Of a stretch of DNA of 64,000 nucleotides, positions 1 through 64,000 are shown piece by piece (positions within the stretch are counted from its first letter, which is position 1; every line of letters begins with the position of its first letter). The notes under the pieces were generated by a model. The model did no database searches. It saw only the letters and a program-made list of their open reading frames with translations, and had not been told where the DNA came from. The position numbers and the translations under genes were made by a program. The stretch comes from Planctomycetaceae bacterium (GTDB lineage Bacteria; Planctomycetota; Phycisphaerae; SM23-33), in NCBI GenBank assembly GCA_039680605.1, contig JBDKTA010000005.1:5141-69140 (forward strand). Reading direction: 5' to 3'.

Positions 1-1322
1 CCGCTTCGGCGAAACATGGTTTGTGGCCGTCCTGGCGGGCATCGGCCTTTCGCACCTCTTGATGCGCCCCAGTGCACGCGAGTGGCGGGCGACAAAATGG
101 ATCGCCGCCGCTTGTGTCACGGTCGCTGGCGCCTTGGCGGCCACGGCAATGCTGCTGCCTGTCGCCGGTCCGGCGGGGACGGGCGCTGCCTACAAGATGT
201 TGAGCCATTTTCAGCAGTGGGATTGGTTTCTCTTCGGACCCGTCCTGTACTTGGCGGTCGCCTCCATCGCCTTGGTAGTTCTGACCGTGGCGATGCGATC
301 CAAGGCCTTGGGATGGCTGTTGGCCGCGGGCGTGCTGGCTGAGGCCGCCGTGTTCGGCTTTATCTTCCTGAATGAGCCGGTCTTCAGCCCCCGTGCCCGA
401 GAGGAAACGGATGCGTATGCCGCCGTCTACAAGCGGCGCTACCGCCGGCTGGCGGACCATCCGTACTATCAAGCCGTTCCCGCGCTTCGCGAGTTGACGG
501 CCGGCAAGAACGTACGGGTGGTCGGCACGTACTCCGACATCGACAATCTGGCCTGGGCGGCCGGCGGGTATGCGCTGCTTGGCTTTGACAGCAAGCCGCT
601 CATGCCCCGCATGCACCGGATCAGTTCGGTCTTCACGCAGGGCGAACCGTACGTGATGACGCTTTCGGTCCCGCCCCAGCAGTGCCTGGCGCTCTGGAGC
701 AACATGAACGCGGCGTACCTGGTGGCGTACAACTCGCAGGGCCTGCGTTCCAGCGGCGACCTGATCAAGACCGACTTCCTGTCGATCCTGAAATTGCCCG
801 AGCCCATTCCATACGTCTACACGCAGAACCGCGTCCAGGAACTGGAGGAGAGGGACCAGTTCCAAGCCATCTGCAGAAGCGATCTGCGGCGGTTCGTCGC
901 CGTTGAGCCTGGCCAGGCCGCCGTCCTTAAGGGGAAGGTGGATCTGACGCGCGTTCCCTGGGGCGGCTACATTGAGGCCTTCGACGCGCTGCAGAGCGCA
1001 AATCGTATCACGGCCTTGGACCGGTCCAACGCCAACCGCCTGAGCCTTAACATCGACGTGACGGTTCCGGCCATGCTCGTGATTAACGAGTGCCACCACA
1101 GCGGATGGTCCGCCCGCGTCAACGGCAGGACGGCGCCGCTGCTCCAGGTGAACTATCTCCAGCAGGGGCTCTGGTTGACCAGCGGGCAATCACACGTGGA
1201 GCTGGAGTTTTTCCCCGCCGCGGTCAAGCGCGGGCTGATGGTCAGCGTCGCTTCGGGATTGGTGGTCATACTTTCAGCCGGTGTGGCGATGGGGCTGCGT
1301 CGCCGGCGAAGGCGGGTCACCC

Positions 1323-1330
<8 letters not shown>
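1..1330 (+). CDS. YfhO-like GT-C family membrane glycosyltransferase, C-terminal part (5' end lies outside the window)
   Basis: The frame is open from base 2 (RFGETWFVAVLAGIGLSHLL...). It aligns colinearly with the C-terminal ~440 aa of ORF 8128-10716 (ADHPYY/ADHPYI, DNLAW..GG.ALLG.DSKPL, VNYLQQGLWL, terminal TM plus Arg tail). Confidence 0.8.
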
Positions 1331-2068
<738 letters not shown>

Positions 2069-2078
<10 letters not shown>

Positions 2079-3094
2079 TCCTCCAGCGTGCCCTCACGCA
2101 CCAGGTCGAGGGTGACGCAGTGGGGCCCGCCGCCGAGGGGGCGCATGTGGCGAAGCTGGATCGGCAGCGATTCGATCCCGTACCGGGCCAGTTCGCGCAT
2201 CAGGTTGGTCTGGCTCTTCTCGATAGCCACCAGGTCCGGCCGCAGGCTCAGCAGGTTCATCGCGATCCACTTGGAGGCCCCGCGCCACAGAGGGTCTTCG
2301 GCGATGGGGTTGGGCTGGGGACAGTAGATCTTGTCCCACTTGGCAAAGACCTTGGGCACGTTGCTCTCGTTGACGCGGTCCGGGCACAGCAGCACCAGTC
2401 CCGGCCGCAAGGGCAGCACCGTCGAATCGACGTGCACGAAGGAGTAGATGCCCTCGGCGGGGTGCACGCGGTAGTCGCTGCCGAGGTGGTCCTGCAGCCA
2501 TCTCGCGCCGGCGTGATTGCCGGTGTTCGAGATCAGCATCAGCACGTCGCGCCCCATCTTGAGGCAGTTGGCCGCGTCGAAGACCGGCTCGTCGTTGCGC
2601 AGCGTCGGGCGCCCCAGCACGCTGCGATCGTACAGGTTGTCAAGCAGCCGCGGGCGCGGGGCCTGGACGGTGGTAAACAGGTGGCGGTAGATACGGGCCT
2701 CGTCCTGGCGATGGCGCAGCGCCATCGGCGTCTCGATCGCTTGCGTGCCGATGGTCAGGATCGTGTCGCGAGGGCAATACGCATAGCAGCCGTCGACGCA
2801 CCAGTCGGCGGTCTGGTAGCGACGAGTGAAATCCGCTGCGCCAGGCCGATGCACGCGGATACCCATCTGCGTCAGGACGCGGGCGAACTCGTCGAGGTCT
2901 TCGTTGCTTTCGTCGATGATGTGCCGCGGGTATGGGCCTGTCAGTGCCTGGGCGAACTGCTCGCCCGTGGCGTCGCCGTAGCAGACGCTGTGAAGCGACT
3001 CGTCCTTGATGGTGGGCACCTGCGCCCCGGTGGCCGTGCCGACCACCACTTCCCGCAGTGGGTGCCATTCAGTGTATGTGTTGATCGAAATCAT
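2069..3094 (-). CDS. Amidinotransferase (StrB1 inosamine-phosphate / glycine amidinotransferase family)
   Basis: 341 aa. The N-terminus MISINTYTEWHPLREVVVG and the C-terminal GGGPHCVTLDL (active-site Cys motif) are typical of this fold family, and the size is StrB1-like. It is the last gene of the minus-strand rSAM/GT2 operon. Confidence 0.75.
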
Positions 3095-3122
3095 CCGGTT
3101 CTCTCGTCAGGATCCGCCATGC

Positions 3123-4133
3123 TCATCGTCCAATTCGCAACACGTTCATGATTGCCCCCGGCGACAGCGACAGCACATAGTTCAGTTCCACCAGCGGCGC
3201 GCACCAGCACCGGTTGCAGTGGACCTTCTGGCGCCGGACGGCCGCCAGCCGCTCCGCCAGCGGCGCCTCGCGCTGCTGTGTGCCGCCCTGGCAGGCGTCC
3301 TCGAACAGAGCGCAGGCCACGATGCCTCCGTCGGGCTGGATCGAGCAGATCACCCTGCCGGCGAAACAGGCAATTGCCGACGCCTCCGGCCACCGCGCCA
3401 GGTACCGCAGCCCCTTGACCGAGTTCGTGATGGCCGCCCCATGGCCCTTGAGCTCGATAAGGTGTTCCATGACACGGCGGTACTGCTGCACCTGCAGGGC
3501 GACGGGGTTGGGTTGGCGACCGAGGTTGATCCAGGTGGTGGCGGGCTGGAACATGATGCTGACACCGGCGCGGCCGGCGATTCCTAGCAGTTCGTCGACC
3601 GAATTGATATTGTGCTGATTCAACGTACAGACCGCGCTGGCGGCGATGCCGGCCCCGCGGCAGGCGTCGAAGGCATTCAGCGCTTTGGCGAAGGTGCCCC
3701 TGCCGCGCACGGCGTCGTGAACGCCCTCCGGGCCGTCCAGACTGATCGAGACCATGTCCAGCCCGCGCAGTTCGTCCAGGCGACTGGGCACCAGGATGCC
3801 GTTGGTACTCAGCCGGACGTAGAGCCCCTTGCCTTTGGCTCGACCGATCAGCCGGCCGAGGTCTTGGCGCAGCAGCGGTTCGCCGCCGCTGAAGGTCACC
3901 CATCGCATGCCCAAGGCCGTCAGATCGTCCAGCAGCGTCAGCGCAGCGGTCGTGTCTAGTTCCTCGCCGGCCAGGCTGGCCGACGCGCAGTACGCGCAGC
4001 GGCAGTTGCAGCGGAACGTCACGTTCCAACTGGCGATCAGCGGGACGCACACGCCGCGCAGGTTCGCCTTGGCGATCGACGCCAGAACCGTCCATCCGTC
4101 CGACACAGTCTGCAATCGCCGCAGCGGTTTCAT
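3123..4133 (-). CDS. Radical SAM enzyme, type A (SPASM/twitch-like Cys-rich C-terminus)
   Basis: CNCRCAYC (Cx3Cx2C), SGGEPLL, STNG and SLDGP motifs; C-terminal CFAGRVICSIQPDGGIVAC...CNRCWC. Start taken at ATG 4133 (MKPLRRL), which overlaps the upstream stop as TGATG. The 99-aa extension in the ORF track is G/P/R-rich and overlaps the upstream gene. About half the positions are identical to 7155-8153 by eye. Confidence 0.85.
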   Translation of the reverse strand: MKPLRRLQTVSDGWTVLASIAKANLRGVCVPLIASWNVTFRCNCRCAYCASASLAGEELDTTAALTLLDDLTALGMRWVTFSGGEPLLRQDLGRLIGRAKGKGLYVRLSTNGILVPSRLDELRGLDMVSISLDGPEGVHDAVRGRGTFAKALNAFDACRGAGIAASAVCTLNQHNINSVDELLGIAGRAGVSIMFQPATTWINLGRQPNPVALQVQQYRRVMEHLIELKGHGAAITNSVKGLRYLARWPEASAIACFAGRVICSIQPDGGIVACALFEDACQGGTQQREAPLAERLAAVRRQKVHCNRCWCAPLVELNYVLSLSPGAIMNVLRIGR

Positions 4134-5155
4134 CAGGAGGATTCCTCCTGTCGGGCGAGCGAATCTGCCGCTGTGGCTTGTGGGTCGTTGCGGCTGGCCA
4201 GGTACAGGCGGCAGCCGCCCAGGAACGACGCGATGCCGCCGATGCCGTAGGCGATGGGGAAGCCCCACATGGCCACCGCAGCCCCCAGCGAATCCAGCCA
4301 CGGCGCCTTGGCGAGCTTGCGATCGATCAGAAAGACGATCAACTGCAGGCCCTGCAGCATCGCCAGCAGGCCCACCAGCCCCAAGCCCGCCAGCACCGCC
4401 TGGGCGATCACGAACAGCGACGGGATCCATACCAGCACCGCCCCCGCGCGGTTGAACGTGCCGCGTTGCTTCAGGGACAGCCCTTCGTTAAACCACTGCA
4501 TCCAGAAATGCACCAGGTCGCGGCGGTGATGATAGACCACGACGGCCGGATCGCGCAGGATCGTCATCCCCGCGGCCACGATGGCATTGCTCAGGGCGAC
4601 GTCTTCGCTGGTTCGCAGCGACTCGTCGAACCCGCCCAACCGCTCCAGGACGTCGCGCCGGACGACCAGATTGCACGTCGAAGCGTTCTGCACCAGCTCG
4701 GCGGTGCGGTGCGGATCGTAATTGCCGCTGACCTGCGGACCCATGATCAGCGGGCTGGCCATCGCCCAGCCGCAGATCCGCCGCAGCCACGGTTCTTGCG
4801 GCGGCGTCAGTGCCGGTCCGGTCACTGCCGCCAGCGACGCGTCGGACTGTTCCAGGCGCTGGCGGGCCTGGACGAGCCAGTCTTCCTGAGGGAAGGCGTC
4901 GGAGTCGACATAGGCGATGAAGCGGCACTGCTGCGGGGCGGCGGCTGCCCCGACGTTGCGCTTGTGGGATATCCCGCCGGCATCAACGACCTGCGTCCCG
5001 TACTGCTCGTAGGCGGGCACGAACTCGTCGCCGACGAGGATCAGCGGCCAGGGCCCGCCGCGCAGATTGGCGATCGCCTCGAGACACTGGTCGACGTAGG
5101 CGCTGCGCCTCTGGAAGATGACGACCACGGCGATGTGTCCCGCGCAGGCGGCCAT
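4133..5155 (-). CDS. GT2 glycosyltransferase with C-terminal multi-TM domain (type m)
   Basis: GT2 core (IAVVVIF..., YVDSDAF DxD, SEDVAL) followed by about 4 hydrophobic helices. ATG 5155 overlaps the upstream stop (TGATG). Paralogue of 19121-19975. Confidence 0.8.
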   Translation of the reverse strand: MAACAGHIAVVVIFQRRSAYVDQCLEAIANLRGGPWPLILVGDEFVPAYEQYGTQVVDAGGISHKRNVGAAAAPQQCRFIAYVDSDAFPQEDWLVQARQRLEQSDASLAAVTGPALTPPQEPWLRRICGWAMASPLIMGPQVSGNYDPHRTAELVQNASTCNLVVRRDVLERLGGFDESLRTSEDVALSNAIVAAGMTILRDPAVVVYHHRRDLVHFWMQWFNEGLSLKQRGTFNRAGAVLVWIPSLFVIAQAVLAGLGLVGLLAMLQGLQLIVFLIDRKLAKAPWLDSLGAAVAMWGFPIAYGIGGIASFLGGCRLYLASRNDPQATAADSLARQEESS

Positions 5156-6306
5156 CAGCGCTTCCCCCCGCCCAGGACTCCGCGCAACCACAGCGTGATA
5201 TTCCCCGGCATGGTGAAGGCGCTGTGCTGCATGAAGCAGGAATGATCGCAGGAGCAACCGCGGCTGGCGATTGTCCTGCATTGGGCGAGAGCACGTGCGG
5301 AGTTCAGCACATCGTCCAGCGCCGCCGGCGGGTCCGTCAGCGAGCCGATGGGCTCGAGCATCTCGCAGGCGTGGACCTGGCCCAGCGCGTTAATATACAG
5401 CGAACCCCGTCCGGCCGAGCACGCCCACTGACGCGGCAGACCGCGATGGTGGCGAAGGGCCTGGCGATAGTACCAGCCCCAGAACATGCTGTTCAGGCGG
5501 CCGACGATGCCCAGGCGGTATCCCTTGCGGCGCCGGCCCGATCGCGCCAGGTGGGCGCCTTCGCGGCTTAAGAAGTCCACCGCGTCTACGGCGGTCTCGC
5601 CGGCGGGCACCGAGCGAGCCAGGCTCAAGCTGTGCCCTTCGGCGAGGGGCCAATGCTGCTCGACCCACTCCTGCACGTCGCGATAAGACGCGGCGTTGTA
5701 TGAGCTGATGCACGTATTGGCGCTGATGTGCAGGCGCGGATGCTGCCCCTTGAGTGCGGCCAGGGCGTCGTAGGTGCGGCACAGGGCCTCGAAATTGCCC
5801 TCGACGCCGCGGATCTCGTCATGGCGCTGGGCGATGGCATCGATGGACAAGCCCACGGCCAGCTCGCCGCGGAACGTCTGAAGAATCTCCCGCGTCCGGG
5901 TAACGATCGTGTTGGTCGCCAGGCCATTGGTGGGCACGCTGACGATGCGCACGCTCGTACGGGCAGCGAAGGCATCGATCATCTCAACCAACTGCGGATG
6001 CAGGAACGGTTCGCCGCCGCTGAGTTCCAGCACCAGCAGGTTCGGCAAGGCCTCGGCAATGCGCTCGATGGCTTCCAGCGACAGGACGGCCCCGCGGGTG
6101 TTGAGCTTGTCGCGATTGTAGCAGGTCCGGCAGCGGGAGTTGCACTGCAGGGTCGGCTCGAGAATCAGCAGGGTGCGAACAGGTCGGCCTGCCAAGGTAT
6201 GTATCCAAGACTTGAACACTGTGGCTGCCAGATTTGTGCGCACGGGATGGGCCTTGCTGTCGGGGGGCACTTCGTCCGAACCGGGAAGCATGATGTCCTT
6301 GCGCAT
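5155..6306 (-). CDS. Radical SAM enzyme, type B (SPASM-like C-terminus)
   Basis: CNSRCRTC (Cx3Cx2C), SGGEPFL and PTNG motifs; C-terminal CSAGR...ACE...CSCDHSC. Paralogue of 18033-19064. Confidence 0.85.
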   Translation of the reverse strand: MRKDIMLPGSDEVPPDSKAHPVRTNLAATVFKSWIHTLAGRPVRTLLILEPTLQCNSRCRTCYNRDKLNTRGAVLSLEAIERIAEALPNLLVLELSGGEPFLHPQLVEMIDAFAARTSVRIVSVPTNGLATNTIVTRTREILQTFRGELAVGLSIDAIAQRHDEIRGVEGNFEALCRTYDALAALKGQHPRLHISANTCISSYNAASYRDVQEWVEQHWPLAEGHSLSLARSVPAGETAVDAVDFLSREGAHLARSGRRRKGYRLGIVGRLNSMFWGWYYRQALRHHRGLPRQWACSAGRGSLYINALGQVHACEMLEPIGSLTDPPAALDDVLNSARALAQCRTIASRGCSCDHSCFMQHSAFTMPGNITLWLRGVLGGGKR

Positions 6307-6332
6307 GTGACTATCTTACCAGTTTCCGGCGT

Positions 6333-6365
6333 ATTGCCTTGGCTGAATTGCCGAGCAAAATTGCC
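6333..6365. promoter_or_regulatory. Three direct ATTGCC repeats in a divergent promoter region
   Basis: ATTGCC occurs at 6333, 6347 and 6360 (13-14-nt spacing), in the 106-bp AT-rich gap between the divergent rSAM/GT2 operons. Confidence 0.35.
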
Positions 6366-6412
6366 ATTGTGAGCGCATAGCTAATGTCGATAATAGTACG
6401 TTAAAGGCGATC

Positions 6413-7153
6413 GTGACTGTTATGTCAGAGCGTGCCGATCCCTGTGTGTCAGTAGTACTGCCCACGTATAAAGAGGCAGAGAATTTGACCACCCTTGTTG
6501 ACCGCATTGCCGCGACCCTGGTGGCCTGCAACGTGACGTATGAAATTATTGTCGTTGATGACGATAGTGACGACGGCACCGAAGCGATCATGCAGAGACT
6601 TGCCCAGAGGGGTGCTCCTATCTCTTTGATCCTGCGAAGAGGAGTACGCGACCTGAGCACGGCCGTGGTGAGCGGTTTCTCGCAGGCGACTGGGCAGGTG
6701 CTGGTATGCATGGATGCAGATCTCAGCCACCCTCCAGAGGCCTTGCGTGACATTGTGCGGGCTATGACGACTTCGCACGCCGATTGCTGTATCGCCAGCC
6801 GGTATACCAAGGGAGGCAGCGCCGGAGAAGGCTGGGCCTGGCACCGATACCTGAATAGCTGGGCCGGAATCGCCGCCGCCCGGATATGGACATCCGTGTC
6901 CGATCCGATGTCAGGGTATTTTGCTGTGACACGAAGCGCCTTGGACAGTGCGAGACCGCTTAATCCCATTGGATTCAAAATCCTTCTTGAGTTGCTGGTA
7001 AAATGCCCTCTAAAGAACATCCACGAAGTTCCGATCCTTTTTGCCCCCAGGGCGAGCGGACGGAGCAAGTTAAATCTGCGCCAGAAGTGGAACTTCCTAC
7101 GGCACCTGTTTCGGCTGGTCTGCTTTACGCTTGGCAGTAGTCCCAGAGGCTGA
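6413..7153 (+). CDS. Polyprenol-phosphate hexosyltransferase-like GT2 (Dpm1/GtrB/CsbB type)
   Basis: VSVVLPTYKEAENL, VVDDDSDDGT, CMDADLSHPP and the short soluble length are typical of this GT2 subgroup. The start is GTG 6413 or ATG 6422. The gene is visibly AT-richer than the genes to its left. Confidence 0.8.
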   Translation: MTVMSERADPCVSVVLPTYKEAENLTTLVDRIAATLVACNVTYEIIVVDDDSDDGTEAIMQRLAQRGAPISLILRRGVRDLSTAVVSGFSQATGQVLVCMDADLSHPPEALRDIVRAMTTSHADCCIASRYTKGGSAGEGWAWHRYLNSWAGIAAARIWTSVSDPMSGYFAVTRSALDSARPLNPIGFKILLELLVKCPLKNIHEVPILFAPRASGRSKLNLRQKWNFLRHLFRLVCFTLGSSPRG

Positions 7154-7154
7154 G

Positions 7155-8153
7155 ATGTCTGGACACATTATCTCTGACGGCGTTGCGGTTTTCGCGGGTA
7201 TCGTGCGCGCCGCGATCTTCCGAAAGCGCTTTCCTTTGGCGGTGGTGTGGAACATCACCTATCGCTGCAACTGCTCGTGCCGTTACTGCGGGACCAGCGA
7301 AATGCCGGCGGAGGAATTGGTAACGCCCCAGGCCTTGAGCCTCATGGATGATCTTGCGGAGATGGGTACGCGGTGGTTGACCTTTAGCGGCGGAGATCCG
7401 TTCATGCGGGTGGATCTGGGGCAACTCGTCCGGCGCGCAAGGCACCACAAGATGCACCTGAGGATCAGCACCAATGGGATTCTGCTGCCCGATCGCATCT
7501 CGGAAGTTCAGTCGGCCGACGCTGTTTCCGTCAGCCTGGACGGTCCCGCCGAAGTTCATGATGCTGTCCGCGGCAACGGTACGTTTCGCGGCGCCCTTGC
7601 GGGCATCGAGGCCTGCAAGACCGCTAATATTAAAGTCAACCTGAAATGCACGTTGGGCAGCCACAATCTGACGGTCGTCGATCAGGTGCTGGAGATGGCC
7701 CGGCAACTCCATCTGCCCGTTATGTTTCAACCGGCAACCTCGTGGCTCAATTTTACTTCCGCTGAGGATCCCATGGCTGCCGAACGGGAAGCCTACCGCC
7801 GCGCTGTTGAGTATCTACTGGACCGTAAGCGCGAGGGAGCGCCCATCCTGAACTCTGCTGCGGGCCTGCGCTACCTGGCAAACTGGCCCGAGCCTGCCGA
7901 TATCCCCTGTTTTGCGGGCAAGCTTTTCTGCTCAATCGGGCCGGACGGATCGTTCGTCGCCTGCTCGACCTTCCAGGACGCCGGCCTGAAAGCAAGCACG
8001 GATCGCAGCGGGTCGACGCGAGAGCGTTTTGAGCGGGCGTCTGCGGCTGCTTACAACTGCCGGCAATGCTGGTGTGCGCCGCTGGTGGAGTTCAACCTTG
8101 CCCTGAGCATGCACGCCGGCGCCGTCCTTAATGCCCTGAAGGTTGGCCTGTGA
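7155..8153 (+). CDS. Radical SAM enzyme, type A' (paralogue of 3123-4133)
   Basis: CNCSCRYC, SGGDPFM, STNG and SLDGP motifs; CFAGKLFCSIGPDGSFVAC...CRQCWC. ATG 7155 lies 1 nt after the upstream stop (TGAGATG). Confidence 0.85.
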   Translation: MSGHIISDGVAVFAGIVRAAIFRKRFPLAVVWNITYRCNCSCRYCGTSEMPAEELVTPQALSLMDDLAEMGTRWLTFSGGDPFMRVDLGQLVRRARHHKMHLRISTNGILLPDRISEVQSADAVSVSLDGPAEVHDAVRGNGTFRGALAGIEACKTANIKVNLKCTLGSHNLTVVDQVLEMARQLHLPVMFQPATSWLNFTSAEDPMAAEREAYRRAVEYLLDRKREGAPILNSAAGLRYLANWPEPADIPCFAGKLFCSIGPDGSFVACSTFQDAGLKASTDRSGSTRERFERASAAAYNCRQCWCAPLVEFNLALSMHAGAVLNALKVGL

Positions 8154-10716
8154 GGCATTTCGGTTGCTGCCTTCGGCGAAGCCGTCTCCAGTACGCCGCC
8201 GCGACCACCAACAGCACGCCCCCGCCTCCCGCCGCAGATACCATCAGCCCGTATTGCACGGACTTGGGGAAGAATCGCAGTTCGACTTGATGCCGGCCCG
8301 AGGCAAGCCACAAGCCCTGCTGAAGATAGTTGACCTGCCTGACAATGCAAGGCTTGCCGTCAACCGTTGCCGTCCATCCGGGATGGTAGTACTCGTTGAT
8401 GACCAGCATCGCCGGCGTATTGACGTTGATGTCTATTTTGAGCCGGTTGGGTTTGGTCCTGTCAATATTATGGACGGGATTGGCAATTTGCAGCGTCTCA
8501 AACGCCTCAGTATAACCTGACCACGGAACTGAGGCCAAATCGACACTGCCCTCCAGCGATGATTTGACGCCAGGTCCGACGGAGACGAACCTGCGCAGGT
8601 CTGCGCGATGCAGCACAATCAGTTGTTCGTCGGTCCCCATCTCCTGCACACGATTCTGGGTATACGCGTAAGGCATAGGGGCAGGCAGCTTGTAGATCGA
8701 AAAGAAGTCGGTCTGGCCGATCCGACCGGCCGACTGCGATGTCTGGTAATTAAAGATGACCATATATCCCACGTTCATGTTGTGGAGGAATGGCATCATC
8801 CGTCGCGGTTCGACCTGAAAACTGAGGAAATACGGCAGCCCTGACACCCAAGGTGAGATTGCCTTGCACATCTCCGGCGCCAGCGGCTTGCTGTCATACC
8901 CCAGCAGGGCGCGCCCTCCGGTGAGCCATGCCAGATTATCCACATCCGACCGGCTGGCGACGTAGCGAACGTCGTCCCCCTTCATTGCCTGCTTGAGGGG
9001 AGCTACCAGGGCGATATAGGGGTGGTCAGCGGCCCTGTAATACCGTTTCTTGGATACTCTTGCCATTGGATCCGTGGCGTCGGCGTCGCGGGGGCCGTCT
9101 CCGGATTCATAGAAGTACGAAAAGCCAAACCACACGGTCTCCAGCAGGATTCCAGCCAATACAACCCGTCCCAACCATCGCCCGCGCCCCAGAAAGACGC
9201 TCAGCGCCGCTGCCATCAGCGCCAGGGCGATATACAGCACAGGCGAGAGCAAAAACCACTTCCATTCCTTGAGGACCGTCAGGGTCTGCCACGCGCTGAC
9301 GGTCTGGCCGCGGAATGTTACCGGCACAAGCAGTGCCGCCGATGCGGTCAGCAGCGTCAGGACGGAGACGGTCAGCAGCACGATGCGGCCGCCATGGCCG
9401 CTCTCCTGGCGCTTCAGCAGCTGCGATACGCCCACTGCAGCCAGAATCGCCACGAACCAGTTCTCGCCGGTTCGATAGTAGATCGGGCGAGGCAACTTGA
9501 TCCACGGCATCACATAGCTCAGCGGTTTGAACAGGGGGGTGTTCTCGCCCAGGATGATGACCATCAGCACCAGCAGTGCAATCATCGACACCCGTGCCCA
9601 AAGGCGCTCGTGGCAATCCTGCATAGACTCCTGCCCCCGTCGCCCGACGATTCGCCCCAAGCCGATGGCGGCTGCAAATGCCGTGAAGATTCCCCCGGCC
9701 ATGTAGTACCAGCTGTTCATCGGTTCCGTAAGACCGATTCCCCATCCGTGCGTGCTGTCAAGAAAGCCAAGGAAGTTTGGCACAAAGAGCATCACCAGCC
9801 CTGACAGAGGCAGGAAGCCCGTCACCTGTTCCATCACGCTTCTGACGCCGAATACCTCCTCGAACCAGGATGTCCCCTCGATCGTTCCGCCCCACATGAT
9901 TCCCGTCAGAGCGATCCCGACGATCATCATCGCGCCGACTCCCAGCAGTGACACCACCTTGGGGACGAAGGGCCGGCGAAAGCTGAGGCCCGTCAGGAGA
10001 AGGGCGGTCAAGAACATGTAAAAATACGTGCGGCTGAGATAGCTGATCTGGCCGGTACTGGACATCAGCCCTACCAGCAGCGTGCCGAGGAGCCACCACG
10101 TGGCGCGGCGGGTAAAGAAGAACCGACTCATCGCCAGCATCACCCAGGGCAGATAGGCGCAGACGAAAACTTGGGTTATCGTAACCGTCGCGGTTCCGAC
10201 CTCAGCCCCCAGTCCATACAGAAGGGCCGTCACGACACAGGCGGTGGGGCGCAGGTTCAACTCCCAGCGTGCGAAGAAATACGCTCCGGCGACCGCCGCC
10301 GCCACATGCAGGCAGAAAGGAATGATGAACAGGATGTAATAGGACTGCGCGAGGTTGTCCGGATTGGCCAGCAGCAGAAGCGGCAGCAGAGGCAGGTAGT
10401 AGATGGGCGGATCGTCATTGACGTAGTAAGGCAGCGCTCCGGCGAACGTCTGCCGATCCCACAGCGGCACTTGCCCCTGTTGCACCAGCCGGGCGAGGGC
10501 GATCAGCCGCGGCGTGGCTTCGTTGAGATTGTCCACATGGTACATCGGCACCCAGCCCAGAAGAGCCGGAGCCAGAAACAACGCGATCACGACGATGAGC
10601 GCCCTCGGCGACCATCGATCCCACGCCGCAGGCACGCCGGCGGCGCCCATTGCCGCACCGCCGGGCACGGCGCCGCCTGTGCCGATGCCGCATTCTGGTA
10701 GTGCTGGATTTGCCAT
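8128..10716 (-). CDS. YfhO-like GT-C family membrane glycosyltransferase (full length)
   Basis: 862 aa. About 500 aa of polytopic membrane region are followed by an extracytoplasmic C-domain and a terminal TM. The C-half is colinear with ORF 1-1330. The 3' end overlaps the convergent rSAM-A' gene by 26 nt. Confidence 0.8.
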   Translation of the reverse strand: MANPALPECGIGTGGAVPGGAAMGAAGVPAAWDRWSPRALIVVIALFLAPALLGWVPMYHVDNLNEATPRLIALARLVQQGQVPLWDRQTFAGALPYYVNDDPPIYYLPLLPLLLLANPDNLAQSYYILFIIPFCLHVAAAVAGAYFFARWELNLRPTACVVTALLYGLGAEVGTATVTITQVFVCAYLPWVMLAMSRFFFTRRATWWLLGTLLVGLMSSTGQISYLSRTYFYMFLTALLLTGLSFRRPFVPKVVSLLGVGAMMIVGIALTGIMWGGTIEGTSWFEEVFGVRSVMEQVTGFLPLSGLVMLFVPNFLGFLDSTHGWGIGLTEPMNSWYYMAGGIFTAFAAAIGLGRIVGRRGQESMQDCHERLWARVSMIALLVLMVIILGENTPLFKPLSYVMPWIKLPRPIYYRTGENWFVAILAAVGVSQLLKRQESGHGGRIVLLTVSVLTLLTASAALLVPVTFRGQTVSAWQTLTVLKEWKWFLLSPVLYIALALMAAALSVFLGRGRWLGRVVLAGILLETVWFGFSYFYESGDGPRDADATDPMARVSKKRYYRAADHPYIALVAPLKQAMKGDDVRYVASRSDVDNLAWLTGGRALLGYDSKPLAPEMCKAISPWVSGLPYFLSFQVEPRRMMPFLHNMNVGYMVIFNYQTSQSAGRIGQTDFFSIYKLPAPMPYAYTQNRVQEMGTDEQLIVLHRADLRRFVSVGPGVKSSLEGSVDLASVPWSGYTEAFETLQIANPVHNIDRTKPNRLKIDINVNTPAMLVINEYYHPGWTATVDGKPCIVRQVNYLQQGLWLASGRHQVELRFFPKSVQYGLMVSAAGGGGVLLVVAAAYWRRLRRRQQPKCLTGQPSGH

Positions 10717-10877
10717 GGAGGCAGTCTAAACCCCTGAATGAACCAATGCAAGGAAGGTGCGTGACCGAAACAAGACGAAGGTACTCATGATGGACGTTGC
10801 CTCGAAATCAGGCGCGATAATAAAGCTTTTGAGCCGATATGGCGAATTAGTAGAATGAGCCTCAGGAGGCTGGACAT

Positions 10878-13181
10878 ATGCCTTTTGGACGCAGGTCTGT
10901 TATTGTCGTCATTGTCGCTCTCTCTTCAGGAATCCTCCTGCTGTTATGGTGTCTCATCGGCCAGAAAGGCTCGCAGCCGCCGCCGGAATTGATCTGGGGC
11001 GACGGCTTGGGGATTTCTTTGCCCCAGCATGAGATGGGCCAGGCCCAAGCTGCCCTTGAAATGGTCGCCAAATTTGCAGGCGGGAGCGCGATAACCATCG
11101 ATTACCCCATGGAGGGGACTATCTTCCCGGCCGAGATCGTGGCGCCACAATTTCAATGGCACGATGCTGATGCGACAGCGAAGCGATGGCTGGTTGAGTT
11201 CTCTTTCGCGCCCGGCAGTCCCTCGATTTTTGCACTGGTCAACGGGCCGCCGCCTCAGGTTGCGGCAATCGATCCGCGCTGCACCGCCCTGAGCAATCAG
11301 CCCCCTTGCCTGAAGCCGGATGAAGCGACCGCGCATTGCTGGCAGCCTCAGGAAGCGGTCTGGGAGGCCATAAAGAAGAGAGCTGGCGACGGTGCCGTAC
11401 AAGTGACTATCCGCGGGTTCAGCAGCAGCGGGGAGAAGATCCTCTCACAAGGAAGCATCAACATCAAGATCTCCTCTGATCCCATCGGCGGGGTCATCTT
11501 CTACCGTGACGTGCCCCTGATGCCCACCGAGGGCCAAGACGGCAAGATCGAGCCCCTTGCCGAGGCTCTGATCGGCTTGATTGACTGGCGGCTTAAAGAC
11601 ATCTCCCGGCCCGACAGCAAGGTGGTGCTCAGGGACATGCCCACTTGCGCCAACTGTCACAGCTTTTCGGCCGGAGGCAAGACGCTGGGGATGGACGTTG
11701 ACGGGCCCACCGGTGACAAAGGGGCCTACGCGGTCGCCGACATCCGAAAGGAGATGACGATCTCGCCGCGGGAGATCATGACCTGGAACAGTTGGCAGGA
11801 CAAGGCCCGTACCGGCAAGACGATTGGCTTTCTCTCGCAGATCTCTCCTGACGGGCAGTTCGTGCTTTCGACGGTGAACGAGTCGCTCTACGTCGTGAAC
11901 TTTGCGCAATACGATTTCCTTCAGGTCTTCTACCCGACGCGGGGGATCATCGCCTGTTACGACAGGACGACCGGCACGATCAAACCCCTGCCGGGAGCGA
12001 ACGATCCGGCGATGGTGCAGTGCAGCCCGGTCTGGAGCCCGGATGGCAAATGGGTGGTCTTCTCCCGTGCCGCCGCCCGGGATCCGTTCCCGCCCGGGCA
12101 GAAGATGCCTCAGCGCGCCAACGACCCCGACGAACTGCCCATGCGATACGACCTGTACAAGGTTCCGTTCAACCAGGGCGCCGGCGGACAGGCCCAACCG
12201 ATCGCCGGAGCCTGCGATAACGGCATGAGCAATACCTTTCCCAAGATTTCCCCCGACGGGAAATGGATCGTCTTCGTCAAGTGCCGCAACGGGCAGTTGA
12301 TGAGGCCCGACAGCGAGTTGTGGATCGTGCCGCTCGTCGGCGGCCAGGCCCGCCGCATGCGATGCAACATGTCGTTGATGAACTCCTGGCACAGCTTCTC
12401 GCCCAACGGGCGATGGATGGTCTTCTCCTCCAAGTCCAGGAGTCCCTACACGCAGATGTTCCTGACCCATATCGACAAAAACGGCATGGACAGCCCGCCG
12501 GTTCGCGTCACCGGCGCCACCGCGGCCAATCGCGCCGTTAATATCCCCGAGTTCGTGCAGGTCAAGTACGCCGACTTGGATTCTATTACGATTCCTTCTT
12601 TGGAATACTGGCGGCAGTACAAGCGGGGCCTGGACCTTGCCCAGCGCGATCGCCACGCCGACGCGGTGGAGTGCTTCCGCCGAGCCCTGGCTGTCGATCC
12701 GGGCTCGGCCCGAATCCAGGCGTCCCTGGCGGATTCCCTGACGGCCATCAGCCAACTGGGCGAGGCGGTCGAATACTACGATCGCGCCGTGGCTGGCGAG
12801 CCTCAGAACTTCGTCTATCTCAGCAACCGGGGCAATGCCCTGCTCTACCTGGGGCAGCTCGACCGGGCCCTGGCGGACTTCGACACATCCATCAGCATTC
12901 GCCCCGGATACGCCGTCGCCCATGCCAATCGGGGGTCGGTGCTGGCCCGCCGGCAGGAATATGGCCAAGCCATGGCCGCGTTTTCCGAATCGTTGAGACT
13001 CAAGCCCGATCAGTACTGGGTCTGGTGCAACCGCGGGATCCTGAAGGAAATGGTCGACGACGACAAAGGCGCCGCCGAGGATCTGATCAAGTGCCTGGAT
13101 CTGGCTCCGCCGGAATGGCCACAGCGGGCCGACGTCCAGAGGCGACTCCAGGAGCTTCGAGTGCGAGTCGGTTCGAAGTAA
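10878..13181 (+). CDS. Membrane-anchored TolB/PD40-like beta-propeller protein with C-terminal TPR repeats and one CXXCH motif
   Basis: N-terminal TM; CANCH motif; repeated SPDG[KQ]W/F.VF blades; about 200 aa of TPR at the C-terminus. AGGAGG RBS at 10863-10868. Confidence 0.7.
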   Translation: MPFGRRSVIVVIVALSSGILLLLWCLIGQKGSQPPPELIWGDGLGISLPQHEMGQAQAALEMVAKFAGGSAITIDYPMEGTIFPAEIVAPQFQWHDADATAKRWLVEFSFAPGSPSIFALVNGPPPQVAAIDPRCTALSNQPPCLKPDEATAHCWQPQEAVWEAIKKRAGDGAVQVTIRGFSSSGEKILSQGSINIKISSDPIGGVIFYRDVPLMPTEGQDGKIEPLAEALIGLIDWRLKDISRPDSKVVLRDMPTCANCHSFSAGGKTLGMDVDGPTGDKGAYAVADIRKEMTISPREIMTWNSWQDKARTGKTIGFLSQISPDGQFVLSTVNESLYVVNFAQYDFLQVFYPTRGIIACYDRTTGTIKPLPGANDPAMVQCSPVWSPDGKWVVFSRAAARDPFPPGQKMPQRANDPDELPMRYDLYKVPFNQGAGGQAQPIAGACDNGMSNTFPKISPDGKWIVFVKCRNGQLMRPDSELWIVPLVGGQARRMRCNMSLMNSWHSFSPNGRWMVFSSKSRSPYTQMFLTHIDKNGMDSPPVRVTGATAANRAVNIPEFVQVKYADLDSITIPSLEYWRQYKRGLDLAQRDRHADAVECFRRALAVDPGSARIQASLADSLTAISQLGEAVEYYDRAVAGEPQNFVYLSNRGNALLYLGQLDRALADFDTSISIRPGYAVAHANRGSVLARRQEYGQAMAAFSESLRLKPDQYWVWCNRGILKEMVDDDKGAAEDLIKCLDLAPPEWPQRADVQRRLQELRVRVGSK

Positions 13182-13210
13182 AAAGCGGGCGGCTCCAAGA
13201 GGAGTCGCCC
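13180..13210 (-). terminator. Intrinsic terminator downstream of LamG/PEP-CTERM gene 1
   Basis: Stem GGGCGGCTCC/GGAGTCGCCC (9 of 10 bp) with loop AAGA, followed on the minus strand by a T5 run. It overlaps the stop codon of the convergent gene. Confidence 0.55.
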
Positions 13211-13243
13211 GACGTCGCAGAGACGCGTTGCATCTGGGGTGGA

Positions 13244-14086
13244 TCAGCGCCTGCGCTTGCGGCAGTACAAGGCTACGCCCCCGGCCCCCAACAGGCAGAG
13301 AGTCGCGGGCTCGGGGATGAGTATCAGGCCAAGGCCACCGGCGACTTTGTGGGCCTGGATCTCGCTGTCGGTCAGAGCCGTATTCCAAAACGCCAAGTCA
13401 TCGATCCAGACATCCGTGGTATTTGCCGCATACCGTTCGGTAGATCCTGAACCAATCTGCCAGATTGTCGTGACGCCGAAGGTCGAAGTGTTGTACGTCG
13501 AGTTGCTGGCGACCCCATCCCAATAGTACGTGTAGGTATCGTCGGGCCGGAACACCAATGCCAGATGATGCCATGTGGCGGTTGGATTCCAGTTGAGGCT
13601 CCCCAAGCCGGTGCCTCCAGTGACAGTGAGGCTCTGACTGTTGCCGGAGGTAGTACTGATGCTGTAGTTCCCCGCGGTCATGAACCTCGAGTACGTGTGC
13701 CCGCCGTACGTGTTGGAGTCTCCGGTGTGAACCCACATCTCAATGGTGAAATTGGTGCCAAGGTTCAGGTCGGCGTTGCCTGTCGGAAGCGTGAAGGCCT
13801 GGCTTTCATAGGCCTGGTACTGGCCCTTGATCGCCAGGGCATAGTCGCCGGTCTCGGCAGGATCATACTTGCTGCCGATGCCGGTACGATAAAACGTCCC
13901 AATTGGTCTCGGGTCGTCCATCGTGCCATCGGTCTGGTTGGCACCTACATTCTGGGTGTACTTGTACGCCTCGTCGGCCATGGTCTGGCTGTTGAACGAG
14001 TAGTAGTTGACCAAGGCGGCCGAAGCCATTGGGCAGAAAAACGCCGCCACCGATACCATGGCGATTGCAGTAAGGCTTTTCCTCAT
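13244..14086 (-). CDS. Secreted LamG/concanavalin-like domain protein with PEP-CTERM sorting signal
   Basis: Signal peptide (AFFCPMASA). LVNYYSFN... with W..LA.V / DD.A.WN motifs typical of LamG-type 'laminin G 3' domains. C-terminal IPEPATLCLLGAGGVALYCRKRRR. AAGGAA RBS. Confidence 0.8.
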   Translation of the reverse strand: MRKSLTAIAMVSVAAFFCPMASAALVNYYSFNSQTMADEAYKYTQNVGANQTDGTMDDPRPIGTFYRTGIGSKYDPAETGDYALAIKGQYQAYESQAFTLPTGNADLNLGTNFTIEMWVHTGDSNTYGGHTYSRFMTAGNYSISTTSGNSQSLTVTGGTGLGSLNWNPTATWHHLALVFRPDDTYTYYWDGVASNSTYNTSTFGVTTIWQIGSGSTERYAANTTDVWIDDLAFWNTALTDSEIQAHKVAGGLGLILIPEPATLCLLGAGGVALYCRKRRR

Positions 14087-14484
14087 TTTGCATTTCCTTT
14101 GATGGTAAAAGGACCAAATATGTCACACGCGATAGATCGCTTGCGCAACAAAACACTAATTGAAAACCTGAAAGAATTAACGCACCATCATGGACCGGAT
14201 ATGCCTGCCTCCGCCTGCAAGGCCAAGTATCTGATACCGCACCTCTGAAAGCCCTGCAGACTCAAGCGTAAAAGTCTGATTCAATAGATAACTATACCAC
14301 TTATCGTTCTTTTGTCAAGGTTTGAATTCATGGAATCTGAAGATTCTTGGGCTTGGTCAGGCCGCTTGCCCGAACCTCGAAGAGCCGGAAGGTTGCGGGC
14401 CGGTAGTATGAAAGTCCCCAAGAAACTCCCTCCGATGCCGGGCAGACTCAGCCGATGCCTCTCCCCAGTATCTCCGGGCGATGT

Positions 14485-14519
14485 AAAAAAGGCGGGCGGT
14501 TCGTTTTGAACCGCCCGCC
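14485..14519 (-). terminator. Intrinsic terminator downstream of LamG/PEP-CTERM gene 2
   Basis: Perfect 12-bp stem GGCGGGCGGTTC/GAACCGCCCGCC with a 5-nt loop, followed on the minus strand by T6. Confidence 0.8.
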
Positions 14520-14547
14520 TCAACGGCAAGTATCAGTCCCGGAGGAA

Positions 14548-15381
14548 TTATGCCTTGCGCTTGCGGATCCAAGCGGCCACGCCGCCAAGAGCCAGCAGGC
14601 AAAGGGTCGCAGGCTCCGGAACATCAAGGGTTGTCAACCCATATCCATTACCCGTGGCGTGAGATTGGATCGTAGCCGCGCTCAAGCCCTCGTTCCACAT
14701 GGCGATGTCGTCAAGATAGACCCTTACGCCCGCGGGATAGCTGAGGGGATTGTCATTGATGCCGATGCTCATGGCGATAGCGGTCGGCAGTATGCCCGTG
14801 GCGCCAACGGCATACTCGACGCCGTTGTAGTAGTAGTAGCCTTGCCCGTCGCGAGCGACAAAGGCAAGGTGGTTCCATCCGGTACCCAGCGGACCACTGG
14901 TGGTGCTGGCATTGAAATCAAGGGGATTAATCGAGGAAGCGCCGATCCTCAGGGTTTGCGGCATACCATCATAATAACCCGTCTTGCCGACGCTTATGTT
15001 GGTGGCGCTCATGAAAGTGGAATAGGTCTGCCCGTTGAAGCTCTGGCCCTCAGCACTGCGAATCCACATCTCGACGGTGAAATTCTGCCCGAGATTCAGG
15101 TCCGCGTCGTTGGATGTCCAATTCAAGGCCTGGCCGAGCTTCACGTACAGGGCTTTGCCTTCGCCACCGAGGCCGGTGACAAAGGTGGTGCCCTGCCCGG
15201 CTCCATCACCCATGGTGGTATTCGTGAGGGTGGTGCCGGCGTTCTGGCTATACAAAGCCGCCTCATCCACCAGCGTGTCGCTGTCGAACGAGTAGTAATT
15301 GATCAGCCCTGCCGAAGCCATGCCTGCCGTGCAAAAGATCGCCGCAACAACCACTGCAGTACTTAAAAGTGTCCTCTTCAT
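14548..15381 (-). CDS. Secreted LamG/concanavalin-like domain protein with PEP-CTERM sorting signal (paralogue)
   Basis: Start taken at ATG 15381 (MKRTLLSTAVVVAAIFCTAGMASA signal peptide, GGAAGGA RBS). LINYYSFD... is colinear with 13244-14086. C-terminal VPEPATLCLLALGGVAAWIRKRKA. Confidence 0.8.
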   Translation of the reverse strand: MKRTLLSTAVVVAAIFCTAGMASAGLINYYSFDSDTLVDEAALYSQNAGTTLTNTTMGDGAGQGTTFVTGLGGEGKALYVKLGQALNWTSNDADLNLGQNFTVEMWIRSAEGQSFNGQTYSTFMSATNISVGKTGYYDGMPQTLRIGASSINPLDFNASTTSGPLGTGWNHLAFVARDGQGYYYYNGVEYAVGATGILPTAIAMSIGINDNPLSYPAGVRVYLDDIAMWNEGLSAATIQSHATGNGYGLTTLDVPEPATLCLLALGGVAAWIRKRKA

Positions 15382-15615
15382 GTCTGTGTTCCTTCCTTTT
15401 AGGTCAATAACGACACTGAAAATCACCAATAATTGCCAAAAAGATGCTGCTGCAATCTGAAACGACATTAAAGCACATCGGGTACTCTCTCCGACGGTTG
15501 ATTTAGTGTACCACATTATCTGTTTGTGTCAATGTGGATTTTGCCATCAGGATAGAAAAAATATCATTCGGTGCTGCCCCATGGCAAGTGTCTAGACTGA
15601 TGACAGTTGCAGTGG

Positions 15616-17970
15616 ATGGCAGACAATGCTACATTTGAAAGAATGATGCGGCAGAGAATACATGCCCTCGTAGGCCCTGTTATCCCCAGTCCCGCAAAGT
15701 TGCAGTCATGGTTGATAGCGTGTTGTGCATTAGTCATTGTGGTCGCCGCGACGGCCTCCTACTGGAACAGCTTTGATGGCACGTTCGTCTATGATGACCG
15801 CTGGGATATCAGAGACAATGTCCACCTCCGCACACTATGGCCGCTATCGGAAGCAATCTCTTTACCACTGTGGGAGAAGGGCGGTACGCTGACCCGCCGG
15901 CCGGTGCTGGGATTTTCTTTTGCCCTCAATCGTGTGTTGTTGGGACCAAGCCCGTGGGGATACCACCTTGTAAATTTGGCGATTCACTTGGCGGCAGGCC
16001 TGCTGCTGTTTGGTCTCGTGCGGCGCACGCTGAGCCTGCCGCAGTTCAGAGTTCGGGGCAATAAGGCGGTTTGGCTGGCGGGTGCGGCGGGGCTGCTCTG
16101 GACGCTCCATCCGCTGCACACCGCATCTGTTACGTACATAATTCAGCGCGCCGAATCGCTCGTGGGCATGCTGCTTCTGCTGACGGTGTACTGCTGCGCG
16201 CGAGGCATGCATAGCGCCCGACGGTCGTTGGCCTGGTACGCCGCGGGCGTCGTCGGCTGTGCGCTGGGAATGCTCAGCAAGGAATCGATGGCAGTGGCAC
16301 CGTTGATCGTGCTGCTGTACGATCGCACGTTCATCAGCAATTCATTTCGTGCCGCCTTGCGCCAGCGGCGGGGGCTTTATTCAGCTTTGGGGGCCACGTG
16401 GGGTCTTATAGCGGCCATGATATTTTTGACGTTGTCCGACACCGCTCAAGGGTTCGGCGCGGACAGCCTGACGTACCTGATGACGCAACCGGGGGTCATC
16501 CTGTACTACCTGTGGCTGAGCGTCTGGCCCTCGCCGCTGCTGGCCGACTACGCTTGGCCCGCTGCCGGGGCTCTAAAGGCAGTCATGTGCGGCGCCGCCA
16601 TAGCCTTCCTGCTGTACCTGACAATCTGGGCTCTGCGCCGGCACAGTTGGGCGGGGTTTCTCGGGGCATGGTTCTTCCTGACGCTGGCGCCGTCGTCGAG
16701 CTTCGTAGTATTGCTTCAGAACGTTCAGCTTCAGCGAATGTACCTGCCTCTGGCGGCCGTGGTCGTGCTGATCGTGACGGGGGTCTGGTACGGGCTGCGG
16801 CGTTTGAGGATCGGGCGCGAGGGCGTCGGTGCCACTCCGGTGGTTCTGTGCGTTGCCGCCGCAGCGACACTGGGATGGCTGACGTATGACCGAAATGCGC
16901 GGTATCACGATGCCACGAGTTTCTGGCAGGAGAATGTGGATCGCTGCGCAGAGAGCTACCGAGCGTGGACGAGCCTGGGCATATCCTTCAGCGAGGAGAA
17001 ACGCTTCGATGAGGCCATTGGAGCCTTCGGAAAAGCCGTTGCTTTGACGGACCGATCGGCCTTGGCGCTGCAAAATCTGGCGGTGGCCTATCGCAAGGCC
17101 GGGCGGCTGAGCGATTCGGTGGCCTGTTGCAACGAGGGCATAGCCAAAGCCCCCAAAGATCCAGAGCTTCGCTACAATCTTGCCGAAGCGCTAGCCGAGC
17201 GGGGCGACTATGCTGAGGCGGCAACGCATTACCGCCGAGCGGTGGAACTGAAGCCCACACATGCCAATGCCTGGGAGAAGCTGGCGGCCGTCTGCGTCAA
17301 GAGCGGGCAACTTCAAGAGGCGGTCGAGCCGCTGAAGAAGCTCATCGAGCTTTCAGCTTTGGACCCGCAAGGCTATTACAACCTCGGCGCCGTCCTGCTC
17401 AAACTGGGGCGCACGGAGGAGGGCTGCCGCCTGCTTCAGCAGGCGTTGACCTTAAAGGGGGGCGACCAGCCCCAGGTGCATGGCGTCCTGGGATTGGCGA
17501 TGGCTCGGCAGAAGCGATTCGACGAGGCGGTAGTACACTTACAGCGTGCCATCGAGCTTCGGCCGGACTATGTTGAGGCGCGAGACCACCTTGCGGCCAT
17601 TTGGGTACTTCAGGGCCGGCTGGCGGAGGCCGCAGCCCAATACGAGCGTGTGGTAGATCTTCAGCCTGATTCCCCCGCAGCGATGAATAACCTGGCCTGG
17701 TTGTTGGCCTCGCGTGAGGCGCTGGCCGGAAGATCGGCCAGGGCTGTGGAACTGGCCAGTCGCGCGTGCCGCCTGACGAGCAATTCCAATGCGACCCTGC
17801 TGGACACGCTGGGCGTGACCTTGGCGGCAGACGGGCAATTTGACAAAGCCGTCGTTGCGGCCCAGCAGGCCCTGAAGTTGGCGCAGGCGAGCGGGCAGGG
17901 CCAAGAGGCCCAGGCCATCCAGGCGCGCCTGAAATTGTACCAGGCCGGCAAACCCTATCGTCAGAAGTAA
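15616..17970 (+). CDS. TMTC/PMT-like GT-C membrane glycosyltransferase fused to TPR repeats
   Basis: About 430 aa with many TM segments, beginning YWNSFDGTFVYDDRWDIRDN (the acidic-loop motif region of TMTC/DUF1736-type GT-C enzymes), then about 350 aa of TPR repeats. The start is uncertain (TTG 15607 or ATG 15616). Confidence 0.7.
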   Translation: MADNATFERMMRQRIHALVGPVIPSPAKLQSWLIACCALVIVVAATASYWNSFDGTFVYDDRWDIRDNVHLRTLWPLSEAISLPLWEKGGTLTRRPVLGFSFALNRVLLGPSPWGYHLVNLAIHLAAGLLLFGLVRRTLSLPQFRVRGNKAVWLAGAAGLLWTLHPLHTASVTYIIQRAESLVGMLLLLTVYCCARGMHSARRSLAWYAAGVVGCALGMLSKESMAVAPLIVLLYDRTFISNSFRAALRQRRGLYSALGATWGLIAAMIFLTLSDTAQGFGADSLTYLMTQPGVILYYLWLSVWPSPLLADYAWPAAGALKAVMCGAAIAFLLYLTIWALRRHSWAGFLGAWFFLTLAPSSSFVVLLQNVQLQRMYLPLAAVVVLIVTGVWYGLRRLRIGREGVGATPVVLCVAAAATLGWLTYDRNARYHDATSFWQENVDRCAESYRAWTSLGISFSEEKRFDEAIGAFGKAVALTDRSALALQNLAVAYRKAGRLSDSVACCNEGIAKAPKDPELRYNLAEALAERGDYAEAATHYRRAVELKPTHANAWEKLAAVCVKSGQLQEAVEPLKKLIELSALDPQGYYNLGAVLLKLGRTEEGCRLLQQALTLKGGDQPQVHGVLGLAMARQKRFDEAVVHLQRAIELRPDYVEARDHLAAIWVLQGRLAEAAAQYERVVDLQPDSPAAMNNLAWLLASREALAGRSARAVELASRACRLTSNSNATLLDTLGVTLAADGQFDKAVVAAQQALKLAQASGQGQEAQAIQARLKLYQAGKPYRQK

Positions 17971-18032
17971 AGCCATCGCGTCATCAGCGGCGTTCTCTCG
18001 GCAAACGATACTCGATACAATGAGAGCTAATC

Positions 18033-19064
18033 ATGCAGATGCGCCTGATAGGAAGTCTGCTTCGCAATGCCTTTCGGTCACGGATCGAACGCCTGATTCT
18101 TTATGTGACCACGCGATGCCCCCTGAACTGTCGGCACTGCTTTGTGGACAAAACCTCGCCCATTGACCGGGAGTTGACGGTGGACGAGGCGCGTTCGATC
18201 GCCGCGACGCTCAACCCGCTGACGTGGCTGGACATCGGCGGCGGCGAACCGTTCTTGCGAGAGGACATTGAGGAGATCTGTAGCCATTTCAAGGCGGTCG
18301 AGATCAGCATCCCCACCAACGGCTGGTTCGTCGAGCAGACCCTTGAATCTGCTCGCCGGCTGCATCGAAGCCTGGGGGATCGCCTCTCAATTGCCGTGTC
18401 GCTGGATGGGTTTGGTCCCACGCATGACCGGCTGCGCGGGCAAGGCAGCTTCGAGCGGGCGATGAAGACCCTGGAAGGGTTGCAGGGCATCAACGGTTTG
18501 AGAGTCTCGGTCATCAGCACGGTTTCGCAAATCAATTACCGCGAGTTGCCCGACCTGGTCGCCCTCCTGCGCCAGAAGGGATTGTTCTCGCACGGGATCA
18601 ATATTCTCCGCGGCCAGACCGCTGACGAGGAACTTCGCCTGCCCGAGCGAACTGATTTGGAGTGGTTCCTGGGGACGATCAGCGAAACCATGACGGCGAA
18701 AGATTACCGGTGGAAAGGGCCGCTGGGTCCGCTCTTCTCGCGGCTGCACAACCGCTACGTTCGCCGCAAGTGGTCGGTGGTACTGGCAACGCTGGAGAGC
18801 AGGCGGCAGATCATCCCCTGTCGGGCCGGACGCAACGACCTGGTGATTTACGCCAACGGCGACGTGGCGCCCTGCGAGATGCGCCCGGCGGTGGGCAACA
18901 TCCGCCGCCAGAGCCTGACGGGCATCTTATCTGGTCCGGAGATGGCCACGGCACTGGCGGGCATCTGCGGCGGCGAATGCTCCTGCACGCATGAGTGCAA
19001 CCTCTTGGATAGCACGCTGTTCAGCACGCGAAGTTTTGTTCACATGATAGCCGGGAGAAAATAG
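18033..19064 (+). CDS. Radical SAM enzyme, type B' (paralogue of 5155-6306)
   Basis: CPLNCRHC (Cx3Cx2C), GGGEPFL and PTNG motifs; C-terminal CRAGRNDLVIYANGDVAPCE...CGGECSCTHEC. Confidence 0.85.
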   Translation: MQMRLIGSLLRNAFRSRIERLILYVTTRCPLNCRHCFVDKTSPIDRELTVDEARSIAATLNPLTWLDIGGGEPFLREDIEEICSHFKAVEISIPTNGWFVEQTLESARRLHRSLGDRLSIAVSLDGFGPTHDRLRGQGSFERAMKTLEGLQGINGLRVSVISTVSQINYRELPDLVALLRQKGLFSHGINILRGQTADEELRLPERTDLEWFLGTISETMTAKDYRWKGPLGPLFSRLHNRYVRRKWSVVLATLESRRQIIPCRAGRNDLVIYANGDVAPCEMRPAVGNIRRQSLTGILSGPEMATALAGICGGECSCTHECNLLDSTLFSTRSFVHMIAGRK

Positions 19065-19120
19065 CCACGGACACCGCGATTATCATCCCTTGTTACAACT
19101 CCGCCAAGACGCTCGGTGCA

Positions 19121-19975
19121 TTGCTGGAGAGCATCGCCAAGCTGGCGCCGCCGCCACGGGAGGTAATCGTGGTGGACGATTGCTCCACGGACGATTCTGC
19201 GGCCATTGCAGCGGGCTTTGCCGATGTCACGTGCCTGCGTACGGCCGACAACGGCGGACCGTCAGTTTCTCGGAATGTCGGCGCTCGGCATGCTCGCAGC
19301 GAGTTGCTGCTGTTCATCGACAGCGACTGCGAGATATTAACCGCCGACTGCATCGCCAAGCACATCCAGGCCCATGCAGGCCACCCCCGAAGCCTCGTAG
19401 TCGGGGCGGTCTCAAGCATCGCCCCTGATACCTATGTGGGCAGGGCCAACGGCTATCTCCAGTGCTTCGAGAACATCCCCTTCCGAGGCAGCGGCAAAAT
19501 TAAGCGAGCCCACGAAATGCCGGGCATGCATTTTAGTGTCCGCAGAAGCGATTTCGAAGAGATTGGCGGATTCGACGAAGAACTCCGAGCCGGAGAGGAC
19601 GCGCTGTTCCATGTCTGTGCGCAGGCCAGGGGGATCAAGGCCCTGCGGATCGGCGAGGCTGTGGTGGGGCATCATGACGATCATTCCGCCGCAACTATCT
19701 TCTGCAAATATTTCAACTACGGCAAGACGCGCCTGACGATGAAGGCCAAGGGGGCCTATGGGTGGCGAAGTTTCCTGTTGCCTGACAGCGTGATATTGCT
19801 ATCGATCCTGGCGCCGCTGGTGACCCTCGGGTTGACAGCCAAAGTAGTCTACTCATGGCTCCCTTGGCGACCGGCTGTACTGCTGCACGCGCCGTTGCTG
19901 CTGGTGTACAACCTGGGTTTTGCCGGCGGCGCGGTCGCGTGTGCGTGGCAGCAACGCCGGAGCCGGCGGCAATAG
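19121..19975 (+). CDS. GT2 glycosyltransferase with C-terminal TM domain (type m'); true N-terminus probably upstream of 19121
   Basis: VVDDCSTDDS, FIDSDCE (DxD) and GEDALF motifs, followed by TM helices. The in-frame upstream sequence (19073-19120) encodes the conserved GT2 first strand TAIIIPCYNSAKTLGA but contains no ATG/GTG/TTG (see findings). Confidence 0.75.
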   Translation: MLESIAKLAPPPREVIVVDDCSTDDSAAIAAGFADVTCLRTADNGGPSVSRNVGARHARSELLLFIDSDCEILTADCIAKHIQAHAGHPRSLVVGAVSSIAPDTYVGRANGYLQCFENIPFRGSGKIKRAHEMPGMHFSVRRSDFEEIGGFDEELRAGEDALFHVCAQARGIKALRIGEAVVGHHDDHSAATIFCKYFNYGKTRLTMKAKGAYGWRSFLLPDSVILLSILAPLVTLGLTAKVVYSWLPWRPAVLLHAPLLLVYNLGFAGGAVACAWQQRRSRRQ

Positions 19976-19980
19976 AGCCG

Positions 19981-21132
19981 CTATCGCCGCGGCGTTGATG
20001 CAGCGAGCCTCGCGTCGCGCCAGGTCCGCAGGGGGTGGGCCAGCAGGTGCGGCAGGTGCAGGCGGATGCTCGGTTCGGCCGGTCCGACGTCCCAGCACGG
20101 CAGGCGGCATCGCGAGACACAACCGCAGGCGCCGCGGAAACCTTCGCTGTGGACGATCCGGTCCAGCGGCATGTCTCGCACGTTGAGGCCCGTGGGGTAC
20201 TGGTAGCACGGCTGCACCTCGCCAAAGGCACTGACGATAACCGACAGCCGCCCGCTGACGCAAGGCACCACGCGCCGCGGCTGATACGCCGCGTCAAAAT
20301 GTTCGATGTGATAGCGGGAGTTGGTCTCGATTCCCGCTGCCCGCAGGCGGCGGGTCGCCCGCCGCAGCGCGTCCTTGATAGCTGGCAGATCGGCCGTCAG
20401 GGGAGTCAGCGGCTCGAAGGTTGCCGCGTCCATGTTTCGATGCTGAAGATGGGCGTGAACGGGGATGAACTGCAGCTTCTGGACGCCCCAGGCGGCTGCC
20501 CGGTCGGCGAAGGCCTCGATAACGTCCTGGTTCAGCCGCGTCACGACGACGTTGACGCCCACGCAGAGGGGCCTGGGCCCCTGTCGAAAGAACCGCATTG
20601 CCTCAACGGCACGATCATAGCCATCGACGCCTCGGATGGCCTTGTAGCCCTCGGGCGTCACGTGGTCGCATGAGATGCGAACCAGGCCCAGGCCCGCGTT
20701 AACCAGCGACGCGGCGCGCTGAGCGGTGACGGCCAGACCGTTGGTGTTCATGTGAACGGCCATCCCCGCTTCGTGCAGAGCGCGGATGCATTCTTCGAGA
20801 TCGTCGCGCAGCGTGGGTTCGCCGCCGCCGAGCGAGACGATGCGCGTCTTGAGCCGCTTGAGAGCGGGGATAAGGCCCAGAATCTCCCGCATCGTCAACT
20901 CCGCCCCTGCCGCCCAACGCGGCTGCCAGATATCACAGGCGGCGCAGCGAGAATTGCAGCGGTCGGTCATCGCCAGATGCACGATCGCCACTTGCCCCGG
21001 ACCCCGGCGCAACAGCCGCGACCACGACAGCGACAGGTACAGCCTGCCCAGGTTCAACACGTTCTTCAATTCCGCAAAGGGCGGCACGAGAAAAGGCCTC
21101 GACTGTTCACAGGATGGTATTACGGTTTCCAT
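19981..21132 (-). CDS. Radical SAM enzyme, type C
   Basis: CNSRCAAC (Cx3Cx2C), GGGEPTL and NTNG motifs; C-terminal CVSGRLSVIVSAFGEVQPC...CGCVSRCRLPC. Start taken at ATG 21132 (METVIPS); ATG 21264 is the alternative. Confidence 0.8.
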   Translation of the reverse strand: METVIPSCEQSRPFLVPPFAELKNVLNLGRLYLSLSWSRLLRRGPGQVAIVHLAMTDRCNSRCAACDIWQPRWAAGAELTMREILGLIPALKRLKTRIVSLGGGEPTLRDDLEECIRALHEAGMAVHMNTNGLAVTAQRAASLVNAGLGLVRISCDHVTPEGYKAIRGVDGYDRAVEAMRFFRQGPRPLCVGVNVVVTRLNQDVIEAFADRAAAWGVQKLQFIPVHAHLQHRNMDAATFEPLTPLTADLPAIKDALRRATRRLRAAGIETNSRYHIEHFDAAYQPRRVVPCVSGRLSVIVSAFGEVQPCYQYPTGLNVRDMPLDRIVHSEGFRGACGCVSRCRLPCWDVGPAEPSIRLHLPHLLAHPLRTWRDARLAASTPRR

Positions 21133-21236
21133 TATAACCTCGCCCACATGGAATGAGTTCGCAAATGCTGCAATGAGTTGTTCGCTGAAGTCCCGGAGGT
21201 GGTATATTGAGGAAGGATTTAACCGAGGCCTATGGC

Positions 21237-22166
21237 ATGTCCATGGAATGCTCGACAACCTCATCGTCGGCGCTGCCGGCCATTCGTTTGCCGGACCGCT
21301 ACAACTACATCGCCGCTTTTCTGACTTTGGGCTGCAATCTGCGATGCGCGTACTGCATCAACCGCTTCGGCACTCAGGGACGACATGAGCTGATGTCGGG
21401 CCGGCAGTGGCTGGGCGGGCTCAACCGGCTCGTCTCGCGGCCGGACCTGCCGGTGACACTGCAGGGCGGCGAGCCGACGCTGCATCCGGATTTCTACGAG
21501 ATCGTCAACGGCCTGCGGGCGGACCTGGCCATCGACCTTCTGACCAATCTGCAGTTCGACGTGCGGGAGTTCATGGCCAACGTACACCCGGGGCGGATGC
21601 GGCGGCAGGCGCCGTACGCCTCCATCCGCGTCTCGTACCACCCCGCGACGATGGATTGGCATCGCACCAAGGCCGACGTCCTGACGCTGTTGTCCGGCGG
21701 ATACTCCGTGGGCATCTGGGCCGTGCGGCACCCGGGGCAGATCGAGCAGATCGAGGCCGCCCATAGCGACGCTGCGGCCGCGGGAATCGACTTTCGCTTC
21801 AAGGAATTCCTGGGCGTGCATGAGGGTGTGCTATACGGGCAGTATAAGTATGCCGGCGCCGTCGGTGGCACGGGCGAGACGGGTGCCACGCAAAGCTGCG
21901 TTGTGGGCGTCTCCGACTGCACGGTCGATTGCCGCACGTCCGAGTTGATCGTCGGTCCCTCGGGCGGGGTGTATCGCTGCCACGGCGACCTGTACGAGGC
22001 GCGGCCGCCCATCGGCCACATCAATGACGCGGCGTTTGACATTGACGAGTTGTTTCGCACGTGCGACGTCTTCGGCCGGTGCAATCCCTGTGACGTGAAG
22101 GTCAAGACCGACCGTTTCCAGGCGTTCGGCCACACGTCGGTCGAGATCCGGCGGCGCAAACGGTGA
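21237..22166 (+). CDS. Radical SAM enzyme, type D
   Basis: CNLRCAYC (Cx3Cx2C) and LQGGEPTL motifs; C-terminal CRTSELIVGPSGGVYRCHGD...CDVFGRCNPC. Divergent from rSAM-C. Confidence 0.8.
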   Translation: MSMECSTTSSSALPAIRLPDRYNYIAAFLTLGCNLRCAYCINRFGTQGRHELMSGRQWLGGLNRLVSRPDLPVTLQGGEPTLHPDFYEIVNGLRADLAIDLLTNLQFDVREFMANVHPGRMRRQAPYASIRVSYHPATMDWHRTKADVLTLLSGGYSVGIWAVRHPGQIEQIEAAHSDAAAAGIDFRFKEFLGVHEGVLYGQYKYAGAVGGTGETGATQSCVVGVSDCTVDCRTSELIVGPSGGVYRCHGDLYEARPPIGHINDAAFDIDELFRTCDVFGRCNPCDVKVKTDRFQAFGHTSVEIRRRKR

Positions 22167-22170
22167 CTCC

Positions 22171-23229
22171 ATGAATGCCCCCAGGAAACAGCGGCTGGTG
22201 AAGATCTTCCTGCTGACGGGCAAGCTCGCACTGGCTGTGGTGCTGGTGGCGCTGCTCACACAGCAGGTTCATTGGAATGACGGCGTCGATCCCCAGACGC
22301 AGAAGCTCGTCCTGGGTCTCAAGACCGTCCTGGCTCAAGCCGATTGGGTTACGCTGGCGTTGGCGGTGCTGGTGATGTTCCCCTCATCCCTGGTCTGCGC
22401 ATTTCGCTGGCGAATGCTCCTGGCGGTCCAAGGCGTGCCGTTGGGACCGCTGCAGGCAGTCAAGCTATACCTTCTTGGCGACCTGTTCGCCAATGTGCTG
22501 CCGGGCACTATCGGTGGCGATGCAGTCAAGGCGTACCTGGTGACGCGCGCCACTGAGCGCAAAGGCCAGGCTATTCTCAGCGTGCTGGCCGATCGTGCCA
22601 TCGGACTCTGCGCCGTGACGCTGCTGGCGGCGGTCGCCTTGGCATGGGCGTGGGGCAGCGGACAGATCGGCTGGGTCGCCGCACAGGCGCCAGGCATCTC
22701 GCTGGCCGTCATCTCCGCAGCGATGGCCGCCGCCGCGGCGATGCTCTTGAGCACTCGCCTGCGACGCCTGACGGGTTTGCAGGCGCTGTACTCGCGGCCG
22801 CGCTTTGCTTCCCTGGCGGCAACGGCAGGGCAAGCGGTGCGCACCTATCGCAGCCGCCCCGCTGCCGTGATCGCGGCGATGCTGTACACGCTGGTGTCGC
22901 AGGCGATGCTGATCGGTTCGATTGTTTTGATCGGCATGAGCCTTGATCTGGGCGCGGCCTGGCACCGCTACGCGGTGGGTATTCCGCTTGTCGAAATCGC
23001 AACGGCCGTGCCCGTCACCCCCGGGGCCGTCGGCGTATGGGAGTGGGCCGGACAAGTGTTTTTCGCCGGCGCCGACCCCAACAGGATCTTCATGATGGTG
23101 CTCCTGTGGCGTGCCGTGACGACGGCCTGCGCCCTGCCCGGTCTGGCGGTGGCGCTGCTGGGCCCGCGGATTCCGCGTGCAGCGCAGATGCAGGCCGACC
23201 TGGAGACGATGCCATGCAGTGGAAGTTGA
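22171..23229 (+). CDS. LPG_synthase_TM / UPF0104 'flippase-like' polytopic membrane protein
   Basis: About 8 TM segments. LLGDLFANVLPGTIGGDAVKAYL is characteristic of this family. The gene starts 5 nt after the rSAM-D stop. Confidence 0.7.
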   Translation: MNAPRKQRLVKIFLLTGKLALAVVLVALLTQQVHWNDGVDPQTQKLVLGLKTVLAQADWVTLALAVLVMFPSSLVCAFRWRMLLAVQGVPLGPLQAVKLYLLGDLFANVLPGTIGGDAVKAYLVTRATERKGQAILSVLADRAIGLCAVTLLAAVALAWAWGSGQIGWVAAQAPGISLAVISAAMAAAAAMLLSTRLRRLTGLQALYSRPRFASLAATAGQAVRTYRSRPAAVIAAMLYTLVSQAMLIGSIVLIGMSLDLGAAWHRYAVGIPLVEIATAVPVTPGAVGVWEWAGQVFFAGADPNRIFMMVLLWRAVTTACALPGLAVALLGPRIPRAAQMQADLETMPCSGS

Positions 23230-23258
23230 TCGCCTGCCTTCTGCGCAACGCCGCCCCT

Positions 23259-24056
23259 TCAAGAAGACGTCTGCTGCGAAGCGATTTCCGATGCGGCGGT
23301 GAACTGAACGCGCCGGGACGCCCGGGGCCACAATTCCGGCGCGTACACTTGCGATGCCGTTCGCACAAAAAAGAAAAACACGCCCAGTATGTTGCGCATG
23401 CCAAAGGCGCTGGTGCTGCAAAGGTCGGGATATATGTTCGTGATCGGCACTTCAATGCAGTTCAGGCCCGACTTGAGGGCCTTGATCAATGTCTCGGCGC
23501 TGAAGGCATAACTGTCGGTCTGGATGTTCAGCCGCCGCACCACGGCTGTGGGATACAACGCCGAATCATTGAAGTAGTGCAGGTTAAACCCGAACAGGAT
23601 GTTCAGGATTGTGGTGTAGGTGCGTGAAATCACGTGCCGAATCCAGGGGCGGTCTTTGTCATTGGTGTGATAGGGCAGGATGATGTCCGCCTGCCCGCGC
23701 AGTTCCAGGATCCGCCGCAATTGATCGCCGGCGAGGTCGTGCTTTCCGTTGACGAGGATCACATAATCCATTCGCGCCGCCTCGACGCCGGCGCGATAGT
23801 TCCATCCCAGCCCCTTGTTGAGCGGATTGTGAAACACCCGGATATTCGCAAACTCCGCCGCCAGGCCATCGGCCTCCTGATCTGTCCCGTCGGTGCTGGC
23901 ATCGTCAAAAATCAGAATCTCATAGTTCGTAAATAGACCATCAATCGCCGCCAGCACCTCCTGTACCGTCAGGCGCAGGTTCCCTTTCTCGTTGAAGGCC
24001 GGAACTATGACAGAAAGACCGGGCGCGTCCAAGATTCTACCTCCGACCGCTTGCAC
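23259..24056 (-). CDS. GT2 family glycosyltransferase (type a', paralogue of 1323-2078)
   Basis: LSVIVPAFNEKGNL and IFDDASTDGT motifs; colinear with 1323-2078. GTG start at 24056. Confidence 0.8.
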   Translation of the reverse strand: MQAVGGRILDAPGLSVIVPAFNEKGNLRLTVQEVLAAIDGLFTNYEILIFDDASTDGTDQEADGLAAEFANIRVFHNPLNKGLGWNYRAGVEAARMDYVILVNGKHDLAGDQLRRILELRGQADIILPYHTNDKDRPWIRHVISRTYTTILNILFGFNLHYFNDSALYPTAVVRRLNIQTDSYAFSAETLIKALKSGLNCIEVPITNIYPDLCSTSAFGMRNILGVFFFFVRTASQVYAPELWPRASRRVQFTAASEIASQQTSS

Positions 24057-24177
24057 GTCGTTGACCCCAAAGAAACGCCAGGGGGCTCACACAGTAGGCC
24101 GCACTGAACCGCTCCAGGCTTTGCCGTGAGTTGTGGCCGTTCATGGAACGCCTTGATACGTCTTTGCGCCGGCGGCG

Positions 24178-25260
24178 TCAATGGCTCGACGAACTGAGCG
24201 TTCCGTACTGGCGGCATGCTTCGGCCAGCGCGTCGATGTTGGCCAGCGGCACTTCCGGTTCCAGCACATGCGTGGGGGCCAGGATCAGCCCGCCGCGCTG
24301 CCCGTACTTTTCGACGCACTCGCGCACCCGCGCCCGCACGTCGTCGGGCGTGCCGAAGGGCATCGTCGATTGCGTGCCGATGCACCCGTGAAGCCCCAGC
24401 CGGTCGCCGAAACGGGCCTTGAGCGCGTCGGCGTCCACGCACTCGGGCTGCACCGGGTTGAGGAAGTCCAGCCCCGCGTCGAGCATCTGGCCGACAATGT
24501 CCGTGCAGTTGCCGTCGGTGTGGTACCCGATCGCGCAGCGGGAGTCGATCTCCTTGATCGCCTGCCAGCAGCGGCGCCAGCGACTCAGGATCAGCGTCCG
24601 CCAGGTGTCCATCGAGAACATCATGGACTTCTGGCTGGCCACGTCGTCGCCGCAGTAGATATAGTCCACGCCCGCCCGGGCGGCCCCGATGGCCGCGTGG
24701 TAATTCTGACGGAAGAACTTGTCCAGCAGACACTCCGCCCAGGCCGGCCGCTCAATCGTGTCCATCAGGAACTGCTCGTACCCGCGCACCTGCCAGGCGT
24801 TCTCATACATGTGCCCCAGGAAGATCATCACGCTGCGCCCGGCGGCGTGGGCAGCCGACACGGCGGCGATGGCAGGCTCCCAATCGTAAACGGCAGGGTC
24901 CTGTACCGGATAGTCTTCGATCTGCGCCAGGCTCGTGGCGTTGCGCAACGGCGAGATATATCCGGTGAAGTGGTAGAACTGCGCCGGCACTTCGGCCACG
25001 CCCAGATGGTTGATGCGCGTGCCCTGGGGCAGATCCTCGCCCTGCCAGTATCGACCAAAGTCGATCTTCGGCGGCTCCCCCACCACTTTGGGCCCCACCC
25101 ATGCCGGCTGCCACATCCCGTAATGCCCGGCGACGTCGTCGGTGCCGACGTGCTGGGCCACCCGCCGGGCCAGGTCGGGCGTAAAGCCCATGCCGAAAGG
25201 AATCCACTCCGGCCGGCGGTGTTCGACGATCGCCCTGAAGTTCTCCAGTTCCGTCATCAT
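24178..25260 (-). CDS. Uroporphyrinogen-decarboxylase (URO-D)/MtaA-like family protein
   Basis: 360 aa. The length and the C-terminal pattern (DFLNPVQPE...GGLILAPTHVLEPEVPLANI) resemble the URO-D-like TIM-barrel family common in CAZyme-rich PVC genomes. The assignment is by motif memory only. Confidence 0.55.
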   Translation of the reverse strand: MMTELENFRAIVEHRRPEWIPFGMGFTPDLARRVAQHVGTDDVAGHYGMWQPAWVGPKVVGEPPKIDFGRYWQGEDLPQGTRINHLGVAEVPAQFYHFTGYISPLRNATSLAQIEDYPVQDPAVYDWEPAIAAVSAAHAAGRSVMIFLGHMYENAWQVRGYEQFLMDTIERPAWAECLLDKFFRQNYHAAIGAARAGVDYIYCGDDVASQKSMMFSMDTWRTLILSRWRRCWQAIKEIDSRCAIGYHTDGNCTDIVGQMLDAGLDFLNPVQPECVDADALKARFGDRLGLHGCIGTQSTMPFGTPDDVRARVRECVEKYGQRGGLILAPTHVLEPEVPLANIDALAEACRQYGTLSSSSH

Positions 25261-25283
25261 GCTTCATCCATATTTAAGGCTAA

Positions 25284-27671
25284 TTAGAATTCGCCGCCCA
25301 GATCGGGGCGCAAGACGGCGGGTTTTGTCGACGGCGCGGGGCGCGGCCGGGCCGCTTGACTGGCCGGCCGCGTCGCAGGCGGGGAAGGCTGCGATACCGG
25401 CGCCGGCGGTGCTTTGGCGGCGGCAAGAAGTTTCGCGTGCATGTCCGTGGCGTAGACGAGCAGGTTGGTCATGATCGCCACGGCTGAATCTTCACGGTAC
25501 CCTCGCACGGCGCCGGAGGGATAGCCCAGCAGGCCCGAGGTGAGGTCTTCGCTGGAGTAGATGACCGCCGGTCTCGCCCGGCCTGTGGGGTCGCCGGGGA
25601 TCGGCAGGGCGATGCATCGCAGGCGCTGGTCCTTTCGCTGGTCGGCGGGCAGGGCCTGGGCGAGTTCACGGCGGTAGTAGACGCGGGAGATCTGGGCCGG
25701 TCCCGTGAAGGGAATGTGCGAGGCCAGAGGCCCTCGCGGGGCACTCGCCAGCAGCGGCAGAAGCTGGCTCTCGAGGGCTTCGACGAATGCGGCGGAGCCT
25801 CCGGCGGCGTCGGCGATCAGCGTTCCGCCGCCGAGGAGGTAATTCTTGAGCGCCTGCGTTTGGGCGGGGTTGAGGCGGAAGTCGCCCGTGCCGCAGAGGC
25901 TGGCGACCGGGTGCGTGCGCGGGTCGAGGCGTTCGATGGGCAGCGGGCCCAGCACCTGCAGCTCGATATTGTGCCGCACGCCCATCAGCAGCGCCAGGCG
26001 GTTCCAGGCCATCGGCTCGGGGTCGTCGTTGCCGCTGTACGCCAGGCGCACGACGCTCAAGGTGCGGCGAGGCTTGAACGGTTTGGCCGCCGGCCACGGC
26101 GTGCTGCCGCGCGGGGGCAGGTTGCCTTTGTCGCTGGCGAGCATGTAGATGTTGCCCATGAGCTCGAAGACCGGGCGGTTGGCCTTGTCCGGACCCAACT
26201 CCAGCGCCAGCGACAATTCGCGCGGGGCGTGGACCGCCAGCGGTCGCACGCCGTTGGAGATGCCCCACAGGCCCGCTGTGTCGCCCAACGTGAAGTAGCC
26301 CGAGTAGACCGAGTGAGCCGCGGGCAACTGTCGCAGGGCAAGGTTGGGGAACATGCGGCCGTACGCCTCGTGCATGTCCAGCGTAAACGAGCCGCTGTTG
26401 CCGGCGGATTCCGAGACGATCAGCCCACCAGCCAAAACGTAGTCTCGCAGGCGGGCGATCTGCTCGTCGCTGAACTGCACGCGCCCGGCGCCGCTGATAT
26501 AAAGGATGGGCGCGTCGAGCCAGGTGCGGTAGTCGCTGTCGACATCGACCACCTGCCACGCCAGCGGCCGCTCGAAGGTGTAGCCGATATACTGGCACAG
26601 CATGGCCGCGTCGCGCGGGCGCACGTTCCACTTGCCCTCGTAGCGCAGCTTGTTGACCAGCACCGGCTGATATCCCTGCGCCAGGGTGAGCATGGCCATA
26701 GCCGTGGGGACGGGTCCGTCGCCCCAACTGCCGTCGCTGTTCTGGCGGTCGAGCAGCTCCCGCAGCGAGTGGGCGTACCAGTCCTGTGCGGCGAACTGCT
26801 TTCGCCCGCAGGCCGCCCCGACGCGCGACAGCGCCAGCAGCCAGTCGTAGTAGTAGTTGGGCCCTTTGTGCGGATTGGCGTCGGGCTGGTAGTTCTTGTC
26901 CAGCCACCCCAAGGCCTCGGCGATAGGTTTGTACTCCGGAGTCAGCGGGCGCAGGTACTCCTGGCGGTGCAGCACGTCGAAGCAGGCGTACAGGCTGGCC
27001 AGACCCGCCGCCGTCATTGACCCGTACGTCTGCGGGCGCCCCGCCCCGCCGCGCACCACGTACCCCCAGCCGCCGTCGACCTGCTGCTGGCGCAGCCAAT
27101 GACGCTCGACCTTCTGCCAGTAGTCCACCGGCACGCCCAGCCCGCGATGCTGCCCCGCCGCCACCGCCATCACGGCGGCCTGGCTGTTCGAATTATCATA
27201 AGCGGCGCTGTCTGCCGTCGCGGCGCCGTCCTTGCTCGTGTAGGTGTACGACCCGTCCGCGCCCGCCGCGGCGATCAACCACGCCACGTCCTTGGACAAT
27301 TGCGGATGGGGCTCCTTGCCCTTGAGCTGCGCCAATGCGCACGCCCGCATGGCTACGGCGTATGTGCCGTTGAGCTCGGCGGCGGTCAGCCATTCCAGCG
27401 CCTCGCGCAGGGGCGAGGCCTTGGCGTCGGCCGCGGCGGAGAGCATCGCGTAGACGACGATGCCGGTCTTGCCCCCATGGCGCGGATTGCCCGGCGGGAA
27501 CTCGTCCCTGCACATGCCCGTGGCGGAGATCTGCGAAGCGAGATAGGCGCTGCCCGCCGCCATCGCTCGATCGATCGCCCGTGGCGACAGAGGCGGCGCG
27601 ACGTCGCCCTCGGCCGGCGAGGCGGCAAGAGCCAGCAGCATCAGGCAAGCAGCGGCACAGTCCATGACCAT
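25284..27671 (-). CDS. Secreted protein with prenyltransferase/squalene-cyclase-like repeats and DUF4159-like regions
   Basis: Signal peptide MVMDCAAACLMLLALAASPAEG. DGSYTY / VDGGWGY / SDGSWG repeat motifs. LYISGAGRVQFSDEQIARLRDYVLAGGLIVSE and LLGGGTLIADAAGG regions. Pro/Ala-rich tail. Only 23 nt upstream of the next gene. Confidence 0.5.
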   Translation of the reverse strand: MVMDCAAACLMLLALAASPAEGDVAPPLSPRAIDRAMAAGSAYLASQISATGMCRDEFPPGNPRHGGKTGIVVYAMLSAAADAKASPLREALEWLTAAELNGTYAVAMRACALAQLKGKEPHPQLSKDVAWLIAAAGADGSYTYTSKDGAATADSAAYDNSNSQAAVMAVAAGQHRGLGVPVDYWQKVERHWLRQQQVDGGWGYVVRGGAGRPQTYGSMTAAGLASLYACFDVLHRQEYLRPLTPEYKPIAEALGWLDKNYQPDANPHKGPNYYYDWLLALSRVGAACGRKQFAAQDWYAHSLRELLDRQNSDGSWGDGPVPTAMAMLTLAQGYQPVLVNKLRYEGKWNVRPRDAAMLCQYIGYTFERPLAWQVVDVDSDYRTWLDAPILYISGAGRVQFSDEQIARLRDYVLAGGLIVSESAGNSGSFTLDMHEAYGRMFPNLALRQLPAAHSVYSGYFTLGDTAGLWGISNGVRPLAVHAPRELSLALELGPDKANRPVFELMGNIYMLASDKGNLPPRGSTPWPAAKPFKPRRTLSVVRLAYSGNDDPEPMAWNRLALLMGVRHNIELQVLGPLPIERLDPRTHPVASLCGTGDFRLNPAQTQALKNYLLGGGTLIADAAGGSAAFVEALESQLLPLLASAPRGPLASHIPFTGPAQISRVYYRRELAQALPADQRKDQRLRCIALPIPGDPTGRARPAVIYSSEDLTSGLLGYPSGAVRGYREDSAVAIMTNLLVYATDMHAKLLAAAKAPPAPVSQPSPPATRPASQAARPRPAPSTKPAVLRPDLGGEF

Positions 27672-27700
27672 CCCTGGAAAGACAAATCCTGAACGACACA

Positions 27701-27870
27701 TTCGAAATCCGAAATCCGAAATCCGAAACAAGAAGCAAACAACAAGAAGCTAAACAGCAAAGGCTCCCACCATAGCGATTCTTGTTCTTTTTGTTTCTTT
27801 TTGTCTTTTTTTCTTCTTAGTTGTTTGCCGTTTGCTTCGAATTTCGAAATTCGAATTTCGAATTTGTTTC
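27701..27870. repeat. Inverted repeat with tandem-heptamer arms (element a)
   Basis: The left arm, (GAAATCC)x3 followed by an A-rich tract, is imperfectly complementary to the right arm, a T-rich tract followed by (TCGAAAT/TCGAATT)x4. The element fills the gap between two minus-strand genes. Confidence 0.8.
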
Positions 27871-28926
27871 TCACGGTCTCCAGATCACCTCGATCGCCGG
27901 GGTCTGCATCTGGCGCAGGGTCTCGACGCTCAGGGCGCGGCTTTGCGTTTGGCCGTCGGTCAGGACGGCCAGGAAGCTATGTCGCGGGACGTAGCGGACC
28001 ACCCGGGGATTGCCCAGTCCGGCGGCCTTGGCGGCCTGGTCGTAGGCGTCGCGCTGGTAGCCGATCTTGTCGATCAATCCCAGTTCCATGGCGGCTGAAG
28101 CGCTGTAGATTTTTCCGTTGAAGGGTTCGATCTGGTCCTGCCCTTGCGTCTGGGCCTGTTGCGTGGCGGCGTCGGAAACTTCGATGGTCGGCTTTCGGGT
28201 CTTGAGGCGGTCGCCTCGCCCTTTCCGGACAACCTGCTCGAAGATCTCCTGCGTCTCATTGAGCAGCGACTGGATGTACCGCTGCTGGTATGGGGCGGGT
28301 TTTGACAGCGGGCTCAGGGCGTCTTTCCAGGCGGCCGCGTCCGACGACTTCATCACGATCGGCTCGACGCCGATCTTGTCCAGCGTGCCCTTGAAAACGA
28401 ACCACGTGGCGATCACGCCGATGCTGCCCGTCATCGTCGTGCGCTCGGCCATGATGATGTCCGCCGGGGCCGACACGTAGTACCCGCCGCTGGCGGCCAG
28501 CGCCCCCATCGAGACGACGACCTTCTTGCCCTTGCCCTTGAGGCGCAGAATCATGTCGTGGATCTCGTCCGACGCCGCCACCGACCCGCCGGGCGTTTCG
28601 ACGCGCAGGACGACGGCCTTGACGTCAGGCTCCTTGTCCAGAGCATTGGTGAATTTCTGGAACTGATCGGCCGCACTGTTGTCGATCACGCCGGAGATCT
28701 CATAGACGGCGATGGTCTGATCGGCGGCGCCTTCCTGCACGGTCGTCTTCACCAGACCGTACTGGCTCTGGGCGCCGGTCAGCATCAGGACCAGCCCCAT
28801 GTTGATCAGCACCGACAGCAACAGCAGCGTCACCAGCACCGAGACGAATATCCACACGCCCACGCGGCGGCGGGGCCTGGGGGCAGCGGCCGGTTGCGGC
28901 GGCGGGTACGAGTTCGATTCCGTCAT
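27871..28926 (-). CDS. sppA: Signal peptide peptidase SppA, 36K type (S49 family)
   Basis: N-terminal TM, then VVLRVETPGGSVAAS, ASGGYY and MTGSIGV motifs of S49 peptidases. Confidence 0.8.
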   Translation of the reverse strand: MTESNSYPPPQPAAAPRPRRRVGVWIFVSVLVTLLLLSVLINMGLVLMLTGAQSQYGLVKTTVQEGAADQTIAVYEISGVIDNSAADQFQKFTNALDKEPDVKAVVLRVETPGGSVAASDEIHDMILRLKGKGKKVVVSMGALAASGGYYVSAPADIIMAERTTMTGSIGVIATWFVFKGTLDKIGVEPIVMKSSDAAAWKDALSPLSKPAPYQQRYIQSLLNETQEIFEQVVRKGRGDRLKTRKPTIEVSDAATQQAQTQGQDQIEPFNGKIYSASAAMELGLIDKIGYQRDAYDQAAKAAGLGNPRVVRYVPRHSFLAVLTDGQTQSRALSVETLRQMQTPAIEVIWRP

Positions 28927-29083
28927 GGTCAGGCTCCCTTCAACATGTAAAGCCGGCGCATAGCGCGGCGGCTGGCATGGATCGTTACATGATTCTAGTC
29001 GGGATGAGCGCTAATGCAACCTATCATCCTCAGCGTGCCCTGGTGGCAGGGCAACCCTGTGCCGTCGCGGGAGGGCCAACCCC

Positions 29084-29183
29084 GGTGCCGTGGCGGGAGG
29101 GCGAAGCCCGACAACCACGATCTCGCGGCGCAAGGTTCCGGGATCGTGGCTCTCCGGCCTTCGGCCTGCGCGCCACGGCACCC
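29084..29183. repeat. REP1 compound palindrome, copy A
   Basis: Outer stem GGTGCCGTGGCG/CGCCACGGCACC encloses three hairpins: GGGC-GAA-GCCC; CCACGATC...GATCGTGG; GGCC-TTC-GGCC. Degenerate extra arms flank it at 29055-29212. Confidence 0.85.
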
Positions 29184-29229
29184 TCCTTCGGCCCTGCGCG
29201 CGCCATGGCGTCTGGAGTCGAACCTGCGG

Positions 29230-29427
29230 TCAGATCTCCACCGGTTCGCAGAGGTTTTCGGCGCTGGCGGCGGCGCGGCCGCACACGTGGCAGATGAACC
29301 GGGCGTCCTTGGAATATTTCGCCACTTCGGTCATCTGCCGGCGGCTGACCAGTTCGCACATGTGGTTCTCGTGTCCGGGATGTTCCTCAACGCCCATGGG
29401 ATTTTGTGTCGGCTGATTCTTCGGCAT
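29230..29427 (-). CDS. Small Cys/His-containing hypothetical protein (65 aa)
   Basis: GGGAGAG RBS 7 nt upstream of the ATG. The composition is coding-like, unlike the surrounding shadow ORFs. Contains CEL...CHVCGR...C. Confidence 0.5.
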   Translation of the reverse strand: MPKNQPTQNPMGVEEHPGHENHMCELVSRRQMTEVAKYSKDARFICHVCGRAAASAENLCEPVEI

Positions 29428-29503
29428 GGTCTCTCCCTTTGTTGCCAGACAGGCGGCACCCTTCGGCCGCGACGTGAAATGATAGCCGGCATGGGGAGAG
29501 AAA

Positions 29504-29553
29504 GTTGTGAGTTGTGAGTTTCTCGCTCACCACTCACAACTCACCACTCACCA
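29504..29553. repeat. Hairpin with tandem-heptamer arms (element b)
   Basis: (GTTGTGA)x2+GTT pairs with (CTCACCA/CTCACAA)x4. Lies immediately downstream of the GH29 stop. Confidence 0.8.
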
Positions 29554-29562
29554 CGATTCTCA

Positions 29563-30876
29563 TCACCAGGCGATCTTGATCACGTCGACATTGTCGCTGC
29601 GCAGGGCGGCGGGCAGATCGATGGTCAATTCGCCGGCCTTGAAGGACGTCTTGAGCTTCTTGCCCGTGGCCAGCATGGTCACGGCAGCGGGTTTTCCGGC
29701 GCCGCTGATGCGCGGGGCATCGCTGAAGTCGGCAGGCACGTGGACGTACCAGACGTTCTGCCCCTGGCGGGTGGTCACGGGCAGGTTGGACTGCTGGGGG
29801 AACGGTCCGCGCCCGGTGCCGAAGACGGATTCCTTATTCTTGTCCATCCAGGCCTTCAGCTCGCCCATGCGGCGGTAGTAGACCTCGGGCAGCTCGCCGT
29901 GGCGGTTGGGGGCCACGTTGAGCAGGTAGTTGCCGCCCCAGCACCGCGTGTGCGTGAAGCGGCTCAGCATGCGGCGCAGCGGCCAGTACGTTTCGTCATG
30001 GTACGTGTAGCCCCACGGACCGATGTTCCAGCGTTCGCACAGTTCCCACCAGTCCGGCGGCGGGACCGAGCCCATGCCGCACTCCCAGGTGTCGAAGTCG
30101 CCGTAACCGTGCATCCGCGGGTCGATCACCATCCCCGGCTGCATCGCCCGCAGTTCGTCCATGGAAATCACGTTAGGTCCGCCGTCGAACCACAGCAGGT
30201 CGACCTTACCGTACCAGGTCAGCAGTTCCTTGATCTGCCCGCGGATATGCGCGGCATTCTTTTCCTTCCATTCCGGCGGCTCGGGCGGAATCTCGCGCGG
30301 CTCGTGGTTCATCCCGCCGGTCTTCTCCGGGTCGCTGGCGCAGCCGAACGACATGTACTCGCGGTTGAAGTAGAAGTCCGGCGGCGAGTAGTACAGCCCG
30401 ACCTTGAGCCCGAGCTTGCGGCAGGCGGCTACGTACGGGGCCACCAGGTCGCGCCCGCCCATGTAGACGCGCGTGCCCATCTCGCCGAACTGGCTGGGCC
30501 AGAGCGTATAGCCGTCGTGGTGCTTGGTCGTCAGCACCGCATAGGTGAAGCCCGCGTCCTTGGCCGCGGCCAGCCACTTCTCCGGATCGTAGTTGTCCGG
30601 GTAGAACTTTTTGGCCAGGGCGTAGTACTCGGCGGGGGTGATCTTGTTGCGATTCTTGAGCCCGCGGTCCCAGGACGTGTTGGCGATCATGCCCCAGGAA
30701 ATATCCGCATCGCCGGCGCAACTGTTGATGCCCCAGTGCATGAACAGGCCCAGACGCCCCTCGCCGAACCACTGCGCGTCGGGGTGCGTGGTGCGCTGAA
30801 ACGTCCCGCCGCCATACTGCTGGGGGATCTGGATGATACGATGCTGTTCGCTGGCGGTACTGCTGTTGGCACACAT
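29563..30876 (-). CDS. Alpha-L-fucosidase, GH29
   Basis: GLFMHWG, KHHDGYTLWPS and LYYSP motifs; about 437 aa. Confidence 0.85.
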   Translation of the reverse strand: MCANSSTASEQHRIIQIPQQYGGGTFQRTTHPDAQWFGEGRLGLFMHWGINSCAGDADISWGMIANTSWDRGLKNRNKITPAEYYALAKKFYPDNYDPEKWLAAAKDAGFTYAVLTTKHHDGYTLWPSQFGEMGTRVYMGGRDLVAPYVAACRKLGLKVGLYYSPPDFYFNREYMSFGCASDPEKTGGMNHEPREIPPEPPEWKEKNAAHIRGQIKELLTWYGKVDLLWFDGGPNVISMDELRAMQPGMVIDPRMHGYGDFDTWECGMGSVPPPDWWELCERWNIGPWGYTYHDETYWPLRRMLSRFTHTRCWGGNYLLNVAPNRHGELPEVYYRRMGELKAWMDKNKESVFGTGRGPFPQQSNLPVTTRQGQNVWYVHVPADFSDAPRISGAGKPAAVTMLATGKKLKTSFKAGELTIDLPAALRSDNVDVIKIAW

Positions 30877-30910
30877 GCGTCTATGTTCTCCAGTTCGCGT
30901 TCGGGGACAG

Positions 30911-31113
30911 GGACGGGGAGAGCGGGATTAAGGGGATTAGAAACGGATTAAGAGGATTGGGAGAAAAGAAACAACCGACGACGAGGACGAGGACGACGAC
31001 GAGGACGATTCATCTGCTTCGGTCGCCCGTTTCCCTGTCTCTAAGCTCTTAATCCTCTTAATCCTTTTAATCCGCGTAATCCCGCACTCCCCGTCTTCTT
31101 TTCTTTCCAATCC
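30911..31113. repeat. Compound inverted repeat with (GGATTAA)n/(TTAATCC)n arms and a GAC/GAG triplet-repeat core (element c)
   Basis: 30911-30954 is complementary to 31054-31095, and 30955-30971 is complementary to 31096-31113. The core 30961-31007 recurs inverted at 48641-48679. Confidence 0.8.
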
Positions 31114-31133
31114 TCTTAATCACACACCACTCA

Positions 31134-31802
31134 TCACTCGCTGAACGGCCCACGCTGCAGGCCGTGAACGTCTACCATGCCCTGGCGGGCCCAGCGGATC
31201 CAACTTTCAATCTCGTCGCCCGGCGGGGCCAGGCGGCGGTAGTCGGCCTCCATCGCGTCCAGGTCGTACGCCACGCGGTGGAAGCTGAAGCGGCCGTCCT
31301 GCATCAGCATGCACTGCGCTCGCGGATCGCCGTCGCGCGGCTGACCGACCGTCCCGACATTCACCAGCGTCTTGCCGCCCGACTCGACGAGCATAGCCGT
31401 ATGCGAGTGGCCGCACAAGACCACGTCCTGTTCGATCGACGCCAGCAGCGTATCAAACACCGCCTGGGCCGTCGCGGCGGTGAAATATGCCTTCTGCCCC
31501 GGAACGTCGTGCGTGAGCAGATACCGCGTGCCGTTGAGCGCGATTTCCATCTGCGCCGGCAGGGCCGCCAGATATGCCTGTTCGCCGGCTGTGATCGACC
31601 CGCCGTAACACTGCAGATCGTGGTTGCCGCGGATGATCTTGCTGCAGCGCCGCCGAACCAGCTCAAGACACTGGCTGGGCTGCCAGCCGTACGAAATCAC
31701 GTCGCCCAGAAACCAGGTTTCGTCCACGTCGGCAAAGGCGTCGAGGACGGCCCGGAGGGCGTGGTAGTTGGCGTGGATGTCGGCGATCAGGAGGATCTTC
31801 AT
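31134..31802 (-). CDS. Metallophosphoesterase (YfcE/MJ0936-like)
   Basis: MKILLIADIHAN, GDVISYG, GNHD and GHSH motifs. Start at ATG 31802. Confidence 0.8.
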   Translation of the reverse strand: MKILLIADIHANYHALRAVLDAFADVDETWFLGDVISYGWQPSQCLELVRRRCSKIIRGNHDLQCYGGSITAGEQAYLAALPAQMEIALNGTRYLLTHDVPGQKAYFTAATAQAVFDTLLASIEQDVVLCGHSHTAMLVESGGKTLVNVGTVGQPRDGDPRAQCMLMQDGRFSFHRVAYDLDAMEADYRRLAPPGDEIESWIRWARQGMVDVHGLQRGPFSE

Positions 31803-31813
31803 GGCTCGTGTTT

Positions 31814-31923
31814 GCGACACAAAGACACAGAGAAAACGGAAGGTGGGGTGGAAGGAGCGAGGGCTTTCTCTGTGTGTCCTGTCGTCTTTCTCTATCTCTG
31901 TTTTCTCTGCGTTTCTGTGTCGC
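31814..31923. repeat. Inverted repeat (element d)
   Basis: GCGACACAAAGACACAGAGAAAACGGA pairs with TCTGTTTTCTCTGCGTTTCTGTGTCGC. An internal alternative partner CTTTCTCTGTGTGTC lies at 31865-31879. The right arm overlaps the last ~10 codons of the esterase gene. Confidence 0.75.
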
Positions 31924-32794
31924 CTGTCTTGCTTTGGAAGTACTCCAACTGCCTGGGCAGGTTTTCCGCCCAGAACTGGGCGTTGTGTTTACCCGCAAGC
32001 ACCTGCCACTGGTGCGGCACCGACGCGGCCTCCAGGGCGGCGTGGGCGGCGTTGTTTTCTTTTTCGAACAGGCCGTCCTGCTGCCCGCACAGCAGCGAGA
32101 GCACCAGGCCCTTGCGCTTGGCCAGTTCCGCGATCTGCTGCTGCGCAAACAGCGCCGGGCGACCGCCGGCCGGACCCATCGCCGCCGTCAGCCCCCACGT
32201 GCGGTCGATCTTGCCTCTCCATCGCGCCGGCGTGATGCAGGCGCTGAGCCCGCCGACAGCCGAGAACAGTTCCGGATGCCCCAGCCCGATCCGCAGAGCG
32301 CCCCACCCGCCCATCGAGTTGCCGCTGATCCAGTGCCCGCCGTCGCTGATGCGATAGCCCTGCTTTTTCAGCGAGGCAATGAGCTCCCCGGTCACGAACG
32401 TCTCGGCAAAGTTCGTCCCGCCATAGTCGACCCACCACGAATTGGCTCCGGCCGTGGCGGCGATGATGATTCGCTGATACTTGTCCGCCAGCGGCGCCAG
32501 CGGGAGCATCTTGGGCCAGTCGGTGTGATCGCCCCCGACGCCGTGCAGCAGCACGATAAGGCCGTACGCCTTGGCGCTCTTGGCATATTCTGACGGCAAG
32601 ACCACTGTAGCCGAAAAGTCCTTCTTGAACGAGTCGCTGTGGATCGTGACGACGCGGGAGGCGTCACTTTGGAGTGCGGCAGCCTCAGATGCCGCTTTGG
32701 AAGTTGTTGGGAATCGAGAAACTCCCAAAGCGGCAGCTAAGGCTGCCGCACTCCATAGAGTCGCACTCCAGAAGGCTCGCCGCGCGCCGGCCAT
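31892..32794 (-). CDS. Esterase (putative esterase / esterase D family, alpha/beta hydrolase)
   Basis: LLHGVGGDHTDW and GNSMGGWGAL (GxSxG) motifs. ATG 32794 overlaps the AraC stop (TGATG) and is preceded by a GAGGAGG RBS. A REP2 palindrome lies inside codons ~14-42. Confidence 0.75.
   Translation of the reverse strand: MAGARRAFWSATLWSAAALAAALGVSRFPTTSKAASEAAALQSDASRVVTIHSDSFKKDFSATVVLPSEYAKSAKAYGLIVLLHGVGGDHTDWPKMLPLAPLADKYQRIIIAATAGANSWWVDYGGTNFAETFVTGELIASLKKQGYRISDGGHWISGNSMGGWGALRIGLGHPELFSAVGGLSACITPARWRGKIDRTWGLTAAMGPAGGRPALFAQQQIAELAKRKGLVLSLLCGQQDGLFEKENNAAHAALEAASVPHQWQVLAGKHNAQFWAENLPRQLEYFQSKTGDTETQRKQR
32670..32755. repeat. REP2 nested palindrome, copy 1 (inside the esterase CDS)
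   Basis: TGGAGTGCGGCAGCC...GCCGCTTTGG...CCAAAGCGGC...GGCTGCCGCACTCCA. The right 33 nt are identical to the copy at 46280-46374. Confidence 0.85.
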
Positions 32795-33696
32795 CAGCTT
32801 ACCTCCTCGGCCTGCCTGAGCCGCACGATCTGCGTGCAATCCTGGCGGGTCTTGCGAAAGGCCGTCGGGCTCAGCCCGTGTCGTTCCTTGAAGGCGTTGC
32901 TGAAGGCAAACGGCGAATCGTAGCCGACCAGCTTGGCGACGGTCTCGACGGAATGGTCGCGGGCCATCAGCAGATTGGCCGCGCGGCGCATCCGCAGATA
33001 GGCCAGGTACGCCTGGGGATACGTGCCGGTCTCTTCGTGGCACAACCGCCCCAGGTGGCGCTCGGAGACGTTGATGAATTCCGCCATCCGCTCGACGGTC
33101 CAGGGCTGACCGACGTCGGCCTCGATGGCGGCCCAGAGTTCGCCCAGCCGGCGAGGCTTGGGCGGGCTGTGGATCAGGCAGCGGCTTTCGGCGTCGATCA
33201 GGGCGACCATGTGCTCCAGCACGCTGGTGTCCGCCCTCACCGACAACTCGCGGAAGAGGTTCTCGACGGCCATGTGCAGCCCGGTCACGTCGGCGGGATA
33301 CAGCGTGGGGGTGGGCATGCTTTCGAGCATGTTCTCGTCGGCGCCCTGGGAATACATCACCGCGCAGAGCTGCCAGCGGTATCCCTTGAGCCCGCGGACG
33401 GCCACTTCACATCCGGGGCGGCAGACGAAGACGGTGTTCTTCTCGGCCACCTGCCACTGCCCGTCGATGTAGAAGCGCCCGCGACCGCCGAAGGTGACGA
33501 TCACCTGCGCGCAGGGATGGCTGCGGGCGTACGACCAGCAGTCGGGGGTCCAGACGTGCTGGCCGACAAAGGTGATCGCCGGACGCTGCAGATGCACCAG
33601 TTCCGAGCAGTGGATCGCCCGATCACTGGCGCCGCGCCCGACATAGTGCCCTTCGAGCCAACTGAACTCCATCGGCTTCTTTGTTGTCTTAGCCAT
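32794..33696 (-). CDS. AraC family transcriptional regulator (cupin-like N-domain plus HTH)
   Basis: C-terminal HTH_AraC signature (VSERHLGRLCHEETG...VGYDSPFAFSNAFKERHGLSPTAFR). Confidence 0.85.
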   Translation of the reverse strand: MAKTTKKPMEFSWLEGHYVGRGASDRAIHCSELVHLQRPAITFVGQHVWTPDCWSYARSHPCAQVIVTFGGRGRFYIDGQWQVAEKNTVFVCRPGCEVAVRGLKGYRWQLCAVMYSQGADENMLESMPTPTLYPADVTGLHMAVENLFRELSVRADTSVLEHMVALIDAESRCLIHSPPKPRRLGELWAAIEADVGQPWTVERMAEFINVSERHLGRLCHEETGTYPQAYLAYLRMRRAANLLMARDHSVETVAKLVGYDSPFAFSNAFKERHGLSPTAFRKTRQDCTQIVRLRQAEEVS

Positions 33697-33831
33697 GATT
33701 TTTGCCGTGATTAGAGGGGATGTTTCTTGCCGTGATCCGCGATTATATCGTCGCCCTGCGAAAGATACCAGTAGCGCGTAATCTGTAACCCGTAATCAGT
33801 CGGAGCAGCCCGGACCGTTTACCGATCCCGA

Positions 33832-34839
33832 TTACTTAGTGCTGCGATAGTGCGCCGGGCTCATCCCCCGATGGCGCTTGAAGGCCTTGGAGAACGCGAA
33901 CGCGTCTTCGTACCCGACCATGCGAGCGACGTGGTCGATGGTGTGATCGCCGTCGAGCAGTCCAACCGCCCGGTTCATTCGCAGCCTCGTCACGTAGTGC
34001 ATGGGACTGGTGAGGGCTTCCTGGCGGCAAAGCAACCACAGGTGGTGTTCGGACATGTTAGCCAGCCCCGCCAGGTCGGCCATCGTCCACGCCCGTGCCA
34101 GGTCGGCCTCGACCTGCTGCCACAGACCCGTCAGGCGCAGCGGCGGACCGGGGTCGCCGATCAGGCGCCGCGCCTGCGCGTCGATCAGCGTCAACCAGGC
34201 ATCCATCACGTCGCCGCTGGCGGGGCCGACAAACTCGCGGTGCAGACCCTGGATGGCCGACCGTAGCGGTTCAGCCTCGGCGTGAACAATTCCCGCCGCC
34301 GGAACCTGCGACAGAAACGCCGCCCGGTGCTCAGGATAGTACAGCACGATAGCCTGGTGCCAGCGATGATTCGGCCGGCCGCGCTGACCGGCGGCCTGTC
34401 CGGGGCGGCCCAGAAAGACGTCATTGGTCTTCATCGTCCGCCATTGTCCGTCGATCCAGCGCTGCCCCTGGCCGCCGAAGGTCGCCAGGATGTCATAACA
34501 CGTCGTGGCGGAGATGTCGGCAAAGTCGCTGCTGTAGTCTGCCAGGGCTAACCAGTAGATGCCCCAGCGGTTCTTCATGATGGGCAATTGGGAACTATGC
34601 ACGGAGACGACGCGAGTCGACTCGCCCGGTACCAGGCAGTCCGGCCCCGGTCCGCTTACATCATTCTTGGACATGTTACCTCGCAGTCCGTTCGCAACCG
34701 CAACGCGCGTGGCGATAATAAGCTCTTGTTCTCCATACTGAAAGAACAATCCGTCTAGGCGCGGCCAGAGTGGCACCGACATCAAGCCGCGGATCGTGCT
34801 AATATCATTTTCAGACATGAACTCGTCAGTTTCAACCAT
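33832..34839 (-). CDS. AraC family transcriptional regulator
   Basis: MSEHHLWLLCRQEALTSPMHYV...VGYEDAFAFSKAFKRHRGMSPAHYR. Confidence 0.8.
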   Translation of the reverse strand: MVETDEFMSENDISTIRGLMSVPLWPRLDGLFFQYGEQELIIATRVAVANGLRGNMSKNDVSGPGPDCLVPGESTRVVSVHSSQLPIMKNRWGIYWLALADYSSDFADISATTCYDILATFGGQGQRWIDGQWRTMKTNDVFLGRPGQAAGQRGRPNHRWHQAIVLYYPEHRAAFLSQVPAAGIVHAEAEPLRSAIQGLHREFVGPASGDVMDAWLTLIDAQARRLIGDPGPPLRLTGLWQQVEADLARAWTMADLAGLANMSEHHLWLLCRQEALTSPMHYVTRLRMNRAVGLLDGDHTIDHVARMVGYEDAFAFSKAFKRHRGMSPAHYRSTK

Positions 34840-35184
34840 TCCACTTTTTGGCCGTTTGGCGTATCTTTTGTCTCGTTCAAGCGGCCCCGGGGAGAAACTG
34901 GGACGGCTTGACGCCTTTTTTTGATCTGAGTTCGTTCCGGTCAGTCTTCAGGAAGATTACGCTGCCCAACAGAGGGGGCAGCGTCTATCCAGCATCTGCA
35001 CGGAGCAGTCCTGGCGCGCCGCCAAAGCCGCCTTGACGAATCTGGGATTCGGCCGCGGCCGAAGAAAGGAGATCATCGCAAGTCGCGTTGCGGGAACCTT
35101 AGAGGAAGGTTCACAACGGAGCATAGGAAGGCAGGGATGCCTCAGGAGAATCGGCAAACCAACTTTTACGCACAGGAGAATCAC

Positions 35185-35919
35185 GTGAAACGCACCATTA
35201 CAGCAGTTCTGGCACTGGGGCTTATCATGACTCTGGCCGGCGTCGCACAGGCGGCAGTCGGCGACATCCTCAGCTCCGCGGGGTGGACGACCCGCGAAGG
35301 AGTCACATCCGGATGGCCCTCCAATACGGGCATTAAGGCCATCAACGGCGATGGGCTCAACGGCCTGTATCACGACCCGGGGATCTATGACAACTGGGGT
35401 CCGGTCTGGTTCACTCAGATCAATGAGGGCAACCAGTGGATCAATACGTTCTCACCGGGACGAATTTGGTTGATGGTGGACATGCAGGAAGTCCAGACCA
35501 TCGGCACGATCAACGTCTGGAACTTCGGCGATCCGGCCAGCCACCCCGCGGGCTTCAACCTCGGCGCCAAGAACGTGGACATCTACTACGCCGGCGATGG
35601 CGCGACTCTTCCGACCGCCGGAGCGTACCTCGCGCTGGACGGGACGTGGACCACCCTGATGAATGTGGACCTGAACCCCGCGCCAACGAACGGGGCGCCC
35701 TCCCTCATGAGCGACTCCCTCGACGTGACCGACTTCGACGCCCGGTATGTGATCTTCGCGATCAACAGCCGCTTCGGGTCCAACGACTACAGCGAAAACA
35801 GCGTCGCCATCGCCGAGATCCAGTTCCTCCAAGGCGCCGTCGGCGACATCCCCGAGCCGGCGACCATGAGCCTGCTGGCCATCGGCTCCCTGGCGGCGGT
35901 GATCCGCCGTCGCAGGTGA
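35185..35919 (+). CDS. Secreted F5/8-type-C (discoidin)-like domain protein with PEP-CTERM signal
   Basis: GTG 35185 follows an AGGAG RBS. Signal peptide VKRTITAVLALGLIMTLAGVAQA; IAEIQF-type domain end; C-terminal IPEPATMSLLAIGSLAAVIRRRR. Confidence 0.7.
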   Translation: MKRTITAVLALGLIMTLAGVAQAAVGDILSSAGWTTREGVTSGWPSNTGIKAINGDGLNGLYHDPGIYDNWGPVWFTQINEGNQWINTFSPGRIWLMVDMQEVQTIGTINVWNFGDPASHPAGFNLGAKNVDIYYAGDGATLPTAGAYLALDGTWTTLMNVDLNPAPTNGAPSLMSDSLDVTDFDARYVIFAINSRFGSNDYSENSVAIAEIQFLQGAVGDIPEPATMSLLAIGSLAAVIRRRR

Positions 35920-35976
35920 CGGACCGGCAGCGATGCCTTTTGGGGGCTCTGGGCCCAGCCCCATAGCCGCATCGCT

Positions 35977-36101
35977 GGGTGCCGTGGCGACCGGCTGCAA
36001 GGCGCCCGCCACGATCCCCGACGCCGGTGTGGCATTTTGTAAACCTTGGAGTTCAGGGAGCGTGGCTCTCCGGGCCTGCGGGCCTGCGGGCCACGGCACC
36101 C
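35977..36101. repeat. REP1 compound palindrome, copy D (more degenerate)
   Basis: Outer stem GGGTGCCGTGGC/GCCACGGCACCC; inner CCACGATCC...GAGCGTGG; GGCC-TGCG-GGCC. Lies between convergent genes. Confidence 0.75.
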
Positions 36102-36121
36102 ACCCATTCGCGGCGCAGCCT

Positions 36122-37597
36122 TTATTTTCGCGGCTCGAACGTGCGCTCGTCGATCACGTTGCCGTTGAGGTCGTAGGTTTTCATCTCGCACTTGTCGGCC
36201 GTCACCTCAAAGATGCAGTAGCACAGGCTGGCGTAGAACTTTTTGGAGTACGGGTTGTATTTCTCCGGATTCCTCGCCTGCCCGCGCAGCGGCGCGCCGG
36301 CGGCCCCGCTGGTGATCGAGGTGATGCCCTTGTCAGCGGGCAGTTCGCTGCGCTCGTAGTTGTGGTCGTGCCCGACGATCATGGCGGTGGCTTTGTACTT
36401 GGCCAGCAGCGGCAGGATGACGTTGCGGCTGGCCAGCATGGGCACTTCCGGGTACTTGGCGTGCGACCCGCTTGTCCATCCGGGGTAGTGCGACATCAGG
36501 AAGATAAACTTGGCCTTGGAGTCCTTCAGCACGCCCTCGAGCCACTTGGTATTGTCGTTGTCCGCCGTCCAGGCCTGCGTGCCGTCGATGCCGATCAGCA
36601 GCGTCTGTCCGATCTGCTGGTGCCAGTTCTTGGCCCGCCCGTCGCCGCCGGGGGTGTAGAACAATTCCGGATACGCCGGGCAGTTGTTCTCGTGGTTGCC
36701 GATCACCGGGTACGTCGGCACGAACGTCATGAGGTTCTTGGCCGGAGCGAAAAACTCGCGGTCCCAGATCTCATCGCTGCCGCCGCTGGTGACCATGTCG
36801 CCGCTGAAGAGCATCAGGTCGGGCTTGGACTTGGCGATCGCACCCGCCACGGCCGCCCAACGCTCCACGTGCGTACGGCAGTCGCCGGTGGCGGCAAAGC
36901 GGAAGCTCTGCCCGTCGCTGGCCGGAACGGTCACGGTGAACGGACCAGCCGACGCGGACGCCTTGCCCGACGTCGCCACGGCGGTATACGTGAAGCTCTT
37001 GGTCCCGGCCGCCAGCGGAATCTGCAGGCGGTGATAGAACCCGCGCTGGCTCGAGGCGGTCGTCTCCTTGCCCGCGTCGCTCTTGGCCGTCACGGTGACA
37101 ACGGCCGACAGCGTCGTGCGGCAGATCACCGTGAACGAGTCGGGGCTGATCGCCCCCAGCGCCGGACCGGTGCGGATCGCCATCGCCTCGGGCGCCAGCA
37201 GTTCCACGCGCGCTGCGATCTTGGCCGCGTCGGTCTTGGCGTCGCCCGCGGCCGTCACCACGATCACGTTCTCGCCCTTGACGAGGTACTTGGCCGGATC
37301 GAGGGGAATGGCCGCGTACGAGATCTTGGCGATGGGCCCCTCGACAAGCTTTCCGTTGATCGTGCAGGTCTTCTGCCCTGCCCCCGGCGCCACCGCCAGG
37401 CCGCCCACGGCAGAGAGGTCCGCCACGGTGAACACCGCCTTGGCCGTCACGGTGCCCGCCTCGCCGGCGGCCGTCGTCCAGGCAGCGCCGGTCAGGACGT
37501 TCTTGGCATCCCCCGACTGACCCTGCGCGGCGGCAGCCAGCATGACGACAGTGATAACAGAGCAGATAAACCACGACAGGGGCTTGTGCATGATCAT
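36122..37597 (-). CDS. Secreted calcineurin-like metallophosphoesterase (purple-acid-phosphatase-like) with N-terminal beta-sandwich region
   Basis: Signal peptide. GDCRTH, SGDMV, GNHEN and GHDHNYER motifs. Confidence 0.8.
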   Translation of the reverse strand: MIMHKPLSWFICSVITVVMLAAAAQGQSGDAKNVLTGAAWTTAAGEAGTVTAKAVFTVADLSAVGGLAVAPGAGQKTCTINGKLVEGPIAKISYAAIPLDPAKYLVKGENVIVVTAAGDAKTDAAKIAARVELLAPEAMAIRTGPALGAISPDSFTVICRTTLSAVVTVTAKSDAGKETTASSQRGFYHRLQIPLAAGTKSFTYTAVATSGKASASAGPFTVTVPASDGQSFRFAATGDCRTHVERWAAVAGAIAKSKPDLMLFSGDMVTSGGSDEIWDREFFAPAKNLMTFVPTYPVIGNHENNCPAYPELFYTPGGDGRAKNWHQQIGQTLLIGIDGTQAWTADNDNTKWLEGVLKDSKAKFIFLMSHYPGWTSGSHAKYPEVPMLASRNVILPLLAKYKATAMIVGHDHNYERSELPADKGITSITSGAAGAPLRGQARNPEKYNPYSKKFYASLCYCIFEVTADKCEMKTYDLNGNVIDERTFEPRK

Positions 37598-37744
37598 GAC
37601 GGAGTCTTCCTTTCGCGTGCGGGGGAATCTTGTCGCAACCTACGATACCAAAATCGCAGTTCGCGAAAAACCCTATCTGCCGCTTGCGGCGTAGCAGTTG
37701 TTCGGTGAGCAGAGAAACTGCCAAGCCGCAAGCGGCAAAGATCG

Positions 37745-40700
37745 TCACTTCTTGATAATCGTGAACGTGCGTATCTCGAACGGCGCCAGGGGGACGCACA
37801 CCGTCGGACCGCCCAGGTCGGCCAGGTCGTTCCATTCCATCAGGTCGCACTCGACCAGGCGGGCGCCTGCGTCGGTCAGTTGCACCGTCGCCTCGGTGCG
37901 ACAGCCGCGAGTTTCCACCAGGCGCAGCACGAGGCAGTCTTCCTTTTCCGCTTTCTTGAGCACGGCCAGACTCACGCCCTTGCCGCCTACGTACGCCGGC
38001 GGGCGGATGGCGGCCGCACGCTTGCCCGGCAGCACCAGCGGCGGCTGGTTGAGCGCCGCGGCCTGGTCCATCACGTCCGAGTCGATCAGCGCCCCCTCGT
38101 GCGGCAGGAGGCTGTAGGTACACTCGTGGCGGCCCTGGTCGGCGTCGGGGTCGGGGTGCGTGGGGCTGCGCAGCAGGTTGAGGTCCAGCACGTTCTCATG
38201 CACCTTGTGGCCGTACTTGCAGTCGTTGAGCAGCGCCACGCCGTACTGGTTGTCGGACAGGTCAACCCAGCGCTGGGCGGCGACCTCGAAGCGGGCCATG
38301 TCCCAACTGACATTGCGATGCGTGTTGCGCCGCACATATCCGTACTGGATCTCGAACGCCGCCGACTCGGCCTGGACGTTGACGGCAAAGGCCGTCCGCA
38401 GCATGCGGTGACGCTCCTGCCAGTCGACGACCGTGACGAAATCCAGCCGCTTGCTGCCGGCAGCAAGATACACGCTCTGTTCGATGCGCGAGCTGCCCAC
38501 CGCCAGCACGAGGCGAAGCCCCTGGCGCACGGGCCCTGCCCCCAGCGACTCAAGAGCCACCGCTCGCGCCGTCTCGAGAACCTGCTGCTCGTAGAAGATG
38601 TCGATGTCCCAGGCGTCCCAGGCGTTGGGCCGGTCTTCGTACAACGTCAGCACGTTGCCCCGCCCGCCGGCGACCAGAATCTCGCGACGGGCGGCCTTGT
38701 CGTACGCGGCCACGACCTGCCCCTCGGCCGACAACTCATAACGCACCAGTTCATTCTCAAGCACCAGCCCCTGCGGGCGGCACGGCGCAGCGTCCCCTTT
38801 GGCCTTGGTCAACGTGACGATCCCTTGCGGCGCCAACTCCACCGCCGCGACAACTGTGCCGTCCGATTCCTGCTGCACCGCCGCACTGCGGCCGTCCGCA
38901 TCGGTCAAACCATCCCACCCGGCCGGCAAGACCACGCTCTGCTTCAGCGGCACGTTAAGCGTGTTGACCAGCGTGATGGCTGATTCATCCTTCTCGAACA
39001 TCGCAGCCGCCGCGTGCGAGGTGATGGTCTGGCACTGCGCCAGCGCGGCCGCGTGCTCGCCCTCGGTCTGCTCGTACACCTTGTGGATGCTCGAGCCGGG
39101 AATGATGTCGTGGAACTGGTTCACCAGCAGCGTCTTCCACAGGCCATCCAGCGCCTCGCGCGGATACGGCGCGGGGTGCCATGGCGGCCGTTTCACAGCC
39201 GCCATGTCCCTGACCGCGCACGAGCAGAGATACTCCGCCTCGCGCAGCGCCAGCTCGAGCTTGCGATTGCCGCGCTTGGTGCGGCCTTGCGTGGTCAGCG
39301 TGCCGCGGTGCAATTCGAGGTACAGCTCGCCCGACCAGACCGGCAGGGCCGAGCGATGCTTTTCAAGACGATCGAAGAACCCCTGCGCCGTGCCGAACTT
39401 CACGCGCGGCGCGCCTTCGAGGTCCGCCTGTCGCCGCCCGCGCTCGAGGTGCTCGGCCTTGGGGCCCCCGCCGCCGTCGCCGAATCCGAACAGCACCATC
39501 ATCTCATCCAGCACGTCGCGCTCGCGGAAGTTCTTCTCAGCCGCGGCCATGCTCTCGGGGCGCAGCGTCGAGTTGTACGTGTTCTCCGGCGGAAAGTGCG
39601 TCAGCAGTTCGCTGCCGTCGATCCCGCGCCAGCGGAACGTCGTGTGCGGGAACTTGTTGAACTGGCTCCAGGACATCTTCTGCGTCAGGAAGTAGTCCAC
39701 GCCCGCTCGCTTCATGATCTGCGGCATCGACGCCGAATAGCCGAACACGTCGGGGATCCACAGATTCCGCACGTCGATGCCCAGTTCATCGCGGAAGAAG
39801 TTCTTGCCATGCAGCACCTGGCGCACCATCGACTCGCCGGAGATGATGTTGCAGTCGGCCTCGACCCACATCGCCCCCTGCGCCTCCCAGCGCCCGGCCG
39901 CAACGGCGGCTTTGATCTTCTCGTACAGCGCCGGGTAAGTCTGCTTCATCGTCGCGTACAGGTACGCCTGTGAGGCGCCGAAGACATATTCGCCATACCG
40001 CTCGATCAGGTCCAGTTGGCTGGAGAACGTGCGGGCGGCCTTGCGCGTGCTCTCGCGCCGCGGCCACAACCACGCGATGTCGATATGCGCATGCCCGACC
40101 GCCACGGCAGTGACCGTCGAGGCGCACGCGGGCTGCTCCAGCAGCGTCCGCAGGTGCTCGCGACAGGCGGCGGCGTTGCCCGCGTCGGCGGCGTACAGGT
40201 CCACCGCTTCGCTGAGCCCTCGCAAGATCCGCAGCCGCCGCGTGCTGCCCTCGTCCTGCGCCTGGAGCACGCTCAGCAGCAGGTCCATGTCCAGCCACAA
40301 CCGCCAGAGCTCCGGCTCGAACACGCACAGCCGCATGCGGTTGACCGCGCCCTGATACGTACCGTGGCGCTTGGGGCTGTCGCGCGGCGGGTCGGCCTGG
40401 GTGTGGATCCCGAACAGCGCATTGGCCGCGGCCTCGACCCACAACTCGACCTCGTCACCAGGCGCTGCCCGCACTTGGCGTGCCACGCACCGCTCCGTTG
40501 TGCGTGTCCCTGATCGTTCAGGTGCAGCAGGCTCACACAGCACCAGCAGCGTCCGCGCACTGTCATCGCCCAGCGGCGCCAGCACGCTGCCGTTGGTCAG
40601 TCCTTGCACCGGCACGCCGTCGGCCGAGAACACCAGCGCCTCGCTGTTGAACTCGATCTGCGCCACCACGCACTTGCCCGCCCAGGAGCCCGGGATCGTG

Positions 40701-40924
40701 CCTTTGAGATGGAACCACGCGCTCTCCCACGTCTTGCCCCAGTTCTGTCCTTCGCTGATGGGCGCATAGGTCAAAGCCAACCGGTCGGCAAACGCCACCG
40801 GCTCAACGCTGTGGGCGAACGTCGCCTCCAGCGGCACGCTGTCGGACAGCATCGCCCCGCCCAGGCGGGCGATGAACTGGCGAATCTTCTGCAGATACAA
40901 CCCCTGGCGCTGCTGATCGATCAT
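37745..40924 (-). CDS. Alpha-mannosidase, GH38
   Basis: VGHAHIDIAWLW N-terminal GH38 motif and a ~1059-aa colinear architecture. ATG 40924 (MIDQQRQG) overlaps the upstream stop as ATGA. The rest of the 1505-aa track ORF is an artefact. Confidence 0.9.
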   Translation of the reverse strand: MIDQQRQGLYLQKIRQFIARLGGAMLSDSVPLEATFAHSVEPVAFADRLALTYAPISEGQNWGKTWESAWFHLKGTIPGSWAGKCVVAQIEFNSEALVFSADGVPVQGLTNGSVLAPLGDDSARTLLVLCEPAAPERSGTRTTERCVARQVRAAPGDEVELWVEAAANALFGIHTQADPPRDSPKRHGTYQGAVNRMRLCVFEPELWRLWLDMDLLLSVLQAQDEGSTRRLRILRGLSEAVDLYAADAGNAAACREHLRTLLEQPACASTVTAVAVGHAHIDIAWLWPRRESTRKAARTFSSQLDLIERYGEYVFGASQAYLYATMKQTYPALYEKIKAAVAAGRWEAQGAMWVEADCNIISGESMVRQVLHGKNFFRDELGIDVRNLWIPDVFGYSASMPQIMKRAGVDYFLTQKMSWSQFNKFPHTTFRWRGIDGSELLTHFPPENTYNSTLRPESMAAAEKNFRERDVLDEMMVLFGFGDGGGGPKAEHLERGRRQADLEGAPRVKFGTAQGFFDRLEKHRSALPVWSGELYLELHRGTLTTQGRTKRGNRKLELALREAEYLCSCAVRDMAAVKRPPWHPAPYPREALDGLWKTLLVNQFHDIIPGSSIHKVYEQTEGEHAAALAQCQTITSHAAAAMFEKDESAITLVNTLNVPLKQSVVLPAGWDGLTDADGRSAAVQQESDGTVVAAVELAPQGIVTLTKAKGDAAPCRPQGLVLENELVRYELSAEGQVVAAYDKAARREILVAGGRGNVLTLYEDRPNAWDAWDIDIFYEQQVLETARAVALESLGAGPVRQGLRLVLAVGSSRIEQSVYLAAGSKRLDFVTVVDWQERHRMLRTAFAVNVQAESAAFEIQYGYVRRNTHRNVSWDMARFEVAAQRWVDLSDNQYGVALLNDCKYGHKVHENVLDLNLLRSPTHPDPDADQGRHECTYSLLPHEGALIDSDVMDQAAALNQPPLVLPGKRAAAIRPPAYVGGKGVSLAVLKKAEKEDCLVLRLVETRGCRTEATVQLTDAGARLVECDLMEWNDLADLGGPTVCVPLAPFEIRTFTIIKK

Positions 40925-42267
40925 TGCGATGGCTCCTGGATGTCCTGGCTGTCGGTCTTCGGCCGTGATCGCGACTGAGCGACCTGGCGGATCTGTGCGT
41001 CGAATTCCGGATGCTTGAGGCACAGGTCGCTGAAGTCTCTCTTTGAGAGCTGATAGACATGACAGTACGTCAAGGCGCGGACGCTGGCGTTGCGATTGGC
41101 CTCCTGAACCAGAGCCGATTCGCCAAAGGGCGAACCCGCCCCGAGCACGGCCACGCGATCGGCGCCGACGAGCACTTCGACCTCGCCCTCGTCCATGAAG
41201 TACATGCAATCGGAGTGGGCGCCCTGGCGGATGATGTAGTCGCCGGGCAGGAAGATCATGGGCTTGAGCATGCCGACGACTTCGCGGACGAACAACTCGT
41301 CGGCGCCGCGGAAGAGGGCGGCCTTGTGCAGGATCTGGCGGTTGATGAACAGGGAGATGTCCTGCTGGAGCGTGTGGGGCAGTTCGGCCAGCGCGTCGGA
41401 CGATCCGCCGCCGCGCCGCGTCTGCCACAGGTAGGCGTAATAATCCTTCACGCGCTGCCGCAGCGTCGGCGGAATGCGGTGTACCCGCATGTAGTCGTCG
41501 ACCGCCTCCACCTTCTTGAGGAACTTCGCCTTGGCCACGTCGAGGTTGGCGATCAGGCCCGAAATGCTGCCGATGATGTACCCGTACATGCCCACCCCGA
41601 GCACCTGCACGACCATCGTATAGATAATCTGCACGTTGCTGTTGCGATCGGGCACGTAGTCGCCGTAACCGATCGTCGCCACCGTCGTCAGGCACCAATA
41701 GAGCGAGCGAATGTACGTGTCGACGGGCCCGCGACCACTCTCGGCCGCACCGATCAGAATCCATCCCAGCGCCATGAAGTGGCATATCAGCGTGAACCAG
41801 AAAGCGAAGACCGTCAGTCGCATGATCGCGGGGTTGACGTACAGCGAACCGGAAACACCGCCCAGGGCCCGGCGAACCTTGAGAAGCTTCAGCAGGCGCA
41901 GCGCCCCAAGGATGGCCGCCGCCCGCATGCCGCCGGCGACCAGTCCGTCGCCGGCCAGCGCAAGCAGCGGAACCGCCGCAATCACATCCACGGCAAACCA
42001 GCCCCGCAGATAGGCCTTCATGTCGGGGACCTTGCCGCCGGCAGCCATCGCCGGGGCGCGGCGCCAGAGAAGATCCCCGACCAGGTCCAGGCAGAACAGG
42101 GCGGTGAAAAACCAGTACATCGCACTGGGGGCCCCTGTGCCCAGAACGATCTCGTACGAGAGGCTCAACGAAGACGCCCACACCGCGGCCACGAGGATGA
42201 GATTCCACACCGTGCCCAGCGCTATGGGGGAGTTCTTCTCTTGCTGCAGGTCGCTCATGCACGACAT
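40921..42267 (-). CDS. Cyclic-nucleotide-binding-domain K+ channel
   Basis: 6-TM-like N-terminus, selectivity filter TVATIGYGD, and a C-terminal cNMP-binding domain (FGESAL...RNASVRA). Confidence 0.85.
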   Translation of the reverse strand: MSCMSDLQQEKNSPIALGTVWNLILVAAVWASSLSLSYEIVLGTGAPSAMYWFFTALFCLDLVGDLLWRRAPAMAAGGKVPDMKAYLRGWFAVDVIAAVPLLALAGDGLVAGGMRAAAILGALRLLKLLKVRRALGGVSGSLYVNPAIMRLTVFAFWFTLICHFMALGWILIGAAESGRGPVDTYIRSLYWCLTTVATIGYGDYVPDRNSNVQIIYTMVVQVLGVGMYGYIIGSISGLIANLDVAKAKFLKKVEAVDDYMRVHRIPPTLRQRVKDYYAYLWQTRRGGGSSDALAELPHTLQQDISLFINRQILHKAALFRGADELFVREVVGMLKPMIFLPGDYIIRQGAHSDCMYFMDEGEVEVLVGADRVAVLGAGSPFGESALVQEANRNASVRALTYCHVYQLSKRDFSDLCLKHPEFDAQIRQVAQSRSRPKTDSQDIQEPSQ

Positions 42268-42366
42268 TATGCGCGAAAGAACCGTCTTTGCCGATACCCC
42301 AGATTTCCTGCGGCGTTATAGATCATGGTCGACGATACTTTACGGCGACGCCACAGAGGACTGACG

Positions 42367-43737
42367 ATGACCAAGACCATACGCATCAATCCCGACGATC
42401 GCACGATCTTGACAGGCTATTTCGCCCGCGTCGTCGGGCCGGTCGCCTCGGCCTGGACGAGCCCGGGCTCCCGCGGGTTCTGGCAGGGCTGGACCGGACC
42501 CGATCAGGGCTTCGACTGGACGATCAACGTCCCCCGCGCCGGCCGCTACGCCATTGACGTGCTCGCCGAGGGCGGACCGCAGCGCCCGACGGTTGAAGTG
42601 ACGGCCGCCGGCAAGACGTTCCCCGTGCGCCTCGGGCCGTACTGGGACCGCATCAGCGCCGGCGAGGTCGCCCTGCCCGCCGGGCGCAGCACGATCTCGC
42701 TGCGATCGACCGGCGAAACACAGCCGCTGAAGTTCATCTCGCTGGAACTGGTGCGCCCCGGCGTGGCGCGGCGCATCGAGACCGATGCGATGTCGCTGCG
42801 GGCCGACACATCCTGGATGGTCGACAAGACGTACGGCCTCATGTTCCACTGGGTCGGCGGCACGTACCCGCGCCGCGGGCCAAGCAAGCCCTATCGCCAG
42901 GCCGTCAACGACTTCCCGGTCAAGAAGTTTGCCGACACCGTCGCCTCGATGGGCGCCGGCTGGGTCTACGTCTGCACCACGCATGCGATCTATCACTGGC
43001 CCGGGCCTAACTCGGCGATCGACGCGATCCTCCGCGGCCGCACGTGCAAACGCGACCTGATCGGCGAACTCGCCCAGGCCCTGACCGACCGCGGCGTGCG
43101 CCTGGGGCTGTACTATCATCCCGGCCACGACGATAAGCCCTGGTGGAACCGCGTGGGGTTCGATACGGCCGGGCGCGAGACGTTCTTCCGCACGTGGAAG
43201 AGGGTGATCGAAGACGCCGGGCGGCGGTACGGAGAGCTGCTGGCGGGCTGGTGGTTTGACGACGGGATGCACAGTTACTACCACGCCGCCCCGCCGTGGA
43301 AAGACCTGCTGATCGCCGCCCGCGCGGGCAACCCGCAGCGCGTGGTGCTCTGGAACGCGTGGCTGGCGCCGAAGGTGACGTGGTACACCGACACGTCGAG
43401 TTGGGAGTCGTGGCTGACCAGCGACTTGATCTCCGGCGGCGGCAATCTGCCCGTCGGCGGCGACGGCCGCTTCATCGCCGGCCCGCAAAAAGGCCTGCAG
43501 GCGCACCTGACCACATTGATCCACCAAAGCTGGGGCCATCACAAACCCAACACGCCCATCAGCAAGTGCCAGTACACCACCGAGCAGTTGATCAAGTGGC
43601 TCCAAGAAGTCCGCAGCCGCAAGGCCGTCGTCTCGCTCAACCTCGAAATCTACCAGGACGGCAAGCTAGGCCCTGCCGACATCCGCCGCTTCCGCCAGAT
43701 CCGCGCGGCGCTGGATAAGAGCCACAGAGGAAGCTGA
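42367..43737 (+). CDS. GH29-like (alpha-L-fucosidase-like) protein with N-terminal beta-sandwich/CBM-like region
   Basis: GLMFHWVGG, LGLYYHPG and WWFDDG resemble the GH29 catalytic barrel. ATG 42367 follows an AGAGGA RBS. Confidence 0.65.
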   Translation: MTKTIRINPDDRTILTGYFARVVGPVASAWTSPGSRGFWQGWTGPDQGFDWTINVPRAGRYAIDVLAEGGPQRPTVEVTAAGKTFPVRLGPYWDRISAGEVALPAGRSTISLRSTGETQPLKFISLELVRPGVARRIETDAMSLRADTSWMVDKTYGLMFHWVGGTYPRRGPSKPYRQAVNDFPVKKFADTVASMGAGWVYVCTTHAIYHWPGPNSAIDAILRGRTCKRDLIGELAQALTDRGVRLGLYYHPGHDDKPWWNRVGFDTAGRETFFRTWKRVIEDAGRRYGELLAGWWFDDGMHSYYHAAPPWKDLLIAARAGNPQRVVLWNAWLAPKVTWYTDTSSWESWLTSDLISGGGNLPVGGDGRFIAGPQKGLQAHLTTLIHQSWGHHKPNTPISKCQYTTEQLIKWLQEVRSRKAVVSLNLEIYQDGKLGPADIRRFRQIRAALDKSHRGS

Positions 43738-43798
43738 GGGAGCAGAGGCTCGCGATACCGGGAGAAGCTACACACCGTCTCCTCGAATCTCCGCGGTT

Positions 43799-44179
43799 TC
43801 AGGTTTCGTCTGATGGAATGGAGGCGAGCGCGACGATTATTGGCAGCTCGCGATCCTCGTGTTCCACTCTCAGATAGAGGTTTCTTTCTTTCCAAACCGC
43901 AATCTTAATTCCGATGGCCCATTCGGGGAAATCGTCTGCACCAACCTCAAATGCTTGCGGTTCTGCCCCGACAGCAGAACTAACCTGGCGACTCAACGAT
44001 TGGAATGCAGCCTCATATTCCGGGTATATTCGCTCACTCAAGTCGTAGTTCTTTGCATCATAAAAATCATTTGAGACAACAAAGTAGATTTCTTTCTCGT
44101 TGCCGGAGGTTATCTCACGGATGCAATCCGGGATACCTCGCGGCTCCACGAATTGACAATGTGGTAGTGCTTTTTCCAT
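43799..44179 (-). CDS. Hypothetical protein in an AT-rich islet
   Basis: 126-aa ORF with ordinary (not G/P/R-skewed) composition, in a ~400-bp segment clearly AT-richer than its flanks. No recognisable motif. Confidence 0.45.
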   Translation of the reverse strand: MEKALPHCQFVEPRGIPDCIREITSGNEKEIYFVVSNDFYDAKNYDLSERIYPEYEAAFQSLSRQVSSAVGAEPQAFEVGADDFPEWAIGIKIAVWKERNLYLRVEHEDRELPIIVALASIPSDET

Positions 44180-44207
44180 TCTCCGCTGCTCTGCTTATCT
44201 AAGCCCG

Positions 44208-46184
44208 CTACAGCTTCACTACCGCCACGCCGAATCTTGGCAGTTCGATGGACTTTTTCGTCATCGCTCCGGTCAGCAGTTCTTTTTTGCCGGCGGGCAC
44301 GAAGACGATCTTGGACTCTTCGGTGTAGTTCATCAGGAACAGCAGCTTCTTGCCGGCGCCTTCGCGGATGGAGGCTTCCACGCCCGGCGGCGGGGTGACG
44401 ACCGGGCGGATCTTTGCGTCAGCCAGCAGAGCGGCGATTAACTTCACGTAGAACTCGGGCTCTTTCACCACCGTGCCGCAGTACCAGCCGATGCCCTTGC
44501 CGTAAACGTTGCGAGTGACGGCCGCAAACTTCTTCATGTGCCACGGCTCATAGCCCACCAACGTCTCGGCGCCCTTGGCGGTCACCCAGTCGGCGCCTTG
44601 CGTGGCAGTGAAGGCCCCGGCCAGGAGGTCGTCCGTGCCGGTCATCGCATACCCTTCGGGAAGCGTGCTTTCGTACTCTTCGATCTCGATGCCCAGCGCG
44701 GCGCTGAGCAGGCCCGGCAGCGTGCGCGCGTGGCAGAGGCTCGTCTCGTCCTTGACGCCGGTTCGGATGTCGCAGCAGAACACGCCGCCGGCTTTGACGA
44801 ACGCGTCGACCTGCTTGGCCGCCGCGTCGGGCATGACGTACCAGTCCGGCGCGAAGACCAGCTTGTAGGGCGTCAGGTCGTCGCCAGGTTGGATGATGTC
44901 GGCATTGACGCCGGCCGCAAGCAGCGCGTTGTAGTACCGCTTGACGGCGGCCATGTAGCTGTTGCCGCTGAAACCCGGCTGCATGTCGACGGCCCAGCGG
45001 CTGTCGTAGCTGTAGATGAAGGCGACCTTGGGCTTGACGGTCGTGCCGGCCAGGTGCTTCTCGATCTTGCGCAGCTCGCGGGCGATGGCGGCCGTCTCGC
45101 GGTATCGCCGCAGCGGCTTGCCGTCATGGCCGAGAATGCCGTGCCAGTACTGCTCGCGCCCGGCTGTGCACGCCCGCCAGCGGAACCAGATGTACCCCTC
45201 GCAGCCATGGGCAAACTGCTGGAACGCCCAGGTCTGCATCTCGCCGGGGCGCGGGGCGCGCCCGTACGTGCCCCAGCCGTGCGGGCCGGAACTGGTCTCC
45301 ATGATCCAGAAGTTCTTCTTCTTGCAGCCGCGCATGAGGTCGGCCGCCAGGGCGGGCCCGTCAGCCATCCCGCCGCCGTAGAACAGCGGATAGCTGTCCC
45401 AACTGACGTGGTCGAGGTCTTCGCTGAGCTGGAAGTAGTTCAGCCCGCCGTAGCCGTAGCCCATGAGGTTGTGCGTGATGAAGTGCTTGGGGCAAACCTC
45501 GCGCAGGATCTGCACCTGGTCGCGCTGGAAGCGCACGTTCTGCCAGGTGTAGAACCGCTTCCATTCCAGGCCCAGGCTGGGGTTGTGCGACCCGTCGGCG
45601 GCGGGCAGCTCGATCTCTTCCCACGTCTTGACGTAGTGGCCCCAGAAGTGCTTGCCCATCGCCTTGTTGAAGGCGTCGATGGTGCCGTAGCGGCTGCGCA
45701 GGAAGTCCTGGAAGTCGCGCCGGCACGAATGGCACCAGCAGACCGTGCCGCCGAACTCGTTGTCGGTCTGCCAGCCGATGACGTTGGGGTGTGCGGCGTA
45801 ATGCTCGGCCATCGCACGCGTGATGCGCTGCGACATCAGGCGGAACGTGCCGCTGGAATAGCACTGGTCCTTGCGGACGCCCCACTCGACGCGGGCCGCC
45901 CCGGGCCCGCCCTGGGCCATCACCTCGGGATACTTTTCCTTCATCCACGCCGGCACGATGGCCGTGGGCGTGCAGAGGATCGCCGAGACGCCGTTCTTGC
46001 CCAGCACCTCCAGCGACTCGTCGAGCCAGGCGAAGTCGTAGCGCCCTTCCTCGGGCTCCATCATCACCCAGGCGAACTCCGCCAGGCGCGTAACGTTGAA
46101 GCCGGCCTTCTTCATCAGGCCCGCATCGATTGGCCAGCGTTTCTTGTCCCAGTGCTCGGGGTAATAGTCGGCGCCGATGTACAT
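44208..46184 (-). CDS. Beta-galactosidase, GH42
   Basis: MYIGADYYPEHW and WQTDNEFGG motifs; ~658 aa. ATG 46184 follows an AAGGAG RBS. Confidence 0.9.
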   Translation of the reverse strand: MYIGADYYPEHWDKKRWPIDAGLMKKAGFNVTRLAEFAWVMMEPEEGRYDFAWLDESLEVLGKNGVSAILCTPTAIVPAWMKEKYPEVMAQGGPGAARVEWGVRKDQCYSSGTFRLMSQRITRAMAEHYAAHPNVIGWQTDNEFGGTVCWCHSCRRDFQDFLRSRYGTIDAFNKAMGKHFWGHYVKTWEEIELPAADGSHNPSLGLEWKRFYTWQNVRFQRDQVQILREVCPKHFITHNLMGYGYGGLNYFQLSEDLDHVSWDSYPLFYGGGMADGPALAADLMRGCKKKNFWIMETSSGPHGWGTYGRAPRPGEMQTWAFQQFAHGCEGYIWFRWRACTAGREQYWHGILGHDGKPLRRYRETAAIARELRKIEKHLAGTTVKPKVAFIYSYDSRWAVDMQPGFSGNSYMAAVKRYYNALLAAGVNADIIQPGDDLTPYKLVFAPDWYVMPDAAAKQVDAFVKAGGVFCCDIRTGVKDETSLCHARTLPGLLSAALGIEIEEYESTLPEGYAMTGTDDLLAGAFTATQGADWVTAKGAETLVGYEPWHMKKFAAVTRNVYGKGIGWYCGTVVKEPEFYVKLIAALLADAKIRPVVTPPPGVEASIREGAGKKLLFLMNYTEESKIVFVPAGKKELLTGAMTKKSIELPRFGVAVVKL

Positions 46185-46279
46185 GGTCGTCTCCTTAGCA
46201 AGGCCAAGAGCATACAAGGGGCATCGCCAATTTCCAATTTCCAATTGCTCATTGCCTCTAACCTCGGCCGCGCCGCATG

Positions 46280-46374
46280 TGGAGTGCGGCGGCAGCAGCC
46301 GCCGCTTTCGATGTTGTTGCGGGCGCGAGCATCCCAGAAACAGCCAAAGCGGCAGCTAAGGCTGCCGCACTCCA
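46280..46374. repeat. REP2 nested palindrome, copy 2 (intergenic)
   Basis: Same architecture as 32670-32755, with a 10-nt insertion in the left arm. Lies upstream of the beta-helix gene. Confidence 0.85.
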
Positions 46375-46411
46375 TAAGGAACGTTCGCGGGCGCGGGGGG
46401 TTTCAAAGCCT

Positions 46412-48406
46412 ATGAAAACTGCAATGATATCATTGGCTTTAAATCTTGTATTGGCCGCCGGGGCGGGCGCGGCGGAGATTTGCGTCAGCCCCGCCGGCAA
46501 CGACGCCAACGCCGGCACGAAGGATAAACCCCTCGCCACGCCGACGGCCGCTCGCGATGCGGTGCGGAAACTCATCGCGGCCGGGCTTAAGGAGAACATC
46601 ACCGTCCTGATTGCGCCGGGCGTGTACTACCTGCCGCAGGGGCTGGCGCTGGAATCCGCCGACAGCGGCAGCGAGGCCTTCAGCGTCACCTACGCCGGTG
46701 CCGACGAAGCCCACGCGCCGGTGCTCCTCGGCGGCGGGCCGGTCACGAACCTCAAACCGTACAAGGACAAGATCTGGATCGGCGACCTGCCGCAAGGCGC
46801 GCAGCCGAAAGTCGCCACCGAGAACAACCAGTGGCTCACGCTCGCTCGCGACCCCAACGACGGCTACCACCGCACGCAGGCGGCTTCGGGCGAAAAAGCC
46901 TTCATCTACAAGGGTGACCTCTTTGGCGCCATGGCCGGGCAGGATGTTTCCAGCGGCTGGGTGAATGTCTGGCCGGGGCAGGGATGGTTCAATCACGTCT
47001 GGCAGATCACCGCGCTGGACCCCAAGACCCGCAGCGTCGGCTTCGTGCGCACCAGCGGCATGGGCGGGCCGGTCGCGGCCAACAACCGCTTCTACCTCAT
47101 GAACCTGCTGGGCCTGCTCGACAAGAGCGGCGAGTGCGTGATCGACGTCGCCGCGGGCAAGTTCTACGTCTGGCCGGGCCGGGGCGAGGCGGCAGAGAAC
47201 GCTTACGCCGTCGTCACGGCAGAGAACGTCCTCAGCATACGCGGGCGCGACGATGCGCCCGTGCGCAACGTCCACCTGCGCAACCTGGACCTGAGCGTGG
47301 CCGCCGGCGAGGCGGTCTTCATCACCAACGCCCAGGACTGCTCGATCCGCGCCTGCCGCATCGCCAACTGCTGGGGCCAGGGCGTTTCGGTCTGGCAGGC
47401 CAATCGCCGCATCACCATCGCCGACAGCGAGATCGCCTTCACCGGCGACCGCGGCGTGCATCTGCGCGGGGCCAATTGGAAAGGGCCGGACATCAGCAGC
47501 CATCACGTGGTGGAGAACTGCCACATCCATCACGTCGGTCGCGTGGTGCATACGTCGGCCGGCGTGCAGATCTTCCAGAGCGGGCACAACCGCGTCGTAC
47601 ACAACCACATCCACGACAGCCCGCGCTACGGCGCGAGCATCAAGGGCCTGGCGCTGCGGTCGATGAACGAGAGCGACCAGACCAAGGCCCGGCGGTTTGA
47701 ATTGCTGCACGCCCGCAACAACGTGCTGGCGTACAACCACATTCACCACGTCTGCCTCGACAGCGAAGACTGCGGCGCGATGGAGAGCTGGGGGCCGGGC
47801 AAGGACAACGTCTATGATCACAACCTGATCCACGACGTTGGCACGGGGCACGTGCTGCTGATCTGCGGGATCTATCTCGACGATTCGTCGAACTATTTCA
47901 CCGTCACCAACAACGTCGTCTACGCCGTCAACGGGTCGGGGCACATTCAGCAGATCTACGCCAAGGGCATCCACAACACGATCGAGAACAATATTTTCGT
48001 CGCCGGCCGCACGGGCTCGGCCATCCGCTCCAAGAGTTCGGGCGAGGTCGGCTTCCACACGTACCGCCGCAACATCATCTGGTTCGACCAGCCGGACGGC
48101 CCGCTGTTTCAGTTCGACGACTGGGACAAAGACCGCATCACCGAGTGCGATTACAACCTGTACTTCAACATCTCCGGCAAGCTGCGCATCGCGGGGCGGA
48201 CGTCGTACCGCGGCCCCTTCCCCGGCACGTGGACGCAGGCGTACGACAAGCACAGCGTGGTGGCCGATCCGAAGTTCGTCGACGTGTCAAAGCGGGACTA
48301 CCGCCTGCAGGACGATTCGCCGGCGCTGAAGCTGGGGATCAAGTCCGTCGACGTGCGCAGCGCCGGATTGACCGACAAGTTTCCCAAGCGATTGGCACGC
48401 GAATAG
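46412..48406 (+). CDS. Secreted right-handed parallel beta-helix repeat protein (pectate-lyase fold)
   Basis: Signal peptide MKTAMISLALNLVLAAGAGAA. N-terminal motif SPAGNDANAGTKDKPLAT. Repeated N..I..C/H.. beta-helix rungs. Paralogue of 51619-53607. Confidence 0.75.
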   Translation: MKTAMISLALNLVLAAGAGAAEICVSPAGNDANAGTKDKPLATPTAARDAVRKLIAAGLKENITVLIAPGVYYLPQGLALESADSGSEAFSVTYAGADEAHAPVLLGGGPVTNLKPYKDKIWIGDLPQGAQPKVATENNQWLTLARDPNDGYHRTQAASGEKAFIYKGDLFGAMAGQDVSSGWVNVWPGQGWFNHVWQITALDPKTRSVGFVRTSGMGGPVAANNRFYLMNLLGLLDKSGECVIDVAAGKFYVWPGRGEAAENAYAVVTAENVLSIRGRDDAPVRNVHLRNLDLSVAAGEAVFITNAQDCSIRACRIANCWGQGVSVWQANRRITIADSEIAFTGDRGVHLRGANWKGPDISSHHVVENCHIHHVGRVVHTSAGVQIFQSGHNRVVHNHIHDSPRYGASIKGLALRSMNESDQTKARRFELLHARNNVLAYNHIHHVCLDSEDCGAMESWGPGKDNVYDHNLIHDVGTGHVLLICGIYLDDSSNYFTVTNNVVYAVNGSGHIQQIYAKGIHNTIENNIFVAGRTGSAIRSKSSGEVGFHTYRRNIIWFDQPDGPLFQFDDWDKDRITECDYNLYFNISGKLRIAGRTSYRGPFPGTWTQAYDKHSVVADPKFVDVSKRDYRLQDDSPALKLGIKSVDVRSAGLTDKFPKRLARE

Positions 48407-48514
48407 GGTGGCATGGCGACACGCGTTTCTGTTTCACGCGGGTCGCCATGGACGGCTGTGGACGCGCCCCGTGCCTCATGGCGACCCCGGTAAAACTGGT
48501 GTCGCCATGCCACC
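48407..48514. repeat. REP1-family variant palindrome
   Basis: Outer stem GGTGGCATGGCGAC/GTCGCCATGCCACC encloses the hairpins CGCG...CGCG and GGTCGCCATGG...CATGGCGACC. It is in tandem with REP1 copy B. Confidence 0.75.
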
Positions 48515-48532
48515 CGCCGCGGGAGTAGTGAA

Positions 48533-48631
48533 GGGTGCCGTGGCGGGCAGGCCCGAAGGGCCAACAGCCACGATCCCTGATCTTCCGGCCCGTCGTGGCT
48601 GTCGGCCTGAAGGCCTCCCGCCACGGCACCC
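48533..48631. repeat. REP1 compound palindrome, copy B
   Basis: 15-bp outer stem GGGTGCCGTGGCGGG/CCCGCCACGGCACCC. Inner hairpins GGCCC-GAA-GGGCC; AGCCACGA...TCGTGGCT; GGCC-TGAA-GGCC. Confidence 0.85.
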
Positions 48632-48640
48632 GCTCGTTCT

Positions 48641-48679
48641 CGTCCTCGTCGTCGTCCTCGTCGTCGGTTTTCTCTTCTC
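48641..48679. repeat. Inverted copy of the GAC/GAG triplet-repeat core of element c
   Basis: CGTCCTCGTCGTCGTCCTCGTCGTCGGTTTTCTCTTCTC matches the reverse complement of 30961-31007, apart from a 6-nt indel and a few mismatches. Confidence 0.75.
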
Positions 48680-48682
48680 GGA

Positions 48683-51436
48683 CTACCGCTTGGGAATCAT
48701 TCCTACTGATCCCTGCACGGGGTAAGGACACGTGCAACCGCTGGACGCCTCGGGCATCAGCACCATGCCGCCGGCGGGGATGATGTTGATCCAGCAGCCC
48801 GGGCGCGTCGCCGTGGTCAGGTGCTCGCTGGCCGGCGTCGAGAGGTCCGTCATCTGCGGGTACCCGCCGCGATTGAACACCTGCTTGGCCGAAGCGGAAA
48901 CCGCTCCGCAGCCGCCGCCGTTGCGCCCCCACTGCCAGTTGGGCACGGCCTTGCCCGTCTTGAGCTCGTACTGCACCGCGGGGATGAACAGCCGCTCGCC
49001 GACGATGACCGCGCGGTAAGCGTTTTCGCCGTGGCTGCCGTCGGCGGCCTTGGCGCCCGGGCCGGTGTGCTCCATCTTCCACAGCCGATTGCCGCTGGCG
49101 GCGTCGAAGGCCTGCAGGTCGTACTTCAGCATCCCGCGCTTGCCGCCGGCGACGGTGCGCGAGTCGGTGGTGACGACCACGCCCCCGGCGACGCTGAGGA
49201 ACAGCATGTGCTGGGCGGCTTCGAGGTCGGCCTTCTGGCGGTAGACCACCTTGCCGTCGCGCACATCCAGCGCCACCAACACGCCCCCGCCGCTCATCAG
49301 CACGGGCAGGGGCACGCGGCCGGCCGCGTCTTCGCGCGACTTGGGATTCGTGCTCTCGATGAAGTACATCCGCCCATCCGCCACGGCGATGGTCGAGTTG
49401 ACGATCATGCCCTCCTGCGGGCGGTAGGTCCACAGGCGCGTGCCGCTATGGCGATCGACGGCGAAGACGTTCTCGCTGCAGACCATGGGCGAGAGCGGGT
49501 TATACGAAAACTGCCAGGTGCTCTGGCCGATCTCGCGCCGATGCGCCCCGGGGCGGCACAGGCTGCCAAAGAGGGCGTCGCCCACGGTGGCCACATAGCC
49601 CCACTCGCAGGCCTTGCCGCCGATGTCGGCGTTGACGGTCAACTTTTTCTGGCCCGTCCGCACGTCGTAGGCCTCACACGCCCCGCCGGCGGCGATATAG
49701 AGCAGGTCTTCCGCCACGGCCATATTGCCGCAGGCTTTGCTGGTGTCCAGGCGCACGGAATTGGGCAGGGCGTGTTCCCAGAGCATCGCGCCGTTGTACG
49801 AGTCGACGCAGGCCAGGTAGTCGTAGCCGCTGACGAACAGCCGTCCGTCGCGATACAGCGGGGCGGCGGCGCGGTTGTGCCGGTCGGCCATCGTCCGCGG
49901 ACCCGGCAGGCCAAACCACTGGACCGTCATGCCCGCCCCGACCAGCGTCTCGCCGCTGCAGGTGCTGTTGCCCGCGTCGGCGTAGCAGTGCGTCCATTGG
50001 CCCGCGCCTTCCAGCGGGCCGCGAATGACGGCTTTGCCCGCCTCGGTCACCGTCACGCCGCCGCAGGGGCGGGTGACGCGCTGCGCCTCGGCCTGGAAAG
50101 CCGCCGGCGCGTTGAGCACGAGATTGAAAAGGTAGTCGCTGTAGGGCAGCGCGTCGGCCTTGGCCTCATGCACGCTCACGCGGCCGCTCATGCCGCGGGC
50201 GTCCACAACCTTTCTCGCCGCGGCGGCGGCCGGGGCATCGGCGGCGGTCATCACCACCTGCATCTTCGACTGTCGCGCGACTTCGCACGCCAGTTCGGCC
50301 GGCCCGCCGATCACCAGCGCGTAGCCTTTGTCGGTCTGGGCCTTGGCCAGGGCGTCCTTGGCGAGGGCGGCGAACTTCTCGTCAGACGCGGCAGCCTTGG
50401 GCGCCGCGGCCTGGACTACCGTGCCCGCGCCGCTGCCGGGGGCGAAGCAGTAGATCTTGCCTGCATCGGTGCTGACCAGGAGCTTGCCGCCAGCCACCGC
50501 CAGCGACCAGGCTTTGCCCTCGACCTTGAGCGTCCAGATCTTGTTCTTTGCCTTGAAGGCCGCCACCTCGCCGTCGCCGCCGGCGATGCGGATTTCGTCG
50601 GTGCCGATGAAGCAGTACGGATATGCCGCCGCACAGGGCTCGTGCTTGAGGATCGAACCGGCCGCCGGCGTGGCGACCGTGTCGACCGCGCCGCCGGCCG
50701 TGCGACCCGCCGGGGCGAACACCTGCGTCCCCTGCAGGCGCAGATATCCCTGGGCCGCCACCGCGACGGACTTCGAGGAGAGCTTCTTGCCGCTGGCGAT
50801 GTCCGCCGTCACCACATAAACGCCGCCGCCCTGGTTGGGAAAGAGCCCCGCGCAGAAATACGCCACGTTGCCGCTGACGAGCACGCTGGTGCGCACCGGC
50901 CAGAGACTGATGATGCGCCCGTTGCCGGCGATGCGCCGGTCCTGGTCGGTCGCGCGGAGCTTCCAGATCAGCGTTCCATCGGCGGCCTTGAGTGCGTACG
51001 CGCAGCCGTCGTCGCTGGCGAAGAGCACCTTGTCGCCAACGACCGTCGGCGCCAGGCGCACGGGGCCTTCCGTGGCGAACGCCCACAACTCTTTGCCGGT
51101 GGCGGCGTCGAGGCAGCGGACGTTGTCGTCGGCCGATGAGCCGAAGAACACGCGCCCGCCGGCGGAGACCACCTGGAACGCGCGGTCGTACGGACAGTCG
51201 GGGGCGAGGTTCTTCTTGGAATGAAAGACGTCATCCTTGGCCGGGTCCGGCCAGGCCGGCGCGGGGGGCATCGCGGCGGTGTACACCCACTGCAGGGCAA
51301 GGGGCCCGGGAAGCTTGTCGGTCGATTCGCCCGTTCGGGCGGCATCGTGCATGTACGTGGGCCAATCCTCAGCCTGCAGAGGCAGGGCGTTTACAAGCAG
51401 AGCGACCAGCACCGCGGGCAAGAACTTCTGAACCAT
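48683..51436 (-). CDS. Secreted PQQ-like (BamB-type) beta-propeller protein with an inserted Rossmann/SAM-methyltransferase-like segment
   Basis: Signal peptide. DWPTYMHDAARTG start typical of PQQ-propeller repeats. The middle segment YALVIGGPAELACEVARQSKMQVVM...LFNLVLN is MTase-like. Paralogue of 58635-62594. Confidence 0.75.
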   Translation of the reverse strand: MVQKFLPAVLVALLVNALPLQAEDWPTYMHDAARTGESTDKLPGPLALQWVYTAAMPPAPAWPDPAKDDVFHSKKNLAPDCPYDRAFQVVSAGGRVFFGSSADDNVRCLDAATGKELWAFATEGPVRLAPTVVGDKVLFASDDGCAYALKAADGTLIWKLRATDQDRRIAGNGRIISLWPVRTSVLVSGNVAYFCAGLFPNQGGGVYVVTADIASGKKLSSKSVAVAAQGYLRLQGTQVFAPAGRTAGGAVDTVATPAAGSILKHEPCAAAYPYCFIGTDEIRIAGGDGEVAAFKAKNKIWTLKVEGKAWSLAVAGGKLLVSTDAGKIYCFAPGSGAGTVVQAAAPKAAASDEKFAALAKDALAKAQTDKGYALVIGGPAELACEVARQSKMQVVMTAADAPAAAAARKVVDARGMSGRVSVHEAKADALPYSDYLFNLVLNAPAAFQAEAQRVTRPCGGVTVTEAGKAVIRGPLEGAGQWTHCYADAGNSTCSGETLVGAGMTVQWFGLPGPRTMADRHNRAAAPLYRDGRLFVSGYDYLACVDSYNGAMLWEHALPNSVRLDTSKACGNMAVAEDLLYIAAGGACEAYDVRTGQKKLTVNADIGGKACEWGYVATVGDALFGSLCRPGAHRREIGQSTWQFSYNPLSPMVCSENVFAVDRHSGTRLWTYRPQEGMIVNSTIAVADGRMYFIESTNPKSREDAAGRVPLPVLMSGGGVLVALDVRDGKVVYRQKADLEAAQHMLFLSVAGGVVVTTDSRTVAGGKRGMLKYDLQAFDAASGNRLWKMEHTGPGAKAADGSHGENAYRAVIVGERLFIPAVQYELKTGKAVPNWQWGRNGGGCGAVSASAKQVFNRGGYPQMTDLSTPASEHLTTATRPGCWINIIPAGGMVLMPEASSGCTCPYPVQGSVGMIPKR

Positions 51437-51540
51437 CTCCAGTCCTTTCGAAAAGCCCCCCAGCGATTATACAGGTATTGAACCACAGACGACATGGCAG
51501 CGACCGCGGAGGTTTGGGCGCGGACTATCTGCGTTACTGT

Positions 51541-51611
51541 TCCTGTTCTTTGTTGTTTAATTGTTTTGTCGTTTGTTTCGGATTTGTCTTTTCGTATTTC
51601 GAATTTGCTGG
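51541..51611. repeat. T-rich low-complexity tract resembling the right arm of element a
   Basis: TCCTGTTCTTTGTTGTTT...GTCGTTTGTTTCGGATTTG...TATTTCGAATTTG resembles 27781-27866. It ends 8 nt before the start codon at 51619. Confidence 0.6.
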
Positions 51612-51618
51612 AGCAGAT

Positions 51619-53607
51619 ATGTCCCCCCTGAATCTCTATGTCTCGCCGACGGGCAGCGACCGCAACTGCGGCAGCGAAGCCGAACCTTTCCGCACGCCCG
51701 AGGCCGCCCGCGACGCCCTGCGCAGGAAGAAGAACCGCGCTGGTGCGGTGGTGTATCTGCGCGGGGGCATCTATGAGCTCAACAAAAGCTTCACGCTCGA
51801 CCGCCGCGACGGCGGCAGCGCCAAATCGCCCATCACGTGGCGGTCGTACCCCGGCGAGCAGGCGCGATTCGTCGGCGGGCGAAAGCTGCCCGGCGACATG
51901 TTCAAGCCGGTTACCAGCAAGGCGATTCTCTCGCGCATCATCAGCAAGGCCGCCCGCCGCAAGGTCGTGCAGATCGACCTGCGCAAGTGCGGCATTACGG
52001 ACTTCGGCGAGTTAGCAGTGCGGGGCTTCGGCGGCGGCTGCAAGGCGGCGCACCTGGAGCTGTTCTTCAACGGCCTGCCCATGCAGCTCGCGCGCTATCC
52101 CAACGACGGCTACCTGCGGATCTCCGGCGTCGAGTCCAAAACCACCTTCAAGACCCGAGGCCGCCGCATGGCGCTGTGGTCCAAGGCCGAAGACCTCTGG
52201 CTGCACGGCAACTGGGACTACATCTGGGCCGACCTGTACGTGCCGGTGGCTGGCCTCGATGCAAAGAAGCGCACGATCACCGTCGCCCGCGAGCAGGAGA
52301 TGAAGAAAGGCCGCCCGTTTTACGCCGTCAACCTGCTCGAAGAGATCGACGCCCCCGGCGAGTGGTACCTCGACCGCAAGAGCGGCCTGCTGTACTTCTG
52401 GCCGCCTGCTGACCCGCGCAAGGCGGATGTTGTCGTTTCGGTGCTGAAGGAGGAACTGCTGCGCGTCGAGGGCGCGGCGCACCTGCGATTTGAGGACCTG
52501 ACCTTCGAGGTCGGCCGGGCGAACCTGGTCAGGGTGCAAAAGGGCGACGACGTGGTCTTCACCCGCTGCACGATCAAGAACGCCGGCATCGAGGGCGGGT
52601 CGATCCACGGCCGCGGCTGCGGGCTGACCGAGTGCGAAGTCGCCTGGTGCGGTAACGCGGGCATTTCGCTGCACGGCGGCGACCGGCCCAAGCTCATCCG
52701 CGGCGACAACTTCGTGACCCACTGCCGCATGCACCACTTCGGGCGCTGGTGCAAGACGTACACGCCTGCCGTGGCGTTCGAGGGCGTCGGGCATACCGTC
52801 GCGCACAACGAGTTCAGCGAAGGCCCGCACGCGGCGGTGCTGTTCGGCGGCAACGACCACCGCGTCGAGTACAACCACATTCATCACGTGGGGCAGTACG
52901 CCAGCAACGGCGGGGCGATCTACATCGGCCTGGGCTGGGACCAGCGGGGCAACCTGATCCGCTACAACTACCTGCACGACCTGAAGGGGCGCATCCCCGG
53001 CGGCGAGTACGGGATCATGGCGATTTATCTCGACGACTGCAACAGCGGCAACACGGTGCATGGCAATATCGTCTCCGACGTGGTGGGCTTCGGCCTGCTG
53101 ATGGGCGGCGGGCGCGACAACATCATCACCAACAACATCTTCGTCCGCTGCGGCGAGGCGTTCGGCGCCGACAGCCGCGGCCTCGAGCGGATCATCGACG
53201 AGACCAACAGCCACTGGAACCTGCTGCGGTGGATGAAGGGCAATGGCATCAATCATAAGACCGAGCCGTGGGCGAGCGCCTACCCCAAGCTGGCGCGAAT
53301 CCCCGACTCGTGGGAAGAAATCCAGAAAGGCCGCTGGCGCTACCCCGAGGGCTGCGTGTTCTCGCGCAACCTCGGATGGGACAACAAGAAGTTCATCCAC
53401 ACCGAGAACAGCGGCGGCACCGGCACGCTCAAGGCCTTCGCCCAGGTCAAGGACAACATCGAGAACGCGGATCCGTGCTTCGTCGATCAAGCCGGCGGCA
53501 ACGTCGCCCTGCGCGACGACAGCCCGGCCTGGAAGATCAAAGGCTTCAAGCGCATCCCGGTGGAAAAAATCGGCCCGCAGACTGGAAAAGAGCCGCGCGT
53601 GGGGTGA
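51619..53607 (+). CDS. Right-handed parallel beta-helix repeat protein
   Basis: ATG 51619 follows a GGAG RBS. MSPLNLYVSPTGSDRNCGSEAEPFRT N-terminal motif and beta-helix rungs (NHIHHVGQY...). The upstream 209 aa of the track ORF overlap the divergent gene and are R/P-rich. Confidence 0.75.
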   Translation: MSPLNLYVSPTGSDRNCGSEAEPFRTPEAARDALRRKKNRAGAVVYLRGGIYELNKSFTLDRRDGGSAKSPITWRSYPGEQARFVGGRKLPGDMFKPVTSKAILSRIISKAARRKVVQIDLRKCGITDFGELAVRGFGGGCKAAHLELFFNGLPMQLARYPNDGYLRISGVESKTTFKTRGRRMALWSKAEDLWLHGNWDYIWADLYVPVAGLDAKKRTITVAREQEMKKGRPFYAVNLLEEIDAPGEWYLDRKSGLLYFWPPADPRKADVVVSVLKEELLRVEGAAHLRFEDLTFEVGRANLVRVQKGDDVVFTRCTIKNAGIEGGSIHGRGCGLTECEVAWCGNAGISLHGGDRPKLIRGDNFVTHCRMHHFGRWCKTYTPAVAFEGVGHTVAHNEFSEGPHAAVLFGGNDHRVEYNHIHHVGQYASNGGAIYIGLGWDQRGNLIRYNYLHDLKGRIPGGEYGIMAIYLDDCNSGNTVHGNIVSDVVGFGLLMGGGRDNIITNNIFVRCGEAFGADSRGLERIIDETNSHWNLLRWMKGNGINHKTEPWASAYPKLARIPDSWEEIQKGRWRYPEGCVFSRNLGWDNKKFIHTENSGGTGTLKAFAQVKDNIENADPCFVDQAGGNVALRDDSPAWKIKGFKRIPVEKIGPQTGKEPRVG

Positions 53608-53651
53608 ATCAGCGGCCGAGCTCTTGCCGGGCATAGCTCGCGGAGCGGAGA

Positions 53652-53727
53652 AGGATGCTCGCATACACCTGTATGGCGTCCCCGGAGCGGGCGGAGCGGG
53701 ATTCGCCCTTGAAATGTTAATTCGCCG
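53652..53727. repeat. Short dispersed repeat (copy 1)
   Basis: AGGATGC..ACCTGTATGGCGTCCCCGGA...GAAATGTTAATTCGCC is shared with 55529-55585. A CCGGATAA motif follows at 53746-53753. Confidence 0.6.
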
Positions 53728-55021
53728 GGCCATTATATGGTTCCCCCGGATAATAGCAGCTGCCAAAGGAAAGGTGATCGACGTGGCAATCAGTCAGCAG
53801 GACAGACAGCAGATTCGCGAACTCGCGCGGCAGTATAAAGAGGTAGCTTGCCTGGATGTTCACGCCCGCACCATGAAGGACTGGCAGCGGCTCAATGGCC
53901 TGCGCCCGGTGCGGCCGATGGTGATGATCGACCAGATCTGCTGGCACGAGATGAACGTCAACGACGAGTTGACCGCGCGGTGCGAAGACCCGTTCTTGCG
54001 CGGCCTCGAGTGGGGCATGCGGGCCTCGCTCTACAAGTGGAAGCACTTCCCTGCCGACATGGCGTTCTATCCGTTCCTGCAGATACCCAAGGTCTACTCG
54101 ATGACCTCCATCGGCGTCGATACGCAGGTCAGCTCCGACGATGCGCTGCATAGCGGCGCGCAGAGCCACTTGTTCCAGGACCAGTTGGCCGACGACGCCG
54201 CACTGGCCAAGCTCAAACACGTCACCGTCCGCTTCAACGACCAGGCTACAGCCCAGCGCGAGAACCTGGTCAACGAGCTCGTCGGCGACATCATGCCCGT
54301 CAAGATGTCCGGCATGGCGATCTGGGCGGCTGTCTGGGACCGGATCGTCTTCTGGCGCGGCGCCACGCCGGTCCTGTACGACCTGGCGGATCGGCCGGAG
54401 TTCCTCCACCGCCTGATGCGGCGGCTGATGGAGATCGAGATGGACACGCTCGATCAACTCGAGCAGCAGAGCCTGCTGGAACCCGAGCCCGGCGTCATCC
54501 ACTGCGTGGGCGCCTACAGCGACGAACTGCCGGCGGCGGGGTTCGATCCCGCCCACGTGCGGGCCAAGGATTGCTGGGCAGCCGGGGCGGCACAGATCTT
54601 TTCGGAAGTGTCGCCGGCGATGCACGATGAGTTCGAGATCGCTTACCTCAAGCCGTACCTGGAGCGGTTCGGGCTGGTCAACTACGGCTGCTGCGAACCG
54701 TTGCACCGCAAGATCGACATCATCCGCAAGATCCGCAACGTCCGCATGATCTCGGTCAGCCCGTGGGCGCAGGTCGAGGTCGCCGCCCAGAGCATGGGTC
54801 GCGATTTCGTCATGGCCCGCAAGAACAATCCCTCATTCGTGGCCATGGATACCTTCGACGAGCGGCTGGTGGTCGATGAAGTCAAGGAAACGCTGCGCGC
54901 GACGACGGCCAGCGGCACGCCGTGTGCCTTCATTCTCAAAGACATCACGACCGTCCGCAACGAGCCCCATCGCCTGACGCGCTGGTATCAGGCCGTCAAG
55001 GCCGCCATCGAGAACCACTGA
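53714..55021 (+). CDS. URO-D/MtaA-like family protein
   Basis: Colinear in length and pattern with URO-D-like TIM-barrel proteins (VNYGCCEPLH...ISVSPW...CAFILKDITTV). The start is uncertain (ATG 53714, GTG 53774 or GTG 53783 after AAGGAAAGG). The track ORF's first ~157 aa overlap the previous gene. Confidence 0.55.
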   Translation: MLIRRAIIWFPRIIAAAKGKVIDVAISQQDRQQIRELARQYKEVACLDVHARTMKDWQRLNGLRPVRPMVMIDQICWHEMNVNDELTARCEDPFLRGLEWGMRASLYKWKHFPADMAFYPFLQIPKVYSMTSIGVDTQVSSDDALHSGAQSHLFQDQLADDAALAKLKHVTVRFNDQATAQRENLVNELVGDIMPVKMSGMAIWAAVWDRIVFWRGATPVLYDLADRPEFLHRLMRRLMEIEMDTLDQLEQQSLLEPEPGVIHCVGAYSDELPAAGFDPAHVRAKDCWAAGAAQIFSEVSPAMHDEFEIAYLKPYLERFGLVNYGCCEPLHRKIDIIRKIRNVRMISVSPWAQVEVAAQSMGRDFVMARKNNPSFVAMDTFDERLVVDEVKETLRATTASGTPCAFILKDITTVRNEPHRLTRWYQAVKAAIENH

Positions 55022-55083
55022 GCGCATAGGCCTCTTCGCCAGGGGATATGCCGGACGAGCGGCAAGGCAGGCAGCGGCCTGGG

Positions 55084-55107
55084 TTATCCGGGTTAAGTTA
55101 TCCGGGG
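55084..55107. repeat. Tandem TTATCCGGG motifs, inverted relative to CCCGGATAA at 55553-55561
   Basis: TTATCCGGG at 55084-55092 and TTATCCGGGG at 55098-55107 bracket the RAYT remnant together with the inverted copy at 55553-55561. Confidence 0.6.
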
Positions 55108-55169
55108 CCACCTTACAGGTTCTGTGCTTGTAATAGGCGTGACTGCCGGCTGGGAGGCGGCATAGGCAG

Positions 55170-55529
55170 AGTAGCGCGAGTTGTCATTCCGTAGACGTTC
55201 TTCGGCGACGGGCGCGGCTGGTCGGCGAGGCGGCGGATTGGCCGTGGTCGAGCGCGGCCGTGCATACCGGTCGCGTCGCCGGCGGGCTGGCCGCGGGCGA
55301 TTGGCTGCGCGAGCTGACGGCCGGGTGGGTCTGCTCGTGGGAGGAGTACCTTCGCGAGGAAAAAGACGACCAGCCGCTTGCCAAGGCGATCCACCGCAGC
55401 GAGAATACAGGCAGACCGCTGGGGTCGGTGGGGTTCGTCCAGAAGCTCGAGGCCGCCCTGGGCCGCCCCTTGCTCCCCAACCCCGGCGGCCGGCCGTCAA
55501 AGGCCAAGAAGACAAAGAAGACGAAATGA
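55170..55529 (+). pseudogene. 3' remnant of an IS200-like/RAYT transposase gene
   Basis: Encodes ...RRARLVGEAADWPWSSA...TGRPLGSVGFVQKLEAALGRPLLPNPGGRPSKAKK, which is the C-terminal part of RAYT-like proteins. The N-terminal HUH/Tyr catalytic part is absent. Confidence 0.6.
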
Positions 55530-55585
55530 GGATGCGAAAACCTGTATGGTGTCCCGGATAATCCCGCTTCAGATGTGAATTCGCC
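55529..55585. repeat. Short dispersed repeat (copy 2)
   Basis: AGGATGCGAAAACCTGTATGGTGTCCCGGATAA...CAGATGTGAATTCGCC; see 53652-53727. Confidence 0.6.
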
Positions 55586-55613
55586 TCAGGCGTCAAGTAA
55601 CAGGTGCTGATGG

Positions 55614-56459
55614 ATGAAGGACGACATCCAAAGAAATAGATTACGTAAGCCATTATTGCGGATGGTACTGCTGCTCTCGTGTCTGTTACTCATATGGACA
55701 GGCATAAGAGCATACAACTTCTTGCCTGGCCATCGATGCAGGGCGCTAATCGAGAGCCTCCCAAATAGAACGCCTACCGTCTATGATCGTTGTTTGGCAG
55801 CGCTGGGGCTTTCCCCGCCCCCATTGGAGAACAGAGACGAGATAGTGGACTCGCTCGTGTCCCTCGGGCACAGAGCTGTTCCCGTGCTCTTAAAGTATGC
55901 AAGCGACGATGTTCCACAGATACGATTGGTTGCGATGGAGGCTTTGGTGCGAGGGTACAGAGCGAGACCGGAAGTGCGTGTGTGCCTTCTAGAGAGCCTC
56001 AACGACGAGGAGTGTTTTGTCCGACATCATGCTGCAATGGGACTGCTAAAGGATGGACCGGATAGAAGTGCAACAGCAGTCTTAATGAAGGATTTGCGGT
56101 CGGGGAATAATATCGAGCGATGGTCTGCAGCAAGTCAGTTGCGGGAGGCCGGCTCAGCGGCCGCAGATTTACTGCCCGATCTTTTGTCGGCAATTGAGGA
56201 TACAGACGGTTGTGTGCGGGAAATGGTTGTTGGGGCTTTGGGTAGGATCGGCAAATCCAGCCCTGAAGTGAGGCGTGCCCTTGCAATCGCTCTGCGGAAT
56301 GACGCGTATGTTCCTGTACGGAGTGAAGCCGCAAAGGTTCTGGGGCTCTTGCGAGCCAACGACAGTGAGTCGATTGCTGCACTGCAGAAGGCCAAATCGG
56401 ATCCCTCGACTTCTGTTCGACTATCTGCAGAAGGATCACTTAAATCGCTTGGCCATTAG
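55614..56459 (+). CDS. HEAT-repeat protein with N-terminal TM anchor
   Basis: Hydrophobic N-terminus LLRMVLLLSCLLLIWTG. Repeated ~30-aa units (D..VR..A..AL..) of HEAT/PBS-lyase type. The segment is AT-richer than its flanks. Confidence 0.65.
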   Translation: MKDDIQRNRLRKPLLRMVLLLSCLLLIWTGIRAYNFLPGHRCRALIESLPNRTPTVYDRCLAALGLSPPPLENRDEIVDSLVSLGHRAVPVLLKYASDDVPQIRLVAMEALVRGYRARPEVRVCLLESLNDEECFVRHHAAMGLLKDGPDRSATAVLMKDLRSGNNIERWSAASQLREAGSAAADLLPDLLSAIEDTDGCVREMVVGALGRIGKSSPEVRRALAIALRNDAYVPVRSEAAKVLGLLRANDSESIAALQKAKSDPSTSVRLSAEGSLKSLGH

Positions 56460-56490
56460 TAAGCCTTCGGCCAAGCTTTCGACTAAAGGG

Positions 56491-57270
56491 GTCAGGAACC
56501 TTTTCGTGTTGCAGTGCTTGGCAAGAGGCGGTATGCTGTTGCTATGCCGCGAAGTCTTCGGGTCAATCTGGGCGGGTTCGTCTATCACGTGCTCAACCGC
56601 TCCAACGGGCGGCAGAGGCTGTTCCGCTGCGACGAGGACTACCAGTTGTTCCTTGACGTGCTGGCGGCCGCGCATGAGCGCGGGGCGATGCGCACGATCG
56701 GCTATTGCGTCATGCCCAATCACTGGCACCTGGTCCTCTGGCCGCGCGACGACGGCGACCTGTCGGCGTTCGTGCGGTGGCTGACGCTGACGCACACGCA
56801 GCGTGTCCACGCCCGGCGCGGCACGGCCGGGGCGGGGCACGTCTACCAGGGGCGGTTCAAGAGTTTCCTGATCGAGCAGACGCGTCCGCCGGCGGCCCGG
56901 CGGGCGATGGGCGTGCTGGAAGGCGGCGACGCGGTGCTGTCGGTGCTGCGGTACGTCGAGCGCAACGCCGTCAAGGCCGGCTTGGCGACGCGGGCGCAAG
57001 CCTGGCCGTGGTGCAGCGCCCACGCGCGGCTGCACAAGACCGAGGCGCCGGTGCCGCTGACACCGCCGCCGGGCGGCCTGCCGCAGGACTGGCTCGACTG
57101 GGTCAACCGCCCGCATAGCGACAAGGAACTGGCGGCCTTGCAGCGGTGCATCGAGCGAGGCGTCCCGTTCGGCCGCGAGCCATGGGTCAAGCGGACGGCC
57201 GCCGAACTGGGCCTCCAAAGCACCCTCCACCCCCGCGGCCGACCGAAAATAGCAGAAAAAGGTTCCTGAC
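56491..57270 (+). mobile_element. RAYT (IS200-like Y1 transposase) unit bounded by a perfect 14-nt inverted repeat
   Basis: GTCAGGAACCTTTT (56491-56504) and AAAAGGTTCCTGAC (57257-57270) bracket the transposase CDS. Confidence 0.75.
56544..57269 (+). CDS. REP-associated tyrosine transposase (RAYT, IS200-like Y1 transposase)
   Basis: HUH motif (VMPNHWHLVLW), catalytic-Tyr region (LRYVERNAVKAGL), and C-terminal W.WCS...GRPK tail. Confidence 0.85.
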   Translation: MPRSLRVNLGGFVYHVLNRSNGRQRLFRCDEDYQLFLDVLAAAHERGAMRTIGYCVMPNHWHLVLWPRDDGDLSAFVRWLTLTHTQRVHARRGTAGAGHVYQGRFKSFLIEQTRPPAARRAMGVLEGGDAVLSVLRYVERNAVKAGLATRAQAWPWCSAHARLHKTEAPVPLTPPPGGLPQDWLDWVNRPHSDKELAALQRCIERGVPFGREPWVKRTAAELGLQSTLHPRGRPKIAEKGS

Positions 57271-57406
57271 TTTGTTCCCCCCTGGCCCCTTTGTTCCCCC
57301 GCGGAGGCGGGCTCGGTGGGGCGCACCCCGGCGTCGCCACGGCTATGCAGATCATCCGCCAGCGCTATGGCGATTCGGAATGGCCCAGCCGCAAGACGAT
57401 CAGCCG

Positions 57407-58231
57407 TCAGCCACGATGCGAGACGGTATTGAGCCTTGACTTCTTTCGCCTTCGGGCGAAGGTGCCGGCGAGGGTGGCGACGGTCAGTGCCGTGGCGGCG
57501 AGGGTTGTCGGTTCGGGGGCCGTGGCGGTCGGTGCGTCGGTGGTGGCGGTGGCGGTGCCGATGATGGGTCCGGCGGCTGCGGCGCCGGGACCGCCCAGCG
57601 AACCGCGGTTCCACAGCGCCATCATCGGGTAGATGCCGCCATTGCCGCCGGGGACCAGGATGTGGTTGTCGATCGAGCCGCTGGCGGCCGGGGCCACGGG
57701 ATCGCTCTCGGGCCCCGGACCTGGGGCAAAGCCGGTGTTCCACAGGGCAGAGCCTGGGTCTTCCTCGGGGCCTTGAACCTGGAAGTCGCCCCACGTCGGC
57801 GGGGCGGCGGTCTCGAAACTGATCATCACCTTCGCCGCCCTGGCGTTGGGGGTGGTCGCCAGTGCGTAGATGTGCTGCGACAGGTGCGGGAGTGAATTGA
57901 ACCGCGTGACTTCATTGCTTGACGCCATCGGCGAACTGGCGAAGGTGGTAATGTCTTCGCCCTTGAGGGCGGGGGAGGTTTCGAGGATCACGCGGCCGGC
58001 CTTGCCGGAGGGCACCGTCAGCACGTACGTGTATCGCCAGTTGCCGCTGCTAAGTTGACTGACCGTCCACTCGATCGACGCGGGCCCGTCGGCCCAGCCG
58101 CCCGCGCCCGAGAGACCGCCCGACGCCGCCTCCAGAGCGCCCTTGAACTCCGCCCGCGCCAGGCCCGCCGCGGCCGCCAGGGCGACCATCGCCACAAAGA
58201 CCGTTCTGAACACGCCGCCCCCCTTGGGCAC
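57407..58231 (-). CDS. Secreted hypothetical protein with PEP-CTERM-like C-terminus
   Basis: GTG start and a signal peptide (VFVAMVALAAAAGLARA). C-terminal APEPTTLAATALTVATLAGTFARRRKK, followed by 10 extra residues. Confidence 0.6.
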   Translation of the reverse strand: MPKGGGVFRTVFVAMVALAAAAGLARAEFKGALEAASGGLSGAGGWADGPASIEWTVSQLSSGNWRYTYVLTVPSGKAGRVILETSPALKGEDITTFASSPMASSNEVTRFNSLPHLSQHIYALATTPNARAAKVMISFETAAPPTWGDFQVQGPEEDPGSALWNTGFAPGPGPESDPVAPAASGSIDNHILVPGGNGGIYPMMALWNRGSLGGPGAAAAGPIIGTATATTDAPTATAPEPTTLAATALTVATLAGTFARRRKKSRLNTVSHRG

Positions 58232-58372
58232 GACCCCGGCTCAAAATGCATGATCGCCCATGTACTATATTCCCCCAAAGACGTATTGCCAAATCACTGA
58301 TCGTCATCTTTACGCAATCTTCAGGAATTGCCCGATGGCGAGGGGTAAACCCGAACTGTCTCGTACAGCGTC

Positions 58373-58489
58373 GTGCCGCGAAGTCTTCGGGTCAATCTGG
58401 GCGGGACGTGCTCAACCGTACCAACGGGCGGCAGAGGCTGTCCGCTGGCACGAGGACTACCAGTTGTTCCTCGACGTGCTGGCGGCCGC
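58373..58489 (+). pseudogene. 5' fragment of a RAYT gene (frameshifted)
   Basis: Near-identical at nucleotide level to 56544-56670, but with a 10-nt and a 1-nt deletion. The similarity ends at GGCGGCCGC. Confidence 0.7.
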
Positions 58490-58634
58490 CACTCTTACGT
58501 GTACTCATGTATCCTGCCTCCATTTGTCAATGGTAATAGCTTACCTTCCCAAATAATCGCTGTGAAAAGTACAACAAAGTGCAAGGAATGTGCAAGCGCA
58601 GGGTCGGACGCCCCTGCTGCTTCCGCGGGGGCGA

Positions 58635-61600
58635 TTATTGTCCTTCCACGCACTCGAGGCCGCTCAGGATCGGCTTACCGGTTCTTGGTTTGAACTCGAC
58701 GGTCAGCTTGTCGGACACGCTGACGTTCTTGAGTTCGACGACGAGCGAGCGCTTGGGTCCGCCGGCGGCGGCCGCGACGTCGAGGCCCTGCCGGACGACC
58801 TTGCCCTGGACGATGACGTCGAAGACGCGCTGACCGGCAGCGAGGTCGTCCATCTCGGCGAAGACCAGTCGCACCGTGTGCGGCCGCGCGGGCGAACCGT
58901 CCGGGCCCATTCTCACCGATAGCGACTCGATACCTTCGGCGACGCTGGAAGCCACCCACCCCAGCGAGCCCGAGACGGTCGAGGGGTCCTGGCGGTGCAT
59001 GGTGCCATTGAACTCGACGACCGTCGTGGCCTTCCTGCCGGAACCGACCTGTCGCCGCCCGCCGGGCTTGAGGTCCACACCCAGGTCCATCTCGGGGCTG
59101 CCGGCGGGAGGATACTCCAGCCAGAGCGTTCCCTCGTGCAGGCGGTCGCCGGGGGCGCCGAGGTTAAGGCCAATACGCTTGAGCACGCCCTCGGTCGGCG
59201 GAGGCAGAACGCTGTAGGTCCACATCTGCGCCTCGGGCATATGCACCAGCGCCAGCGAGGCCTGCAGCGGGTACGAGCAACTGCACGTGCGGGTGTAGTC
59301 AGGTGCGCTGAGGACGCCGTCGGCGGCAATCAGGTTCGAGGTGCAGCCGCTCTTGAACCCGCCGAAGTTTCCCGTGCCGCCCTGGCCGACCAGGTCGTAA
59401 TAGCCCGCCGTGCCGCTGCGGAAGAACATCATGTTCTGGCTGGCGATAGCGGTGTTGCAGCCGTAGAAGCGATGCCACGCCCAGGGCACTTCCTGTCCGC
59501 TGACGGGGTGGCGCACCGTCGCGGGCTGACCGGTCTTCAACAGGAACGCCACGCCGCCCCCGCCGCCGTTGGTGATGCCGCGGTCGCGCCAGAGCAGGAC
59601 CGGCCCCTCGATCTTGCGCTCCATGTCCTGCCAGAGCACGCCGCCGTCGGCGCCGCGATAGGCGACGATACCCCGCCCCGCCTCGTCGCCGGCGCGGTCG
59701 CGCGACCCGCTGCCGCACTGCAGCAGCACGTCGTGCGCCGAGGAGTATCCCAGCCACGTGCCGAAGATGTCCTTGTCGGCCGACCAGGCTTCCTTGCCGC
59801 TGGTGAGGTCCAGCGCCACCAGCCGTCCCGGCGGCGTCGGTTGACCGATGAACGTCAACTGCGCGCGGTTGCCTTCGGAGAGATTGTCCAGCGCGAAGAC
59901 CTTACCCGCGCCGGTCGTGACGGCGTTGTGGCGGTACGCCACCGCCGCCCCGCGCTGCCAGAGAATCTTGCCGCTGTTGCGATCGAGGGCGACGAGGTTG
60001 CGCGAACTGGCGCCGAATCGCGCGTTGAGCTTGACGTCCCCGGCGGCCGCCAGGTTGAACGTGGCGCCCATGGGCTTGGGTTGCGGTTTGCTCTTGGACT
60101 TGGGATTGGGCATCTGCACTTGAATGTCCATCGGCTCGGTGGTGGCGACCAGCACGTCGCCGACGATCATCAGCACGCCCCAGTTTGGCGCGGCGCAGCC
60201 GGGGCGGGCGGGAGCCTTGAATGTCGCGGCGGTCTTGCCGGTGGCCGCGTCGAGCACAACGATGTCGGGCCCGTTGATCAGGTACAGGCGGTCGGCCGTG
60301 ACGGCGTAGTTGGAACCGAACTGATTGGCGCCGGGGATATGCCCCTGGTTGTAGCTGTCATCGCGAATGTCGTCTTTGAAACTCTTGTCCCAGTACATCC
60401 CGAAGTTGCTGAAGCCTTCGATCTTCCGCTGCCAGAGCACCCGCCCGGTGTACACGTCGCGGGCGGAGATCATGTTGATGCCCTCGATGAACAGCCGCCC
60501 GCCGGCGACCTGGGGATTGGGCCCGTGCCCGTGACGGGGCAGCACATCGAGGAAGTTGTCACTGCCGAACCAGAGCAGCCCCAGCGGGGCCGCCACGCGC
60601 TGTTCGGCGCCGACGACGGAATTGGAGGCGTCGGCGTACTGGTGCGTCCACTCGCCGGCGCCGGGCAGGGCGCCGCTGCGGCGGATGCGAACGTCAGTCC
60701 CGGCAGTGTCCACGCTCGCCCCGTCAAGTTTGCCGCCTCGGGCCCAGGCGGCCAGCGCCTCGCCGCCGGGCAAGACCGCCACGCCGCCATAAGGCCGCAA
60801 CGGCGCCACCAGGCGCTCAACGCTGCATTTGCCCGCGTCGAAGCCCGCCGCCGCCACGTCCTCGCTGGCGATCAGGCTGGCGAAGTACGGCGAGAGGTCG
60901 TAGTCGAAACCGTTGCCGACGATGGCAGCCACGCGCGGGCCATAGAGCCCCGCCTCGCTCATGCGGCGGCGGAAGGCGTCGGCCTTGGCGGCGTCGGGTT
61001 CGATCACGACGACGTGCAGCTTCGACTGGCGGACGAGTTCCTCGACCAGCCGTCCGCTGCCGGCGCCCAGCACCAGGGCGTACCCTTCGGTGGCGCTGGC
61101 AGCCAATAGCGCCTTGGCGCGGTCGGTCCAGGGGTCGGCCGCCGGCGCCGCAGCGGGCTTGAGCTCGTGCGTGATCGGCGAGCCGCCGCCGGCGCCGTAG
61201 CAGTAGATGCCGCCCTCGCGCGTGACGACGAAGAGCTTGCCGTCAGCGGCGATTGCACGGTGGAACTTGCCGCGGAACTGACCGGTGAAATCCTGCCCCA
61301 CGCGCCCGCCCTGCTCGAGCACCGCCGAGACGATCGTGCCGTCAGGCCCCGGGCCATAGAACTTGTCGCCGGCACGGATGACGATCTCCTTCATCATCGG
61401 CGAGAGCTTGCCCAGCCAGATGGGCTTGAACTTGTCGACGGGAACTTTCTTGCCCTTCTTGTCGAAGCCTTCGCCGAAGTAGTGCTCCAGGCCTTTGAAC
61501 TCGGCGGTAGCGATGTCGAGCATGAAGACCTGGTTGTTCTCACCCAGAAACCCCGGGGCGCCGCCGGTCTTGTTGCCGTCCAGGGTGTAGCGCTGGCCGG

Positions 61601-62594
61601 CGTTGTAGTACCCGCCCCAGGCAACGTACACGTCCCACCCGCCCAATTGCTTGGTCATCATGTTGTTGGCCAGAAGCTGGCCGGTCTTCTGGTCGAAGAT
61701 CGCCGGGCGGTTGCGGCTGTTGGGGATGATCAGCCGCCCCTGTGCGGCCGCGAGGTACCCCTGCGGCGCGATGCCCGAAAACGACAGCGCCCCGCCGTGA
61801 GGTTGGGCCGACCACTGCTGGCCGTTGCCGCTGTTGGTCCAGACCAGCTTGCCCGTCCGCGCGTCCATGCAGTAGATGAACGTGCCCATGAACGGCCAGA
61901 GCCCTGCCGTGAAATACAGCTTGCCCTCGTCGAGCAGGAGTCCGCCGCGTGCGGGCCAGAGGCTGATCAGCCGCCCGTTGCCCAGTCCGCGACGGTCGCC
62001 GCCGCCGGCGCGGAACTTCCACAGGAGCTTGCCCGTCGCCGCATCGAGGCAGTACAGGTGCCCGTCATCGCTGAGGCAGAAGATCTTGCCTTCGAAACCC
62101 ACCGGCGCCAGGCGGATGGGCCCCTCGGCGTAGAAGCGCCATTTTTCGGCCCCGTCGGCGGTGTTGTAGGCCCGCAGGGTGTCGTCGACCATCGAGCCCA
62201 CGTACAGCATGTCGCCCAGAACGATCGGCTCATACGAAGCGTCAAACTGCAGCTTCCACTGCGTGTCGGGCCAGGCCGGCTGGGGCGCGGGCAGTTGCCG
62301 GCTCCAGAGGAGTTTCATGTTTGCCGGCAAAGCGTCTTTGGCGATACCTCGCCTCTGGGCATCGAACTGCCACTGCGGCCAATCGCCCGCCAGAGCGGAT
62401 GGAGAAAGAATGGCAAGAATCGCCAAAAGGATGATGGCGGAAGGTTGTTTGCCAGCCGAGAAACCTGCCGCCCCTTCGGGGCGGTTGCCAAGGGGGGCGC
62501 TGACGCCCCCGGCTAAGTCCTGACCGCCCCTGCGGGGCGAAGAAGTAGCCTGACAGGCTTGTTTCAAATGCATGGCACGAGAATGAAAACTCAT
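58635..62594 (-). CDS. Secreted PQQ-like beta-propeller protein with inserted SAM-MTase-like segment and C-terminal malectin-like domain
   Basis: Start ATG 62594 (AAAGGA RBS). GDWPQWQFDAQRRG; YALVLGAGSGRLVEELVRQSKLHVVVIEPD (MTase motif-I-like); C-terminal VRLVFAEMDD...RVFDVIVQG...LTVEF...ILSGLE malectin pattern. Confidence 0.75.
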   Translation of the reverse strand: MSFHSRAMHLKQACQATSSPRRGGQDLAGGVSAPLGNRPEGAAGFSAGKQPSAIILLAILAILSPSALAGDWPQWQFDAQRRGIAKDALPANMKLLWSRQLPAPQPAWPDTQWKLQFDASYEPIVLGDMLYVGSMVDDTLRAYNTADGAEKWRFYAEGPIRLAPVGFEGKIFCLSDDGHLYCLDAATGKLLWKFRAGGGDRRGLGNGRLISLWPARGGLLLDEGKLYFTAGLWPFMGTFIYCMDARTGKLVWTNSGNGQQWSAQPHGGALSFSGIAPQGYLAAAQGRLIIPNSRNRPAIFDQKTGQLLANNMMTKQLGGWDVYVAWGGYYNAGQRYTLDGNKTGGAPGFLGENNQVFMLDIATAEFKGLEHYFGEGFDKKGKKVPVDKFKPIWLGKLSPMMKEIVIRAGDKFYGPGPDGTIVSAVLEQGGRVGQDFTGQFRGKFHRAIAADGKLFVVTREGGIYCYGAGGGSPITHELKPAAAPAADPWTDRAKALLAASATEGYALVLGAGSGRLVEELVRQSKLHVVVIEPDAAKADAFRRRMSEAGLYGPRVAAIVGNGFDYDLSPYFASLIASEDVAAAGFDAGKCSVERLVAPLRPYGGVAVLPGGEALAAWARGGKLDGASVDTAGTDVRIRRSGALPGAGEWTHQYADASNSVVGAEQRVAAPLGLLWFGSDNFLDVLPRHGHGPNPQVAGGRLFIEGINMISARDVYTGRVLWQRKIEGFSNFGMYWDKSFKDDIRDDSYNQGHIPGANQFGSNYAVTADRLYLINGPDIVVLDAATGKTAATFKAPARPGCAAPNWGVLMIVGDVLVATTEPMDIQVQMPNPKSKSKPQPKPMGATFNLAAAGDVKLNARFGASSRNLVALDRNSGKILWQRGAAVAYRHNAVTTGAGKVFALDNLSEGNRAQLTFIGQPTPPGRLVALDLTSGKEAWSADKDIFGTWLGYSSAHDVLLQCGSGSRDRAGDEAGRGIVAYRGADGGVLWQDMERKIEGPVLLWRDRGITNGGGGGVAFLLKTGQPATVRHPVSGQEVPWAWHRFYGCNTAIASQNMMFFRSGTAGYYDLVGQGGTGNFGGFKSGCTSNLIAADGVLSAPDYTRTCSCSYPLQASLALVHMPEAQMWTYSVLPPPTEGVLKRIGLNLGAPGDRLHEGTLWLEYPPAGSPEMDLGVDLKPGGRRQVGSGRKATTVVEFNGTMHRQDPSTVSGSLGWVASSVAEGIESLSVRMGPDGSPARPHTVRLVFAEMDDLAAGQRVFDVIVQGKVVRQGLDVAAAAGGPKRSLVVELKNVSVSDKLTVEFKPRTGKPILSGLECVEGQ

Positions 62595-62633
62595 TAGGTA
62601 TCCTTTCAAACAACAGCAGGAACTACTGTCAGC

Positions 62634-62737
62634 GGGTGCCGTGGCGCGCAGGGCCGGAAGGCCCGGAGAGCCACGATCCCTGAGCGTTGCAGCAAGAGGT
62701 CGTGGCTGTCGGGCTATCGCCCTGCCGCCACGGCACC
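62634..62737. repeat. REP1 compound palindrome, copy C
   Basis: Outer stem GGTGCCGTGGCG/CGCCACGGCACC. Inner hairpins GGGCC-GGAA-GGCCC; GCCACGA...TCGTGGC; GGGC-TATC-GCCC. Lies between tandem paralogous genes. Confidence 0.85.
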
Positions 62738-62759
62738 TGCGCAACACTCTGCGCAATTA

Positions 62760-64000
62760 TTACTTTTCGCTTTCGTCGACCAACTCGACGCCGCAGATCA
62801 GCGTCTTTCCGGTCCGGGCGGTGAGGCCGACTTTCAGGTCGTCGGCGATCATGACGTTCTTGAACTCTTTGATGACGCTGCGGCGCGGCCCCCCGGCCGC
62901 GGCGGCGATATCAAAATTCGCCAGCACCACCTTGCCCTGCAGCGACACGTCGAACACGCGCGCCCCGGCGGCGACGTCGTCGGGCTCGGCGAAGCACAGC
63001 CGCACGGTGAACGCCCGCGGCGGGGCGAACTGCCCGCTGCCCTCGCCCCAGTGCGGGCTCTGGCCGACGCGGATGTTCCAGCCGCGGATAACGGTATCGG
63101 GCTTGCCCGATCGCGGCTGAAGGAACGGGCGGATGCGAATTTCAGCGGCGCCACTGACGCCCGAGGCGGTGACCCAGTTGAGGTCTCCAGCGACGGTGGT
63201 GTTGTGGTTGCGGAAGAGGTCGCCCTGGCCGCTGATGTTGACCGGCACATCGGGCGAAGGCCCGGCGATGCTGGGATGCTCGACCCACAGCGTGCCGCCC
63301 TCGGCAGTGCGGTTGCCCGGGGCGCCGAAGTTCACGCCCAGCCGCCGCACCGCGGTCGGGCGGCTAACCTCCGGAAACGCATCGATGCCCCAGTACTCGA
63401 TCTCGGGCATGTGTACCATCGCCAGCGACGCCTGGTTCTGGTACGAGCACGAACACGTGCGCGTGTAGTCGGGGGCATTGAGCACGCCGTCGGCCACGAT
63501 CAGGTTCGACGTGCAGCCGCTCTTGAACCCGCCGATACTGGCAGTGCCCTGGCAGAGGTCCAGCGGCACGAATGCCGCCGACGCCGATCGGAAGGTCAGC
63601 AAGTGCTCGCTGGCCACGGCAGTGTTGCAGCCCTTGAACCGCACCCACTCATAGGGGATGGTCTGGCCGGTCACCTGGTGGCGGCGCATCGCCGACTGAC
63701 CGGTCAACAGATTGTACACCTTGGCCGGAGGGGCATACGTGTTGGCCCCGCCGGTCTGGGTGAAGATCATGTCGCGGCGGATCACCGGCGGGCCGGAGTA
63801 CGGCTCGTTGTGCGTCCAGACCACGTCGCCGGTCTTGCCCTTGTAGGCCGTCATGCCCCTTCCGACTTCGTCGCCGCCGCGGTCGGGCCCTTCGCTGCCG
63901 CCCTGGAGCAGGACATCGTGCTCGGCGGAATACCCCAGCCACGTGCCGAAGACGTTCTTGTCCGTCTGCCAGAGCACCTTGCCCGTGCGGGCCTCGAAGG
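62760..64000 (-). CDS. PQQ-propeller/malectin-like paralogue, C-terminal part (5' end outside the window)
   Basis: Colinear with the C-terminal ~400 aa of 58635-62594 (RTCSCSYQNQASLAMVHMPE, VRLCFAEPDD...RVFDVSLQG). The frame is open to the window end. Confidence 0.75.
   Translation of the reverse strand, partial: FEARTGKVLWQTDKNVFGTWLGYSAEHDVLLQGGSEGPDRGGDEVGRGMTAYKGKTGDVVWTHNEPYSGPPVIRRDMIFTQTGGANTYAPPAKVYNLLTGQSAMRRHQVTGQTIPYEWVRFKGCNTAVASEHLLTFRSASAAFVPLDLCQGTASIGGFKSGCTSNLIVADGVLNAPDYTRTCSCSYQNQASLAMVHMPEIEYWGIDAFPEVSRPTAVRRLGVNFGAPGNRTAEGGTLWVEHPSIAGPSPDVPVNISGQGDLFRNHNTTVAGDLNWVTASGVSGAAEIRIRPFLQPRSGKPDTVIRGWNIRVGQSPHWGEGSGQFAPPRAFTVRLCFAEPDDVAAGARVFDVSLQGKVVLANFDIAAAAGGPRRSVIKEFKNVMIADDLKVGLTARTGKTLICGVELVDESEK

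Follow-up and report, generated by a model that had tools for sequence, protein, structure and literature searches.

The last gene of a four-gene operon in the window (the whole 64,000-nt stretch of DNA analyzed, from a bacterium known from metagenome only) encodes what its sequence identifies as a genuine amidinotransferase, predicted to be L-arginine dependent and of the short StrB1-like form. The gene lies in an envelope-glycan cluster, as do its relatives, and from this shared setting the enzyme probably adds a guanidino group to an envelope sugar. The best reading of the locus, to which we give about even chances, is arginine-dependent guanidinylation of an amino sugar bound for an envelope glycoconjugate.

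The initial annotation described four minus-strand genes, two of their junctions being TGATG overlaps and the third a 28-nt gap, and this layout matches the sequence (Table 1). The rSAM-B/GT2m stop/start junction reads cgcTGATGgcc and that of GT2m/rSAM-A ctcTGATGaaa, while a 9-codon mini-ORF (3120..3091) covers the 28-nt gap, its TGA overlapping the ATG of the amidinotransferase gene. The translational coupling is real, yet unremarkable by itself; stop and start codons that share one base are frequent in high-GC operons. All four ORFs are real genes, with a GC3 of 82-87% in each frame and an identical gene order in two independent assemblies (NCBI MAG GCA_021372275.1 and the Logan assembly of SRR15035646). 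The start of rSAM-B is ambiguous (ATG 6306, ATG 6291 or TTG 6195, the last being the NCBI call). No promoter or terminator signals above shuffled controls were found inside the operon. The divergent gap upstream of rSAM-B is a probable promoter region and holds one weak sigma-70-like match (6367-6394, + strand).

Table 1. Features of the amidinotransferase locus and its surroundings (positions in the window).
Feature	Position	Strand	Description
GT-C, C-terminal part	1..1330	+	YfhO-type membrane glycosyltransferase; 794 aa in full contig
GT2left	1323..2078	+	Short soluble GT2, 251 aa, Dpm1/PpgS/ArnC kind
Amidinotransferase	2069..3094	-	ATG start; 341 aa
Intergenic gap	3095..3122	-	28 nt, rSAM-A to amidinotransferase; direct reading of sequence
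rSAM-A	3123..4133	-	Radical-SAM, 336 aa, C-terminal Cys-rich SPASM/twitch-like region; ATG 4133-4131, stop TGA 3125-3123
GT2m	4133..5155	-	Family-2 glycosyltransferase, 340 aa, C-terminal membrane segments; ATG 5155-5153, stop TGA 4135-4133
rSAM-B	5155..6306	-	Radical-SAM/SPASM-like, 383 aa at most; stop TGA 5157-5155
Divergent intergenic region	6307..6412		106 bp, rSAM-B operon vs GT2/rSAM-A2 pair
Second Dpm1/PgfS/ArnC-like GT2	6413..7153	+	246 aa, coupled to rSAM-A2
rSAM-A2	7131..8153	+	rSAM-A paralogue, 47% identity
GT-C	8128..10716	-	YfhO-type glycosyltransferase, 862 aa; Pfam YfhO 37.5 bits (cut-off 28.5)
Second part of same glycan cluster	18033..24056		
rSAM/SPASM	18033..19064	+	Pfam/NCBIfam
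GT2	19121..19975	+	
rSAM	19981..21264	-	
rSAM	21273..22166	+	Orthologue of one flanking the amidinotransferase in other genomes
LPG_synthase_TM protein	22171..23229	+	Flippase-like, 104 bits; TIGR00374 flippase-like 70 bits (cut-off 43.2)
GT2left paralogue	23259..24056	-	

The N-terminal (MISINTYTEWHPLREVVVG) and C-terminal (LGGGPHCVTLDLVREGTLEDYS) motifs first noted in the amidinotransferase were confirmed, as was its StrB1-like character, with a full-length match to StrB1 and an intact Cys/His/Asp triad. In phmmer searches of the PDB, StrB1 (scyllo-inosamine-4-phosphate amidinotransferase from Streptomyces griseus, 1bwd) aligned over residues 4-340 (E=4.2e-93, 46.5% identity); other matches were SxtG (1e-58), AGAT (6e-51), and HsvA (4e-50). 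StrB1 (348 aa) shares the fold family, is collinear with just two short indels, and has an identical triad and identical arginine-binding residues. AGAT, CyrA, SxtG, HsvA, and AmtA have the superfamily, the catalytic residues and the arginine donor in common with the protein (34-36% identity), but exceed it in length by 35-45 residues, carry additional loops, and have small amines or polyketide intermediates as substrates. By alignment, D110/D173/H221/D223/R240/S274/C326 correspond to AGAT D170/D254/H303/D305/R322/S355/C407 and are invariant across 30 homologues; every arginine-binding residue is kept. The chemistry is probably ping-pong via an S-amidino-cysteine intermediate, as in StrB1. No signal peptide and no hydrophobic or membrane segment was found in the protein, which is predicted to be cytoplasmic.

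Phylogenetic placement upheld the StrB1-like family but not orthology to StrB1, which was rejected: the protein falls in a monophyletic clade of its own, comprising 18 sequences with at least 57% identity within the group and at most 55% to any outside sequence, each from an uncultured bacterium (Planctomycetota, Kiritimatiellia, Victivallales, Verrucomicrobia, Binatia, and Terriglobales). The orthologues sit in glycan-biosynthesis clusters and not in creatine or arginine metabolism. Over the 18 orthologue loci, several of them shorter than 7 kb, a DegT sugar aminotransferase occurs in 10, a GT2left-type GT2, a split transketolase, and a WbuC cupin (DUF6016, the WbuC-family O-antigen cupin) in eight each, GT9 in seven, flippase-like LPG_synthase_TM in six, a B12-rSAM in five, and several rSAM families in 4-6 each; GT-C transferases and a radical-SAM or Zn-ADH gene also recur beside the amidinotransferase. 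GT2left, WbuC, and GT9 were each found in none of 67 StrB1-type genome loci and the set in essentially none of 75 sister-clade metagenome loci, and viral sister clades and StrB1-type loci lack the recurrent glycan-gene set; this association is correlative, and its statistics ignore phylogeny. The amidinotransferase gene is translationally coupled to DegT in L007, L009, and L090, in L009 also to GT2, to rSAMs on both sides in L005, and to a PMT_2/TPR GT-C in L003. The associated DegT proteins score highest against PseC, LegC, and ArnB, which are sugar-nucleotide C4 aminotransferases. That the clade serves cell-envelope glycoconjugate synthesis, distinct from antibiotic or creatine-type metabolism, is an evenly balanced prediction.

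With StrB1 as nearest characterised relative, an aminocyclitol route may be considered, in which an inosamine-type or other carbocyclic amine is amidinated as StrB1 does. The carbocycle would arise from a sugar via radical-SAM chemistry (HpnJ-like ring contraction or BtrN/NeoA-like oxidation), giving a secreted aminoglycoside-like compound or an envelope-attached cyclitol. BtrN and NeoA alternate in 2-deoxystreptamine synthesis, which is paralleled in the orthologue loci, where 11 have rSAM, three Zn-ADH, none both, and one neither (mutual exclusion, hypergeometric p ~0.009, likewise disregarding phylogeny). The B12-rSAMs score best against HpnJ (142 bits) and AprD4, and L007 holds a GFO_IDH_MocA oxidoreductase with inositol 2-dehydrogenase IolG as top match (93.8 bits, cut-off 355). 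However, the HpnJ, IolG, and BtrN-type model scores are all far under cut-off, the DegT proteins resemble sugar-nucleotide aminotransferases, and the neighbors are GT-C, GT9, TPR, and flippase-like genes. No locus contained a sugar-phosphate cyclase of any kind, inositol-1-phosphate synthase or 2-deoxy-scyllo-inosose synthase, nor an aminoglycoside kinase/phosphatase pair, resistance gene or exporter. We consider this route unlikely. Of the guanidinylated sugar or cyclitol suggested initially, the amino sugar is favored, while the cyclitol has no direct support, no cyclase being present in the loci. Unlike StrB1, the clade enzymes are surrounded by envelope-glycan genes instead of streptidine-pathway neighbors, and the acceptor, more likely an amino sugar than a cyclitol, probably differs from the inosamine phosphate of StrB1.

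The gene families around the operon bear out its original placement in an envelope-glycosylation neighborhood, as 24 kb of the window contain two YfhO-type GT-C, five GT2, and one flippase-like gene. The leftmost GT-C gene (Pfam YfhO 29.3 bits, cut-off 28.5), present in its entirety in L001, is a 46% paralogue of the other, and its stop overlaps the start of GT2left; the second GT-C shows weak PgfM1/PgfM2 matches. GT2left (Pfam Glycos_transf_2 E=1e-13) is convergent with the amidinotransferase gene, their 3′ ends sharing 10 nt, and matches ArnC, PgfS, AglJ, and dolichyl-P hexose transferase, all below the NCBIfam cut-offs, as well as ArnC in the PDB (9hwj, E=3e-4). Its orthologues (41-58% identity) often adjoin the amidinotransferase gene, and GT2left, not GT2m, is the GT2 that co-occurs with this enzyme. 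The second short GT2 matches Glycos_transf_2 (E=5e-30), ArnC (4e-19), and PgfS (3e-15). In the second part of the cluster, the rSAM at 21273..22166 is 59% identical to the cassette seed rSAM_5down (tblastn, E=5e-110). The transketolase pair and WbuC cupin of the usual cassette were not found at the window locus by tblastn with cassette seeds. GT9 and DegT genes sit just past the left edge of the window; the DegT shares just 33% identity with its cassette counterpart, and no relationship between the GT9 and that of the cassette was detectable, so the source genome may make a different product.

ArnB/ArnC/ArnT adds Ara4N to lipid A, and PpgS/Rv3779 adds GalN to mycobacterial arabinogalactan. Both systems share with the cluster the combination of a DegT-type aminotransferase, a short GT2 for loading polyprenyl phosphate (a predicted role here), a flippase-like protein and a GT-C, and both confer positive envelope charge, the outcome also proposed here. 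Neither is known to have an amidinotransferase, whereas the present cluster has one together with up to six radical-SAM enzymes and has GT-C proteins of the YfhO instead of the ArnT type; its similarities to ArnC, PpgS, and PgfS are all under family cut-offs. The GT2 plus YfhO-type GT-C pairing of the Gram-positive CsbB/GtrB-YfhO and PgfS/PgfM1/PgfM2 systems occurs twice in the window, but in an organism with an outer-membrane-type envelope, with GT2s devoid of C-terminal membrane helices, and with added rSAM and amidinotransferase genes.

The cluster could alternatively act on a membrane lipid head group, for example by forming a hopanoid-like glycolipid such as the guanidine-substituted bacteriohopanetetrol cyclitol ether, for which we know of no amidino-transfer gene. 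GT2 and LPG_synthase_TM, the family of HpnL, are paired in orthologue loci with the HpnJ-like B12-rSAM. The guanidine-substituted ether is known from Methylobacterium (PMC5358736). Against this, squalene-hopene cyclase and hpn genes are absent from the window and the loci, HpnH, HpnI, and HpnJ scores are far under cut-off, and the sole Methylobacteriaceae homologue (Microvirga, L038) adjoins prpD and IS66 transposases and not hopanoid genes. Kiritimatiellia and Victivallales are not known to produce hopanoids, and we regard a lipid target as very improbable.

The remaining operon genes are less constant. Among the orthologue loci compared, the rSAM-B/GT2m/rSAM-A trio was seen in the source genome only, its homologues lying beside no other amidinotransferase orthologue, and other clusters of this kind have an rSAM-A homologue but lack the amidinotransferase gene. 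As a whole, the operon is not conserved. rSAM-A (Pfam Radical_SAM E=1e-20) has conserved C42/C46/C49, and its family is rare, 63 proteins among 5.8e9 reaching E<=1e-20; rSAM-A is matched by rSAM-A2 (E=9e-22 to Radical_SAM) with a BLASTP E of 2e-119. In rSAM-B (Radical_SAM E=3e-13), C55/C59/C62, C296, C314, and C353 are invariant and C351 nearly so among 42 homologues, and only eight homologues reach at least 44% identity. The AF2 models (pLDDT 91.7 and 90.4) are closest to SkfB, BlsE, and PqqE for rSAM-A and to SkfB, anSME, and BlsE for rSAM-B. Although the CX3CX2C motif and C-terminal auxiliary-cluster cysteines are also those of the aminoglycoside twitch dehydrogenases BtrN and SpeY, these folds are nearer than BtrN, which was not among the sequence matches of either protein and in the fold comparison with rSAM-B came only at rank 30 (TMq 0.41); the BtrN-like roles proposed earlier gained no specific support. 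SpeY is a weak sequence match of rSAM-B (E=1.7e-5). Both proteins are generic SPASM/twitch-type enzymes. GT2m passes the Glycos_transf_2 cut-off (E=1.4e-5, 25.5 vs 23.3 bits), has a hydrophobic stretch at residues 236-279, and gave no PDB sequence match.

SPASM-type rSAMs mostly act on peptides, a point against the guanidino-sugar reading, and these enzymes together with the MftF-like GT2 might modify a ribosomal peptide or protein in mycofactocin style, the amidinotransferase acting on a Lys/Orn side chain or else yielding a small guanidino metabolite (homoarginine, guanidinoacetate or amidino-polyamine). In NCBIfam, rSAM-A matches MftC best (113 bits) and GT2m matches MftF best (94.5 bits), and several of the near rSAM folds are those of peptide maturases (SkfB, PqqE, SuiB, CteB, and anSME). 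Small amines are the substrates of the family members HsvA and AmtA (PMC4887976). Yet the Mft scores are well under their cut-offs (265 and 280 bits, respectively), precursor peptide, RRE/MftB, MftD, and MftE genes are absent, and both the short StrB1-like architecture with its clade-specific sugar-enzyme context and the absence of the rSAM trio beside the amidinotransferase in other genomes speak against peptide maturation, which we hold to be improbable.

In the favored guanidino-sugar pathway, oxidation would first turn one hydroxyl of a sugar intermediate in the cytoplasm into a ketone, through a radical-SAM enzyme here and in most related loci and through a Zn-alcohol-dehydrogenase elsewhere, in keeping with the mutual exclusion of the two gene types, and the DegT-family aminotransferase would aminate this ketone. 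With help from His221 and Asp173, Cys326 would then take up the amidino group of arginine covalently and pass it on to the sugar amine, yielding the guanidino sugar and ornithine. The Dpm1/PpgS-like GT2left may place the sugar on polyprenyl phosphate, a role that for the short GT2s is suggested by sub-threshold similarity, and the flippase-like protein could carry it across the membrane, where the YfhO-type GT-C transferases would join it to a periplasmic acceptor, LPS or protein. rSAM-B, GT2m, and rSAM-A are putative lineage-specific tailoring or assembly enzymes. The literature searched held no report of a guanidino sugar in a bacterial envelope glycan. The outcome would be an envelope with fixed positive charge, and such a permanently positive guanidino sugar, if confirmed, would be a previously undescribed envelope component.

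The initial annotation described four minus-strand genes (rSAM-B, GT2m, rSAM-A and AT, the StrB1-like amidinotransferase), joined by two TGATG overlaps and a 28-nt gap, the last of them containing the motifs EWHPLREVVVG and GGGPHC, and all of this was borne out by the sequence. Direct reading gave cgcTGATGgcc at the rSAM-B/GT2m junction and ctcTGATGaaa at the GT2m/rSAM-A junction, the final base of the stop codon doubling in both as the A of the following ATG, and the gap between rSAM-A and AT occupies 3122..3095. All four frames have domain matches and a GC3 of 82-87%, the start codon of rSAM-B is ambiguous (6306, 6291 or 6195), and no promoter-like or terminator-like signals were found inside the operon above shuffled controls. 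An identical gene order was observed in two independent assemblies, contig JAJFUU010000077.1 of GCA_021372275.1 and the Logan assembly of SRR15035646. A mini-ORF of nine codons lies in the gap before AT (3091-3120, minus strand, from ATG at 3120 to TGA at 3091, reading MADPDERTG), with its stop overlapping the AT start as ATGA; it may be due to chance or serve as a coupling relay.

Genes of the amidinotransferase operon and of the glycan blocks around it
Feature	Position	Strand	Remarks
YfhO GT-C	23..1330	+	Pfam YfhO 29.3 bits (cut-off 28.5)
GT2left (short soluble GT2)	1323..2078	+	
AT	3094..2069	-	341 aa
rSAM-A	4133..3123	-	336 aa
GT2m	5155..4133	-	340 aa
rSAM-B	6306..5155	-	383 aa at most
Second short GT2	6413..7153	+	Coupled to rSAM-A2
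rSAM-A2	7131..8153	+	47% identical to rSAM-A
YfhO GT-C	8128..10716	-	Pfam YfhO 37.5 bits (cut-off 28.5)
rSAM/SPASM	18033-19064	+	26% paralogue of rSAM-B
GT2	19121-19975	+	25% paralogue of GT2m
Further rSAM	19981-21264	-	In 18-24 kb block
rSAM	21273-22166	+	59% orthologue of the rSAM directly after AT in Kiritimatiellia and Victivallales
Flippase-like protein	22171..23229	+	TIGR00374 70 bits (cut-off 43.2); Pfam LPG_synthase_TM 104 bits
GT2left paralogue	23259..24056	-	In 18-24 kb block

Judged from its sequence, AT is a member of the AGAT/StrB1-type amidinotransferase family of the guanidino-group-modifying superfamily, as first proposed. Among PDB sequences it matches StrB1 over its full length (1bwd, E=4.2e-93, residues 4-340), followed by SxtG (1e-58), AGAT (6e-51), and HsvA (4e-50). 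In a MAFFT alignment, the triad C326/H221/D173 corresponds to C407/H303/D254 of AGAT and C332/H227/D179 of StrB1, and D110, D223, R240, and S274 correspond to D170, D305, R322, and S355 of AGAT and to D108, D229, R246, and S280 of StrB1. These seven residues, which we take, going by published structures of AGAT and StrB1, to be the catalytic triad and the arginine-holding residues of AGAT, are invariant in 30 homologues. As AT is ~46% identical over its full length to a solved structure, the alignment already settles that the Asp/His/Cys triad is conserved. The Pfam model PF02274 (now named ADI) matches the C-terminal 56 residues only, with 17.1 bits against a gathering cut-off of 22.8; since the model also misses most members of the AT clade, this reflects model coverage and is not evidence against homology. 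AT has neither a signal peptide nor a hydrophobic segment and is thus expected to be cytoplasmic.

A search of 5.8 billion proteins returned 5,682 homologues of AT, and among the matches listed, all of those at roughly 60-74% identity come from metagenomes or MAGs; a metagenome scan added at least five orthologues. In a neighbour-joining tree of 158 AT-family sequences from the fetched loci, the window protein falls outside the StrB1 group, in a monophyletic group of 18 with at least 57% identity within it and at most 55% to any sequence outside. Identities of the window protein to StrB1, SxtG, and AGAT are 46.5%, 36%, and 34.5%, respectively, and 46% to the Streptomyces griseus homologue. The MAGs of the clade are labelled Pirellulaceae, Planctomycetaceae, Phycisphaerae, Kiritimatiellia, Victivallales, Verrucomicrobia, Binatia, Terriglobales, and 'Proteobacteria'. 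AT thus represents a new clade of a known enzyme family. An assignment as StrB1 orthologue (EC 2.1.4.2, streptidine pathway) was rejected on the basis of this separate clade, and no streptidine or inositol genes (inositol-P synthase, StrI, StsC, kinase, phosphatase) were found in the window or the orthologue loci.

The nearest sisters of the clade are viral and aquatic sequences, largely viral, with 42-49% identity. StrB1-like amidinotransferases in this identity range were identified on 158 IMG/VR viral contigs, many of them >100 kb (among them L177-L256); L099 and L131 also belong here, and several of the metagenome loci of the family are identical to contigs in IMG/VR. On L099, the neighbouring genes encode three 2OG-Fe(II) oxygenases, a methyltransferase, an RmlC-like sugar epimerase, and a Hint-domain protein. 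A 38% homologue lies close to DegT and rSAM genes in cyanophage S-SCSM2R, phage PQ898602.1 was noted with the viral carriers, and Campylobacter phages have distant homologues (23-27%) adjoining rSAM genes. A cyanophage with DegT, rSAM, and 'inosamine amidinotransferase' genes near each other has been described, where they were termed antibiotic genes (PMC12801897). The viral sister clades suggest that the same chemistry is used by phages.

The genes travelling with the clade were identified from gene tables of nine orthologue contexts and from a phmmer survey in which seed proteins were searched against the ORFs of every fetched locus. A DegT aminotransferase was found in ten of the 18 orthologue loci, and a short GT2 orthologous to GT2left, a split transketolase (N and C parts), and DUF6016, a WbuC-family cupin by NCBIfam, in eight each. 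In addition, GT9 was observed in seven, an LPG_synthase_TM membrane protein and each of two rSAM families in six, an HpnJ/AprD4-like B12-rSAM in five, and Zn-ADH in three; all of these counts are lower bounds, because several of the loci are <7 kb. In contrast, none of 67 StrB1-type genome loci contained GT2left, WbuC, or GT9, two contained transketolase, and 16 contained DegT, here taken to be of the StsC type of streptomycin clusters. The set was also essentially absent from 75 sister-clade metagenome loci. AT is often joined to these partners by translational coupling, as in rSAM-AT-rSAM (L005), GT2-AT-DegT-WbuC (L009), AT-DegT-WbuC-rSAM (L090), and AT-DegT (L007), and in L003 it is coupled to a preceding PMT_2/TPR GT-C. 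The DegT proteins scored best against PseC, LegC, and ArnB, all of them sugar-nucleotide aminotransferases. The envelope-glycosylation setting first suggested for AT is thereby upheld by a recurrent cassette.

Of the loci flanked by 5 kb or more (L001-L021, L090-L097), 11 contained rSAM and three Zn-ADH, none contained both and one contained neither (hypergeometric p ~0.009, without phylogenetic correction). This alternation fits a single oxidation step that can be carried out by either kind of enzyme, and it resembles the alternation of BtrN and NeoA in 2-deoxystreptamine synthesis. The likeness speaks for a cyclitol as the acceptor of AT, one of the two acceptors put forward initially; however, neither inositol-phosphate synthase nor sugar-phosphate cyclase was found in any locus, so that a cyclitol has no specific support and we consider it unlikely. 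The BtrN-like roles initially proposed for the rSAM proteins fared no better. Both share with BtrN-type twitch rSAMs the CX3CX2C motif (C42/C46/C49 in rSAM-A, C55/C59/C62 in rSAM-B) and cysteines for auxiliary clusters, conserved at the C-terminus of rSAM-A and at C296/C314/C351/C353 in rSAM-B, and their AF2 models are confident (pLDDT 91.7 and 90.4, respectively). BtrN gave no sequence match to either protein, and by Foldseek it lay outside the top 50 for rSAM-A and at rank 30 for rSAM-B, behind SkfB, anSME, BlsE, SuiB, DesII, and MoaA. The nearest solved folds of the two proteins are generic (SkfB, BlsE, PqqE, anSME, SuiB, MoaA, DesII), and a BtrN/DesII likeness was rejected since the sequence and fold searches returned only generic SPASM/twitch neighbours.

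The idea of the four-gene operon as a functional unit did not hold, as rSAM-B, GT2m, and rSAM-A lie beside no other AT orthologue found, and strong matches to them in the 173 fetched loci occurred only in the window's own genome. The rSAM-A family is rare, the entire collection yielding 63 proteins at E<=1e-20, and eight homologues of rSAM-B have at least 44% identity. GT2m, a membrane-anchored GT2, has a weak, sub-threshold likeness to MftF and EpsD and no match among PDB sequences. The best NCBIfam matches of rSAM-A and GT2m are MftC (113 bits, cut-off 265) and MftF (94.5 bits, cut-off 280), and a mycofactocin-like reading was rejected at these scores; no genes for MftA/B/D/E or a small precursor were present in the ORF lists of the window and its locus. 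That the cluster carries out peptide or small-metabolite chemistry appears quite improbable.

Homologues of rSAM-A have GT9, carbamoyltransferase, GDSL-type, PMT_2 GT-C, LPG_synthase_TM, and B12-rSAM genes as neighbours. Three such contexts from other MAGs (L174, 8651-16843; L175, 3368-13347; L176, 6708-16738) contained no amidinotransferase beside the homologue. They consist of GT9, carbamoyltransferase, GDSL, and PMT_2 GT-C genes, or of four B12-rSAM genes with LPG_synthase_TM, which suggests a family of variable glycan-tailoring clusters where the carbamoyltransferase of L174 and L176 might fill the role of the amidinotransferase.

In the window, AT and GT2left are convergent, with 3' ends overlapping by 10 nt. 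GT2left is the orthologue of the cassette GT2, with 41-58% identity against 33-42% for its paralogue at 23259..24056. The start of GT2left is overlapped by an upstream YfhO-type GT-C, which the window edge truncates and whose full length, seen in L001, is 794 aa; beyond this edge lie genes for a DegT aminotransferase and a GT9. A second block at 18-24 kb includes distant paralogues of rSAM-B and GT2m in unchanged gene order (18033-19975) and a flippase-like protein, predicted from family matches and 19 kb from AT. As the glycan genes fall in two blocks, the functional unit is spread over at least 28 kb. The GT-C and the flippase-type protein are as in three-component lipid-carrier glycosylation, whereas the short GT2s match the GtrB/ArnC/Dpm1/PpgS-type enzymes of such systems only below cut-off. 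GT2left, the second short GT2, and the GT2left paralogue match models of ArnC, PgfS, PpgS, AglJ, and dolichyl-P hexose transferase, all far below cut-off, and a PDB match of a short GT2 to ArnC had E=3e-4. The cassette-seed search detected no transketolase pair or WbuC cupin in all 64 kb, the local DegT shares only 33% identity with that of the cassette, and the local GT9 has no detectable relation to the cassette GT9; the window genome may thus make a variant product.

GC3 is 62-75% in the GT2/rSAM-A2/YfhO module (6413-10716), compared with 82-87% in the operon and its left neighbours (23-6306) and 87.5% in a housekeeping-type URO-D gene, and this duplicated module may have been acquired later. 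The interval 10878-14086, on the right of the operon and separating the two glycan blocks, encodes a 767-aa protein with PD40/Tricorn-like and TPR parts as well as a 280-aa protein with a PEP-CTERM-like sorting signal, IPEPATLCLLGAGGVALYCRKRRR, at its end; both are possible glycosylation targets.

We also considered a guanidino lipid, for example a hopanoid derivative, as the product. Guanidine-substituted BHT cyclitol ether occurs in Methylobacterium (PMC5358736), and genes resembling HpnJ and HpnL are present in the orthologue loci. Some members of the Methylobacteriaceae make such an ether. However, hpn and shc genes are absent from the window, and the sole Methylobacteriaceae homologue of AT, a 45% StrB1-like protein in Microvirga sp. 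KLBC 81 (L038), adjoins prpD and IS66 transposases and not hopanoid genes. We find a hopanoid-type product very improbable.

The reading that we prefer, and to which we give about an even chance, is that AT guanidinylates an amino sugar in an envelope-glycan pathway. A sugar hydroxyl would be oxidised by rSAM or Zn-ADH and the product transaminated by DegT, whereupon AT would transfer an amidino group from arginine, via Cys326, onto the new amine, a step well supported by homology. The short GT2 would then move the guanidino sugar onto polyprenyl phosphate and, after flipping across the membrane, the YfhO GT-C would attach it to LPS or protein. Apart from the amidino transfer, the steps are proposed from gene context and by analogy with ArnB/C/T and PpgS/Rv3779, known systems that served as models. 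More broadly, and at somewhat below even chance, uncultured Planctomycetota, Kiritimatiellia, Victivallales, and others may add a guanidino sugar or a sugar-derived guanidino carbocycle, formed by AT, DegT, and rSAMs and delivered by a polyprenyl-phosphate/GT-C route, to an envelope glycoconjugate.

To our knowledge, amidinotransferases have established roles in creatine synthesis, in the formation of aminoglycoside antibiotics and cyanotoxins, and in a few virulence factors, and none in cell-envelope glycan synthesis. The literature searched on amidinotransferases, guanidino sugars, LPS, and guanidine hopanoids yielded no described system for guanidinylation in an envelope-glycan pathway, and that on Planctomycetes was only general. 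AT is an enzyme that lends itself to direct assay, with arginine as its donor and amino sugars as candidate acceptors, and its gene can serve as a marker of a large rSAM-rich glycan cluster. Found consistently within envelope-glycan clusters of phyla that have been little studied, its clade predicts a new substituent, the guanidino group, which would keep its charge at any physiological pH. If this is true, the modification would parallel those of the envelope with Ara4N and GalN, with a positive charge that is permanent, would add a new substituent class to bacterial glycans, and could affect cationic-peptide resistance, phage adsorption, and surface adhesion.

Follow-up and report, generated by a model that had tools for sequence, protein, structure and literature searches.

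What is the compound palindrome of about 100 nucleotides at positions 29084-29183, and what, if anything, moves it? The stretch of planctomycete DNA analysed here, 64 kb long and called the window below, carries several such palindromes. In a first-pass annotation, five copies were described under the name REP1. They were drawn as a three-hairpin cloverleaf, a form regarded as unusual for a REP, and were connected either with an intact RAYT transposase gene elsewhere in the window or with a family of structured noncoding RNAs.

All five elements are present where they were first described, to within 1 nucleotide. Four are copies of REP1 proper, with the outer stem GGTGCCGTGGCG/CGCCACGGCACC: c1 (29084-29183), c2 (35978-36100), c4 (48534-48630) and c5 (62635-62737). 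The exact 12-mer GGTGCCGTGGCG occurs seven times on the two strands of the 64-kb window and is confined to these elements. The fifth element (48407-48514, strand unassigned) has the same design in another sequence and represents a variant family, missed by a covariance model of REP1 (model R1). The outer and central stems that had been thought common to all five are shared by the four REP1 copies, with one mismatch in c2, whereas the variant differs in sequence.

REP1 has a polarity, termed form A and defined below. Copy c1 (97.5 bits with model R1) has form A on the minus strand. It lies 47 nt downstream of a small, conserved ORF of 65 aa (29230-29427, on the minus strand) and 157 nt upstream of a gene for an S49 peptidase. 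The copy is nested within the leftovers of an older REP1-like copy, which abut it on both sides and were read directly from the sequence: 29058-29083 (TGTGCCGTCGCG GGA GGGCCAACCCC) and 29184-29212 (CTCC TTCGGCCC TGCGCG CGCCATGGCG). Copy c2 (minus strand, 71.5 bits) is the most diverged, its outer-stem mismatch (GGCCACGGCACC) being accompanied by a longer central loop of unique sequence; it is located between convergent genes for a PEP-CTERM protein (35137-35919, plus) and a metallophosphoesterase (36122-37597, minus). Copy c4 (plus strand, 97.4 bits), with the tips GGCCC-GAA-GGGCC and GGCC-TGAA-GGCC, is also flanked by convergent genes, which code for a beta-helix protein (46277-48406, plus) and a PQQ protein (48683-51436, minus). 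The variant begins right behind the TAG stop codon of the same beta-helix gene. Copy c5 (plus strand, 110 bits) resides between tandem minus-strand PQQ/malectin paralogues, 22 nt past the stop codon of the upstream gene. Our gene calls are GC3-based and crude, but Pfam matches of the genes alongside and the calls that the collection itself attaches to loci L023, L025 and L028 support them; together they bear out the earlier statement that all copies are intergenic.

The design of REP1 can be read from a core hexamer, CGTGGC/GCCACG: every element has four of them, with orientations that alternate, and so consists of two hairpin units of about 35 nt, one inverted relative to the other. The unit pattern CGTGGC-N15-40-GCCACG is found 8 times in the window, compared with 0.86 expected from shuffled sequences, and 7 of these 8 lie within elements. 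In every copy in the window the units, each 31-37 nt long, come as inverted pairs and never singly. A unit consists of a tag (GGTGC), a basal stem (CGTGGC...GCCACG), asymmetric spacers, a tip stem of 4-5 bp and a loop of 3-4 nt. The 5' tag faces outward, and reads GGTGC in 18 of 18 copies and GGTGG in the variant. The internal stem of REP1 is GCCACGA(T/C)/(G/A)TCGTGGC. Each arm of the element bears a small self-complementary hairpin, and these "side hairpins" of the cloverleaf are the tips of the two units.

Read in form A, the left part of the element is GGTGC-CGTGGC-G, spacer CGCA, tip X (GGGCC-GAA-GGCCC) and spacer GGAGA; the middle is GCCACG-AT and CCCYGA followed by a variable loop; and the right part is GT-CGTGGC, spacer TGTC, tip Y (GGGC-TTC-GCCC), spacer TCCC and GCCACG-GCACC. 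In c5, the outer 5' arm (62635-62646) is followed by spacer CGCA, tip hairpin X (62651-62664), spacer GGAGA, the central 5' arm (62670-62677), the loop (62678-62698), the central 3' arm (62699-62706), spacer TGTC, tip hairpin Y (62711-62722) and the outer 3' arm (62726-62737). The two units differ constantly, both in the tip (GGGCC/GGCCC versus GGGC/GCCC) and in the spacers (CGCA/GGAGA versus TGTC/TCCC), and it is this fixed difference that gives the element its polarity. We aligned 18 complete, oriented copies, out of 19 copies in all, many of them near-identical. In this alignment the ends are invariant and the central loop is variable, and the mismatched spacers (CGCA opposite TCCC, GGAGA opposite TGTC) are constant. 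The units lie 20-45 nt apart, and measured between their central arms the spacer is about 10-45 nt long; its first bases, ATCCCYGA, are conserved and the remainder is free. The variant repeats the doublet layout exactly, with a core of CATGGCGAC/GTCGCCATG present four times, the termini GGTGG/CCACC, and tip hairpins (CGCGT..ACGCG and CCGGT..ACTGG) that are unrelated to each other.

Elements of this layout have been described in other bacteria. REPINs in Pseudomonas fluorescens SBW25 are inverted REP doublets that form hairpins, with conserved ends, a variable spacer and compensatory changes, and with singlets as their decay products (Bertels & Rainey 2011, PMC3116915). REP dimers have spacers of 20-100 bp, include heterodimers of differing stems and loops, and can fold separately or into one large stem-loop (Di Nocera et al. 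2013, PMC3733652). Planctomycetes are among the organisms known to host REP families (PMC3733652). Like REPINs, REP1 elements comprise two inverted units around a less conserved spacer, span roughly 70-110 nt, are predicted to form a long hairpin in single-stranded DNA or RNA, and are extragenic, dispersed and over-represented; compensatory changes and decayed partial copies occur, and the doublet is what repeats. As in tagged REP dimers and BIMEs, the arrangement is head-to-head with the 5' ends of the units outside, the spacer is partly conserved, the two halves form a heterodimer and stem changes are complementary; the units of 31-37 nt also fall within the 20-40 bp of tagged REP stem-loops. 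The classical case of this kind is the BIMEs of E. coli, in which two REP types occur in alternating orientation.

The likeness has its limits. Unlike REPINs, REP1 lacks a GTAG tag, and neither the window nor the 8-kb loci of 14 sister-species copies contain a RAYT gene with REP1 at its flanks. Its units are compound (basal stem, large internal loop, tip stem) and fixed as two variants, and the planctomycete MAG that hosts it has just tens of copies. In contrast to GTAG- or CGTC-tagged REPs, the terminal motif is GGTGC, and there are no arrays or clusters except for the one nested copy. BIMEs are known for binding host proteins. Given that REP1 has neither tag and that no RAYT adjoining it was found in the loci covered, we file it as a new family that resembles REP doublets in design and mechanism, and not as a proven REPIN-RAYT system. 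Integron attC sites (RYYYAAC...GTTRRRY), which form arrays of one orientation beside an integrase, were considered separately and rejected, as the REP1 termini are GGTGCC...GGCACC and the copies are dispersed in both orientations.

We consider it likely that REP1 is a noncoding, dispersed repeat of DNA, restricted to one lineage and built as a REP doublet (REPIN, REP heterodimer in head-to-head arrangement, or BIME-like). The first-pass annotation was right to see a repeated compound palindrome and to place it in the REP world. What it took to be unusual for a REP resolves into two ordinary REP-like hairpins of about 35 nt, inverted and separated by a spacer, which is a design already on record (PMC3116915, PMC3733652).

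The family is restricted to a single lineage of uncultured Planctomycetota from wastewater. When 185,579 species, each represented by one genome, were scanned for the pattern, 15 copies with exact ends turned up on 13 loci, all of them in GCA_039683615.1, the MAG "Phycisphaerae bacterium 5_bin.122", which belongs to the same species as GCA_021371965.1. This sister species is about 87% identical to the window across syntenic DNA. Two further loci, L023 and L028 (GCA_021372275.1), match the window at 99.97% identity or share its genes and element copies, and the organism of the window was itself found in a wastewater metagenome. Matches in other phyla (Limnochordales, Frankiaceae, Silanimonas and others) were rejected as relatives, because they share the 12-nt ends alone and their interiors are unrelated. 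JGI metagenome contigs scanned with the terminal pattern contained no relatives and returned two unrelated palindromes. Searching the window and about 290 kb of loci with the covariance model added, beyond copies already known, only a truncated copy (L009:1-92) and a decayed orthologue of c1 in L025. In the source metagenome, unique DNA has a read depth of about 25, REP1 of about 600 and the variant of about 180, which suggests roughly 20 or more copies of REP1 and about 7 of the variant. Assemblies break at REP1, and one contig (L029) begins inside a copy.

Three sites in the window (c1, c2 and c5) could be compared with the sister species GCA_021371965.1/GCA_039683615.1. The orthologue of c5 (L002:450-550) is intact: its 4 differences in 103 positions all lie in the central loop and the Y loop, and none is found in the approximately 84 stem and spacer positions. 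Around it, 13 of 63 positions differ in flanking intergenic DNA and 19 of 165 in coding DNA. At 13% divergence, the chance of 0 changes in 84 positions is about 1e-5. The orthologue of c1 (L025:9760-9886) has decayed; it scores 35 bits, with the 5' half recognisable and the 3' half lost. The junction at which c1 is nested in older remnants is also present in L025, so the nesting is ancestral. Copy c2 is absent from the orthologous intergenic region of L025, where unrelated sequence is found. The beta-helix gene next to c4 has no close orthologue (the best is 62% identical), and L026 and L027 are paralogous regions that lack copies. Two apparent joints in DNA contigs (about 48451-48637 and 28997-29226) were considered as excisions and set aside, since they most likely reflect other repeat copies or a larger indel.

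The decay of c1 and the absence of c2 indicate that individual sites are dispensable. A mixture of kept, decayed and absent copies is what REP/REPIN or MITE families usually show, and it is from presence or absence between species that we infer mobility. Some copies may be held constant by selection or conversion.

The gene that had been annotated as an intact RAYT (56544-57269, with an alternative start at 56514, plus strand) is described here as context for REP1 only. Its ORF matches Pfam Y1_Tnp (35 bits), with the HUH motif HWH and the Y motif YVERNA; against the NCBIfam RAYT equivalog REP_Tyr_transpos it scores 57.6 bits, where the cut-off is 80. The gene is bounded by GGGGTCAGGAACCTTTT (56487-56504) and an inverted copy, AAAAGGTTCCTGAC (57257-57271), which overlaps the stop codon, giving a unit of 56487-57271. 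These 15-nt terminal inverted repeats start GGGGTCAG and fit the signature GGGGWSAS, by which the TIRYT or "TIRtron" class is defined (PMC3733652). Subclass 2.1 of Quentin et al. 2018, whose genes were found to have no adjoining REPs, is probably the same class (PMC6006769). In a second copy of the transposase in the same genome, similarity ends exactly at the inverted repeat.

Judged by its domain, its inverted repeats and the lack of an adjacent REP, gene 56514-57269 is classed as a TIRYT-type Y1 (HUH) transposase. Like TIRYTs, it codes for a RAYT-like Y1_Tnp protein of about 240 aa, has inverted repeats beginning with GGGGTCAG and has no REP beside it. Unlike them, it has the Y motif YVERNA instead of Y---NP, and it is clearly multicopy: there are at least two more copies in the same genome (94% and 87% identical, at contig ends), making at least three, and a fragment lies at 58364-58490. 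A dispersed family of inverted repeats was not seen, GGGGTCAGGAACC being found, across all loci, only at copies of the transposase. More than 7,000 database relatives of this transposase exist, many on contigs of about 1 kb, and the family breaks assemblies.

No copy of REP1 is detected by model R1 within 5 kb of this gene, the nearest being 5.4 kb away. A tblastn search with the Y1 transposase found no match in the 8-kb loci (about 4 kb on each side) around 14 sister-species copies. Given this distance, the inverted repeats that belong to the gene itself and the lack of a Y1 gene near the sister copies, a link between REP1 and this gene is unsupported. Its score below the RAYT cut-off and its multicopy state also weigh against the link.

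We next consider which structure, if any, is conserved. Relative to dinucleotide shuffles, individual copies are strongly stable (z = -6 to -9.7), with the degenerate copy at 35978 at z of about -2. Mutual complementarity among the four core segments lets a single strand adopt three folds, namely a long hairpin, a four-way junction (the cloverleaf) or two unit hairpins. With RNA parameters, the mean minimum free energy (MFE) of REP1 is -70 kcal/mol, and the means for these folds are -68, -63 and -49.5 kcal/mol, respectively; with DNA parameters the corresponding values are -39, -37, -34.5 and -25.5. The twin-hairpin fold thus lies about 20 kcal/mol above the MFE with RNA parameters, and a lone unit hairpin is weak, with a 6-bp basal stem and a 5x5 internal loop. 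In 14 of 18 REP1 copies the MFE structure is one long hairpin, in which the left arm pairs with the right arm. The four-way junction is the MFE structure of the variant at 48407-48514, whose tips cannot pair together, with both RNA and DNA parameters, and it is also the RNAalifold consensus of the 18 copies, with a tiny covariation term (-0.62). The cloverleaf proposed at first is thus the fold of the consensus and of the variant, but most REP1 copies prefer the long hairpin.

Cloverleaf pairing is maintained in 98.7% of cells in the 18 copies. Double changes affect five pairs (11 cells), every one in tips X and Y. The local pairing of the tips holds in 97.7% and 98.6% of cells, compared with 93-94% for the alternative in which X pairs with Y across the element, where 8 cells are broken, among them cells of L010 and of the copy at 29084. 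That the side hairpins vary in sequence and yet stay paired was thus observed correctly, on a small sample of related sequences. The compensatory changes are real but few, and all are within the unit tips. As the outer and central stems never vary, they are uninformative for covariation. Moreover, tip covariation does not separate the cloverleaf from two unit hairpins, because both folds contain the tips, and covariation statistics are weak, because there are only 19 copies, many nearly identical. The cloverleaf is one possible fold, a by-product of the known REP-doublet design. The asymmetry between G-U and A-C pairs, tried as a test of strand, amounts to 14 to 1 on the form-A strand and derives from one inherited position, so it is uninformative.

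Do copies of REP1 act as RNA? Eleven copies begin 2-22 nt past a stop codon, and three lie between divergent genes. Relative to the nearest upstream gene, form A is sense in 10 cases and antisense in 4 (two-sided binomial p of about 0.18). The flanks of the 18 copies contain no direct repeat that would indicate a target-site duplication, no conserved sequence except one extra G...C pair, and no T tract, and a terminator scan found no site with a T tract at c1 or c2. We therefore rejected an intrinsic terminator, which would need a T run after the hairpin. An Rfam family or a tRNA-like element was likewise rejected. The Rfam search that had been proposed matched no family, with no match at gathering score in the whole window and only sub-threshold, generic miRNA-type hairpins of at most 25 bits in permissive scans of three elements, and ARAGORN reported no tRNA or tmRNA genes.

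Metatranscriptome contigs from the same study, identical to the window but unstranded and possibly including DNA, cover all of c2 (contig X3 35958-36133, depth 8.2) and all of c5 (contig X3 62554-62750, depth 4.5); a contig at 29189-29354 stops 6 nt short of c1. The RNA depth of neighbouring genes is 2-15. Copies are transcribed together with neighbouring genes and at about their level, as far as unstranded contigs that may include DNA are a guide. A discrete, abundant RNA product is not indicated by these contigs, with the same qualification. The check for discrete transcripts of about 100 nt that the first-pass annotation had suggested thus yields coverage of c2 and c5 at the depth of neighbouring genes.

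These data bear on an alternative in which REP1 is a structured RNA selected at the RNA level. In that case the junction would be a processing, stability or termination signal in 3' UTRs or between cistrons, or a small RNA, and dispersal as DNA would be secondary. The alternative draws on the four-way junction being the consensus fold of the 18 copies and the MFE fold of the variant, on the compensatory changes in both side hairpins, on the full coverage of c2 and c5, on the position of most copies 2-22 nt past stop codons, on the restriction of changes in the c5 orthologue to loops, and on the mild sense excess of form A (10 to 4). However, orientation is not fixed, three copies lie between divergent genes, and the RNA depth of 4.5-8.2 equals that of neighbouring genes and signals no discrete product (in unstranded contigs that may contain DNA). 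The near-perfect two-fold symmetry is typical of DNA palindromes, the RNA-specific G-U pairs trace to one inherited position, Rfam offers only sub-threshold miRNA-type hairpins, and the c1 orthologue decayed without replacement. We regard an RNA-level function as unlikely, and the noncoding RNA family first suggested is not supported, with orientation unfixed (10 to 4) and two copies covered at the low depth of their neighbours.

A second alternative is that REP1 is a host DNA-structure or protein-binding site, such as a cruciform or the target of a nucleoid protein or topoisomerase, that is kept by selection, homogenised by gene conversion and no longer mobile. BIMEs of E. coli are reported to be sites of this kind. 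A role of this kind would agree with the strict conservation of stems and spacers in c5 while the flanks diverge, with the constancy of the mismatched spacers (CGCA versus TCCC, GGAGA versus TGTC) across copies, and with the absence of a transposase linked to REP1 in the window and in the loci of 14 sister copies. But the decay of c1 and the absence of c2 in the sister species show that sites are dispensable, copy number seems to differ (4 copies in 64 kb and a depth of about 24x here, versus 15 exact copies genome-wide in the sister), and no binding protein can be named. We think this explanation quite improbable.

To a further reading, in which the four-way junction itself is the selected form and a junction-shaped single strand (DNA or RNA) is the substrate of an enzyme or of a host 3'-end factor, we give similarly little credence. 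This reading takes as its basis that REP1 and the variant at 48407-48514, which are unrelated in sequence, keep one layout, with side hairpins that covary independently; its example of an enzyme is a TIRYT-type Y1 transposase acting in trans. If it were true, REP1 would be a structurally new class of REP-like element.

MITEs such as Correia/NEMIS and ERIC are also intergenic palindromes of about 100-150 nt that are co-transcribed and form long hairpins, and these elements have defined terminal inverted repeats and target-site duplications (TA for Correia). It is nevertheless very improbable that REP1 is the MITE of a DDE-type insertion sequence, with its 12-13-nt termini serving as terminal inverted repeats for a classical transposase encoded elsewhere: perfect termini of 12-13 nt, a length of about 100 nt, scattered copies that one species may have and the other lack, and one copy nested in the remnants of another would fit, but REP1 has no target-site duplication at any of 18 copies, no non-palindromic interior of the kind found in Correia/NEMIS/ERIC, complementarity that is modular through the whole element and extends beyond the termini, and no larger element that shares its GGGTGCCGTGGCG termini anywhere in the window or the roughly 290 kb of loci covered.

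Returning to REP1 as a REP doublet, its dispersal may be explained as follows. The doublet would spread as single-stranded DNA through the action in trans of a RAYT-like Y1/HUH transposase, and this candidate enzyme would recognise the unit hairpins. Recognition of that kind would explain why each tip remains self-paired whatever the sequence of its partner. Mobilisation in trans by some Y1 enzyme seems the most economical mechanism, and the Y1 gene of the window is not demonstrably the enzyme in question. Once inserted behind genes, the hairpin may act as a bidirectional barrier or stabiliser at 3' ends, a role that could account for the lack of change in some copies. The conservation of c5 could also reflect host-level selection other than 3'-end protection, or gene conversion.

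To our knowledge, nearly all that is understood of REPs and REPINs comes from Proteobacteria. REP1 provides a well-defined doublet family in uncultured Planctomycetota that has no GTAG or CGTC tag and no adjacent RAYT, and that exists alongside multicopy Y1 transposases of the TIRYT type. Together with a sister species in which sites are kept, decayed or empty, it forms a small, usable case for asking which HUH enzymes move untagged REP doublets, and for asking why some copies are frozen, as c5 is with no change in about 84 positions. Because REP1 elements break assemblies and create spurious ORFs, annotation should mask them and not call them as genes or noncoding RNAs. REP1 is best read as a new family within a class of selfish or semi-domesticated bacterial DNA that is already known, rather than as a new structured RNA.

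Besides REP1, the ~100-nt inverted REP-doublet repeat, the window contains a second palindromic repeat family of about the same length (TGGAGTGCGGCAGC ... GCTGCCGCACTCCA), with copies at 32661-32764 and 46280-46374 whose arms enclose an inner palindrome, GCGGCA..TGCCGC. In the source metagenome, this family has a DNA depth of ~1,720, versus ~25 for unique DNA, and its copy number is therefore far above that of REP1. At one locus from elsewhere (L014), a REP1 copy is flanked by a piece of the second family.

Inverted copies of a (GACGAG/GACGAC)n-like repeat are located at 30963-31008 and 48634-48679, with 87-96% complementarity, and the latter directly adjoins the 3' end of REP1 copy c4 (48534-48630). 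A similar run also flanks the REP1 copy of another locus, L020. In a related groundwater metagenome, depth is very high (572 at 30736-31002). Intergenic AT-rich tandem or inverted repeats of the TTTCGAA type (27697-27731, 27824-27866 and 51565-51607), set in sequence that is otherwise 64% GC, may be promoter or regulator sites.

REP1 copy c5 (62635-62737) sits between tandem paralogous PQQ beta-propeller/malectin genes (58635-62594 and 62760-63998), which share 70-81% nucleotide identity over stretches (59232-59798 compared with 63402-63983). The same gene pair and the same REP1 element were found in the sister species. The two sister-species assemblies, GCA_021371965.1 and GCA_039683615.1, encode an identical S49 peptidase (P0160) and are labeled by NCBI as "Planctomycetaceae bacterium" and "Phycisphaerae bacterium," respectively; the class-level label is inconsistent for at least one of them.

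Near copy c1 (29084-29183), a 65-aa Cys/His-rich ORF (29230-29427, minus strand; residues include ..HMCELV..CHVCGR..LCEPVEI) has no Pfam family on record. It is retained in the sister species with ~85% nucleotide identity (L025:9519-9716) and is also present in the near-identical genome GCA_021372275.1 (L028:9500-9697). A metatranscriptome contig (29189-29354) covers the ORF.

Outside the lineage, a 113-nt sequence common to Limnochordales/Bacillota MAGs and one metagenome contig (L001:2495-2607, L019:1619-1731 and L021:2009-2121) carries the 13-nt termini of REP1 (GGTGCCGTGGCGG ... CCGCCACGGCACC) around an unrelated interior. This match may reflect coincidence or a common recognition motif.

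The window also carries a multicopy Y1 transposase unit of the TIRYT type, a RAYT-like class flanked by its own terminal inverted repeats. The unit (56487-57271) is bounded by inverted repeats GGGGTCAGGAACCTTTT; a fragment lies at 58364-58490, and further copies occupy L023:1-730 (in GCA_021372275.1) and L024:1-609. The copies are 87-94% identical, and several are located at contig ends. The unit looks like an active IS-like element, rather than a domesticated single-copy RAYT.
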